Assembly: GCF_036588685.1 (NCBI RefSeq)
Contig: NC_086373.1
Span: forward strand, 110,918,001 to 110,982,000
Direction: 5' to 3'
From: Mytilus trossulus
Taxonomy: Eukaryota
Length of the DNA stretch: 64,000 nt
Position 1 is the first letter of the stretch. Each line of letters opens with the position of its first letter. Below the pieces are notes generated by a model. That model did no database searches. It had not been told where the DNA came from and worked only from the letters and a program-made list of their open reading frames with translations. The translations under genes were made by a program, and so were the position numbers. Below, piece by piece: positions 1 to 64,000 of the stretch.

Positions 1-1390
1 ACATAGTTTAGAAAATACGTCAACAACTCTTGATCGTTGGTTTTCGTCTCATTATTATCCGTTCAGTATTGATATTGAGTCTTCTTATATCAGTATTGCA
101 ACTAATAGAGATTATACAAATTTTATATTTTCAATAATCTGGTTTAATTCAATAAAATATTTCTATGGGTGCGTTGGTGTTGCAGCCTGTAGCTCATTGC
201 CAAATTCGACAAGGCCATAGATGGCGCTCGCAGCTTGAATCAGAATTTTGAAATTTTCGTATCAGCTTGAATTAGAATTTTGGAATACCCGTATCGGGCA
301 CTTGTTAATTAACTATTTCAAAACCCGCACACCCTCTCTTTTAGAAAAGTTGCTGCTGTTTTGTTATATATTTTCAGGCACTTGTTTGATGTATTTGATT
401 GGAATATTATTGTTACTAGTATCCAAGCGGACCTTCATAGTAATTGACCAATACAGGATAATTTCGAATAAACTTGCGTTTCTATGAATTGGACCTTTCC
501 GTTAAACAGCACTTTATTAACATATTATGGACTATTGTGATTTAAGCATCCAGAATGAATTTATGTTTTTAGTAATTAACAATTTTAATAATTGGAAAGA
601 AAACAAAACATTTTAAAGAAATTACCCATCTTCTACTATCCTTTGGCGCAGAGTCAATTTTAAATTGGGGAGGTCCAGGGAGACTCGTAGTGATTGTGAG
701 ATTATTTCACTCGGCCCTTGCTCTGGGCCTGACAAGTTTTAAAATTTGCAGGTTTGGAAAATGTGGTTAGTGGTAACGGTGGGGTCTACAGATGGGTGAC
801 TCTGTGATCTCCTCCACCTTATCTTATAGATGGGCCTACACCTGACAACAGGTTGGGCACTTATAACTGGAGCATTAGTAATACGAGTGTTTGTCCCGGT
901 CACTCCCCATGGTAGGTGGTGGTATAACCGTGTTTAACTACCATGGGTTTTATGACATTTTGTCAACATAGGTCAGCTGATAGCCATTGTGTATAGGTAA
1001 TCGGTAGTCACCCCCTGCCGCAATAACAAAGTATTATAGAATACTCTGTAGCCAACGGAATGCCACAAAGTAAAAGTGTATATTCTAGTCATGTAAATAC
1101 AAGTTGGTGTAATAAAATGTATGTTTAATTCAAAGGATTGTTTTGTATAAGTTTCAAATGAAATACAGAGGATGGAACCTCTACACAAATGAGTATAATA
1201 TACAGAAAGTCTATAGTATTTTAATTTTGGTATTTGTGAATTACAATTAACAACAGACAAAGAGAGACAACTCTAGATTAATTTTTAACATAGTTTAAAA
1301 AATACGTCTACAACTCTTGATCGTTGTTCTTCGTCTGATTGTTATTCGTTCAGTATTTATATAAGATCTTCTTATATGAAAATCGCAATT
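1..1390. mobile_element. Two head-to-tail LTR-like units (first ends TGACA at 957, second starts TGTCA at 961 and is truncated)
   Basis: Bases 1-~100 recur at 1289-~1390. The inverted 5-bp termini TGTCA/TGACA are separated by ttt, implying a unit of ~1.29 kb. Confidence 0.5.
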
Positions 1391-1425
1391 AATTTATGAT
1401 AAGGTAATGAACTGGATTATCTATA

Positions 1426-1570
1426 AATAAAGGCAACAGTAGTATACCGCTGTTCAAAACTCATAAATACATGGACAAAAAACAAAATCGGGGTAACAAA
1501 CCAGAACCGAGCGAAACGCCTTAAATATAAGAGGAGAACAACGACACAACACCGAAACGCAACACACACA
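1426..1570 (-). repeat. Interspersed repeat end (related copies at ~36105-36400 and ~45641-45900)
   Basis: Shared aaggcaac(a)gtagtataccgct...aaaactcataaat...aacgacacaaca. Confidence 0.7.
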
Positions 1571-1974
1571 GTGGCTATGTAGTGTTGAGGTGGCGAATAT
1601 GATATAGTGTATGTAAAGTAAAATTTTGCACAGGCAGTAAAAAACGATATGCCGTGAAGACCTATTCATCCGTTTAATTTTTATATTTCCTATGCCCTGG
1701 TGAAAAAAAAAGTCTAGGGTGAACAAATCTCCATATCTCCCTCGGTTGGGTCAAACATGTATCATGTCACATGCTTGTAAGTGGTGATTGTTTTCACGGA
1801 TAACAGGAGTCTGATTGTAACATTAAGGTCATATATGAATAGACTGTATTTTAACCCTTTGGTAGAATCTGTTGTTTTAATTATGAATTTCTTTAATTAT
1901 GTATATATATGTCTAAGTAAACCATTGCAACACATGCTTTGACGATTTAACAAATTACAGATGCATCTAAAAAG

Positions 1975-2195
1975 ACAGATATTGAACAAAAGGTTCAAAG
2001 TGGTGAAGTTGATGTAATCCCATCGTAAATTTTACGAATCACATCACAACATTGCTTGAACGTTATTGAATATTAGTTTCGAAGATATATCGAATATGTC
2101 TAAATTGTCAGGGCACCTCAGATAAACCCCAAGTTTGGTGGGGTTCGTGTGGCGCAGTTTTTCTCATTGTGCATAGTCTGTTTTTTTTTAGCCAA
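1975..2195 (+). mobile_element. Decayed Penelope-like (Naiad-type) retroelement C-terminus and 3' UTR
   Basis: Translates to LNKRFKVVKLM*SHRKFYESHH, resembling the KLKSSLRKFYGRHH segment of this RT family; followed by the gcacct...tggtggggttcgtgt 3' motif also seen reversed at 3190-3395. Confidence 0.55.
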
Positions 2196-3189
2196 ACCAA
2201 ATTATGCTTCACTCAAATCAATAAACTGTATATATACAAAATATAGCAGTGTTCGAATTGGTATGTAAAACTCGTAGTGAACAAATTCTACAACTGAGTG
2301 TCTTATTAAACTTTTGAAACTAATATTCCAGATATCTTCATAGTGAGAGCACACAAAAAAGCCCCATCATATGGCAACTGATTTATAGGCCAACATGAAA
2401 AAGGTCTCTTGACCAGTGATCCATACGAGCCATTGTGATGATATCGATCCATTGACAATATTGATTTGAATGGCCAGATTCATCTGACCACTTGACTGTA
2501 CACTGTAACGCTTCCCACCATTCAATTAAATTTACAAACGAAACATCAATTGATAAAATAAATGTTATTTATACTACCAGTTAAATTCAGACTTTGTACA
2601 TACATTTTCGTATGTACAAAACGGTGGGTTAAACTTGGTATAACAATTGAATATCTCACGTTATGACAGTCGCATTAAACTCCTTAGTATTGACAACAAT
2701 ATGTGAACAAAACAATCAGACATAATTGGTAAATATACAAAAGATTGTGGTACTGTAGTAAACATTGTGCTATGATCCTAATCACATTAGAAACAGAACA
2801 AATATTTAACGAAAAATGACAATAGACAAAGCACATTAGCAAAATGAATACAAAAGAATAAAAAAATGTGCCCAAGTACAATAAAACAAAAGCGGGGATG
2901 TGCAAGTACAGAGCAACGTCATATGTACCAACGAAACACAAAAAGGCATATAGACAAGACAAATTGCAAAAATGAAACACAAGAATTCTAAAATATTACC
3001 ATAGCAAAATTACATAATGACGGGATGTATAAGTACAGAGCGATGTCACAAAGAGCTAACCAAACTAAACAGCAAAATTAATATGTGTAAGACAAATAAA
3101 AAAATATTTCAACACCTTATTAAAATACAAAATGTCAGTACCCTGAAATCATATATACATCAAAATAATCTTGTTTTATGTGTGCATGA

Positions 3190-3395
3190 GAAGGACGATA
3201 GATACAAGAGAGACAGTCAAACTCAAAAATCGAAAATAAACTGACAACGCCATGACTTACAATGAAAAATAACAAACAATAGTACACATGACACAACAAA
3301 GAAAACTAACGAATAAGCAACACCAAACCAACCAAAAACTAGAGGGTTTGCAGGTGCTCCGGAAGGGTAAGCAGATTCTGCTCTACATGCGGTAC
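3190..3395 (-). repeat. 3' UTR fragment of the same abundant retroelement family
   Basis: Reverse strand reads ctgcttacccttccggagcacctg...tttagttttct...ccatggcgttgtcagttt; related to 46470-46630. Confidence 0.65.
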
Positions 3396-3946
3396 TGACT
3401 TTTTATCAACAGGGTCTTGGTATCTTCCGATAAAATGTTACTAAGTCAACACTGAGTGCAATACCACAGTGAGAAGATGACAAGAAACTGTTGCATCCAA
3501 CCGCTTAACACTTTAGAACATGATAGCCTTTTTGAAAGAGTAGATTATATAGTAGTGTGTGTTTTTATTATATAACATTAGACAATGGACATTGCAAATT
3601 TCAGCCACTAATTTTGAAAATAAATGAATAATCTTGAACTTAATTGGCGTAATTGGCAATTTATGCCTCATCCCTTATTATATTCATAAAACATAAACAA
3701 AAAAAGCTATAGTAAACAACAATGTAACAAATAATATCCTGATATTAAGCATATTATAAATAATGGATAGATCAAACATATATAGTTGTCATAGAGTTTT
3801 CACTGCTTCAAGCGTACTGATAATATATTTTTTTTCTGTAACTGCATCCTACATTCATTGCCTTATATATCGTGTACTGTGTTACGACACTAGATAAAAA
3901 ATGATGAGGAAAGGTAACTCCCGGTCATAAAAATCTTGATTTTTGC

Positions 3947-4110
3947 GAGCTAAGATGGCCGAGTGATCTACTGCACTGCGCATAGTACAAGGCGATTTGG
4001 CACCACTATATCTTAGTAGCACGAATTCGAATCCCGGTTATTGAAAAACTAATATTTGTTCTGCACATGTACAGTGCTAACATTGGTAGGCTGTTTTTTA
4101 GACGAATTAT
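3947..4110 (+). mobile_element. Old tRNA(Leu-like)-derived SINE
   Basis: A-box-like gatggccgagtgatcta and B-box-like attcgaatccc; body similar to the young copies at 52388-52760. Confidence 0.6.
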
Positions 4111-5015
4111 ATGTAGTACAAACTTACTAAACTCGTTTAAAGGGTTTCTACACGTCTCAATCTTCAAAATAGATTATCTAAAAATAATACAATTGCTAAC
4201 ATTTTTAATTACAAAAATCGTTGTTAGCCATCTATTCTAAAACAAAATGACTTACATGTCCCTGTCTATCTAACAACAATAAAGTTTAATGGTCGCTCAT
4301 TTTCCTAAAAGTTTGAGACGGATATCACTCGAAAAACTTCCAGTTTAATATATGTTTTCACATGAAACAAACCAAGATGCATTATTCAGTACATAGGTGA
4401 ACTGGGAGATAATCAAAAGCACGCACGAACACCTTTATCGTTTTGAAAGACTCCTTACATTCAAAAGTATCATTAATCAAGAAGCACAGTCATTCTATCA
4501 AATATTTAACAGATTTATCATGAGAAGAAATTAATAAGCAGCATGGTGAATCTCATTCAACATTTGTACGACCACGAAAAATAATTGAAATAATTTCGAT
4601 AAAAAAATAACAAAAACTCTGTCATCTCAGACTCAATGAAAATATATTTTATTAAAGAAATACGACGGTAGACATTGTCTCTTACCAAGGCTGTTTTTTG
4701 TCCTTAAATAAATAACATCAAATTTTGGAACAATGCAACACAATTCTAAAATACAGTTCTAAGTATGAAATCGTTCAAATTATAATTGCATATTGCTATA
4801 TATTTTCCTAAATTGAACACCCTGGAGGTCATGAAAAACATTTTAAACATTTCAATATAGGTTTATATTTTGTAAATATTGCCTGTATTTGTAATCAACA
4901 TTCTGTTAAAGAACAAATTCCTGACTTATTTAATAATAATGAACTCCCTCGTACTTGTAATGTTTACAACATATCTACCGGAAATATGTGTGTCATTACA
5001 GCTAATTGTATTATT

Positions 5016-6682
5016 CACTGTGCTTAAACGGCCGTGGGTAACTTAAGTTACCCACAGCCCAAGATGGCGAACTCTAAATTTGTTGAGATGATAGTTGATA
5101 CGAAATCTACTTTTTGCAACGTTTTTCATGATCTATGTAAATATTGATAGGACTTTTGAATAAAGAAATCACTTACCATCACTTCAAATTTGTTAATTTT
5201 GACTTCACTTTAGCGCAAGGCCAACTTTTGAAAAATGCTTAAGATGTCCGTAACTTATAAGTTAAAAATAATCAGACTGTCCGTAACTTTATTTTCGGAT
5301 GTGGGTAACTTTTTTTCAAAATTGTAAAAATTAACAATTTCAACACTTAAAGGACAATAAACACTATCAAACCACTTATATTATTACATAGGTTTATACA
5401 ATAACAATATGCTTCAAACTAAACAAGAGAAAAAGCAAACCAGAGTGTCACGGAAATTCCGTTAAATTTTTAAATAATTGTTCCCGGGATAAAACGGGAT
5501 TTTACAGTACGGCGAAATTTATCTAACATTCTTCTAGCTTTATAGATTGTTCACTGATGAGTCCTTGGTCGGTATAGCCGCGGAACAATTGATATCCTTT
5601 CCTTTAAATAATTTCTGAATTGTTAGCCAAAAAAGTATGGTCTCTTCACAATATCTAGTGTGATGTGTTGTTGATTGTGAGAAAACAAGTGCCAATATCT
5701 AGAAATATTGTTGAACAGAATTCAGTTTATTATAGCAATAAAAGTAGATTTAAAATATTCTAAAAGTTTCATTGACCTCAGGGATTTAATAAGATCGGGT
5801 ATCAAATCATCATCTTCTTGAGAGGTTTGGACTGATTCATCTATGTATTTCTGCTAAGGATTGACCTCCGAACTTGTTCTCCTAAGGTCATTTTCATATG
5901 TTCACTATTAATGTAATTTCTACAGTTTGAAATGGTGAGATATATAACCTGCATGTCATGATTTATCATCTAAAACTTAAGCAGTTAACAATCTATAAAG
6001 CCAGTAGAATGTAAGATGCATTAATTTTGCCTTACAATTTTCTACATAAGAAAATGCCTGTACCAAGTCAGGAAAACGGCAGTTGTTATCCATTCGGTTG
6101 AGCTTTGGATTTTTCTATTTTATAAGGGACTTTCCTTTTTGAATTTTCTTCAGAGTTCAGTTTTTTGGTAATTTTACTTTTTAATGCCTGTACCAAGGCA
6201 GGAATATGACCGTTGTTTTCCATTCGTTTGGTGTGATAACTTGAGCTTTTGGCTTTGCCATTCTATAAAGGACTTCCCGTTTGAATATTCCTAGGAGTTC
6301 GATATTTTTTTTTTTAATCATTTCTTTTTTTTTTCATAATTACATTTACGAATAAAGATTCTTTGAAAGTTACCGACATCATGCTAAAGTTACGGACATC
6401 CCTATTGGTACAAGGAAAAAAGTTACGGACAAGTTGTTTTGAAGTTACGGACATCATAAATGTTTTGGAAAATCGTGCTGTAATCGTTTATTTTGTAGTA
6501 ACAAACCACGTTTTACATTGCAAAGTTTCCCTAAAAGATTTATATAACTTTTTAATTACTGAACATTTCTTTTGTATGCATGGTATTGTAATTATATAGG
6601 AGCAAACTTCCTAACCGAAGCCAGGCGGCTCCATCTTGGGCTGTGGGTAACTTAAGTTACCCACGGCCGTTTAAGCACAGTG
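5016..6682. mobile_element. Non-autonomous TIR DNA transposon with CACTG termini (CMC: EnSpm/Chapaev-like)
   Basis: ~52-bp TIRs cactgtgcttaaacggccgtgggtaacttaagttacccacagcccaagatgg; ATT (or ATTATT) on both flanks; subterminal tccgtaactt / aagttacgga repeats at both ends. Confidence 0.88.
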
Positions 6683-6763
6683 ATTATTCGTGTGTTTTTT
6701 TGTCAATTGTGTTCTCCTCTTTATTTACATTGTACTCCTGTACTGTTCTGTTGTCATATCAAT

Positions 6764-7072
6764 AGTTAACAAAGGTACCATGATTATAATTTAAGACGCC
6801 AGACGCGCGTTTCGTCTACAAAAGACTTATCAGTGACGCTCATATCAAAATATTAATAAAGCCAAACAAGTACATAGTTGAATAGCATTGAGGATCCAAA
6901 ATTCCAAAAAGTTGTGCCAAATACGGCTAAGGAAATCTATGCCCAGCATAAGAAAATCCTGAGTTTATCGAAAAATCGAAAGTTTTGTAAACAGGAAATT
7001 TATAAAAATGATCACAGTATTGACATGCATGTCAACACCGAAGTGTTGACTACTGGGCTGGTGATACCCTTG
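6764..7072 (-). mobile_element. Retrozyme-like unit, family 1, hammerhead with mutated core (6796-6841)
   Basis: Minus strand gcgtca CTGATAA gtct-tttgt-agac GAAA cgcgcg TC tggcgt; the G8 position is A. Confidence 0.8.
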
Positions 7073-7381
7073 GGCAAATAGTTGTAAAATCATACTGGAC
7101 TCACTCTGCACGTATACAGCTCTAAATGAATTAAACGAGTAAAAGCTCGGAATCATTAAAAAAAAATTTAATTCGATAATGAACATAGTTTCTCTTACCA
7201 ACCATTAATAATAGCTAAAAGTACTCGTGAAGAAAATTTGTTTTTGTCCCGGCTTCTAATAATATCTTTATGGTGTAAATTTTACATTGAGGTTTTATAA
7301 AAGGAAATCACGAAATCACCAACATTCGTACTGACTTCGTATTTAGAAAATCACATCTGTAACTAACATAAACTTTTAGGT

Positions 7382-7483
7382 GTTATCAAAATTCCCATGG
7401 GGAATAACTGTGCACCACTTATCGCGAACCTGTTTCTGAATTGTTATGAGTTATAGTTTATGACTAAAATAAGCCAAGATCCG
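7382..7483 (+). pseudogene. Reverse transcriptase fragment (PLE, Naiad-type)
   Basis: VIKIPMGNNCAPLIANLFLNCYEL*FMTKISQDP matches the GIPMGTNCAPLLADLFL RT motif. Confidence 0.75.
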
Positions 7484-9843
7484 TGGTGAAAGAGTCGAGT
7501 AGATCTTAAACGTAAAGGACGAAAAACATTACTCTCTGAGTTTAGCCTGGTTATAACTATTAGATTTGGATAGTTACCAGTCGGATAAGTGAAATCAATT
7601 ACTAAACTCTTTTATGAGTTGAAAACTACATTGATAACGAAATTTTTGCGTGAATATGTTGTTTTAACAGACTTTATTTCTTCTGTAAAACTGTAAACAC
7701 GGAGGTTCAGTAAAGGATAATGTTAGATGGAAAATTTACCAAAGCCTTTAGTAGCTCTTATTAGTAATATAATAGACGAGTATGACCATTTTACATTGAA
7801 TTAGGTGTATCTTGGTGAAAAAATGACAGTCTCGTTAGTTTGGACAAGAGGCAATGTAGTTCAAATAAGCAAAGGTGTTAAACATAATTCAAGTTCAAAC
7901 AGGTAGAGAGACGCTTAACGTTTGAAAACATGTAAGATTTTAAAGCATTACAGTATGATGACAATGAACAGACTGTGAGAAGTGAAGGCGGAAATGACAC
8001 AGGGGACGAAGCTATTGTATTTCATGTGGTAATGCAAGATGACAATTTGATCCCAAATAGAGGTGATACCTGTAATTACTCAACCGGTGCCGATCAATAA
8101 CAAAAGGGAAATGTTAGAAAGTAGAACGATGATATAGTTACATGTGTAGTGAAAAAAAAATGAAGTCGATTCATTGAAAACTGTAGCACCATAGTCGATC
8201 ATAACTGGTAAAAGTCCGTGTGTGATACTCATTATACAAAAAGTGGTTTTGAGTCGTACGTCAAACGGTTACTTTATCATTGGCAAGGTAAAAAATAGTA
8301 ACACTATAGTTTTACGGAATCTGATTCATGATAAAAATTTCAGACATATTAAAGGGGATAAAAAAGAGACCAATTTGACTATAACATGATTTCCGTTGAC
8401 CGGATGTGTGTGGTGTTAGTACTTTATTACTGTATTCTAAAAATTGAAGCCAAATAGTATCATGACCAATTTCCAACGGAGCTTGTTTATGTTATCCATG
8501 CGTGGGCATTTTGCACCAAATTTATGAATTTTGGAGGTTTTTTCGAATAACTCTCTAGAAAATATTGTAAATTTACACACTGTAGTTATTCATAGATAAA
8601 TAAAAAAATATTTTGTCCCCTTACATCCAATCAGAGCACTTCTAATTTGATTTCCTTCACCTATCTTGGGTACACAAAAGGCCATCCTAATGCTGGGAAA
8701 ATGTAATACTACCATTTTCCCTATACTGTGACACAAAGCTGTAAAGAATTCTTATGACACCATCAATGCAATACTGGATTATTGTGGAAACCTTGACTAT
8801 ACTTTTATACTTGTATGTTTCCATTACTTCAAGAAACATGGATAATTTTATGTCCCAACCCCTACATGCTGATTTACTTCTTTCTCTACTTCTTTCATGT
8901 AAGGCTTAACAAACAATCTGTATCCAACTATATCTTATCTTATGTAAAATAAATAATAAACATTTCCAGTTAAACAGTTAAAAATGACAGTTCCATTCAA
9001 TTTGTATACATTTTATCCAAAATTTACAACATAAGCACAAATTCAAGATTTGTCATACTAATCTCCATTCCATGCTTTAGTATATGCCATATTGTGGTTC
9101 AAAATTTCAGAGCTGGTTATAAATCTATTTTTCTGTCTTGAGATGACAAAAACAAGGATATTACACACTTAAAACATTAAATCTGTAAAATACTCAGCTG
9201 TAAAAATGCCTTTGTTGCCTGTATAAATCTCTGAAAAAAGCTGAATTATGTCCCTTGGGAGTATAAAATTCCAATAAAAGTCCTTTCAAACAGTACAAAA
9301 TGACAAATCAAATATGCCTGATATAATAAAAAATAGAAACTACAAAATGAAGCACTATTGAAATATTTTCTGCATGAATTGCCAACTATGTGAGCAATTC
9401 TTTACACAGAAGAGTATAAATTCTATCTAAATTTAGCCTCAAGTGGGCCTCTTTATTTGTTAGATGAACAATTGTAACAGTGAAAATGCCTCTAGTATGA
9501 CCAAATACTGCCTTACTATATACACAGTACAAACTTAACCAGACAATATCCAATTTTAATGGATTGGGTCGAGGGAAATACCCAATTGATACATTTAGGG
9601 AATTACACAGCAAAAAAGGCAAATATCTCAGTTTAAAATATTTGTCGCGACTTGAATTCTGGGTTTTCTAATTGAATTAATTATTGCAAAAGGTGAAAAC
9701 AAATACAAAAGACCAATAGTTTGGTGCACTTTATAAAATATAGATAATGTTGACACCCTAGAATAATATTACTTACACAGTGTGCAATTGTCCTAATACA
9801 GGAATTTTATTGACCCGATAAATTCCGTATTAGGACAATTGCA

Positions 9844-10269
9844 TTTATTGTTGATTGATTGTTGGTTGCTTAACGTCCAGTGGCAAATATTTCATGCATA
9901 TTCAGGACGAGAACAAGTTCACAATAAATACAATAGGTAGGCTGATACAATAGAGACCATCTGGGTCGAAGAAATTTGGACTGCCACCGGAAAAGGAGGG
10001 TATATTGGATAGGGACAGAAATTTTGCCTTGCAACAGGCCACCTACGGACCCCTCAAAGAGTTGTTGCAAGGGTTCTTAACGTGCAAAGAGCGTGGCACT
10101 CTCTTTACACGAGGCATCGGATTTAACGTCCCCCTTCTGACCGGACGTGACTGCGAACTTGATACATCCCGCGCAGCCAAACGGACGCCCCACTTCGGCA
10201 AGTGTTTTACTGCCGGTCGGGAGAAGACCAAGTGACCATATTTCTATACCCCAGTCACCCTTGGGGACC
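9844..10269 (-). mobile_element. SINE-like retroposon with Deu/Nin-like core and 13-bp TSD
   Basis: TSD taggacaattgca at 9831-9843 and 10270-10282; core ggggacgttaaatccgatgcctcgtgtaaagagag...tgcacgttaagaaccc; tail ggacgttaagcaaccaacaatcaatc. Confidence 0.85.
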
Positions 10270-10649
10270 TAGGACAATTGCAAACTGTGTAACGAATTTA
10301 TCCGGATTTTGCTATCACACCACTTGCTTATATGTTTTCCATTATTAATTCTGTATTAGCACACTGTGTAACAAATTAAACCTATATAAAATTTATCGTT
10401 TTTCCATATTATTATGGAAAATCTCAATTTAAGTTTTGTTCCATATTAAGAGGCAGTATAACTTATGATGAAGAACAGCAATACAAAACTAACATTATGC
10501 AAGTTTGATTCATATATTTATATTAACCCAGCACTGTAGTGAAAAGTCCATAAATAATAAGTTTTAAAATACTGTTTTTGTGTCTGTTTTGTCTACTGAA
10601 TACTGTTGTTTGATATAAATATACTGCCAACAAATAAAACTATTTAACA

Positions 10650-12960
10650 TTAACATTTGATAACAATTATATATATATATAATGTAAATGAATGCTTCAC
10701 ATATTCTTGTATGCAAAAGATAATTCCTGAAAATTTAAAATGTTAAATATCACAAACTCTTAGAACAGTTTTACCAACTAATTAATTTAATTAACAAAGT
10801 GTATTTTCCACCATGAGATTTATTAAGTGTCATTTGTTGATTAGGCAGGATTTGACTGCATACATTTACGTGTTTCAGACTTACATTGTTTTGAACACAT
10901 CTGTATTCTTTGTATTCACCGAAAACATGAGCAAGGTCAAGTCCATCTAGATATTTCAAAAAGTCAATTCTACCTCCTTCCCTTTGAATATTTTCATTTG
11001 CATTTGCACTGCTTTTTGTGATAGGCAATGCCAGCTAATTACATGAAACTGTTTCAGGAGCTGACAATGCAAGAATTGCTGTAGAATAAATTGCGGGCAT
11101 TGCATTGTTTTTCTTGACGAAATTGTCTGACAATGTCTAACCCATTTCAATTTTCTCTGAATTACCAAACCGTTGATACACAATTAGGGATTGGATACTT
11201 TTATGTCCAGTGACGGCGACAATCAGGGCTGGACCATACATATTCTTTGATAAAAATGTAGCACATGTAGCCCTAATAGAATGATTTGTATAAATCTGTG
11301 ATAGGTTAGCACTTTTACTAAGATTGGACATGGATACTGTTAACTTCTTTTCTCCGACTGGTTCATTGCAGTACCAGGTATCATCTGTTCTGTAAAAACT
11401 GGACCGAGGTCACTGCCATAATCTGTTGTTTTTTTAGATTAAGCTTTGACACATACAATTCGATTGAGCTCACAGGGCAATAAGGTGAATCTGCAAATAA
11501 AAGGGGTTCATGTATTTTATAGTCGTCATATTTGTTTTATTTTTTTATTTTAGATAATAAGATTTAATATATTTGGTTAATATTGTGATATTTATTAGTC
11601 TTAATAAATGTGAATGATTTTTGTGTTTTGAAAATATTATTATGCATGTCCTCGTACTGTTTGTGTTTATTATTCAATAGCTATATACATATGTACGTGT
11701 ATATGTTGAAATTAAATGATGAACATTATGATAACACCATGACAAATAATGTATATAGATATAGGAAGATTTGGTATGAGTGCCAATCAGACAAATCTCC
11801 ATTCCAATAACAATTTAAAAAAGTAAACGTACATGAATGTTTAATTTTTTAACCTGTAAGCTGTTCCTTTAGGTAAATAATTATTTATCGGCCCTATTTT
11901 CTGATGTTATAAATTTGAATGACCCGTACTTTTCTTCTGTATTAAGACAATTATTGCCTATATAATTTATTACACCCAATAATGGCAGTATGTTTTATTT
12001 TAATATTAAAAAAGAGGTTAAATTTATTTTACCTTTTACTTCTGGCTTGACTCCCAAACTCTGTTCTTTGTCAGTTTCCCTGTGTTTTTTGTCATCTCAT
12101 CCTCCATCTTTCGTACAACCTTTAGTCCTTTAGGTCCAGGGTCCGTCTCTACACCAAAAGTTGTTTTTGTCATCGAATAAAGTTGAGAATGGAAATGGGG
12201 AATGTGTCAAAGAGACAACAATCCGACCAAATAAAAAAACAACAGCAGAAGGTAACCAACAGGTCTTCAATGTAGCGAGAAATTCCCGCACCCGGAGGCG
12301 TCCCCCAGCTGGCCCCCAAACAAACATACACTAGCCCAGCGACAATGAACGCCATACTAATTTCCGACTTGTACACAAGAAACTAAAATTTAAATAATAT
12401 AAATTAAATGCATGTTCTCCTTTCCCCTCCTGCAAAAAGATCATTCTTATGTCAAATTGTACTTTTGTGTACAAGCCAGATGAAGTATTTGTTGCACAAT
12501 AGATTGAACTGTACAACTTGATCAGGTCAGTTTCATTGATACTGGGATAGTGATCAGTGGTACCCAGACCCATTCTTTTCAGTTCTGAAGTCGCTGCTTT
12601 GACATTTACATTTGCATCGTTAAATGCAGCGTCCTTTATTATGCTAAATGTTTTGTTGTAAGGGGGCGACCTTAAATATCTATTTAATCCATATCGAATG
12701 TTCTCAAGTGACGAAATCTTGTAGTGGTTACCGTCTGGTTTTCTTGCATTCATATGAAATTGCCCCAATATTTCATTCAGGCGAAGTTCATCATATTCCT
12801 CAAATCTTATGTCCATTTCTGATTCTCTCAAATATTCCCTGAGGGTGTTTCCTGCCTTTTTGTTTGATCTTAGTGTGTTTGCTGCATTTATTTTAAGCCG
12901 TGTGTCCATTATCTCTTCATCCGTCGTCTGCCCAAAACGTTTTAAGCTTCAAGTCGCCAT
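10650..12960 (-). pseudogene. Crypton tyrosine recombinase (DUF3504/KCTD1/ZMYM-related), two exons, disrupted
   Basis: MAT*SLKRFGQTTDEEI...ARKPDGNHYKISSLENIRYGLNRYL...(frameshift)FCRRGKENMHSMTKTTF...DEMTK(N)HRE | GT-AG intron 12032-11491 | DSPYCPVSS...LWQ*P...WYCNEPVG...YTNHSIRAT...VTGHKSIQSLIVYQR. All catalytic R, HxxR, H and Y positions are visible. Stops, frameshifts and an insertion at 12176-12406 disable it; the 3' end is approximate. Confidence 0.88.
12176..12406 (-). repeat. Helentron/HINE-like non-autonomous fragment inserted in the Crypton ORF
   Basis: Removing it restores ENMHSMTKTTF; no TSD; ends gttgtctctttgacacattccccatttccattctcaactttatt. Confidence 0.6.
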
Positions 12961-14980
12961 CTTGCAGACGTAAATACATAAAAGGGAAGCAACTCCGAAT
13001 TTCTTTTTTTTATTAAGTCAATGGTACAAGGGAGATAATTCCAATTGACGTGATAAAAAATTGTACTGAAATTTATTAGGACAATATCAGCCAATCAAAT
13101 TGCGAGAAATTACTCTAAATCAGGATAAAGTTTTATATCAGTACCCATCAATTTGACTTATAATGATGACTCGGCCCTTTTTTCAACACAGTACTGTTCT
13201 CAGATAAAAATTTCTATTTTTTGTGATAAAAATCAAATGTTCTTATCAAATGCTTCAAAATAGTATAATATGTCTGAAGTCTGATTGATTTTGATTTCCC
13301 TTGCTATCTTGAGTATAGGGAAAACGGTACTATTTATTCTGCCATAGGCGACAATACTTACATTTTCTAAATTTACCAGTTTTTATAATAAAAACCTGGA
13401 TAAAACAGTTCTGTGTGGTGTAAGTACTTTATTACTGTATTCTAAAAATTGAAGCCAAATAGTATCATAACCAATTTCTACCGGAGTTTGTTTATGTTAT
13501 CTATGCCCAACGTCACTTTGCACCAAATTTATTAAATTTTGGAAGCCTTTTCAAATAATTCTCTAGAAAATATTTCAATAGGTTTTAAAATTTATATTGT
13601 AAATTTACACACTGTAGTTTTTCATAGATAAATAAAAAAAAATATATTGTACCCTTACATCCAATCACAGCGCTTCTAATTTGACTTCCTTCACATGTCT
13701 TGGGTACACAAAAGGCCAACCTAATGCTGGGAAAATGTAATACCACCATTTTCCCAATAAAACATAACGTAATGCAGTTATTGTAAAAAATCTTAAAAGG
13801 TGTATTCTAAATTGAGAGACACATTCAGGAATGAATCCCATCCGTATTTTGTCTGTTCATAATTATGTTTGAATACACTGGGTTATTTGTCTATAGCTGT
13901 ATATTTGGTTTTAGGAAAGACTAATAGTTCTTATCTTATTATTTTATATAATGGGTTATGATGTTTAAAACATAGTATAGTACATAAGTGTTATAGATGG
14001 ATGCATTAATTTGAAATCGTGTATAGAGAAGATGCGACTTTTGAAAAGATGCAAACTACTGTTGCCTTAAAATGAAAAACATCTAATCAAAATCAAAATA
14101 ACATTTCACCCCTTTTCACCATTTTACCGCCAAAATTTGTGTTTTAGGGCAACATATTTTTTTTTATCCGTTACCTATGTTTTTTATTTGCTCATTAATT
14201 GAAACTACATTTCAGCTTTTTATATTACAGTTTTTGACCAAGTGTCATATAACGTTTGTTTGTTTATTCCGTTGAAAATATGTGAACTTCTCAATTTTCC
14301 CTATCATTTCAATGAAATATGGTCTCTTTTACATACCTGTTTAAAAGTAAAATGTTGAGCTTGAATGGTCCGTGATCCCCTATTTTTGTTTCGACAAATT
14401 TGATTAACTTTCTGTAAAGAATTTAATAAAAAAAAATAACCGAACTTCTGGTAGAAACCTCGAATAAGCCCGAGCCACCTTAAGTATCACATTTCCTTCT
14501 GAAATTTGAGAAAACCTCATGCAATGTTACGTGCAGTTGAGTACATCAAATGTTGATATTTTTGACAAAACAGTGTATTATCATTACCATGTGTTATGAT
14601 ATTTCCTACGTAAAAACAACATTGTCAGAACAGAATATTTAGCTAATGCTGGGGATTTGTTTTTATCAGTGTTTATTTCGTGCTTATGCGTATAGAATAC
14701 AGTGTATGTAGACTAATAATTTATGTTCATGAAGGAAAAAAAGGGTGTCCATGAAGATTTTTAAATCTGTTAAAGTCAACATTTCCTATGCCCTCGATCA
14801 ATATCATTTTCCTGTGTGAACATACCTCCATATCTCTATACTATCACGTGATTGGTATTGGTGATTGTTTTACCGAATTACATGTGTTTTATCGTAACAC
14901 TCAAGTTTAGGTGTGATTATACCAGTGTTCAAAAGTCATAAATCGCTAAAAAGAATTCAAATCAACATTGCATTCTAATT

Positions 14981-15425
14981 GGTTATCAAAGGTACCAGGA
15001 TTATAATTTAGTACGCCAGACGCGCGTGTCGTCTACATAAGACTCATCAGTGACGCTTATATCAAAATTTATAAAGCCAAACAAGTACAAAGTTGAAGCG
15101 CATTGAGGATCCAAAATTCCAAAAACTTGTGCCAAATACAGCTAAGGCTGTGATAAGAAAATCCTAAGTTTTTCGAAAAAATTTAAAGTTTGTAAACAGG
15201 AAATTTATAAAAATGACCACATTATTGATATTCATGTCAACGTCGGAGTGTTGACTACTGTGCTGGTGATACCCTCGGGGACGAAACGTCCACCAGCAGT
15301 GGCATTGACCCAGTGATGTATTAAAATAGTTATCAAAGGGTACTAGGATTATAGTTTAGTACGCCAGACGCGCGTTTCTTCTACATAAGACTCATCAGTG
15401 ACGCTCATATCAAAATTTATAAGAC
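14981..15425 (-). mobile_element. Retrozyme-like tandem array, family 1: two hammerheads 348 nt apart
   Basis: Hammerheads at 15013-15057 (GAAA changed to GACA) and 15361-15406; the segment gttatcaaag..taccaggattataatttagtacgccagacgcgcg is repeated. Confidence 0.88.
15361..15406 (-). ncRNA. Minimal type I hammerhead ribozyme
   Basis: gcgtca CTGATGA gtct-tatgt-agaa GAAA cgcgcg TC^tggcgt. Intact core, stem I gcgtca/tggcgt, palindromic stem-loop III; the first stem II pair is a G.A mismatch. Confidence 0.8.
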
Positions 15426-15689
15426 CGTGGGAAACACATCAACTCTAAGAAGAAAACATAAAAGGAAAGAAAAATCATTGCAATACACATATGCTACTTT
15501 AATAAAAAAAAACTTCAAAAAGATACGGTAGATGACTCATTTGTTACCTTTTTGGGATGTTGTCGGATTATATTTCTACAATATATGACCGACCAGCTTA
15601 TTATACCACTGATATAAATAAAACATTTTAAAGAAAATCAACTGAACCATAAAACACTAACAAATACTAGTACAACACATATTTAGTCT

Positions 15690-16430
15690 TACAGCTGCGG
15701 TCAACCTTAATGGATGGCTCGAACGGACATCGAACGGATGAATACAAAGGTTTACGTTGACAACTTTTTTTCATCCGTTGGAAGTCCGTTAGTGTACTGA
15801 CCAACTACAACGGACTCGTTTCGAATTGCTTACGAACATACACAGAATATCTATCGTACGAGAGCGGACCTAACAGAACAGAAGTCGAACGTACATCTAA
15901 TGGACGTGTACGCATAAAACGGACACCTAACGAAAACGTACTGGATATTACAGATGAACAAGATAAGCAGAAAACTAAAGGCGACTTATTAATACATTTA
16001 AATAACATAAACATGACCTTAGAATAATTAAAAGTTTCCGTGTAACTAGTTATAATGTTAACTCTAGACGGTTTATGCTTGCAACATTTAAGTTTAGTAT
16101 GACATAAAAAAAAATTAGCTGCTTGATAGTGAAGACGTTTTCTTACTCCACAATCCATCACAAATAATAAGCATTCATCACATTCACGAAATATGACATA
16201 CATTGTACCAATACTTGACATTTCTAACGCGAAGTTTTTAATTGGCATGTATCCGTTTTACTTCATTCTGTACGTTTCCGTTTTATCCGTTAACCCTTCC
16301 GTCCAAGTCTGTGTCACATTCGGTAGAAGTCCGTTTGACCTCCAGTGGATGTAAAACAGGCAAGTAACGGATACAGAACGGAAACAAAACGGACGAGTAA
16401 CGTTCAAAGGGACGACTACTGGACGTAAGG
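15690..16430. repeat. Decayed MITE-like element rich in AACGGA/TCCGTT subrepeats
   Basis: Many aacgga(c/t) motifs in both orientations; termini not resolved. Confidence 0.45.
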
Positions 16431-16555
16431 TAGCAATACACAGTTAGATGTTTAGTTTTGCATTATGTTCCCTGCAATTTTTTTAAATATGAAAGTTTTT
16501 GTACAATAAAATTGATTTTTAGATAATTGAAGAATAATATAGTCTTATATGAACA

Positions 16556-16720
16556 TTTTTACACTAGTAATTTCGGGGCCCTTTATAGCTTGTTGTTCGG
16601 TGTGAGCCAAGGCTCCGTGTTGAAGGCCGTAGTTTAACCTATAATGGTTTACTTTTTAAATTGTTATTTGGATGGAGAGTTGTCTCATTGACACTCACAC
16701 CACATCTTCCTATATCTATT
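16556..16720 (+). repeat. HINE/Helentron-like repeat 3' end. Near-identical copies at 25730-26070 and 43105-43370; related families at 25540-26180, 27560-27905, 34495-34785, 62530-62785, and (-) 11750-11830, 54875-54960
   Basis: Shared tgttgaaggccgta...acctata...gagagttgtctcattggcactcacaccacatcttc with terminal mini-hairpin gaga-gttg-tctc; the superfamily call is inferred. Confidence 0.7.
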
Positions 16721-17149
16721 TAGATTGTTTTTAACATGTTTTATGGGCCATTTATATGATTGAAAGTCCGTATTTTCCTATCCGTACCGTCCATAGTTCC
16801 ATAAGTTATAGTAGTGTTTATCAACAAAGATTTTGCGCTCGATCTTTTCAATTCAATTTTATAGAAAAACGAGCAGAAATGCATATGATTTTTTTGGACC
16901 ACTTAATAGATATAAACCTATGGATTCAGGAAAGGTATCACTGTAATTGATTGAAATTTTCCTTTAGACCGAATTTTGGAGACTTTTGTGACATGTTCAC
17001 CCCCCTTTTTTGCTATATTTTGCATCTAAGAAATGCAGCTTGTTTCCATGGTTACACCCAAAGGGATTATATATATCACCTTTATGACCATTGAAATGAA
17101 ATCTATGGAAGATTTTCTTGCTATAAGTATATACAAGTATATCATGTAC

Positions 17150-17420
17150 ATCTATTATGTAGTCAGTTTATAAAATTTACTGTTTGCAACGGTATGTTTT
17201 ATTCTAAATTCTAAATTCTAAATAATATTTATGAATGTCGTTGTCCCAGGTGAATAACACAGGCCGTGTTGGTCGAGACTTTTTTTTAAAAACTTTTGAT
17301 CCTCGATGCTTTTTAGCTTTGTACTTGGTTTGGCTTTCAAACTTTTTTCCATCTGAGCGTATCTGGGAAGTCTTGTATGGACGTGGCGCACGTCTGACGT
17401 ATAAACAGAATTTAATTTCA
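17150..17420 (+). mobile_element. Highly decayed retrozyme-like unit
   Basis: tttgatcctcgatgctt...tttgtacttggtttggcttt followed by the degenerate hammerhead gagcgtatctgggaagtcttgtatggacgtggcgcacgtctgacgt. Confidence 0.6.
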
Positions 17421-19043
17421 ATTTATATTATGCCGCTAAAGATTTACATAGTCCTAGAAATATAGCTTTCTTGAATTTCATTAAAAGATTAATGGTCGTA
17501 TGGTGCAGTTTATTTCTTAATTTGTGTTTTTTTTTAGCTAGCAATTGTCCTATTTCGTCATCACACTTAAACTTGGAATGAACATTTAATTTATTACATC
17601 ATTAATATATATATGTATACATTATGTATAATTTTAGATATTATTGCACGACGACAAAAACAAAAATAATTAAAGTGTCTCAGTTATTGGTTTATTGATT
17701 TATTGCTTGCAAACAGATCTTTAATGATGATAATAATAAAAGCTAATCTCATAATGTGCGTTACATCTTTAATCTTATAAGGATTTGAGCTGTGACTGCA
17801 TGCTATATTAACCACAATTGGACACTAACATTTTGGATGATTGAAATCAATTCTTACAATTGTAAAACTTTTGTACGCTAGTTTGTTTTTAGATATTTAG
17901 TTTTTATTATTCCATGTTGGTGTACAAGTTAATCAATATTTGGTTATTGTTTTATAATACGGATGTTGTGTCCATAATACTAAGGTTTGTCAAATAGTAT
18001 ATTAGTTGCTGAAAATATCTTATGTTTTTGGTCCTAATTCTATCGTTACAGAAATGAAAAATACAAGACACGAGAGCTTACGTTATATATAATAGGAAAA
18101 ATATATATCTCTGCAAAGACATAATAAAATTGCCTTTGTTGATTTCGTATTCGAAGTCAATAATACCGTAAAACATTGTTAAAATGTCCTTGTCGCTAAT
18201 CAATTACAATGAATGTGAAACCAAATTCCTAAAAAGTTATCTTAATGAATGGCACGAAAAATACTCCCGATACACAAATTGTGAATCGAAAAAAAGATCA
18301 ACACGGGCCCTTAAATATTGCATTTTTCACATTGCAAAGATTGACATCGAGCTCAAAGAGCTAAAAATATAATAAAATAGCATTATTGCTTTGTTTAAGT
18401 TAATGTAAATCAAATAATAAAGACAAATAACAAAACAAGTTAAATTAAAGCGTGCACGAAACAAAAAAATATATAAGAACATATAAAATCAACAGTTTAT
18501 CGGTGTATTAATGTATTAGCAGGGTTCGTTATGCTAAGTGTTTAGTTTTCTATGTTGTGTTTGGTAGACTGTTGTTTATCTGTGATAGTTGTATGTGATT
18601 TGCCATGGCGTTGTCATTTGAACATTCCTTTGATAGGATTTACCCATCTGACTGTCCGATATTTTGGCCAACTTTGTCTTAATATTCTAAATAATACAAC
18701 AAATGGAAGTTTTAAACGATCTTGACTGGCTATACAGCCTTTGCACGGTCGGATCTAAATAATAGAAGGGCAATTAAACTGTTTAAAATTATATGGTCGT
18801 TGTGCACACATAACTTGAAATCTTTGAAACTTGTTAAGAAATAGACATTATTCTGCACTTTGTAGGCTTTGTAAACATTGATAAAAAAAAGGGTAACAAA
18901 AATACATGAACTTATGCTTAAGGATGTAAACGATAGATACAACAACGTTCAAATTAGAATGATTCGAGTGATAGATCTAAAAAAAGTTAAAATATCTACA
19001 AACTTATTTTGACAAGTTTATAAAGTATTGTGGTTAATTGGAA

Positions 19044-19143
19044 TCTAAGATTTGAGGACTAATTTAACTCTCAGATTTGAGGAATTATTTAACTCTAAGA
19101 TTTGAGGACTAATTAAACTCTAAGATTTGAGGACTAACTTAAC
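19044..19143. repeat. 25-bp minisatellite x4
   Basis: Unit tctaagatttgaggactaatttaac. Confidence 0.9.
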
Positions 19144-20656
19144 ACAAATATTTGATTTTACAGTAAACACCCTTCCGTTATAATAATGTGAAGCATGGGG
19201 ATTTGAAAATGATAGAATACTAGGAAATATCATTTGAAATTCTGGAAATCGTTACCCCACCAAAACATGTATTTATGTAGTGCTTAAACAATATCTTTTA
19301 TAAATAGTTCTTAATGTCAGATTTGTATCGAACCGGGTTCAAATTAAACAGATAACGGACAGCAACTAGTGTTCTATTATGTATAACATAATATTACAAC
19401 TAGCTCAGGCAAAATAGATCCGTTCTGCATGGATTTATCATATAGAACATATTTAAACAATTGATTTTCTTTTGAAATGTTACATTGTAATAATGACATG
19501 CCATGAACACAATTTGGCACATTTCCAGGTTTAAATTGCAGATCCAATCCATACCTTGATTTCAAATGTTAAAATAAACACAGTATTATAAAATTATACT
19601 TTGAAAACTATTTCAATTTAAAGGACAAGGGTATACCGATTCTCTAGAAACTATCAATTCAAATTCGGAAGAAGATTGACCATTTCAAGAAGAAACAAAC
19701 ACTTGTCAACTGTGGATAACGTAAGGTATTTGAGACGAATATTGATAACCGGGCTTGTAATGATAGAACATATATCAACCATGGTATTATTTAGAGGTTA
19801 GGGATATTGTTACTTTATTTCATAAGGTCAAAACAAGGAAATTTAAAGGTTCTCAAAAAGTATGAATGAAAGCGTGGGTTTTGTTTGTTAAGAATTGTAA
19901 ATGGTTATCCCTAAAATTCAATGTAGATTGTAATATGTTAATTGTATTGTATAAAATCATTAATCTGTCTACTTGTTTGTTGTTTTCTTTGCATTGTTAC
20001 CCAAACTTTTTTTGTACCTTTGTTTAATTGTATTTATTATGGTTTTGTTTTGTCTCTTTACTATTGTTTCAACAACTGTTTGATCGGATGAACACGAAAT
20101 TTAAGTATTTCATACTCATCTTGTTAAGTTATGTATTGGAAGTTATCTCTTGTTAAGTAAATGCACTTAAAAGTGTCTATCATTTAAAGTCTGAGATATA
20201 CATCTTACGTTACCTTTTCTACTGAGGGATCATACACTATTCTAGTTCATCAACTGTTCATAAATTATCAATCATAAAATCTCGTTTTACATCATTTGCA
20301 TTGCAAATATAACTGATTTTTAAATTAGGTAAGAAAGTTATATCATCATTTCAGTTTTGCCATTTGTTTATTGGCATACAAGACCAAAATGGGAAACAAT
20401 TAGTACATTATATTGTTTGATGCTGCAAAAAAAGGAATTTTAATTTGAACGTGTCAAAATAATTGATTGAGCAGTGATAACTAGATTCAGTTTTGAAGAA
20501 AATAAAATCAAAAATCACAACAGAACAATCGTTTTACGGGAAATTAAAGGGTAAACCCAGAACTAGTCTGTTATAAAGATGGCAGCAAACTAGATGCTTA
20601 AAACAAATCACCATAATAGAGAATTTCTGTTTACTCATTTTTATCGACGTTTGCAC

Positions 20657-20950
20657 AAAAAGTAAAATCACAAAATTACTGAACTCAGAGGAAAATCAAT
20701 ACGGAAAGTCCATAATCACATGGCAAAATCAAATAACGAAACGCATCAAAAACGAATAGACAAGAACTGTCATATTCCTGACTTGGTACAGGCATTTTTC
20801 AAATGTAGAAAATGGTGGATTAAACCTGGTTCTATAGCGCTAACCCTCTCTCTTTAATAACAGTCTCATCTAATTACGTTATATTTACACGATGCGTTAA
20901 ATAAACAGTCACAATTAATACAATAGTCAAAATATGGTTACATCAGTATT
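20657..20950 (-). repeat. Retroelement 3'-terminal repeat, inverted near-copy of 40285-40577. Relatives at 6053-6330, 21060-21180, 31095-31280, 49660-49780
   Basis: Shared aatgcctgtaccaagtcaggaatatgacagtt...tgagttcagtatttttgtgattttactttt. Confidence 0.8.
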
Positions 20951-21659
20951 TGTGTCTTTGCGACGTAATCGTCCGTTTGTTTCACATCGGTTTTAATATA
21001 ATAATATTATATACGACTGTCATAAACTGAGAGGTTTGGCTAGCTTTAAAATCTTTCATTTTCAACACAATGAATATGACAGTTGTTTTCCATCCGTTTG
21101 ATGTGCATGAGCTATTTTGCCATTTGATAAAGGACATTCAGTTTTGAGTTTTCTTTGGAATTTGGTAAGTTGCTGATTTACCTTAAACATGTCAACCAAT
21201 GTTCATGCAGCTGTTAATTACATGGAAAATTACGCACAAGGTCTTCCAAATTTAATATTCTAATGAATAAACCTGTATATGAGATTGTTATCAATCTTCT
21301 TATATATAAGGCTTTCACCCTTTTTTGACATGAACAGCTCATGAAGCCAAATTAGTTAATTGTGTAATTGTATGCATGATATGCTTGTTACTGTTTTATT
21401 TGTTTGCGATTTTGTATTTTTTTATTTAGATAAAACAACTGAACTATTATATAGTTATGATTTTATATTTGAATCTCCTTCCTAGGATTTATATCAATTC
21501 AATTCCTTTCATCAACAAATATTCTACAATTCAAAATATGCTTTCTGCACTCATGATTTTATAGATGTTCATATACTGTTTTGTCTTTTTTTTATTTGCA
21601 GCTTTTCTAGAGAGGAAAGTATAAAAACCAAGTGACTTTTCATCATTTGGTCAGAAAAG

Positions 21660-21741
21660 ATGATACCACTTGGGACCAGTAAACAATACTTTCTACTTGT
21701 GTTTTTGCTTTTATCACTTACGACAATATCAATTGGTCAAA
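21660..21741 (+). CDS. Exon 1: signal peptide MIPLGTSKQYFLLVFLLLSLTTISIGQ
   Basis: Acceptor ttttttttatttgcag ends at 21601; ATG at 21660; hydrophobic core FLLVFLLLSL; donor A|gtaagt at 21742 in phase 1, matching all downstream Ig exons. The link to the exon at 33913 across a 12 kb intron is inferred. Confidence 0.78.
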
Positions 21742-24700
21742 GTAAGTGTATATCAAACATAAAAGATCAAGACGTCAGTATGTTACTGATATTCAAATAT
21801 CATAAACCAATGAAGAAAAGCAAATCAAAATGATGGAATTACATTATACTAAAAACAAACATCTGATTGCACCAACAGGATACGTGTCTCCTGTTATATA
21901 TCATGTGTATGTATTACCCAAAATGCAAATCTTCATTAGTTCAAAATGTCATTTTCCGGATTACGTAGCAATCCGCAAAACTACTAAAATATCAACTTCA
22001 AGGAAAATAAAGATAACATCAATTATCTGTGCATTATACAAAGCATGTTATTATCTTTACATATTGTGTGTTTGTCTTGCGTCATTTAAATTATTTTTTT
22101 CTCACAAACTTGACATATATCGCCGATTTTTTTACACGTCTAGTACTTTGGGTCATAGATCTGTAAAACCTAAAAATCGCACCAATTTATATTATGTTAA
22201 TGAAATTCTTAGATAACATTGTCGACAGTAATAGCATATACCTTTTTTTTTAAGTTCATGTTTTCCGTTTGCATATCTATATAGTTACAAATATTTGTGG
22301 CACAACTTTTCTTTTAAGTTTTGGACCACAAACATGTTTTAACACATTCAAACATAATTGGTTCCTGTGGTTCAAATGACAATGAATTGGGCACTCTTTT
22401 TTTAAGAAAATAAAATACTTCCTAAAACTGTTCGAAATATTTTAAAATTCCTATTAAAATGGACCTATGGCTTGATCAACCTAATACATTAAAGGAGTCA
22501 TTAGTATTTGGACTATTGTTATGTTATAAAACAAATTGACTTTTTTTGTTTTAAAATTTTCACTTCAGTATGTATCCTGATATACTTATATATCAACATA
22601 TAGACATATTTTTAGCAGATTCAGTGTAAAATGAAATAGAAAAATCTTAACAACCATAATCCTGAAGAACTTTTAGAACAACAAAAAGTGTCAAAGTACT
22701 TGATTTATGGTAGAAAAATCGAAATGACAAAATACTAAATGCCGACGAAAATTTAAAAAATGAGAGTCCCAAGTTATTAATTTGTATACACTCTTCTTTT
22801 AGTGTTGACTCAAATAAATAGAGTGTAATTATTACAGCATAATAAGTTAACTTCATTTAATTGGTCATTGATCAATTTTCTGTTGTCTACTTTTGTTTGT
22901 TAGTCAGTTGCATAAGCAATAGAGTAACTAAATTTAAGATATGGAGTGACTAATTGATTCTGAGTTGAACATGTCTGTTTTAAAATGACCATAGTTTCTT
23001 AATTGTCTTTTGCTATTTTGGCTATGAACATTCCCCAACGATTTAACATAGGATATCTTTGAACAACTAAGTAAACTTTTTCTGAAATTAATAAAGTTAC
23101 ATGGCAGGTCAATAATTTTACATAGGTATCTGACATGGTTATACCAACTGTTGTAATTATTGTCATCTTAATCTTTTGAGGTCTGTAAGGCTTTATACAA
23201 AAAGGAGTTATCGCGCATATTTTCATTTCTTAAATAACAATTCAATAAGTTTTTCACAGAACTTATAAACATAGGAAATATACCCAGTTCAGACAGTACA
23301 GCTGCTTTTTCTATTTACACCTAAAATAAATTGTGTTATTTTATTTGTAATTTAAATAGTTCAAGATCTCAATAATTGCTTACAGTATACAAAGGATTGA
23401 GAGAGATCTCAAATAATGTTCATGTAATAAGATTTAGAATTATAAATCAACAACGGACATCATCTGAACATAAGCATATATCATATAAAGCACATTAAAT
23501 TATATTTATTGTACACATTTTGTTTGACCGTGAAAATCTGGTCTACAACAATTTAGTTATCAAGTAAATATAAATTAGATAACTGAATTTGCAAGGTTTA
23601 TATAACCAGCATATGAGTAAGACCAGTATATAAATGATTTTGTGAACTGTTATCAATAAATGAATGTGTCTCACCCTTGGTAATTCCATACAAAACACAG
23701 TTGTAATGAAAATTATTTTTGACAGACAGAACTTGAAAATGTCAATGTATAAACATGGAGAATCCATTATATAGGGTATACATTCATTAGGCAAGCAACA
23801 ACACACCTAAAAGATATCTTTATCGCAAATATTCTGTTAAAATTAACAATTGCTTATTGTTCTGACGATACTGCTTTTGGACGAAATATAATCATGGTAT
23901 CTATGATGAGTTTATCTACAACCACTGGGTCGATGCCTCTGCTGTTGGAGTTTTAATTCCCCGAGGGTATCACCAGCCCAGTAATCAGTACTTCTCTGCT
24001 GCCATGACGTATCATTGGTATGGTCATATTCATAAATTAACTGTTTACAAAACTTTTGAATTGCTGAAATACTAAGGCTTTTCTCACTCGGGAATATATT
24101 GCTTTAGCTGTATTTGGCAAACAATTTAGGAATGTTGGTTCTCAATGCTCTAATTTCGTACTTTATATGTCCATTTTCACCTTTCGAGCGTCACCGATGA
24201 GTCTTTGGTAGACGACATGCTCGTCTAGTGTGTATACACAATTTAATCCTGGTATCTATGATGAGTTTATTTGTTAATTTAAGGAGGTGGATATATAGAA
24301 AATCATAGAATTTTGTTCTGAATTTGCTACATTTGATGTTTTTTTCCCCAATTTATTTGTACGGTTTATCAGATCAGGAACATTATCATCAAATTGCTTT
24401 ATATTTTGTTGTTTATATATACCTTAAATGTCTATTTTCTTTAGTTGTATGGTGGTTTTCTTTTAATCATAACATTACAAACCCGTAAAAGTCTGAAATG
24501 GTCTATATCAGCACTCGACTGTAGTATTGGCCAGTACTCAGTCATTGTATACTCGTCTGAACCATGCTCGACTTAGTCTGAGCCATGCTCAACCTAGTCT
24601 GAGCCATATGCTCAACCTAATCTGAACCTTACTCAACTACGTCTTCATGAATTTAAAAAGGACACGTTTGTTTTGTAAAATTTAACATAATCACGATAAC

Positions 24701-27700
24701 AAAACTAACATGGCGATACAATTAGCATCTTAATATCAACCTGTAAAACCCCGATACAGATGAAACCGGACGTTGACGCGTTCGAGTCGAGCACACCGTA
24801 TAGCACTGAGTTCAGACAGAAAGGAATTCATACTTTTAAAGACAATCCAATATGTATTCTTCGTATATTTTGCGCAAATATATTCTTTGCAATAATACTC
24901 ATGAGTTACTAAAAGGTTTTTCAAAAATGTGACATTTTGTTATACAAACATCAAAAAACGCACGACGATATCAATGATAAAACGTGCTTGGTATTTTTAA
25001 ACATTCAAAACTTAATGTTTCTCGTACCTCATAGTTTTTAAAACATACATTTTTGAAAACTTCATAGTATAAATTAACAAACTCATAAAGATCGTTTGTT
25101 TATGTTGTATCTAGAAACAAAAAAAATACACGTTTTAAAATGTCTCTATTTTCATGTTGTGTACGCTTCGTTGTCATTACACCTTTTTATACTGTACGCT
25201 TCGTTGACAAAATATTGCGTTTGTCAATGAATTTTGCATGTATTAGATTATGCTTTGATATGATTATAACCAATATGCATGTTTGAAAATAATAATTTAC
25301 CATCATAACATGCAGACAGCAACCCATAATGTCAGTTGTATTGTCGAAAAACAGTTGGAGGAAATTTTTACATTTAAAAAAATCCTCATGTATACAAAAG
25401 TGTGAATTGGTAGGAAAGTACAATAACTCAACAGATGCAACTATGACAAAGCATACAGATACACACGTCCGATTTCTAATTTCATAGCATATATGAAAGT
25501 GTTTACCATACAACAGTCAATGTACGGTTAGGTGGTGGGTTGGTCGCCCGCTAACATGTTTAATCCCACCATATTCTGTATGTGCCTGTCCAAAGCCAGG
25601 AGCCTGTAATTCAGTGGTTGTATATATTTTTTGGTTCACACGTTTGTGGAAACATTGAGCCGTTAGTTTTCTCGTATGCACTGACTACATTTGTTATTTC
25701 GGTGTGCTTAAGTTAAGTCTGCCAATTGATATTTTATTGTATGTTTTTCTATGTTGTGATGCTATGCTATTGCTTCAGAAAAAGGGAGAAGGTTTGGATC
25801 CATTAAAACGTTTAATCCCGCTGCAAATGTTTGCACCTGTCCTAAGTCAGGAATCTGATGTACAGTAGTTGTCGGTTGTTTATGTAATATATTCCCGTTT
25901 GAATGGTTTTACACTAGTAATTTTGGGGCCCTTTATAGCTTGTTGTTCAGTGTAAGCCAAGGCTCCGTGTTGAAGGCCGTACTTTAACCTATAATAGTTT
26001 ACTTTTTAAATTGTTATTTGGATGGAGAGTTGTCTCATTGGCACTCACACCACATCTTCCTATATCTATTAATAGCGGTGTGGGCTTTTTCATTGTTAAA
26101 GGCCGTACGGTGACCTATGGTTGTTCATTTTTGTTTCGTTTGGTTTCTTGCGAAGAGCTGTTTCAATACCGCATCTTCTATTTGATATAGAAAGTAATCA
26201 AATATAATCAATGGATTATAGGTTATGCCTTTTGTTCTGAATCTCAGAGGCGGGTCCAAGGGAGTCATAGATTACCATAGAGTTACATTAAGGCTCAAGA
26301 ATAGGTGTATGCAAGGAACATGTAACTGATAGCCATCAATAGTAATACAGTTACTTTAATGTGAAGATATAAAGATGAAGAGACAACTCTCAATATTAAC
26401 TGGTTTGCTTTCTTTAATTATGTTTTTGTGTTTGTTTAATTTTGATGGTATAAAGATTATGCTTAAATTCCTCGAACATTACAGTCTTTCTACTGTGATG
26501 CAAACATCTAAATGATTGGTCAGGTCGTTATTATAAACACCTTTAAAGTCTTTACTCACCCATATGCATTTCATTCAAATTTTGATTTATTTCACAGAAG
26601 ACCACAGGGACCATATTTATATTCCCAAGTTACCCTTGGCGTCATTGGTAAATTATGGGTTAGCAAAGCATCAATCACCAACCTAACCTTAGATATTTGC
26701 TGTGTTTATTCTTTACTGTTGGTACTTACCAATATGTGGACCCTTTTATATGTTTATGACACGCGTACGTAATGGCTGATTGTTGGTTGCTTAACGATCA
26801 CTTGCAAATATGCCATGCATGTTCCGGATAAGCACAAAGTAGCAACACATACATGTAAGTCCTGTGAGGAGACCCTCCGGAATTACGTCAGGGGCGTTTG
26901 GATTGCCACTGGATAAAATGATGTATATTTTATAAGAACACAAATGGTGCCTTTCAACAGGCTATATATAGACCTCTCTTGAAGTTTTTGCAGGGGTTCG
27001 TACTGTGTAGTTAGCGTGGTACTCTCTTTACACGAGACATTGGATTTTATATTCCAATTCGGACAGGACGTGACTATGTACTGTTACATCCCACACAACT
27101 AAATGGGTGGCCAACTTCAGTCAGTTTTTACTGCCGATCGGAAAAAGACCAAAGTGATCATAACTTATAGTATATCTCCCAGTTACCCTTCACCAAATTC
27201 TTTCATAAATAAAAAAAACCCAATTGGCCACAATATAGAAAGTTTTGCTCTACCTGTTAAATCAAAACATCACTTAACATTATTACAATTTATGCACACT
27301 TATGAGAACTCATAATACCGTACATCCTCTCGATACTGTTCATATTTGGCATTGCACAAGTTCGTGCGTTTTATTACGTCTTTACCTAAAAGCGTAGGAT
27401 ATACTGATTAAAACACTTTGGATACACGATTTACTTCTTAGTTGTAATTCGCTTTGAAATAACTATCAGTTACTACAATTACTCCTTTGTCGATATTTTA
27501 TGTATATGGTTTTTGTGCCTTGTACCGACATTTTGAGTTTAGCCAATTGCAACTGAACTTTTTTATCATGTTGTGCTGTTACACCAGTGTTCTATGTTAA
27601 GGAGAGGGTTGGGGGCTCACATATTTAATCCAGCCGCACTTTGTTTTGTCGGTCAAACGTCAGAATCCTGCAGTACATTGGTTATATAGATCTGTCATTT

Positions 27701-30700
27701 CATAAGTTATAAATTATTAACCGTAAGTTTAATCGTTTTTTTTCATATTTTTTTTTCATATCGGGGCCTTTTTTAGGCTACTGTATGGTATAGGTTTTCC
27801 TCATTGTTAAATGTTGTACATTCAATTTGGATTATAATAGTTTATACGCCAACTTCATTTAAACTTTGATGGACAGTTGTCTCACTGGCCATCACACCAC
27901 ATCTACAAAGCTCCGCATGTAAAAATAAAGTAATAAAAAAATTAAAGCAGTTGGAATGCCATCTATGGCATTCGGCAAATTAAGTTCAACGAGCTCCTTC
28001 ATGTATGTCTGCTTTCGTCCAGGCGAATTTGGACCAACATCGGCATTTGGAAGAGCCTCAAATTGTGAAAAGGAAGTCATTAAAGTTTTAATGACTGTAC
28101 TATACTTTTTGAAACTTTCTTTCCTCTGGAATATATTTATTAACTGTTCATTTCATCTAGAAAAACATTGAAAGTCTCAATTTTCAATAGAAACATTCCA
28201 AGCAGATGTACGCGAGTTACATATTTCCATTTTGGCTTTGTATGACAGATATTTTAAGTTCAACTACTTTGACTAAGTTAACAGATAAACATTTACAATA
28301 AAATACAGAAAAAAGGTCGCCGACACCATCTCGAAAACCTTGACAAGAAAGTGTTTGTCACGGTTTTTGTCAACGAACTGTACAGTGATTATTTCAAAAC
28401 GCACAACGAACGCGACATATTTGGTGGAACGAACAATACAGTCAGAGAAAGTTTATTTTGTATGATATTCCGTTTATTCTAAGTTCTAGGGCACATTTGA
28501 AGGCACGTAGTAATTCAATGTATAGTTTTTTAGTATTGCTTAAGGTATTTATACTCAAAGGTGTATGCAAGAAAAGATATTCAGCATTGTTTACATCGTA
28601 AACCGTATGAAATTGCACCATGTCTGTGCGTTTTGCATCTAGCAGTTTAATCAAACGTTTTATACAATATCTAAAACTTACAACAACTGTATAATTGAAT
28701 AAAGATACTAACATGCTCATTGACATATTTATATATACTCAAATAAGTTCTAGAGAGGCATTCAAAGTTATTGTCATCCCAAATGTTGTCCTGATTATCG
28801 CTCCGAACGCGTCAACGTCCGGATTCATTTGTATCGGGGTTATACGGGGTGAATATGGTTTAATTACCTTAGTACATGTGTGTTTTATAGGCATAAAGAA
28901 AGTCCTATTTTTTTCAACTCGTGCATTACTTATCGAGTGAATGCAAAAGGCACTGCGATTAAAGTTTCAAAGATTGTTGCAATTTTGAATGAATGTTTTT
29001 TTAGAATTTAATATTCTCTGACCTGTAGTGGTCTGTTTTATTTGTTTGCCTCAAGCAAGAGGTATGTCGTCATACCTCAGCACTATTCAGAAGAAGAATT
29101 TTATTCATTTCTTTTATTTTCATCCTTTTGTGATCTATATATATATTCAATGCAATATATCACACATTATTATAATAGAAATATTTCTAGTATAAGATTA
29201 AACAATTTCACTGATTTGATTGGCTGTTGTTACCTCATGTAGTTTTTCTTTAAGATTTAGGAAGAAAACCACATACCAAACAAGAAGCACCCTTATAAGT
29301 CTTTAGTACCCTCAGTTTAAATGTTGTATTAATGCAATGAAAAATCTTGTTTCAAAACTAAACTCTAAAACTTTGAAATTAATATAATTAAATTATTATA
29401 AAAAAATCCCTTGATTTGACTATCTCTATTTGATAAATCTGAGAATCATGTTATAATGTAACATGTTTTTTTTAAAATATATATTTATTTTATTGTGGAT
29501 TCTGTAATGTCACTTAAAAACATTTATTTTAGCAGTGCACATTCAAAAACTGTAGAGGTTATAAGGTCAAGAATGGTTCAGACTGAAAAAAGCAGTCGAG
29601 TACAGGTAGAGAATGGGTTCAGACTGATTCAAACTGGTTACGTCGAGTAATGTCTTGTAAAATTACGACCAATTTAAACAGGTCTATCAAAATTCAGTAC
29701 AGCCGAGTATAATCACCATGTTTTAAACAATCATAATAAGTTTCCATAGTTATCAAAAATGTTTTCATTGGCGCATATTTATCTTTTGCCAAAAAGATGT
29801 TTTGAAATTAAGCTACATACAGTCAGTCTACTTATTTATAAGGGGACTGCCATAATATCAGTAAATGTCGATCCCAAAATTATATATTCTTCAATATAAA
29901 AACACACAGCTTATAAGAAACAGAAAGCATCAGCTAAAATCACCTACTTTCAATGTATGCTAAAAAAAAATAAAAAAAATAGCCAAATACATATAAATAT
30001 CCCACATTGACAAACTTTGTTCTACACATGGTTCTAGAAATTCGCACTTCAAGTAATGTCAATTGGCGTATAAGAACAATTTAGTTTATATTTGGAAAAG
30101 AAAGTAAAACTTGTAAATATATAAGAATGATCCGAGTTATAAGTTTACAAGGTATAACACGTTTTCGGAAAGTCAGAAAAACTTATCTAAGTTAGACGTT
30201 TACAAAATAGCAGACGTTCTCGGAAAATCAAAAAGGAAGCTTAAAATAGAAAATAAATTTAACAGTCCTATTAATAAGTCCCCAAAAAACTTTGCGTTTA
30301 TCTGAGTCACGATAGACGGAACAAGGTATCAAATTTCAATCGATTTTAAAAGATCGTTTAAGAGACTAACAGTTGAAATACTTTAAAATTATAATTAAAC
30401 ATACCATCATAATATTTGTTCACAAAATTGCCGAGGTCTAGCGATAACAGAAAACGATTTGGGTTATTTTCTTGGTTTTCACAACTAAAACATGAAATTT
30501 CAATGGCCCACAAAAAACTCATTAGACAAAAGAAATGATTTAACAAATAAAAAACCAATTGTTCTAAAAACAATTAAAAGTTTTTCAACTGAAAATATCT
30601 ATTTGATACAAACGTTATAAGAGTTGTTTTAATATGTCATTTCCAGGGTCAAATGATAGCTTATTTTACGCTTATCTAAAAAAAAAATATGATTTCTAAT

Positions 30701-33700
30701 TATTTATTTTTAAATAATTGAGATAATTTGATACTTCCTGTTTGAACATTGACACTTCCGGTTTAATTTGATAATTTACTTGACACTGATTAAAAAAACA
30801 TAATGGTTTTATATACTTGTACATAACACAAATGCACAAAATAGATACTTCCGGTTTACACAAGGTCACTTCTGTTTGCCTTTCTTTTTCATATGGTTTG
30901 CAACCTAATGCAAAAATGCCCAATGCTTTACCTATATAGAATTGAAATAAAAGCAACGGTCATTATATAGAACGCAAATTTACGTGTAACGACCTGTTAG
31001 AAGTAATATTTAAGCAAAAATATAATGCCGGTATCTTATATCTTTGTCAAGACGTGAAATAAGCCAAAATCTAAATTTACATTTTCACATTGTCCATAAT
31101 CAAATGTCAAAATCAAACGATAAAACACATCAAACGAATAGACAACAACTGTCATATTCCTGACGTGGTACAGTCATTTTTAAATGTAGAAAATGGTTAT
31201 TGAACCTGTTTTTGAAGCGATAAACCTCTCACTTATATGACAGTCGCATCAAATTCCATTATATTTACAACAATTCGTAGGTCTCTATCACTTATGGTTA
31301 AGCAGTTAGATATGAATTGTAATTATATCAAATGCATCAGGGGGAATTACTCTCAAATGTAGTCTCCAGATAGCTCAATTAAACGTAACATCCTGAAGAT
31401 ATAATTTTAGAATAATACATTTGTCGCTTTTTATAACGGTTGCGAATGAGATTTCATAACAAGAAAGACCGTGTCCTAGGAGATAACCCTTACACAGAAA
31501 AGTGTTCTGTTTAACAGGGTGATCCGTTTCTCAAAAAAGTATAGACTGTATGATATTATATAAAAAAAAAAACACAGAGACATCTTTTGAAACAAAAATA
31601 CAACGCACGAGACAAAATTTTGCAAAAGAATATAAAATCAGAACAAAATTAAAAGATCTTTCCACGGAACAGTTGAAAGACCTAAAAAACTATCAATTCA
31701 GTTAATTCCATCGAATACATCTTCATAGCTTAGGTAGAACACTGCAAAGGGATATATATTTCTTGATTAACAAATCACTTGATTTTAAATAAATTAACGA
31801 ATTTTGTGATGAAGAAGGGAGAATAATTATCATTAATATAAGATCTTTATTTTTAAACTTTTATACACCGACTGAAGTTCATGCAAAAAAACAATTCTAT
31901 AAAAAAATAAGGTATTTCATTATTTGAGGAATACACTCTTGCTGCTTTAACAGTAGGGGGAGATTTAATTCACGGATCACCTAGCCATTTCGCTTAAATG
32001 ACATTCACGCAAACAATCGTGGTGATTGTAATTTACAAAATAAACATTGTTTTCTTTGATTTATGGATACATTTATATATCAGAAAAGAGAACTTAATAT
32101 GTTAATATGATATGTGTCCTAAACAAAAAATGAAAATCTGAAAAAAAAATGATTCTAGGTAAAATTTCTAGACAAGTATCTCCCCCTGAAAAGGATAACT
32201 ATTACAGGTGATCTCAGGGGGGGGGGGAATACATTTCTTTGCAACACACTTAAACGCATGCTGTACCAATGAACAATGACTATGCATTTTATGTATAAAA
32301 TATATATTTAAACCTTATAAAATCTTCCTATATTTGTGTCCGCAATATTGGGATGATCGTAACTGCAGTTACGATCATCACGTGGACGCCAGTGATACGT
32401 TTATTAATTAAAAAAAATGGTTTTCTTATGATTTGTAATACCATGTGTTTTTCATATAATTCCAAAAAATGCTGACCAACAACATGTGCATACAAATCTT
32501 GCAATTGTTCCCCCTGCATATATATACACTCTTTATAATGGATCTGAAGGTATGTGTGAATAAAAATTGAAAGCTGTGATCAATATCAACAGAATATTAC
32601 TCACCTTTGTTCTGACTAGCAAAAAAATTCATAATGGAATAATAAAATATTGACCTAACACTTAGCTGAAGATGTGATAGAGCAGATTGCGCCGACGAAA
32701 AATCATATGATAAAGAGAATGTATTCCTAGTGTTTAATGTAGACTACTAATTTTAAATATACTTCATATCATGAGTCTAATTTGAAATCAGGATGAGGTG
32801 TTTTAACACTCAAGACATTATGATGTTTTAACAGTTTTACTGAACCTTGAAATATTCAAAATGAATGTCATTTGTTTGTTAATCAAATACACAAGACAAG
32901 TATATATGTAGGACTTTAAAGTACGATCGGGACGCTAAAGTAAGATGGTCAATCTAAAGTACGATGGTCTGCGCTAAAGTGCGATGCCTTCATACGCTAA
33001 AGTGCGATGGGCCACGAAAGTAAAGAGTACAAAACTTAGTTGAATTATGACGTTAACAGTCCTTTATACAAACCATAAATGTGCATGCAGGAATATATAT
33101 CATGAACAACTAATAAACCAAGCAGTCGGGAAGAAAGTGCCAATGACTTAATTGATTTAAATCTAACCGTGCTTTGTCGGCTGAAGCAAATGCGAGTGTT
33201 TTTTTGTTTCGGATGTTGGACGGAGGACTTGTATCTGCAGCTTACTGTATAGATACAAAATAGTATAAGCATATCTGGTATCTTGCTTTTATTGAAAGCG
33301 AACGGATACATTTAAATCATTTCAAAGTTAATTTAAGTTTTGTAAATTACTACTTGATACGAAAATGGAGAAAACTCGGACAACATCTTCTTTTTCTCGC
33401 ATTTTAATTAAAGCTTATACAAATAAATGTTACACATTTCGAAAATGAAAGAACTTTGTCTTTGCCATTCACAATAAAAACTGTATCGGGAGGTGTTCTT
33501 TTATTTGGTAAACTATGAGAATGTGAAGCTACACCAACGATCCGAATTGTTAAAAACTTATTTCCAGGAAATATAGCATTTGGTGACAACTTTTAATTAC
33601 CGTTTCAACAATAAACACGTGGTCGGTCTTATAAATTTATAAACAATCACTCAAGCCTATCACATATTTATACTTTAGCTTACTAGCTTTTGCAAAAGAA

Positions 33701-36700
33701 CATGTTAACATCAATGCACATTCAAGTTTAATCGTACCATTTTGGTGTATCGCAATTTAGCGTAATACGCCATCGTACTTTAGCAAAAACAATCATCGCA
33801 CTTTAGCGTAGACCATCGCACTTTAGAGTACCATAGCACTTTAGAGTCCTACATATATATTTTCGTCTTTTTTAAAATTATATCCACATATTGATATATT
33901 GTATATTTGTAGCTCCTGATATTCCAATAATCACTGGTCCGACGTTTATACTTGATGGTAACTCTGTAACGTTAACATGTACATCAACAGGTGGCAATCC
34001 TGCACCCACAGTATATTGGTACCGTGTAAATAAGTTGTTAGATAATTCATACAACACTACTAATGGAGTTACAACAAACACATATAACTTTGTTGCCAAC
34101 GGAAGTCATCACATTGCTGTATTTGAATGTCGGGTTAATAGTCCAGATTTAGAGAGTTATCTGAGCGCAACATGGTACTTCCAAGTTTACAGTATGTACC
34201 CTTATCTGCCAGAGAAAACATGAACTTAATCACAATTTCTTAAGCACTTTTAAAAAAAAGTAGATTCATACAACAAAGTTGATCATACAAACGTATACTG
34301 ATATATTAAGATAAGGCATTTTCATATGAATGGCAACCAAAGTCAATATATTTAAAATTCGAATTAACAAATTCCTTGTACCAGAATGAAGTAAAGCAGG
34401 ATATTCACAAACACCATATTTTCATACACACACTGTTATTCAAGAAAAAACGTATGTTATCATAACAAAAACTATGTTATCCAGCACATTATTTATGTAT
34501 GTTCCTGTCCCAAGTCAGAAGCATGACATTCAGTGGTTGTCCTTTGTTTATGTGTTACATATTTTTTTTTCGTTCATTTTTTTTTATATAAATAAGGCCG
34601 TTAGTTTTCTCGCTTGAATTGTTTTACATTGTCATAGCAGTGCCTTTTATATCTGACTATGAGGTATGAGCTTTGCTTATTGTTGAAGGCCGTACGGTGA
34701 CCTATAGTTGTTCATGATTGTGTCATTTTGGTCTCTTGTGGACAGTTGTCTCATTGGCAATCATACCAAAACTTCTTTTTTATATTTCGACAGAAACTAT
34801 GTTATTTCAACATAAATTATATTATTTCAAAAGAAACTGTGATATAATGTAATAAACTATGTTATCGCAACAACATATGTGTATGTCAATAATTAGACAA
34901 AACATTAAGTGCTATTTTGAAATACTTTAAAATTGAATATAACATGATGCGTTTAACTTCTTGTAGTCGAACCAAATCAACCGACGTTGACTGGATCTCA
35001 ATCTCTTTTAACTGGCACTACATATCAATGGACGTGTATAAGCACAGGAGGGAATCCTTCGCCAACAATTACTATGAGGATCGGCAACAGTCAATTCAGT
35101 ACTGGTATCACACAATCGTCAGTAATACAGTCAGATAATACCCATACTGTTACCTCATCACTGTCATGGACACCAAGTATCAGTAACAATGGTCAGACAC
35201 TTTATTGTGATGTACAACATCATGAAACACGGGGAAATAGCCTCCAGACAGTCAGTCTTCAATTAACAGTTATTGGTATGCTAACATATAAAGCAGTATA
35301 TGACTGTTCAATGTCATGACTCGGTTGACTGAAACAAATACTTGTCACTTAACAAAACTGAGGAAAACACATCAACTATGAGAGGAAAACAACAGAACAA
35401 AATCTCACTAAAAAAAAGAATCATAACTTAATACTACAGACGCGCGTTTCTTCTACATAGACTCATCAGTGACGCTCAGATAAAAAAAAATTATAAAGCC
35501 AAACAAAAACAAAGATAAAGAGCATTGATGACCCAAAATTACAAAAGGTTGTGCCAAATAAGGCTGAGGTAATCTATTCCTGAGATACAAAAATCCTTTT
35601 TTTCTCTCGAAAAATTCAAAGTTTTGTAAACAGGACATTTATAAAAAGAACCATGTAATTGATATTCATGCAAACACCGAAGAGCTGACTTTTGGGATGG
35701 TGATACCCTCGTTCTTTAGCAGTGGCATCCCAGTGGTGTAAAAAGTTATCAAAGGTACCAGGATTTTAATTTATTACGCCAGACGCGCGTTTTCAATACA
35801 TAATACTCATCAGTTACGCTCAGATCAAAAAGATATAAAGTCAAACAAGTAAACTTGACAAAGCCAATATAAAAAGAAACCGATAATTTTATACAAAATA
35901 CTATAATTCTGACTTTTTATAGGTCATTTTAAGACAAACGTTTTTTTCACCTGGTTTTATTCCTACCCAAACCTTCTGCTTACATTTCAATGTTATACAT
36001 ATCTTCAAAATGACAACATTACGGGACAGGAATACAACACAATGCAAGTACATTAAAAACGGAGAAATACATAAATAATAATACAATAGTAAATGTAATA
36101 ACGTCAACAGTAGTATACCGCTTTCCGAGACTCATAAATCAATAGATGAAAAACAAATCCAAGTTACAAACTGAAACTGAGGCAAACGCAAACTGAGGAG
36201 AAAAACGACACAACAGAACCACAACATTAAAATGTAATACACACACAAACTAACAATAATATAACAATGGCCATTTTCCTGACTTGGTGCTGGACATTTT
36301 AAGAACAAAATGGTTAGTTGAACCTGGTTTGTGGCATGCCAAACCGCCCGCTTTTATGGCAATGTTAAATATAACATTAAACTGACATTAACAAATAAAT
36401 GGTAGAAACTATAGGATAGAGAAACACACGAATATAAGCTAACAAAATGTACCTCGTTTAAAATTTAATAGGACAGACGTGCGTTTTGTCCACACAATAC
36501 AAACCAGTGACAATCGAAAGCCAACACAGGTAAAAGTTGAAGAGAAATGAGGAATAAAAGTTCTAAAAAGTTGTGCCAAATATCGCTAGGGTTTGCTGCC
36601 TGGGATAAGAAAATTCTTATTATTTAGAATAATTCATACTTTAGCAAACAGTAAATTTTATGAAAAAAATACTGTATAATAGATATACATGATAAAACTG

Positions 36701-39700
36701 AAGTGGTGACTAACTACAGTACAACAATGGACACATTACATAAACAACCTAATCCAGCACATAAAATTACACAGCCGAGTTAGCCAAAGCCTCAACGCAC
36801 AATGTGACGTCACATTTGAAATTCTACAAAAACACACTTTTGTATTTGTAAAAAGATTTCCCAAAAATTAGATAGAATTAGGACTGATTTAAGATTAGAT
36901 TTGTTTAACTGATTTTATATTTATAAATGACAACGAAAATTACAATACTTATTAATATCAAATTGTGGTAGTAATTAGATTATTAATTGTATTATCTAGC
37001 TATCTTGATGTTTCTTCTGAATCAAACTGTAAACCAAATATATCGTATAAATTTCGTTTAACCACACGATAACAGCGAACACACTTAAATTTATTTATGA
37101 CAGCACAATATAATTTTAAACACACGTACAGTGTGCACGTGTATGAGCATAATGTATCCACTGAATGAAGCACATGTAATTGATCACCATACAACGGCGC
37201 ATACGGTATGTTACTGCTAAACGGGACATTGATAATGGGGCAGTTGAAATTGTCCGGTTTACTATCTTTGTCAATTTTGGCGAAGAGATCAAAGTATAAA
37301 GCAGCCTTTCTACTATCAGTATATAATTACTGGCTGAAATATGGGTTATTCAGTGAAAGCACATCCTCAATATATCAGCTGGATGTAAATAAATTTATAA
37401 AGGAATGTTTTAGTTTGATTATTAGACTCTATCGATGAATGTTGACGACCACTATCGTATCTCATAATTTAAATGTTACTGTCATTTCCAAATCCTTTTT
37501 CTCGGTGAATGATTTTTTGAATTCGCATTGAATGATGTTCCTACCATTTAATAATCTGACAAAAAATAAGGCTAGACTTTATATTTAACGGATAGAATGG
37601 AAACAAGTGCTAAATTCAATATTTCTTTTGTTATTTGCAGACCCGTTATCAGTGAATGCCCCTCAAACACTGTATCAAAATAATGTTGGCACTCTTGTTG
37701 TCTTGACCTGCCAAGTTATCGGAACAGCAACATATATCTCTTGGTACTTTAACAATCAAGTGCTTAATATTGCTTCTTCTTCGAAATATTCCAACGGCAA
37801 TACCATCAACCCATCATTGACTATATCAAACGTGGCTTTGGCTGATGGGGGACAATATTACTGTCAGGCAACCAATGGATTAACCACAGCCAACTCCAAT
37901 ACTATAACATTAACAGTTCTAGGTAATTCTTTATATTTTAATCTAACCAGTTTATTGATATCTTTGAGTTTAGAATATTTCGATATTGTTTTTAAAAAAG
38001 ACTAATCGCTTGACTATCAAATACACAAAAACTCATATTATTAACGTTACGAAAGACTAATAAATTGTTCTAATTGTGGTTTCGAAAGGTCAATTACCCA
38101 TTCTGTAAATCTTTTATTTTTCATTTTGCTTCAGAATGTTGTATATCTGTGTTTACAAAATGAATTTATTATTACATTAACGTCCAATTGTATATTGAAC
38201 CTTTATTATGTTGTCATTTATCTTATTAATATTGTCAACCATCTTTCCATTAAAGCACGCATACCAGTAGTAACAGTTTCTCAGCCGACCTACTCAGAAA
38301 CTACCGGACAGTCTGTTACCTTACAATGTACAGTCTCCTCACCAGATAGCACTCTTCAGTCTGTATCGTGGATTTTTAATAACGGTGCATCTTCCAATAT
38401 AATAACACAATTCAGCAATACAACAAAATATAGAGGAATAACAACTATCGTGCCGTCTCTCACCATATTGAATCTATCATCAACAGATATCGGAACATAT
38501 ACATGCACAGCAACAAACGCTATAGGAACAGGACGTAGCAGTGTAACCACACTCAGTGTTACAGGAAGTAAGTGATGTAGAGGCTCGATAACAGGCTTCT
38601 TTTATATGAGTATAAATGCATACTGTGTGAAAAAAATACTTCTTAGGTAAATTATTGCATAATGAAAAAAATGTATGTTTTTGCAATCAACTTAAGCTTT
38701 TATAACTTGCTTAGAACAGTGGCAATTATTTCATGCAAATCGAGGACGTAAAGACTTTAGCCTCAATCAGTTGAAGAGGATGTTTATAGATAAGTCTAGT
38801 AAGATATGGTGCATTGATTTGAAATGAGTGATCAACTGGAATTCAGAAGCTGCAAATTTTGTTAGATTCATAATTTCTGTCTTCTAGTTTCTATTAATGT
38901 TTGTGTGTTCTTCGCGTCAATGGAAAAACATAATAATAAGAACTTGTAAAGCTGAACAAAAAGAAGTAATGCAATGAGTAATAAGTTTACGATCGAATTT
39001 CCTCTTTTCTTGTTGTTCACCGAATATTAATGTCGAATATATTAAAAAAAAAAAAAAACATAGTTCCAGAAAAGATTAAATTTTTCAAATATTACACATT
39101 TATATTTTCTAGACACCCTTCATTCTTTATGATTGTTCAACTTGGATTGATATATCAGTAGGGGGATGGAAATAATATAGATTTTGCTTTTTCAGGTATA
39201 CCAACTGTTAATATTCAACAGTCGTCATATAATATAAACTATGGTAGTTCTATTGTCGTTGTATGTTCCGTCACAGCAAATCCAACTCATACAACAGTAT
39301 ACTGGCGAAAGATAAAGAATGGCGTTACCACAGATTTAAATGTAGTTAACAGTAACAACAAGTACAGTGGTTCAACAGTCAGTAACCCGTCTCTACAGAT
39401 AAATAACGTGGATTTTAATGACGAAGCCTATTATGTTTGCTTAGCTTCCAATAGTGTTGGTTCAGGACAAAGTTCGCAAACTTTCCTAGATGTCATTGGA
39501 AGTAAATTACATATTTAGGCATTAATGAACTAATATTTTTTTGTGTCTCGTCCTTTTTCTAAAAAAGTTCATCGGAAGGTACCAAGACCTTGTTGATAAA
39601 TATTCCGTATCAACTTCTCAAATAATACACGATGGTCTTGATGTAAAGATTCTGCGTACTGATGTTGTTTATCATCTTAACAACATGTTTTACTGTTCTT

Positions 39701-42700
39701 TCATTTGTTTTTGTTCTATTACTAATATTACTTTAACTGTTGAATGGTTTTATGTGATATCCGTTTGACGTGGCTCGGTACTTATACATCTCGTCAATGT
39801 GTGAGTATTGGCTTTCATTTGTTGGTGGTTTGTTTTGTATATACGACTCTTTGTATTTCTTTTGTTCTTATTACATGACTCTGTACTTTAAAAGATCCCG
39901 TCAGTATTATTTTGGTCTATTATATGTTATTATGATATATTTCTATTATGAATTACTATATACGTTGAACCACAAACGTCAAAATAATTCAATCGCGTAG
40001 GGGAATTAACTATTTTTGGATTCTCATAAATTCTACCTATAACTTTTGGACTAGTTTAAATCTCGGTCTATTTCTGTAATTTGTTCTTACATACTTTTGA
40101 TTTTTTAACTCTGTATGCTTACATTGCCTATGTAAATTTTAAAACTGTTTGTATGCACATTGAACGACAAATTTATGTGACGTATTCAAATTTTATGACG
40201 TCAGACACTCAAGTCAATCCATGTGTTCGTAGATAGATGTTTTTGTGTTCTGTTAAATATCACTTTTAAAATTGTTATGCGATGATGACTGATGTACCCA
40301 TATTTTGACTATTTTATTAATTGTGACTGTTTATTGAACGCATCATATAAATATAACGGAATTTGATGAGACTGTTATTAAAGTGAGAGGGTAAGCGCTA
40401 TAGAACCAGGTTTAATCCACCATTTTCTACATTTGAAAATGCCTGTACCAAGTCAGGAATATGACAGTTCTTGTCTCTACGTTTTTGATGCGTTTTGTTA
40501 TTTGATTTTGCCATATGATTATAGACTTTCCGTATTGATTTTCCTCTGAGTTCAGTATTTTTGTGATTTTACTTTTTGGATCAATGACTCTGTTTTTAAA
40601 ATATTACAACTAAGGTAGAATTCGAAGATGCTCGTCAAAGATTTGCATTTACAGATAATACTCATATCTTTGTAAAACAATGTTAGCATCTTATTATATT
40701 CGACAAATACTTGAATATTTGTACTCATGCTGTAGTTTACACCACAGTCCTATGTTAGGGGAGAAGTGATCGTTCCTGCACATGAAAAAATCTGTCACAT
40801 TATCCATGTGCGTTAAATAGAAATGTGATTGCTTGTGTTTGCTGTCTGTTATAAAAAAAACTTTTTTAATTAACAAATTACGTCCTGCGAGGGTCTTTTA
40901 TAGCTTACTTTATTGTATTGTAAATTTTAGTTGGCAAATACAATATATTTCTATAGTAGTTTTCACATCATACTGTGTCATCTTTATTTTTATCAATTGT
41001 TAATCTTAAAACTGTGTAAATGTAAAAGGTAAGACGAAAAGTTTAGAGATTTATTATTAAAGATATTACAGTTTTTAGCTCAAGGAAATGAAAATTCATA
41101 ATGAGAATGAAGGTAATAAAATGATAGATACTGAATGTAACAAACTATTTTCTTGGGCTTGTAAAGTCTCAAATATAAACGTATTTATCTCCTTGCTTTG
41201 TTCTGTTTGCAGACTTACTTACTGTTACCGTTCCTCAGTCATCCTACAGTGTTTTGATTGGTCAACAGGTAACCATACCTTGTACTGTTACCGGGACTCC
41301 TATTCAGACTAACCTGTTCTGGAGAAAGGTGGTAAATGGTGTTCCAACTAACGTAGATATAAATGGTAACAGTAGATATTCTGGAGGTACCACCTCAAGT
41401 CCATCGTTGACAATAACCAACACTCAGCGATTAGATGAGGGAACTTACGTGTGCTATGCTTCAAACACTATTGGGACATCAAACAGTCAAAATACATTTC
41501 TAGACGTTACTGGAGGTATGTATAATTCTTCGTAATGAAAAAAAAGATATTGTATGATTCACGATGAGAGAACTGTTCAAAAGAGTTCACCTGGGTGGAA
41601 ATAAGCAATTATTCAAAACGAGTAAGCCTTTGTTATGTTAATAGTATATTTTACAGCGCTTCGGACGCAATTAATTATAAAACGTGTTGTTTTCCATTTT
41701 TTAAATCACTGGGTCGATACCTCTGCTGGTGGACTGTCAGTCCCCGAGGGTATCATCAGCTCAGTAGTCAGTGCTTCGGTACTGACATGATTTAACATAC
41801 TGTACTAAAAATTGTCTGTTTATAAATTTTGAAATTATTATGAAACTAAGGTTTCAACTCCCTCAGGCAAAGTTGGCTTTAGACTAATTTGGCTATTTAT
41901 TTTTGGTATTTTTGACATATAGCTCTTCAACGATTTTCGGTAATTATACATCTTCGGATTTCAAATGTTTGGCTTTGAGCGTTCCTGATGAAGGTAAATG
42001 CAGAAAAGCGCTTCGGACGCAATTTATTATAAAACGTGTTGTTTTCCATTTTTTACAATTGTTTTTTTTTTTTTTTTTTTCTATTCGAACTCTTTGGAAC
42101 GCCATAACTGTCTTCTGATGTTGATTGTTTAATATGTTCGGTGCTTTATGCGTCATGTTCAGTAGTTTTCATATTATGTTCAGTTGTTTTGACATTCTGT
42201 TCAGTAGTTTTGACACTACGCTCGGTGCCTTGATTATTATGTTCAGAAGTTTCATTATTATATGCAGTGGTGTAAATTATGTTCGGAACTTCTGACGTTA
42301 TAATCAGTGCATTTTTCTTTATATATTCAGTACTTTCGCCATTATGTTCAGTAGATTCAATATTATTTGCAGTACATAATGTATTGGTCCCGGTTAATTT
42401 ATATTTGGTGGATTATTCATTATATTCAGTAAAATCATCAGTATTATACTCGGTCCAATGAACTATACGTTCAGCGATTGTATTATTATGATGATGCAGT
42501 AAAAGTCGGGAAATCAATAAAATGAACGGGGATATTTTTGACGAACGTTTTCTTTAAAGACATAATTTTTACGGGATGGAATGAACGTGGCAGAAATGAA
42601 AGCTGAATTTAATATTGGTTTGGTTAACGCTCCCACGCTTGCAATATTCACAAGAAAAAAATAACTCCTGACTTTATTTTAAAAATGTAATCATTGATGG

Positions 42701-45700
42701 ATTGTTGTTTTCTGAACCTACAGTGGCAAATATTTCACGCATATCTATGACGAAGAGAAGAATTTCAAACAAGAACTTTAGCAGTTGTGTGCGTTGTCGT
42801 TGGTATATCATTACTATAGAGCAACGAAAAAAAGACAAACAACAAAATATCAAATATCAAAACATTTTCTATAGTTTTTATATTCTTAGTAGGCAACCCT
42901 TTTTGTTGGTTGGTTGTACATATGACAACAACACCTTGTACAAATATTCTTTCATAAACAAGAACAGTTAAGTATATTAAACAAAACTGTCCGTCACAAT
43001 GACAACTCAGGGTTTGGAGTGGGGATAACGGAAAAGGGGGGTCTCTATTTCTTTCTTCTGTAATTCTTTTTGCCATTCTCATCTAAACAGTAAGAAATAT
43101 GCGTAGGTCAGGAATCTGATGTACAGAAGTTGAAGTTTGTTTTTGTAATTTATACGTGTTTCTCGTTTCTCGTTTTTTATATAGATTAGACCGTTGGTTT
43201 TCCCGTTTGAATGATTTTACACTAGTAATGCTGGGCCCTTTATAGCTTGTTGTTCGGTGTGAGCCAAAGCTCCATGTTGAAGGCCGTACATTAAATATAA
43301 TGGTTTACTTTTATAAATTGTTATTTGGATGGAGAGTCGTCTCATTGGCACTCACACCATATCTTCCTATTTTTATTCTTTAAATTATATTTCCCTTTTG
43401 AATTTTTCACTGCACTACAAAAATGAAATAATTGATCAAATTTGATTAGTATCTGGTTGAAGTCTAACACGGGAATATATAAATATTTCAATTTATTAAT
43501 AATTTTTGATAATAATTTGGATGTATGGGATACCAAGCAGCATCTCAGGTGAAATTATGTATATTTGATAATATTTAGTTTGTGGAAGGAGTTAATAGTA
43601 CAGAACAGATGATCATGAAGTTTTATAATACATACAGCACCATTCGTTATCCGACTTTAAGAGTTATCTGGAATCTGATAGAATAACATTTGATCACCAG
43701 AATTAGATTTTATCATTGATAACCAAATTGTATAAAAACAAATGCCTATCAATCTGTTGTTTTGGAGAATTTTAAAATATATCTAACATTTATAAGAAGC
43801 GAACAAACTTGTTTTATCAACGAAAAAAAATCGAGAACAATTTCATCCGTCTTTGAGCATTTGTCTCCCAGACCTTAGCAATAAATTGTTGTTTTAAATT
43901 GTAATGGATTGTGGATTCTAAAAATATATTTGAAACCGCGGACGGGTGAATCATGCTGGCGAAAGAGACGTTTTGATTTTGCAATTCCCTTTACGAAATT
44001 TTGAAATAATAAAGACACTAAGGTTTTAACTCCCTCAGGCAAAGTTGACTTCGACTTATTTTGTTCTTTTTGTTGTCCTTTTTGGACAGATATATATAGC
44101 TTTTCAACTTTTTCTGTTCTCATACATCTTTGTTTCCAAATATCTGAGCGTAAGTGATATAAATCGATAATAGCTCTTTTAGGCGAGTGACTTTAACCAT
44201 AAAATTAAATTTTTAATGCACCTACCTACCACACGGCTAAATTATATATCATTTTAAAGCTACACATATGTACTATCTGTTTTGCCCGGTCGTAAAAAAA
44301 TCGTACGGTGCAATTTCCGTCAAATCGAGATCAAAGACCAATGACGAATAAGTGCATATTTTTGAAGATTTCAGCCTGATTGCATTATATGACTTTTATA
44401 TACTTAATTCACAAATGCAAACAATTTAAACTTTTAGCAGAGCGATTAACAGTCATTATTCAAATGCCTTTTTTAAATATTTAAAGCGTGTTTTTGACAG
44501 AGCTCACATGTTTCCTGAAATTCGAGTAAAAGTTGACAAAATGTGTGAAAACCCAAATTTTTCTTTCTGGTGCAACTGCTTATCACTTTAAACTAAGTAA
44601 TACCCTGTAATGACTATTAAAGAAGTTTTTGACATCATAAAATTTCCTAAAAGTATGCTTACTTCTAATCAAACAGCAAATCATAACAACTCATACAGTT
44701 GCCAAAATTCCGCCATCTGCGAAAACACTGCTTTTAAGAATTTCTTCCTATTTAAACATTGTATGTGGTCAATATACGATTTTTAAATAAACAAATTTTT
44801 AAGAATCTGAAAAATTTAGAGTAAAAAAATATGTGCGCGAATCATCTTATTGCTTGAAATAAAGGGGGTTAAACTAAGATAATTGCAATCTGCATTGTAA
44901 CTACCAGTCTGAAATAAACATATTTTGACTTTTCTAATTGTTTGATTTGTAGCTTCATTATAAATATTGTTGTAGTGAAAAGACCATTTTATTTATTTTA
45001 TGTGAATTGAAAATTTCGACCAAAATAAATAAAAATAAATTGATGAAAATTGAAATTTCAAAGAATTTCAAAAAACTAGTAAACACATTATAAAACTTGA
45101 TTTCTTGATTGCTTAAATTGCGTTGTTCATTGTTTACATGTATTAATTCATAAAATAAGAATAATTTTGAAGAAAAAATATCCATTTATACGCAAAGATT
45201 CTAGTTACAACTAGACTTCCTGAATAGCTTGAATGACTAGTTCATTTTTCATACGAGGATGACTTCATGCAAGAGTTTCTGATGACGTCTGAAAAGAAGC
45301 TTTCATTATCTTGAAACTTCACTTTCCACTATATATAGATGTTGTCATCTCACTAAAGAGCGCAACATTTGTGACAATGTTGGACTTGTATTTTCCAGTG
45401 AAATTGGAAATAAAAGACTCAACAGATATGATTTACTCCATCACGTATCTTGAAATCGATGATGAGGGTTGGTTGAGAAAAAGTTTTACGACAAGAGAAA
45501 TGTGCATAAAACAACCCATAGAACCACCCCTTACTACAAAATTATAAACCTCTCATTTCCATCTAACAACATTATAGCAACGCTTGCATATCTATACTAC
45601 TAAAGGCGGAGACCGATTTTATTGAGCCGCATCTCCTCTGAAATAAAGGCAACTATAGTATACCGCTATTCAATAGTGATCAATCGATTTACTAGTAACT

Positions 45701-48700
45701 GAAATAAATCCGGGTCACAAAACTAGGGAAACGCATCAACTATAAAGGGAACACAACGATATAACAGAAACACTAAACTGCTACAAAAAAAACACACACC
45801 ATCATACAAAGAAACAGAGTATTCTATACCAACTGTCATATGCCTGACTTGGTACAGGACATTTGATAAAAATTGTGGTTTAAACATGGTTCTAAACCAG
45901 AGTTCAAATGCAAAGTTGAAATCAGCCCTTTGAAAATTTCATGGACGCCACTACGAGTTGGTTGACAATTATGAGATATCTGTTTCGCCAGATGACGACT
46001 GTTAAGTTCCATCGACGTAACCAAATTGCCGTCATCTCTGCCGTGAATGACACCAACTGAATAAGGCTTGGCACCGAGTTATGAAATACATGAGCCACAA
46101 GACGGGTAAAAGAGAGCAGTGGTGTAGTGGTTAGTGCATCGAACTACTAACACAAAGGTTCCTTGTTCGATTCCCGTTCCGTGATGAAAATTTCAGGGAC
46201 TGAATTTTCGGCTCTACTAGACACCATTTGTGAGTATGGTCTTACGGAAACAATGAAAGTCCATCGGAAGGGGACAATAAATGACTGACCCGTGTAAAGA
46301 GAGAGCCATATCTCTTGCACGTTAAACACACGTTTGTTGATTTCGAAAAAGAGCAGACTAATGCCGCTACAAGGTAGCACTTGCTCACGCAAAATGGAAA
46401 GAGATTAATTTAAGTTGCAAAACTTGTTTCCCAATCCACTATAAATAAATATGTTTAAACTAAGACGGTTGTCACATGTGGAACATAATCTACCTACCCT
46501 TTGGGAGCACTGAGTTCACTCAAAATTTTTTGGGGAGATTGTGTTACTAAATCTGTAGCTTTATATCTTGTGTTTTGTATACTGTTGCTTGTCTTGTTCG
46601 TTTGTTGCCCGGCTTTGTCAGTTCGTTTTTAATTATTTCAATGTTGCCTACGTGTTAGTAGCAAAGTCATGATTGCATTTAAACATAATTACAAAAAGTA
46701 AAAAAGTTTGACTCAGTAAAAAACAGTTTAACCTCAATTACCTCGCATATATTAAGTTCTAACTTTAAATTTCCTTTCTTTTATTATGAAATCTCATTCT
46801 CCTCCCTGATATTCTCAATTAGCGATGTGCTATTTTAACATAAATTAACAAAATGACCGCTATTTGAAGATGGTAGATTTTTGGGCAACTGCAAACACTT
46901 CAATAGAAGGCTGTTCTATGAACAAAAATAAATAATAACATCTTAAAATTACAAAACAAATATTCCTTGACCTAAAATATATACATTTGTCTATTTTTTA
47001 GCGTACAAATATCGATTCCCCAAGCTATATTTTACTTTTTGAAAAAAAAATCATTTTTTAAGGGTTTTGTGATAAATTTCAATTTTCGGGAAATTTTGCG
47101 CATCGAATTTCTTATTTTTTGTTTGATTTGGAAATTATGTATCATGTTCCATAAAGTTCATATGATCTTTTGAAAAATTTTAGGGTACAAGAATAAAAAA
47201 ATAGCGTTTAATTTAATAATCGTAAAAATTGGAAATTTTTTTCTTGACCTTTGACCTTGATTTAACAGAAAATGCACCGTACGATTTTTTTACGACCGGG
47301 CAAAACAGAAAGTACAGATGATCAGCTTTCGAATGATATATAGTACAGCCGTGTGTTAGTTGGGTGCATTAAAGTCGTTAACTAAGCGTCTTTTTGAAAT
47401 AAGTCACTCGCCTATTTGATTGTAAAATTTATGACTAGATGATTTGTTTTTTTTTCTGCTATTGCAGACCGGTTTGGTCTGAACTCTATCATAAACTGTT
47501 TTATCATTGTTGTAATAATTTCTGTCAGAATGCAAAAGAAGAAAGTAAAGGTTTGTCAACTCGTGCATGACCGTGATTTTGGAGGAAAATACCGATGCTT
47601 ACGAATGAACATAGTTGCATGGGTAAGATCAATGAACCAGTTCTGAGTAGGACCAGCACAATTTTTTTCATTCCTCCCCCCCCCCCCCCATTTTTAGCAA
47701 CCCTTTATTCTGTATTCTTAATTTTTTCGAACATTACTTATACTCTCTCTTTTGTAGGGGGGTGGCATTGTTCTCTATTCTGTAAACCTTATCCACAACC
47801 TTATATTTTGGTATATCAAATATAAATCTGACACTCAAACGCCTTTTATCGGAATAGGATGCGTGATACTGTTACACTTTCTACAAGGAGGTTTTTGGTG
47901 GTCTATTAATAAGTCAGTGCATGAGATTACTATGCTACAGTCAACCAACGAAAATAGTTGCCTACGAAGAATATAAAAACTATAGAACCTGTTTAAATAT
48001 TTTGTATTTTGTTGTTTGTCTTTTTGTCGTCTCTCTATAGTAATGGTGTATGAACGACAACGCGCGAACTGATTAGTTCTTGTTTGCCATTCTTCTCTTC
48101 GTCATAGATATGCGTGAAATATTTGCCACTGTACGTTCAGAAAACAACAATAAATCAGTCATGACTTTTTACAAATTAAGTCAGGAGTTATTTTGTCCTT
48201 GTGAACATTGAAAACGTAGGAGCGTAAACCAAACCGATTATATACTACTTCCATTTCTTCTATTTTTATTTCATCACGTATAAAAGATGTCCATAAAGAA
48301 AACGTCATCCAAATATGTCCGAGTTCGTTTTATCCAACAAATTCTGTTATTAATTTTCCAACTTCTACTACATCAGCATAATGAGACAACCGCTGAACAT
48401 ATAGTTCATTGAACTGAGTATAATACTGATGATTTTACTGAACATTACGAATAATCTACCGAATATAAGGAAACCGGGACCACTGAAGGTAATACATAAT
48501 GTATTGCAAATAATATCAAAAGTACTGAACATAATGAAAAATGCACTGAATATAACGTCAGAAAGACCGAACATGATTTAAACACCACTGCATATAATAA
48601 TGAAACTACTGAACAAAATAACCAAAGCACCGAACATAATGTCAAAACTACTGAACATAATATGAAAACTACTGAACATAATATGAAAACTACTGAACAT

Positions 48701-51700
48701 AATATGAAAACTACTGAACCTAATATGAAAACTACTGAACATAATATGAAAATTACTGAACATAATATGAAAACTACTGAACATAATATGAAAACTACTG
48801 AACATAATATAAATATTGCTGAACGTAATGTAGATACTACTGAATATAATGTAAAAAGCAACGAATATATTAAACAATTAACATCAGAAGACAGTTATCA
48901 TGTTCCATATAATATATGTTGTCTTTATCTTTAATGCTAGTACTGTACTGTAATTCATTGGTAATATTGCCTATGATTGTATTCCTTAATTTGATTGAAT
49001 GGATTGCATTTCGATGTTTCAATTTTAATTTTTGTGTAGACACATTATTATAAACATTTTCTTTTGTAGGGGTCCCAATAGTACAAGTTAGCTTTCTTAG
49101 GTACCAAATTAACTTTGGTAGTTCGATAGCTCTTGGATGTTCAGTTGTTTCAAACCCTGCCCACTTACAAGTTTACTGGCGGAAGACTTTAGGTGGAACA
49201 ACATCAAATATCGACGTCACCAATAGTGGCGGGAAATATTCTGGTTCCACACTTCTCATTTCATCTCTGACTATCAACAATGCTGCATTAAGTGATGAAG
49301 CAAACTACACATGTTATGCCACAAACATTGTGGGAACTGGACAGAGTGCAACTACCTCATTAGATGTTGTCGGTAGTAAGTATTAAATATTGCTCTTTTT
49401 CTAATCCGCCTACAACATGAATAACGATTTTAAAATTTTAATTTGTTTTTTCTTCTTATAATTCAGTTTCAGTATGTAGTTTTCAAAAACATCTGATAGA
49501 TTTTTAACAACATCAAATATATTTTTTATAGTCAACTTTAATTTGATATATGTTCACTGACTTATTTACCATGTTAATTTACAAATATTCATTTTCAGTA
49601 TCCATGAATACACAATATGATAAAATATCAAAGCCCGACATGTTATAATACAAAGTAATAGTAAAATCACAAAAAAACTGAACTTCGAGGAAATTTCAAA
49701 ATGGAAAGTTCGTAATCAAATGGCAAAATTAAAACCTCAAACACATCAAACGAATGGATAGCATATGTCCTATATTTGCAATTGGTGAAAAATTGAAAAA
49801 AATGGGAATCATTTAAAAATTAATTTTATGATACAAGAAAGATAACTCATAACTTAGCTGTAAACTAAATGTGTAACAGAACTGGATAGACATCACAATA
49901 GGACAGTGGTTCGTGTGCATTTTATAGATATTATATATATCTACGTGATAATTAACTATGTGTTACTTCGTTACGATGTTATGAGACATGCACTAACATA
50001 ATAACTATTTTGCATCAATAAAACATATATCAATATCTATTTATTCATACGAACGTCTGAAATATTTGTTTATGGGCTCCGGGTTAAAGTATCTAACATA
50101 GTTATATACGTGTTTTATTTATTTCGGACGGGTAAATGATATTGTATTGAGATTGTCCTCAAATTTTACAGACAACCCTCAAATATGAATATGATGGCGG
50201 GAATGGTCTTGCGGAGGGGGATAATAATAAAATATAAGCGCTAAAACTGACAGGTTAAACTTATAAAACATGTATTTTTCTTCGTCGATAGAAAAAAAAG
50301 CATATATTTATCATAAAAGATGAAGAAATACAAATTAAAAACTTATAAAAAACACCTGTCATAATCCTGATTAGAAACATGCATTTTCTTATGTAGAACA
50401 TGGTGCATTAAACCGGGTTTAAAAACTAGTTAAATATCTCACTTGTATGACAGTAGCATCCACATTTAATTCTTTCGACAACGATGTATACATTTTGACT
50501 ATATTTGTTTTGTCCCTTTTTGGGAAACCGAACTTGATTTGGCCTTTTACAATTTACACTCCCTAAATTATATAGAGGGTTAATTCATACCTTATCCTAT
50601 TTAAAAACAAATCGTTCCTAATCCAAACTTGAACAGAATCCTCTCATTCTCAAGAACCCGATGCTAAAGTGCATACAGGAGTTTAAGGTCCGATTATAAG
50701 GATGACGGCTTCATTGTGTTTGAATTTTGTGTTTAGCTGACCCAATATATACCAAATATATCATTAGCACACTATGATACTAATAATATGACACAATTAT
50801 TTAATTCTGGATGTAACACATCTTCTGTTGACTAAAGGTGTTCTGTCTAGCGGCTCATGGACATACTTTTGATATGTGGTTGTGACGTCAGCAACATTAT
50901 TAAATACGTTACTACAAAACATATAATTTAGAACTGAATTACAAGGAATGACTTATTTCTTCATGTCTATTCAAAATAACATGAGATATATTGTGTACAC
51001 TTTTAAATAACCAGTTACGCGAGTTATTTAATTTGCACCTTCTTTGTAATGTTATTTCTTCATAAACAGAAAAATGGTATAGTCATTCTTTAATTATTAT
51101 TTTTAGAAGCATATCTAAGTAGTCTTTGTTATAAATACATAAAAACTAAATCATATTTGAAATTTTAGAATTATACAAGCGTTTTCCGTTTTTAAATTGC
51201 ATACATGTCAAGATTGGTGCAATTAATCAGGCATAAAATGCTATGATTCATTTGACGTCATCATTATCATGCTGATGAAGTATATCTGTATTCGGAATAT
51301 TTATAGAAATTAACATTTAATGTTTCTTTTTGAAATTGGTATTGTTCTTTTGTACAGTTGTTTGGGCCTTAATGTATAGATAGATATAAATACATAACTT
51401 GCACATTTTGCAATACAAATAATGTATTACTCTGATTTAAATTAAAGGCATATGTCCAAATGTCTTTTTGTTCACCAAATAATAGTTCTATGAAAAACAT
51501 ATTGTTACACGTATTTCATGACAATTTAGGTTGTTTTACCCATATAACATACATTTTCTTGACAATCATCTTTCTTATTATTTGTACACGTAGATACATA
51601 AATGAACTAGCGACATGCACTTATATAGAGTTTTCAATTTCAGATATACCAACTGTTAATATACAACAAACGATATATAATGTCAACTATGGTAGTTCGG

Positions 51701-52499
51701 TTGTTCTGGTTTGTCTCGTCACATCAAATCCAATTCACACACGTGTTAACTGGCGAAAGATAAAAAACGGCGTTACTTCAGATATAAATTTCGTTAACAG
51801 TAACAACAAGTACAGTGGTTCCACAGTCAGTAACCCGTCTCTACAGATAAATAACGTTGACCTTAACGATGAAGGGCATTATGTTTGCTTTGCTTCTAAC
51901 GGTATTGGTACAGGACAAAGTACACAAATATTTCTTGATGTCAATGGAGGTACGTTACATATGTATTATTGAAATAGTATATTTAGTGTCTTAGATACAA
52001 GTTCTAACTCTCAAAGTATTAAAAGTATGTTGAAATTGAAAAGTACCTAACCAGAACTTATTTTACCGACAATCTTTATACTTTGTTTTAATTTAGTTTG
52101 TATTGTATGTGTTATATGTTCGACATTTTTTTTAAACCTTTTTCGGATGTTTTGCTTTTACACTATTGTCCCAGGTGAGGTAAGAGGTGACAGCTAGTTT
52201 TCCTTAACAATATGTGCATACCAGATATCTATAAAAGAGTGATAAATTTAATAAAAGAAGTTTTTAATTATTAAATTAAGTCCTCTGTTCCCCGTTTAAA
52301 TAATTTCATAAGTGATCATATCGGGTCTTTTATAGCTTACTATATGGCACGATTTAACTTTATTGTCAAGGATTGCATGTCTTTTTAGTGTCACGATATC
52401 ACAGTAGCATGGGTTCGAATCCCGGCGAGGGAAGAACCAAAAATTTGCGAAAGCAAATTTACAGATCTAACATTGTTGGGTTGATGTTTAGACGGGTTG

Positions 52500-52535
<36 letters not shown>

Positions 52536-55500
52536 GAATGATTGTATAATAAAAACTATAAAACAAATTCCCATGGCCGAAACGTATATATATATAACTC
52601 GTCTAAACATCAACCCAACAATGTTAGATCTGTAAATTTGCTTTCGCAAATTTTTGGTTCTTCCCTCGCCGGGATTCGAACCCATGCTACTGTGATATCG
52701 TGACACCAAATCGCCTGCACTGCAGCCGTCCCGCTAGAACACACGACCACCTGGGCTCTCAATTTTAAAAGAGCTTTCGGTGGCCATATGTTACCTTTCC
52801 ACGTCAGTTTTAATCTAGCAGCGTACTACAATACATGATATATAAGGCATGAAGATGTTATTGTTACAGATCAGCTAAATTATCTATAGTAAAGGATCCT
52901 ACAAATTAATGTAAGATACAGTCACAGAAAATAATTATATTCATAAGTACGTCTGAGTCAGTGACAACCCTACAACAGATGTATCCATCGGATCGCCATC
53001 AATGATGGTGATACATGGCTGTGTACATAATGTGTATATATATATATAAGAAAATTATTAAAAGATAATAATGGTTTCAATGCATCACTTTTTTACTGGT
53101 ACTTTCACTGCTTCCGCAGATCTTCAGGTAATGTGACTTGTATATAAATAAAACAATTGATTGACGTTAACAATAGTATGACGTTAACAAATACAAGGGA
53201 GACTACTAATCATAATGTCATTTTAGGACTTTAAAATGTTACGTTAAAATTAGAATATCATTTATCATTTAATCCCGGGTTGAGAATGTTTATGAATAAT
53301 TCTTCCTTCTTCCTCCGGAGAAAATAATTTTTACGATTGAACATATACAATGGAAATATTTTAAATCGTCCATTAAAACAACGATGGAAATGGTCGTTTG
53401 CCCTGATGAGTGTTAAATCTTCATGATTGGTTTGCTGTCTATGTAAAGTCATTCTAGTCCGCAGTTCATTTTTTGTCTCTCCAACATAGAATTCCTCACA
53501 ATTTGAACAAATGAGAGAATAGATGACGTTTGAACTTTTACAAGACATATTTTGCTTAACGGTAAATGCTTTCCATTTTTGAAATAAATTGAACTTACTT
53601 CTATTAAATTTGGACAAGTCAGACATCGTTTATCGGTACATTTTTTTACAATTGGCACAGTTCATGAAGTCAAATTTCGAAGATGTAAAATATCGTTTCA
53701 GACTTTTTGACTGTCTTTTGCTGTTGATAATCTTCTTTTTCTGTAAAACTTTGTCCATTCTTTCACTTTTGTGTAAATTTGTTTCAATTTGTCGCATGAA
53801 ACTAAATGTGTCATAATCTCGCGGATTATAAGTTGTGACAAACGGACTATTTTAAAAAAAATTGTTGGATGATTCCTCGGTAGCTTTGGATCGCCGTTAT
53901 TCTGTAGCAATGGGTCCTTTTGTCAGTGCTTTTTGAATTCCGTAATTTATTACTTGTTCCGGGTAGTGTTGCTTCTTTAAATACGATTTTAATTCTTCCA
54001 CTCTTTTATTGCATAAATATGTCTATACTTGTAATAGTGATTATTCTTGACGCTAGATTAAAAGGTATATTTAATTTTACATGTTTTGGATGATTTGAGT
54101 AAAAAATTAAATACATATGTGTATCAGTGTCTTTTGAGAAGATATCTGTGACAATTTCATTGTCTTCCGTTATAATAACCAAAATATCCAAAAACGGCAT
54201 TCTCCTGACATTTCTGTTAATAGTGAAACGAATATATGGATTTAAGTATTTAAACCAGAATATATATATGTTACAGGCGTTTTCTAAATTTAGGCATTTT
54301 GTAAAAGGACTGAATTGTCAGGCATTTTGTATAATGCCTAACCTTGATATACATTATTAAAAATGACTTAAAATACCTAGTCATTTTGTAAAATGACTGA
54401 AAGGAGTAGGGGCAATTAGACCCTTGTTTGGCTCCAAAATTACTTCAAATTTAAAAGTAATCATATATATTTTTAAATTACTGAAAACTTGAATAAGGTA
54501 TAAGGTTTTCAGAAAAACAAAACTAATTTGTCAGTGACGAGGTTACCATGGCAACAAATTATGACTTACGTTGCAAATTTTCTATTTTGTTTGTGATTTT
54601 CCTCGTTATTTCATCAAATTTAAAGTATATCTTAGATTGAAAAAGTGTGTGCGCACCTCAGAAACAACTTATATTTGGTGAGATTATTTCAAAAGTTATA
54701 TCAAAGCTTTTGTTAAATTATTTTCTTGTTTCTTGGCTGAGCCACAATAGAAATAAAGATAGAAAACTGCATAAATTCTGTATTTTTCATCCTTTTTGAG
54801 AAAACAGTACATATAATGACATAATTGTGACGTCATAAAAAATAAATCTTTTTCATTCATATTACCTGATCCTATAAAAAAGAAGATGTGGTATGATTGC
54901 CAATGAGACCAAAATGTCTATCCACAATAGACCAAAATGACACAAACATTAACAACTCTACATTTCTAAACATTATGTACCAACTTGAAATAGCTATCAA
55001 ACATTTTATTTTCATGGGCCAAAATCAGGCCTCAATGTCCCTACTCCTTTTGAAGCAGATGTAGCCGTATATCTGATTGAGCAGAATGATATCACATTCA
55101 AGTTTGAGTAGCGGTTTACCTCATTGAATATGTTCCACAGATTTAAATATTTAAATTCAGGCAACATTTGCATGATTTGACCCTAGATTGCTAAATGTTA
55201 ATATTTTGTTTAACATATATATTTTAGAATTGACCTTTTTTGTTTTATGGTAGACATTTTTGTTGTATTTTTATTTCAGTATTTTATCTTTGTTTAATTA
55301 CCATGCTGAATATAAAGCGCCTAAGAGTATTGTTTTATAAATGGCGCTTTATACATTTAATATTATTATCATTATGATTATCTCACCGTTTTGAACGTAT
55401 GCCAATGAAAATGATATTTTTCAGACTTACTAACTGTTACCATTCCACAATCAGCATACAGTGTTTTGATCGGTCAACAGGTAACCATACCTTGTAATGT

Positions 55501-58500
55501 TACCGGAACTCCTATTCAGACTAACGTGTTCTGGAGAAAAGTGGTCAATGGTGTTCAAACTAACGTAGATATAAATGGTAACAGTAGATATTCTGGAGGT
55601 ACCACCTCAAGTCCATCGTTGACAATAACCAACACTCAGAGATCAGATGAGGGAATATACTTGTGCTATGCTTCAAACAATATTGGGACATCAAACAGTC
55701 AAAATACATTTCTAGACGCTACTGGGGGTATGTACAATCTGAGTTGAACATGTTTTAGTTAGTCAACTTTAATTCGAGTTTTGTTTACTAGTATATAAAC
55801 CATTCAATTCTACAGACATTCATTACAAGAATCTTCCAAAACACAATTTGATGAAATGTCAAAGTCTTAAATGTTATAATGAAATTCATAAGTTCGGTTT
55901 TTTATATACATGTTTTAACTTGACCATGGCGTCATTGTCTTTGAGCAGTTCACATTTATTTGATAAGTGTATACATTCTTAATAATAGGACTATCAACAA
56001 AACATCGATTATCAGTGTTTTAAGTAGGCGTGTGCACTTTTGTGAAAACAAAATCTAGATAAGGATTTAAAGGTCTTTATTGTTCAAGTGACACCAGGTC
56101 TTTGTTTTCTTCTCCCTTTCTAAGTGACCCCATTAAATTTGGTCGAAACATTAACTAGTTCCAATATCATTTTTTTAAAGAACGTCTGATTTGTCGTAAT
56201 CCAGAAAAAAAATGCTTTAGAAATATATGACACTGAATTTTGTGTACTAAACTTGTAATAATTATACGAGATCTCCTTCTGGGGGTAGAAGATATTTTAA
56301 AAAGTAGTCACTAGACGACTACTATCAATAAGCAATATATACTGACCAACTTTAGAAACGCAACTCTAGATTATTATTTGTTATTTTTGAATGAATGTGT
56401 CATCGTCAAAAGCAATGAATGCCTGTTAAAAAAACGCCAAAATGATTATCAGACAGGTCAACAAATTCTATCTGACGTGTTTTGGGTTCTGTTTGACACT
56501 TTCTGATTTTGCATTTGTTCAAACCATTAAGTTGGTTTTAGCAATTATGCGGTTGAAACTTAACGGCTTTAAAGGCTTTCCTTCAGTCGATTCTTAGGCA
56601 GTTCAGTTGATGGAAAACATTTATAGCATGAATTTGTGCGTATTGGCGTTCGGTAATTTGATAAGCAGTTGACGTTGCCGCCGTAAACATGTCTGGCAAA
56701 TGACGATTCATTATCCAATTATATTGACGTTGCATTGTCACTACACGTTGATCTGTTCGTTGATGGTCAGCAAAAAATCCTGTCTACTTGTGAAGTTTAT
56801 TTCCTGTTTGCAGTATTCCTATGGACTGATTCAGTTTTTTTATTCCTCAGTCTTGGCAATACAGAGATGCAACATTTTTTAAACTGATTTAAGGTAGATT
56901 CATGGTATACCGCCGTCTTGTAATGTACAATTACAGTACAACATCGGTCTAGTTATTTGCCTAAATCTGCAAATTTGGAGACAGATTTGCAAATCAATGG
57001 TTAAACTTTTTTTTTTTCTATTTAAAGAACACTTGTTAATTAATCGTATTATTCAAAGAAATATCAGTTTTTTTGGTTTTGAAATCATTTTTTTCAAATG
57101 AGCCATTCAAGCGGAGATAACGCTTTTAGCACAAAATTTATATTGGACTAATAAGGATTTTATTTTTTTTTACTTGTAGCAAGAAAACAAGTTCGGTGAC
57201 ACCATGTTTTCCTTTTTTCTTTTCTTAAAACATATTATGAAACCTTTCTTCTCAAAATTTATTTCAAAATTCTGTCTCATAGAATCTTTTTAATGCACAC
57301 GAATTTTTTTCATAAACAAACTAACCAAATTGTGGCAGTTTTCAATGATTCATAGCTTGATGACCCATATTTTTTATTAAATTTTTGAAAAGAGCATAGT
57401 AAAATCTTCATTTTGGCAAATTACAAAAAAAGTCTGTCTAAAAAAATATATACTTGTGATCTACCTTAAATGTGGCAATGGATTGAAAGAACTATTTCAC
57501 AACGCAAAAAAACTGAATCAATTTTATGGGTTCCAAATTCGCTTGAAGAAATTCGTGCCATTCCAAAAATTCTGTATGTTCACAGGTTAGTCAGATATTG
57601 ATTTTTTGTAAAGAGAAAGATATATGGTAAACATGAAAAGTAGTTGTTAGAGAATCAAAGAAGTTTTGGTAAAACAAATCAACAAAATGAGAGTTGCGTT
57701 TTGAAAGTCGTTCAGTATAGTAAAGGATAATATTCCTATTGTTGAAAATAATATTTATAAAAAAGAGATTTTTTTTTCTCACAAGTGTGGCACTATAAAA
57801 CCAATGGCTAAAGAGGAACTAATTTGTATTCAGTGCCTACTTGCAATGTTAACTAACTTGTTATGGATAGTTCTTTTATACAACTACGAACGTGGCTTTA
57901 ATTGAGAAAGAATTGTGTTTATGGTAGGTACTTACTTTTAGAAAGCCTAAACTCACAAATAAAATGGTTCTAAACAGTGTCCACTACTTTTGGTCCAATA
58001 TACTTAACGTTAGGTTAATTACAGCCAAACTATTAAAGTCTAATTAACTGGCCACAACACGATGACCACATGTTGCTGAATAAAAAAGCAATTGTCATAA
58101 ACGTGAACATCCCTTAAGCCAAAACATGTACATATAGAAAGTCACGTTTGTAGTTTAACAATAATACATACAATAATAAACTTTACGAATTATATATAAT
58201 AATTTTAACTCTTTCGATCACTGCATAGTGTTAAACATGTTCTCTCAAACTGCATGTCCTTTGATGTTGAAAGCATGCAACATAGTTGACATCAAACAAA
58301 AGTTTGCACCTTCCCGCAAAATTTCCGTCATTTGCGTCATTAAATTAGCAAGGTTTGTTTACTTTATAGAAAATATCTCCGCCACAAAAGCTTTTACATT
58401 CTAAAAATTAAAAATGTGTTCACACATTTATATAAAAACCATAAAAAGACATGCATTACTTGTTCACATAGTCAACGCTGTGCATGAAATGCTTTAATTC

Positions 58501-61500
58501 ATAAATAGCGTGCTGTAAATTACCTTAAATCTCCACCTAAGTACGTTAGAGTACATACGCTATAGCTTAAATGCTTGAAGTTGTAAATGGCGTGCTATAA
58601 CGTGCATAAAAAAAATCAACATAACAATGTGAGAGTAGATATAATTATTTGCTTCCGACAAGACCTGCTCCTGGAACCGGTACTGTTACTTTTCATTTCT
58701 GCGGTAACACTGCCAAACACTGCATACTTTAACTATAGCTTATAAAATTCAGAGAGGTTTAGAGAGGTGATTATATCTCTTAAGTATCAAACAAGGATAT
58801 CAGATTATTATCATAAAACACGGAGCATCTTTAGCGTAAAGAAATTAGCATCTACCCACCTGTTCAGTGTTATTACAGAATGCTAATATATTTTTAAAAT
58901 CATACAATATATTTTATGTTTGTTATATCATTATTTTATATCAAATATGAAAAGAGATCAATACAGGCAGGATGCATCCTCGGTCAAGAATGAGATATAT
59001 ACTTAAATTAATTGTTTGATTTTCTAAGCCCTTTTGAGATAGTTTAACGCTTGTTAATTTCTAATCATAACGAATCGGATCGAAAGGGTACCTCATAAAT
59101 ATACATAGTTCACGAAAAGATTGATTTTTACAATCATGCAAATTTACATTCTTCTTTATTTATGATTGTACAAGTTGGATAGATATATCAGTCAGAAGCT
59201 GGGAATAATATAGATTTTGACAATTGCAGATATACCAACTGTTAATATACAACCATCGTTATATAATGTCAATTATGGTAGTTCTGTTGTCCTTGTATGT
59301 TCCGTCACAGCAGATCCAGAACATACAAGAGTTTCATGGCGAAAGATAAAGAATGGCGTTACTACAGATATAAATGAAGTTAACAGTAACAACAAGTACA
59401 GTGGTTCCACGGTCAATAACCCGTCTCTACAAATAAATAACGTCAATTTTAATGACGAAGGACATTATGTTTGCTTTGCTTACAATAGTGTTGGCATCGG
59501 ACAAAGCACACAAACGTTCCTCGATGTCTTTGGAGGTAAATTACCAATGCCTTTAAGAAACAGTATATGTCTATGTGTTTTAAATTACTGTTTCAATTAT
59601 TTTAAATGTAACAAATAATTTGGAAATCAATGCACAATGTTGAGACTTTCATTTACAGATCATATTCATATATTTTTAAAAACAAATTTAGCATTTTATA
59701 TGTATGATCGTCAAAGTATTGAAGAATATAATAGTTTTTACATTTTGAACCGTGTGTCTCTAGTAACATTATATAATTATTTTTGTCAGATATTCCCGTG
59801 GTTACTTTACCTTCCAACGTCTATTCGGTACCGCTTAGCGGTACAGTCACATTGCAATGTACAGTTACCTCTAACCCATCCCATACCTCTGTCACGTGGC
59901 AAAGGATCGTTAGCGGCGTACTCACTACAGTTACAGTTGATGGATCCAGAATAATTGGTAGCACTGTCAGTACACCATCTCTTACTATCAGTAATGCTGT
60001 ATCTGGTGACGAGGGAAATTATATCTGTACTGCTACCAATATTGTGGGAACCGGATCCAGTCAACAGACATTCTTAGACGTCACAGGTGGTAAGATTCAT
60101 GTGTGCTTTGTTTTGTTGTATATGTGTAATTTTCGTCAATTCAAAACTCTGTTCTTGTCTAATTATCTTCTACCATTTATATTTTTGTTTAACCATATGA
60201 TATTAATGGAACTTCATTATATATGTTTTTCAGACATTCCTACAGTTATTGTTGGTCAGAATCTATACTACGGTAACTACGGACAAACTGTTACAATGAT
60301 ATGTACAGTACAAGCTAATCCAACAGAAACAAGTGTTTACTGGAGAAAACTAATAAACGGACAGATGACAAGTATAGATATGAACAATGTGCGATATACA
60401 GGTTCGACTGTAGGTTCACCCTCACTATCCATCAGTGTTTTGGAGTTGTCTGATGAAGGATACTACCAATGTTATGCCCAGAATATCGTGGGTACCGGAG
60501 GAAGTCAACAGATATTTTTAGATGTTATTGGAAGTAAGTAAACGAAGTAAGAATAGGTACCTATATATGTATTATACAAAACTATAAGTGTAGTGAATCC
60601 TAATGTTTGAGTGTAATTTTCTGTTGTAGTGATTCCTTATGTTTGAGTGTAATTTTCTGTTGTTCAAACAAAAAACTAAATTCGAAATGACAAGCTTCAG
60701 AATTCTGCATTTCGATAAAAAAAAATGACAAGCATCGTGATTATTTAAACAAAATGACAAGCCTTACATTACTTTTTATATGAAAGCAAGTTGTGAAAGA
60801 ACTTGATAGGAAAAATATTTACCATCAACACAAAGTTCTCTATTATCGAAAAAAAACAATAACCAAACATCAAAGCTGGGTCCATATTGGGTCAACAGTT
60901 GAAACAGGATTTTAAATCTCTATTATAACGTTATATTGGACTTCTATTTGAGAAGATAACATTAACTGTACCAATTTTCCTACACCATATGCGCATTTCG
61001 ACAGTACATGTATCTTCAGTGATGCTCGTGGCCAAAATATTTGAAATCCAAAGCTTATATAAAAGATAAAGAGCTATTATCCAAAAGGTCCCAAAAGTAT
61101 AGCCAAATTCGTGAAAGGAATCAGAGCCTTGTATGAGGGGGAGAAAAGGTGTTCGGTCTCATATATAATTTCATATATAGATTATAGAAATTTTTATGGA
61201 TAATTATATGTGTTGATAAAGTTTGAAGTTAAGTACAATTGTTATCATTGTTATAACAATCTATAAGTTGACTAATGATATGTTTATTCATCTTGTTACC
61301 CTCAAAGCAAGACCAGTGGTTACCATTCCCCATTCGCAGTATAGTGTTACTGTTGGTTTTTCCGTTACCATGGTTTGTACCGTATCATCCAATCCTCTTC
61401 ATACCTCAGTTTATTGGCAAAAAGTTGTAAATGGGGTATCGACGAACATCAATCTCTCTCAGACGAATAAATACTCGGGATCTACGATCTCATCACCATC

Positions 61501-63613
61501 TTTGATTGTGTTGAATGCTGTAATTGCTGATGAAGGATATTACACGTGTAATGCACAGAATAGTTTTGGCACAGGTACCAGTTTACAGACCTTTCTGGAT
61601 ATTTTTGGAAGTAAGTAAAGCTAATAAGGATGTCTGCATGTCATGTTTTGAAATTTTTGTCAGATTTTAGGAATCCTCTAGTTTTATTCATTTGAATGAC
61701 TTAAAAAATCCCCATGAACCCCCATTTTTTTTTAATTATGTATAATTATAAGTTATTTGTAAAAGTCTTATAATCTTTTATTTATTTTTTAATAGAACTT
61801 TAACTGGTCAATGATAAAGCTATAAAAAATCAAAAGAGAACATTTTCCCGCCAAAATTCCAATGGCTTATATCTCGAAAACAAGTTCATAGACGCCTATA
61901 TTTGTTTGCTTTTTTGATTCCTCAATTTATTCCCTATCAATAAAAACTGGTTTTATGAAAAGTTATTTATTTTGAAAATGAGCAGCGAACATCCTTAAAC
62001 TAACTAACGACAATTTTTCCACGTATTATATTGTTGTCGACCATGTACGTCATCTGGTCTGCTTAGTACCCAACATGACCAATTCCCAAATATAACTGTT
62101 TTGCCGATTGTCAATTCACCTTGCCATTAACGTGCCTTAGAATGTTTGCATAAAAAAGTCTTGTTTTTAGGAAATATATAAAATAACACCAACACAATAA
62201 TCATTTTGGTATTTAGTTCATTAATTTTGTCCTATGACCTCGGCTCACAACAAACATGGCCGACATTGGCGGAAAAAAGAACAGGGGTTAAATGAAGTTT
62301 TTAACTTGACTTTCTAAATTTTAGCATTTAGAGCAAATCTTACCGGAATAAAAATGTGCATACGGTAACTATCCACCATCCCTGAAACTTTTAGACATTT
62401 CAGAAAACATGATATCAGTTTGAATTGCCAATGTTAATGAGATTCATACCTGTTAATTAGAGTGAAATCCAAACTAGAGATAGAAGGCTACAAATACCCG
62501 ACAGCATTATGAATGAGCTTGTCCAAATTAAGGAGCCTGCAGGTTGGTGGTTGTCGATTGTTGTTTTGTATCATATTTGATTTTCTTCAATATTTTGCAC
62601 GGAAATCAGACTTTTAGTTTTCTCGTTTGAATTGTTTTACGTTTGTCATTTCGGGCCTATTATAGCTACCTATGCGGAATAGGTTTTACTCATATCCGAA
62701 TGAGAGCTAACAGTTGTTAATTTCTATGTCAACTGGTCTCTTTGTGGAGAGTTGTCTCAATAGCAATCATACAACATCTATTTCAACGCTCATCCCTCAA
62801 TGAAATAATCTCATGAAGACTCACATTTCGTATCACTGCTGCACAAAAAAGGATGAGAAAACTATATATATCACAATTTTCACGTACAATAAATGTATGA
62901 AATGATCGACAATCGTACGGCACTCGACATTGAAAAACCATACCGCATAGTCGGCTATAAAAGACCTCACCATATAAGATGGGTAACAGTTCAACGGATA
63001 AAACCAACGGCTCAAAACGATTTATGAAAAACAAATGTATAAGTCTTGAACCTTGAACAACAACTTATTTAAGACCACATAATTTAATCAAATTGTGTTT
63101 CACCTATTCTGCATATTTAAACGAATGAAAATTGAATCATTGATCTACACCCTCCCGACTTAAGACAGGTACACAAAGAATTTTTGTCAATTCGATCCGT
63201 TGCAACCAAAGTTTATCCATTCAATGCTGATGCAACTGATATTTTTCTAATCGATTCTGTAATATAACATGTGGTCCTCGTGAAACTATTGTGTGTCTAC
63301 GTATCTGATTTAGGTGTTCCTGTAGTTACAGTACTATCAAACATTTACTCTGTTAATGTGGGAAACTCCATCACATTACAGTGTACTATAAGTGCTAATC
63401 CATCAGCGACAAGTGTCACGTGGCAGCGATACATCAATAATGTAGCAACGAATATTAACATGTCTAGTGGTCGTTACGGCGGAAGTTCTGTAGGGTCACC
63501 TTCTCTGGTCATACGTAATACGGTTTCGTCAGACGAGGGGTTCTATATATGTACAGCTACGAACAGTGTTGGATCTGGACAAAGTCAACAAATATTCTTT
63601 GATGTTATAGGAA
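21660..63613 (+). CDS. Multi-exon Ig-repeat secreted/cell-surface protein (hemicentin/nephrin-like), 3'-incomplete; 15 coding exons, 14 Ig domains
   Basis: Hand-assembled exons 21660-21741, 33913-34191, 34967-35275, 37641-37922, 38256-38567, 39196-39501, 41213-41515, 49070-49375, 51644-51949, 55425-55727, 59230-59535, 59790-60089, 60234-60533, 61308-61610, 63314-63613. All have AG/GT boundaries and phase 1 introns and join into one stop-free frame of ~1430 aa. Each Ig exon has the B-strand and F-strand Cys pair; most also have the C-strand Trp and DxGxYxC/DEAxYxC. Confidence 0.88.
23886..24272 (+). mobile_element. Decayed retrozyme-like unit, 355-nt period, sense to the Ig gene
   Basis: ggtatctatgatgagtttat at 23896 and 24251; hammerhead 24186-24231 with CCGATGA and GACA mutations. 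Confidence 0.75.
26775..27190 (-). mobile_element. Older copy of the SINE at 9844-10269
   Basis: Colinear from ttggttgcttaacg to cccagttaccctt; stops at essentially the same 5' position. Confidence 0.8.
32901..33860. mobile_element. MITE with ~20-bp subterminal tandem repeats
   Basis: tatatatgtaggactttaaagt ... actttagagtcctacatatata; (cg)ctaaagtrcgatgg repeats at the left end, inverted at the right. Confidence 0.8.
33913..34191 (+). CDS. Ig exon 2 (C2-set-like; PDIPIITGP...TLTCTSTGGNPAPTVYW...FECRV)
   Basis: tttgtag| acceptor, |gtatgt donor, 279 nt; GGNPxP motif typical of nephrin-type C2-set domains. Confidence 0.9.
34967..35275 (+). CDS. Ig exon 3 (C2-set-like; EPNQPTLTG...WTCISTGGNPSP...NNGQTLYCDVQH)
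   Basis: cttgtag| acceptor, |gtatgc donor, 309 nt. Confidence 0.9.
35437..35850 (-). mobile_element. Retrozyme-like tandem array, family 1: hammerheads at 35437-35477 and 35776-35821, 343 nt apart
   Basis: Minus strand gcgtca CTGATGA gtctatgtagaa GAAA cgcgcg TC; the second copy is more decayed. Confidence 0.85.
36440..36720 (-). mobile_element. Divergent retrozyme-related unit with degenerate hammerhead
   Basis: Colinear with family 1 (aaaagttgtgccaaata, ggataagaaaat); hammerhead remnant gtcactggtttgtattgtgtggacaaaacgcacgtctg. Confidence 0.55.
37641..37922 (+). CDS. Ig exon 4 (I-set-like; LTCQV...ISWY...DGGQYYC)
   Basis: tttgcag| acceptor, |gtaatt donor, 282 nt. Confidence 0.92.
38256..38567 (+). 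CDS. Ig exon 5 (RIPVVTV...LQCTV...VSW...DIGTYTC)
   Basis: AAG acceptor (ctttccattaaag|), |gtaagt donor, 312 nt. Confidence 0.87.
39196..39501 (+). CDS. Ig exon 6, repeat type A copy 1 (IPTVNIQQSSYNINYGSS...DEAYYVC)
   Basis: Not in the ORF track; ttttcag| acceptor, |gtaaat donor, 306 nt open; paralogous to the exons at 51644 and 59230. Confidence 0.92.
39545..40577 (+). mobile_element. 5'-truncated PLE (Naiad-type): ORF C-terminus plus 3' UTR
   Basis: LVLFLKKFIGRYQDLVDKYSVSTSQIIHDGL matches the family C-terminus; ends in the terminal repeat shared with 20657-20950. Confidence 0.65.
41213..41515 (+). CDS. Ig exon 7, repeat type B copy 1 (LLTVTVPQSSYSVLIGQQVTIPC...DEGTYVC)
   Basis: tttgcag| acceptor, |gtatgt donor, 303 nt. 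Confidence 0.92.
41655..42055 (+). mobile_element. Retrozyme-like unit, family 2, 352-nt period (truncated relative at ~44010-44150)
   Basis: agcgcttcggacgcaatt(a/t)attataaaacgtgttgttttccatttttta at 41655 and 42007. Confidence 0.88.
41979..42020 (+). ncRNA. Minimal type I hammerhead ribozyme, sense to the Ig pre-mRNA
   Basis: gcgttc CTGATGA aggtaaatgca GAAA agcgct TC^ggacgc. Stem I gcgttc/ggacgc, palindromic agcgct, predicted cleavage after C42014; stem II is weak. Confidence 0.8.
45237..46630 (+). pseudogene. Decayed PLE reverse transcriptase and 3' end, interrupted by a repeat (~45641-45900) and a SINE
   Basis: SYEDDFMQEF...KKLSLS*NFTF(fs)YIDVVISL...FPVKLEIKDSTD...YLEIDDEGWL...YDKR; resumes KLKSAL*KFHGRHYELVDNYEISVS at ~45915. 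Confidence 0.8.
46113..46461 (+). mobile_element. tRNA-derived SINE with Deu/Nin-like core
   Basis: A box tggtgtagtgg (46120), B box gttcgattcc (46165), core cggaaggggac...cccgtgtaaagagag...tgcacgttaaa...ttcgaaaaagagcag; near-TSD aagacgg(g/t)t at 46099 and 46462. Confidence 0.85.
49070..49375 (+). CDS. Ig exon 8 (VPIVQVSFLRYQINFGSSIALGC...YWRK...DEANYTC)
   Basis: Not in the ORF track; cttttgtag| acceptor, |gtaagt donor, 306 nt open. Confidence 0.92.
51644..51949 (+). CDS. Ig exon 9, repeat type A copy 2
   Basis: tttcag| acceptor, |gtacgt donor, 306 nt. Confidence 0.92.
52388..53034 (-). mobile_element. Young tRNA-derived element (52596-53034) embedded in (TA)n, plus an inverted partial copy (52388-52498)
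   Basis: Head gagagcccaggtggtcgtgtgttctagc...gggttcgaatcccgg; the two 111-nt arms differ at one base; TA runs at ~52500, ~52585 and ~53035. Confidence 0.8.
53050..54250 (-). mobile_element. Penelope-like retroelement, Neptune-type (RT thumb, Cys linker, GIY-YIG endonuclease), 5'-truncated and frameshifted
   Basis: PFLDILV...DIFSKDTDTHMYL..SNHPKHVKLNIPFNLASRI; KKCTDKRCLTC; SCKSSNVIYSLICSNCEEFYVGETKNELRTRMTLHRQQ...HF...KEELFINILNPGLN. Confidence 0.92.
53093..53131 (-). ncRNA. Hammerhead motif in the PLE pseudo-LTR (cleavage site apparently mutated)
   Basis: ttac CTGAAGA t-ctgc-ggaa-gcag-t GAAA gtac CA gtaa; GNRA-capped stem II, palindromic GTAC, but CA where UH is expected. Confidence 0.65.
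54402..55048. mobile_element. MITE (Kolobok-like AGG termini)
   Basis: aaaggagtaggggcaatt ... aatgtccctactccttt; TSD not clean. Confidence 0.6.
55425..55727 (+). CDS. Ig exon 10, repeat type B copy 2
   Basis: tttttcag| acceptor, |gtatgt donor, 303 nt; 21 differences from exon 7 by hand count (~93% identical). Confidence 0.92.
56893..57465. mobile_element. MITE with TTAA TSD and GG termini (Kolobok-like)
   Basis: ttaa|ggtagattcatggtata ... tatacttgtgatctacc|ttaa. Confidence 0.8.
59230..59535 (+). CDS. Ig exon 11, repeat type A copy 3
   Basis: ttgcag| acceptor, |gtaaat donor, 306 nt. Confidence 0.92.
59790..60089 (+). CDS. Ig exon 12 (IPVVTLPSNVYSV...DEGNYIC)
   Basis: ttttgtcag| acceptor, |gtaaga donor, 300 nt. 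Confidence 0.92.
60234..60533 (+). CDS. Ig exon 13 (IPTVIVGQNLYYG...DEGYYQC)
   Basis: tttttcag| acceptor, |gtaagt donor, 300 nt. Confidence 0.92.
60590..60663. repeat. 36-bp tandem duplication
   Basis: gtagtga(a/t)tcct(a/t)atgtttgagtgtaattttctgtt x2. Confidence 0.85.
60964..61140 (-). mobile_element. Retrozyme/PLE-pLTR-like fragment, family 3, hammerhead at 60982-61025
   Basis: gcatca CTGAAGA taca-tgtac-tgtc GAAA tgcgca TA^tggtgt; palindromic tgcgca. Confidence 0.75.
61308..61610 (+). CDS. Ig exon 14 (RPVVTIPHSQYSV...DEGYYTC)
   Basis: AAG acceptor (accctcaaag|), |gtaagt donor, 303 nt. Confidence 0.88.
61628..61994. mobile_element. MITE (Kolobok-like) 17 nt after the exon 14 donor
   Basis: ataa|ggatgtctgcatgtcat ... 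atgagcagcgaacatcc|ttaa. Confidence 0.65.
63314..63613 (+). CDS. Ig exon 15 (VPVVTVLSNIYSV...DEGFYIC); gene continues beyond the window
   Basis: gatttag| acceptor, |gtaagt donor, 300 nt. Confidence 0.92.
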
Positions 63614-64000
63614 GTAAGTTATAACTTATGTATAATTTGACAATGGAATATTAGCAGTTACTGACATGCAAGCTCCAGAACTCACTAAAATTGATTGAAA
63701 GTTTATGTACTCAAGATACAAAATCAAGCACTATCCCTCATGTTAGTGGTTAAGTATCATACCATCATAACCTATATGAAAATAACTCATAAAATGCCAA
63801 CAAGTGGTTTCAGGATAAACGTGGTTATTTCCGTTGCAAATACATTATGAATCAATATCGATACAAATATATGCCTTCTTTAATGATCTGACAACAGTAT
63901 CGGAGCTGTATCCCTTTGGAAAAATGCTGATTTAAAATTTGGTTATCTTTTGAGGTGAGTGTCGACATTTTTGTGTTATGTAAAGTTATTACAGGTACAA

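What the first reader, a model, noticed from the sequence alone, without database searches (positions are those of the whole stretch)
14981..15425. Dense population of hammerhead-bearing ~350-nt tandem units (non-LTR retrozyme-like), at least three families
Seen: about nine hammerhead motifs or remnants (6796, 15013, 15361, 17355, 24186, 35437, 35776, 41979, 60982). Measured periods are 348, 355, 343 and 352 nt. The three families share the core but differ in a palindromic stem-loop III (cgcgcg, agcgct, tgcgca), with compensated stem I (gcgtca/tggcgt, gcgttc/ggacgc, gcatca/tggtgt). Established: tandem non-coding units with minimal type I hammerheads are non-LTR retrozymes that yield circRNAs and are thought to be mobilised by Penelope-like elements; they are reported in mussels. 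Inference: the distinct palindromes could act as family-specific dimerisation codes, since minimal hammerheads cleave as dimers through helix III.
Basis: partly seen in the sequence, partly recalled or inferred. Interest (0 to 1): 0.7.

Follow-up and report, generated by a model that had tools for sequence, protein, structure and literature searches.

The report
Mussel retrozymes riding Naiad transposons
The window holds decayed copies of three related ~350-base repeats that carry a predicted self-cutting hammerhead RNA and are likely the circle-forming "retrozymes" already described in mussels; all three share a predicted RNA stem-loop and a fixed end point with a Naiad jumping gene, which likely copies them, while their differing palindromes likely reflect drift in a pairing helix rather than a selected family code.

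Summary
Observation real, interpretation partly right. Three related families (A, B, C) of ~350-nt units with type I hammerheads occur in the window. The hammerheads are canonical, not minimal. None of the window's copies is perfect, and the density is ordinary: 37,534 exact cores genome-wide, 1.85 expected per 64 kb, 2 seen. The class is known in mussels (PMC7229834). Beyond that, A, B and C share an ~60-nt stem-loop with the 5' end of a young Naiad Penelope-like element in which I found no hammerhead; all 19 pairs are kept and 3-4 are compensated. Copies of both end a few bases 5' of it, the likely reverse-transcription start. This scan found that link before on other pieces of this genome and on other genomes; I reached it before looking. 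Added here: two further families (D, E) carry C's hammerhead on an unrelated 550-580-nt body with Neptune-like (TA)n ends, and a 7 x 131-nt mini-Naiad array has no hammerhead. Five palindromes, including changes inside the loop, support dimer pairing. A selected 'code' is not supported: arrays are family-pure, and any compensated change gives specificity. Family A RNA is abundant and strand-biased.

The parts
14976..15422 (-). Family A retrozyme copy, 1.26 units (period 348), 90% to a young genomic unit; 3' end 43 nt past the cut site
15361..15404 (-). 5' hammerhead (type I): core letters intact, helix II closing pair lost (C11.1 to A); predicted cut after 15367
15234..15320 (-). Naiad-shared stem-loop domain plus UUCG hairpin, damaged in this copy (fold z -2.0 against about -4.1 in young copies)
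15013..15056 (-). 3' hammerhead with A14 changed to C, predicted inactive
6761..7074 (-). Family A 5'-truncated copy (92%), hammerhead G8 changed to A; 3' end at +41
17291..17405 (+). Old family A fragment (75%), degenerate hammerhead
23862..24262 (+). Old A-like subfamily copy (76%), two hammerhead remnants, period about 355; domain at 23918-24005
35417..35851 (-). Family A copy, 1.2 units (82%, period 343), two damaged hammerheads; between Ig-domain exons
36445..36712 (-).
41655..42057 (+). Family B copy, 1.14 units (95%, period 352): half hammerhead at 41655, intact domain 41702-41788, near-intact hammerhead at 41979-42020; 3' end at +43
43990..44130 (+). Old family B internal fragment (73%)
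60956..61142 (-). Family C 5'-truncated piece (187 nt, 92%), single hammerhead with G10.1 changed; 3' end at +32
40286..40577 (+). 3'-end fragment of a Naiad-type element (80% to the young element), ending at the shared end site; similar pieces at 20657-20947, 6034-6183, 49657-49773

Best explanation
These are decayed copies of three related ~350-nt hammerhead repeat families, likely mussel non-LTR retrozymes, that share a predicted stem-loop and a fixed 3' end with a Naiad Penelope-like element whose reverse transcriptase likely copies them. Shown: the families form pure head-to-tail arrays, family A RNA is abundant and strand-biased, and copies end 0-16 nt (mostly 4-5) 5' of the shared stem-loop while their 5' ends scatter. 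Inferred: arrays are transcribed; hammerheads cut the multimer, probably as dimers paired through the palindromic helix III with the next copy on the same RNA; monomers are ligated to circles (shown for the mussel family in PMC7229834, not for these exact units). The Naiad protein would bind the stem-loop, nick A+T-rich DNA and start cDNA just 5' of the stem-loop, running back across one or more cut sites on a circle or an uncut multimer, which gives copies of 0.2 to 16 units. The palindromes likely differ by compensated drift under selection for self-pairing; family specificity would be a by-product.
For: Arrays and counts. Fixed 3' ends: 78 of 83 at +32 to +45; in loci picked by motif alone, 77 of 85 lie 0-16 nt before the stem-loop; 8 of 13 in a family from another genome. 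Naiad identity: N-terminal GIY-YIG, C-terminal RT, CxC, DKA, lengthened zinc finger, 4,276-nt unit (criteria in PMC8557442 section 6). Shared domain: scores 36-40, 0 of 100 shuffles reach them for each of A, B, C; C-terminal-endonuclease elements give no signal; a model built from retrozymes alone hits 17 Naiad 5' ends and no other element class in 373 kb; 19 of 19 pairs kept, 3-4 compensated. Naiad ends: 13 of 40 best hits stop at one base, 2 nt before the stem-loop; 23 of 47 ends lie 2-8 nt before it. A 7 x 131-nt array of the Naiad domain ends at the same site. Precedent: internal initiation with the binding region on the 3' side (PMC11167929). RNA: 0.07-0.13% of records, 5-10-fold strand bias, no pile-up of ends at the cut site.
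Against: Each model hit to the Naiad is marginal (20-22 bits, E 0.05-0.15), and the shared sequence is about 45-60 nt. Only four Penelope-like families were sampled (149 endonuclease hits, 50 loci fetched), so another helper may exist. Binding, initiation, cleavage and circularity were not tested, and short reads cannot tell circles from multimers. The strand reading assumes the usual library chemistry; run X24 shows no bias. No target-site duplications: 1 of 63 at 7 nt or more, 0.7 by chance. Family B has an A-A pair closing helix II and about tenfold fewer reads. Identity with the published mussel units is unverified because the supplement could not be read. 24 of 47 Naiad-like ends lie elsewhere, mostly in old copies of 70-87% identity.
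Confidence: 0.75

Rival explanations
1. The palindromes are a selected family code: they diverged so that co-expressed families do not trigger or poison each other's cleavage in trans.
For: In-register helix III: homodimers -13.3, -10.1, -10.5 kcal/mol against -1.7 (AxB), -2.1 (BxC), -5.7 (AxC); ABC against D/E 0.3 to 10.5. Five palindromes in one genome. C and D/E share a hammerhead but differ in the loop. A, B and C reads occur in the same RNA runs.
Against: Any compensated change in a palindrome gives specificity without selection for it. The natural partner is the next unit on the same RNA, and arrays are pure (179 of 181). A, B and C keep the same GCGC loop; unconstrained heteroduplexes remain at -7.8 to -8.9. 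E-type bodies carry two different palindromes (7 and 8 loci). One B-type hammerhead of 100 listed carries A's palindrome. The largest family (A) has an older subfamily that reads show with the same hammerhead region.
Confidence: 0.15
2. The shared stem-loop is inherited from a Naiad ancestor, but a different reverse transcriptase now moves the units.
For: Short shared stretch; incomplete sampling of helpers; retrozymes as derivatives of terminal repeats is the model of bioRxiv 10.64898/2026.07.22.740005.
Against: Young copies of both (95-100% identity) still end at the same place relative to the stem-loop, and neither targets (TA)n, whereas the C-terminal-endonuclease elements and D/E do.
Confidence: 0.1
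3. The units are terminal-repeat fragments of an unseen hammerhead-bearing Penelope-like element, not independent replicons.
For: Truncated Penelope-like copies also show fixed 3' ends and scattered 5' ends (PMC8557442 section 6).
Against: Pure 350-nt head-to-tail runs of up to about 16 units in one 10-kb locus; the only link to a sampled coding element is the stem-loop. I did not scan all retrozyme loci for ORFs.
Confidence: 0.06
4. Satellite DNA spread by DNA-level amplification, with hammerheads as relics.
For: Long arrays with array-specific variants; all window copies are damaged.
Against: Thousands of dispersed copies with one fixed end, compensated RNA helices, strand-biased RNA. Local expansion may still lengthen some arrays.
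Confidence: 0.04

Closest known systems
Mytilus galloprovincialis non-LTR retrozymes (Cervera and de la Pena 2020, PMC7229834; parts 1-4 of 6 read, supplement unreadable)
   Same: Type I hammerheads in ~350-nt tandem units, low G+C (36-39%), several families, abundant RNA, Penelope-like elements in the same genome.
   Different: The paper gives two hammerhead families and ~5,000 motifs; here at least five families and 37,534 exact cores. It names no helper clade, stem-loop or fixed end in the parts read. Sequence identity not checked.
Xenopus retrozymes as non-autonomous Penelope-like elements (Li, Clavereau, Pollet 2026, bioRxiv 10.64898/2026.07.22.740005; parts 1-3 of 5 read)
   Same: Retrozymes share sequence with terminal repeats of Penelope-like elements.
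   Different: Frogs, where only Neptune and Poseidon were detected; no mollusc sampled; no cis-element or end mapping. Here the partner is a Naiad without a detectable hammerhead.
Naiad elements (Craig et al. 2021, PMC8557442; section 6 and 12 passages read)
   Same: The helper meets the clade's protein diagnostics, size and lack of a canonical hammerhead.
   Different: No (TA)n targeting in this family's flanks; no retrozyme passengers or 5' stem-loop described in the text read.
Poseidon from Anolis, PAc (Frangieh et al. 2024, PMC11167929; parts 1-2 of 4 read)
   Same: Order hammerhead cut site, internal RT start in AC-rich sequence, protein-binding region 3' of it; genomic ends mark the start.
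   Different: Autonomous, another clade; no sequence comparison made. Hammerhead cleavage was dispensable there.
Canonical and minimal metazoan type I hammerheads (Cervera and de la Pena 2014, PMC4209133; parts 1-2 of 4 read)
   Same: Short helix III with palindromic loop, dimer model.
   Different: These are the canonical form; a minimal form occurs in this genome in a C-terminal-endonuclease element (L220).

Membership tests
Non-LTR retrozyme | Type I hammerhead in each unit | tested here: met
   damaged in all window copies
Non-LTR retrozyme | Tandem units of 150-450 bp | tested here: met
   350-356 nt arrays; window copies 1.1-1.3 units
Non-LTR retrozyme | Low G+C, non-coding | tested here: met
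   36-39% G+C; no open frame of 85 aa or more over 14976-15422
Non-LTR retrozyme | Abundant transcription | tested here: met
   Family level only, in four runs whose species label is that of a DNA holder: A 0.02-0.13% of records, B about tenfold lower, C seen as loose ends. This locus not tested.
Non-LTR retrozyme | Circular RNA | tested here: inconclusive
   Reads run through the cut site and from unit end to start; fits circles or multimers
Non-LTR retrozyme | Self-cleavage | not testable with these tools
   Shown for a mussel clone in PMC7229834
Non-LTR retrozyme | Target-site duplication (described as 'when present') | tested here: not met
   1 of 63 against 0.7 by chance; optional feature
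Non-LTR retrozyme | Same sequence as the published mussel units | not testable with these tools
   Supplement unreadable
Minimal hammerhead of Penelope-like elements | No or 2-nt helix III insert, helix II 7-8 bp, extra base before 10.1 | tested here: not met
   6-nt insert, helix II 4 bp
Naiad (helper, L213) | N-terminal GIY-YIG, C-terminal RT, CxC, DKA, zinc finger lengthened in mussels, 3.4-4.4 kb | tested here: met
   (RT weak in Pfam, E 0.045; YIDD at 900). No tree built.
Naiad (helper, L213) | No canonical hammerhead | tested here: met
   0 hits in 4,276 nt with a relaxed scan that finds L220's motif; two one-mismatch core boxes in the non-coding part, neither in a fold
Non-autonomous Naiad partner | Shared cis-element and shared end | tested here: met
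Non-autonomous Naiad partner | Copied by the Naiad protein | not testable with these tools
   Needs an in vitro or cell assay

The most novel reading that the evidence does not exclude
Retrozymes are modular parasites of Penelope-like elements: a helper-specific RT-start signal plus an exchangeable hammerhead. One hammerhead module sits on a Naiad-signal body (C) and on an unrelated Neptune-signal body (D/E), and a bare Naiad signal can already form tandem mini-arrays, showing how retrozymes are born. The ~60-nt stem-loop would be the first defined RNA recognition element of a Naiad reverse transcriptase, and the five palindromes may insulate co-expressed families.
Probability: 0.4. Interest if true: 0.72.

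Novelty: new variant of a known kind. Interest (0 to 1): 0.52.

Why it matters
How animal retrozymes get copied back into DNA is open: the literature names Penelope-like elements as candidates, with sequence links only in frogs. A compact, covarying stem-loop shared with a young, intact Naiad, next to a shared end point, names the enzyme, the signal and the start site, and makes the step testable with an existing assay design. Three families under one signal and two more under another give natural controls for both helper specificity and dimer pairing. The locus itself is an ordinary dead copy.

Tried and rejected
Rfam at gathering scores: 0 hits in the window. Pseudoknot (telomerase-like) reading of the central domain: rejected; the second stem is broken in the Naiad and in family F, and all six sequences fold as one nested stem-loop. 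Antisense second hammerhead in family A: rejected; the look-alike is the reverse strand of the domain, lacks stem I and is absent from B and C. Polymerase III promoter boxes: a resemblance recalled from memory, not tested. Rod-like circle: whole-unit circular folds are unremarkable on the sense strand (z -1.2 to -1.6 for A-C, 30 shuffles). Alignment A1 misplaces the Naiad rows by 3 nt, so pairs were counted by pattern instead. Target-site duplications: none. Enrichment of 5' ends at the cut site: 5 of 36 long copies within -10 to +3, about 1.4 expected; a weak hint only. Selection on middle-pair double mutants: about 38 of 100 listed are palindromic, 33 expected (hand count); none. Rewired hammerhead in this Naiad (lead e1-9508098; PMC10085705 outline and abstract only): not found. 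Sequencing-run search: no RNA holder listed among indexed rows; raw-read rows were laid instead. Metagenome scan: 44 loci, of which 19 are G+C-rich chance matches and were dropped. Literature: searches found no paper linking mussel retrozymes to Naiads or proposing a palindrome code; subscription journals and unread supplements may hold one.

Full report
1. What is there. The stretch 14976-15422 is a 1.26-unit copy, on the minus strand, of a ~355-nt repeat with a type I hammerhead at each end. The window lies on contig 1 of a 1.30-Gb animal genome whose large contigs are numbered 1-14. A mussel host is my inference from that and from a mussel-type motif in the helper protein (paragraph 5). Exact hammerhead cores number 36,036 (control 13) plus 1,498 of family B (control 4). 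That is 1.85 per 64 kb; the window has 2, so it is not unusually dense. None of the 11 window hammerheads that aligned is perfect. The 15013 motif has lost A14 and the 15361 motif the helix II closing pair.

2. Families. A (palindrome CGCGCG, 354-356 nt), B (AGCGCT, 351-352) and C (TGCGCA, 350) form pure arrays elsewhere and are 70-72% alike over most of the unit. With helix I of 6 bp, helix II of 4 bp and helix III of 2 bp plus a palindromic tetraloop they are canonical, not minimal, by PMC4209133 (parts 1-2 read). B is odd: an A-A pair closes a 2-3 bp helix II, a trait shared with a 343-nt family F in another genome's contigs. Searching for cores with both outer loop bases changed gave 2,301 hits (control 53); by hand count 42 of the first 100 are TCCGGA and 26 TCTAGA. 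These are families D and E, 550-580 nt. They match C only at the hammerhead (89-97% over 30-37 nt) and nowhere else at E below 0.01.

3. The palindrome idea. In a lone hairpin the four loop bases cannot pair, yet the loop changed from GCGC to CCGG to CTAG and stayed palindromic; the half-way forms are 1 of 100. Family F keeps a shorter palindrome. A lone two-pair helix III is predicted unstable (+2.4 to +4.8 kcal/mol) and the homodimer stable (-7.4 to -13.3). This supports dimer pairing, which PMC4209133 already proposes. Against a need for dimers, a single-hammerhead mussel clone cut at about 0.1 per min (PMC7229834). In the catalytic register, mixed pairs lose 5-11 kcal/mol among A, B and C, so specificity is plausible. 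A selected code is not needed: neighbours in arrays are of one family in 179 of 181 cases, with 2 unclassified and none mixed; A, B and C differ at one pair; and E bodies carry either of two palindromes.

4. A fixed end. Copies end at +32 to +45 past the cut site in 32 of 35 A, 20 of 21 B and 26 of 27 C insertions, while 5' ends scatter (similarity-picked loci, 85% identity or more). In 100 stretches picked by motif position alone, ends lie 0-16 nt before a conserved stem-loop in 29 of 31 A, 43 of 48 B and 5 of 6 C. Family F does the same in 8 of 13. RNA reads from other individuals break off into unrelated flanks at the same place. The stem-loop folds alike in A, B and C (z about -4.1, 0 of 200 shuffles); 6 of 31 predicted pairs show two-sided change among 13 copies, mostly in the UUCG hairpin. 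Because copies cross the cut site, often many times, the template must be a circle or an uncut multimer.

5. The helper. A GIY-YIG search gave 149 hits; I fetched 50 loci. One family has a 1,056-aa frame with N-terminal GIY-YIG, CxC, DKA, a lengthened zinc finger and a C-terminal RT in a 4,276-nt tandem unit, the diagnostics of Naiads in PMC8557442 (section 6). Just before its start codon lies a homologue of the stem-loop with one inserted hairpin. Local scores of 38, 40 and 36 exceed all 100 shuffles each; four regions of C-terminal-endonuclease elements do not. A model built from 13 retrozyme domains hits 17 Naiad 5' ends, each weakly (E 0.05-0.15), besides 10 retrozyme copies and 2 reverse-strand overlaps. 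All 19 stem pairs hold in both; 3-4 changed on both sides. Naiad copies end 2-8 nt before the stem-loop (13 of 40 best hits at one base; 23 of 47 ends). No hammerhead was found in this Naiad. Neither it nor A-C target (TA)n. D/E end at +374 to +377 in 12 of 19 cases, into (TA)n, with the same short end motif as the Neptune-like elements; that helper link rests on the motif and target alone. L431 is an array of seven 131-nt units made of the Naiad domain and end, without a hammerhead, stopping at the usual site; it is a single locus and could have grown at the DNA level.

6. Expression. Four raw RNA runs were laid on one young A unit and one B unit. A drew 5,693, 6,366 and 9,822 reads from 7.3-8.7 million records in three stranded runs, with a 5-10-fold bias toward the hammerhead strand over the domain half if the usual chemistry holds; the fourth run is unbiased. 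No pile-up of ends is listed at the cut site and depth runs through it. B is about tenfold lower; its depth halves near the cut site, where variants cluster, with no end site listed there. This shows family-level transcription, not circles and not activity of this locus.

7. Mechanism. Shown: anatomy, arrays, shared domain, shared ends, RNA. From the literature: circles and self-cleavage of a mussel family (PMC7229834); internal RT initiation with a 3' binding region, marked by genomic ends, in another Penelope-like element (PMC11167929). Inferred: dimer cleavage in cis, ligation, Naiad binding and priming 5' of the stem-loop, rolling copy.

8. Novelty. The class is known in mussels, and a 2026 preprint links frog retrozymes to terminal repeats of Penelope-like elements. 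Seven searches found no paper on a Naiad partner, this stem-loop or a palindrome code; the unreadable supplement of PMC7229834 may bear on family identity. Earlier notes of this scan report the Naiad link from seven other places; I had it before looking (note), and they are not independent support. New in this report are the five-family comparison, the hammerhead shared between bodies with different helper signatures, and the mini-Naiad array. Verdict: new variant of a known kind, interest 0.52.

Noticed in passing
window 33876-63624 (+): Exons of a multi-Ig-domain gene (two C2-set, then many I-set), several of them recent duplicates; the retrozyme copies from 35.4 kb on lie between its exons.
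   Followed up: partly
L121-L150 (e.g. G000:C1:1504984-1505595): Families D/E: 550-580-nt hammerhead units with palindromes TCCGGA and TCTAGA, hammerhead nearly that of family C on an unrelated body, ends in (TA)n like Neptune-type elements.
   Followed up: partly
L431 (G000:C12:27544285-27545095): Seven 131-nt tandem units of the Naiad stem-loop and 3' end, no hammerhead; a two-copy case with period 140 at C10:46617705 was not fetched.
   Followed up: partly
L265, L283, L271 and related metagenome contigs: Family F in another genome: 343-nt units, same stem-loop, B-like helix II, 4-nt palindrome with a compensated variant.
   Followed up: partly
L220, 3' untranslated region: Minimal hammerhead with a U4-to-C core variant in a C-terminal-endonuclease element; the L217 family has a more decayed look-alike.
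   Followed up: no
window 53258-54317 (-), 52384-52710: Broken C-terminal GIY-YIG Penelope-like remnant next to an inverted repeat around a (TA)14 run.
   Followed up: no
window 11137-12948 (-): Fragments of a tyrosine-recombinase gene (PF00589 hit), probably a Crypton-like transposon remnant; the label is recalled.
   Followed up: no
window 42095-42922 and 47931-48907: Two inverted copies of an element with an internal 21-nt tandem repeat.
   Followed up: no
L189, L190, L194 (550-578): A 29-nt match to family A's 3' tail inside the terminal repeat region of one Naiad subfamily.
   Followed up: no
G000:C1:21639277-21639747 (L147, L148): A further hammerhead-like core with a non-palindromic insert, twice in inverted orientation, in 3 of 100 listed hits.
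   Followed up: no
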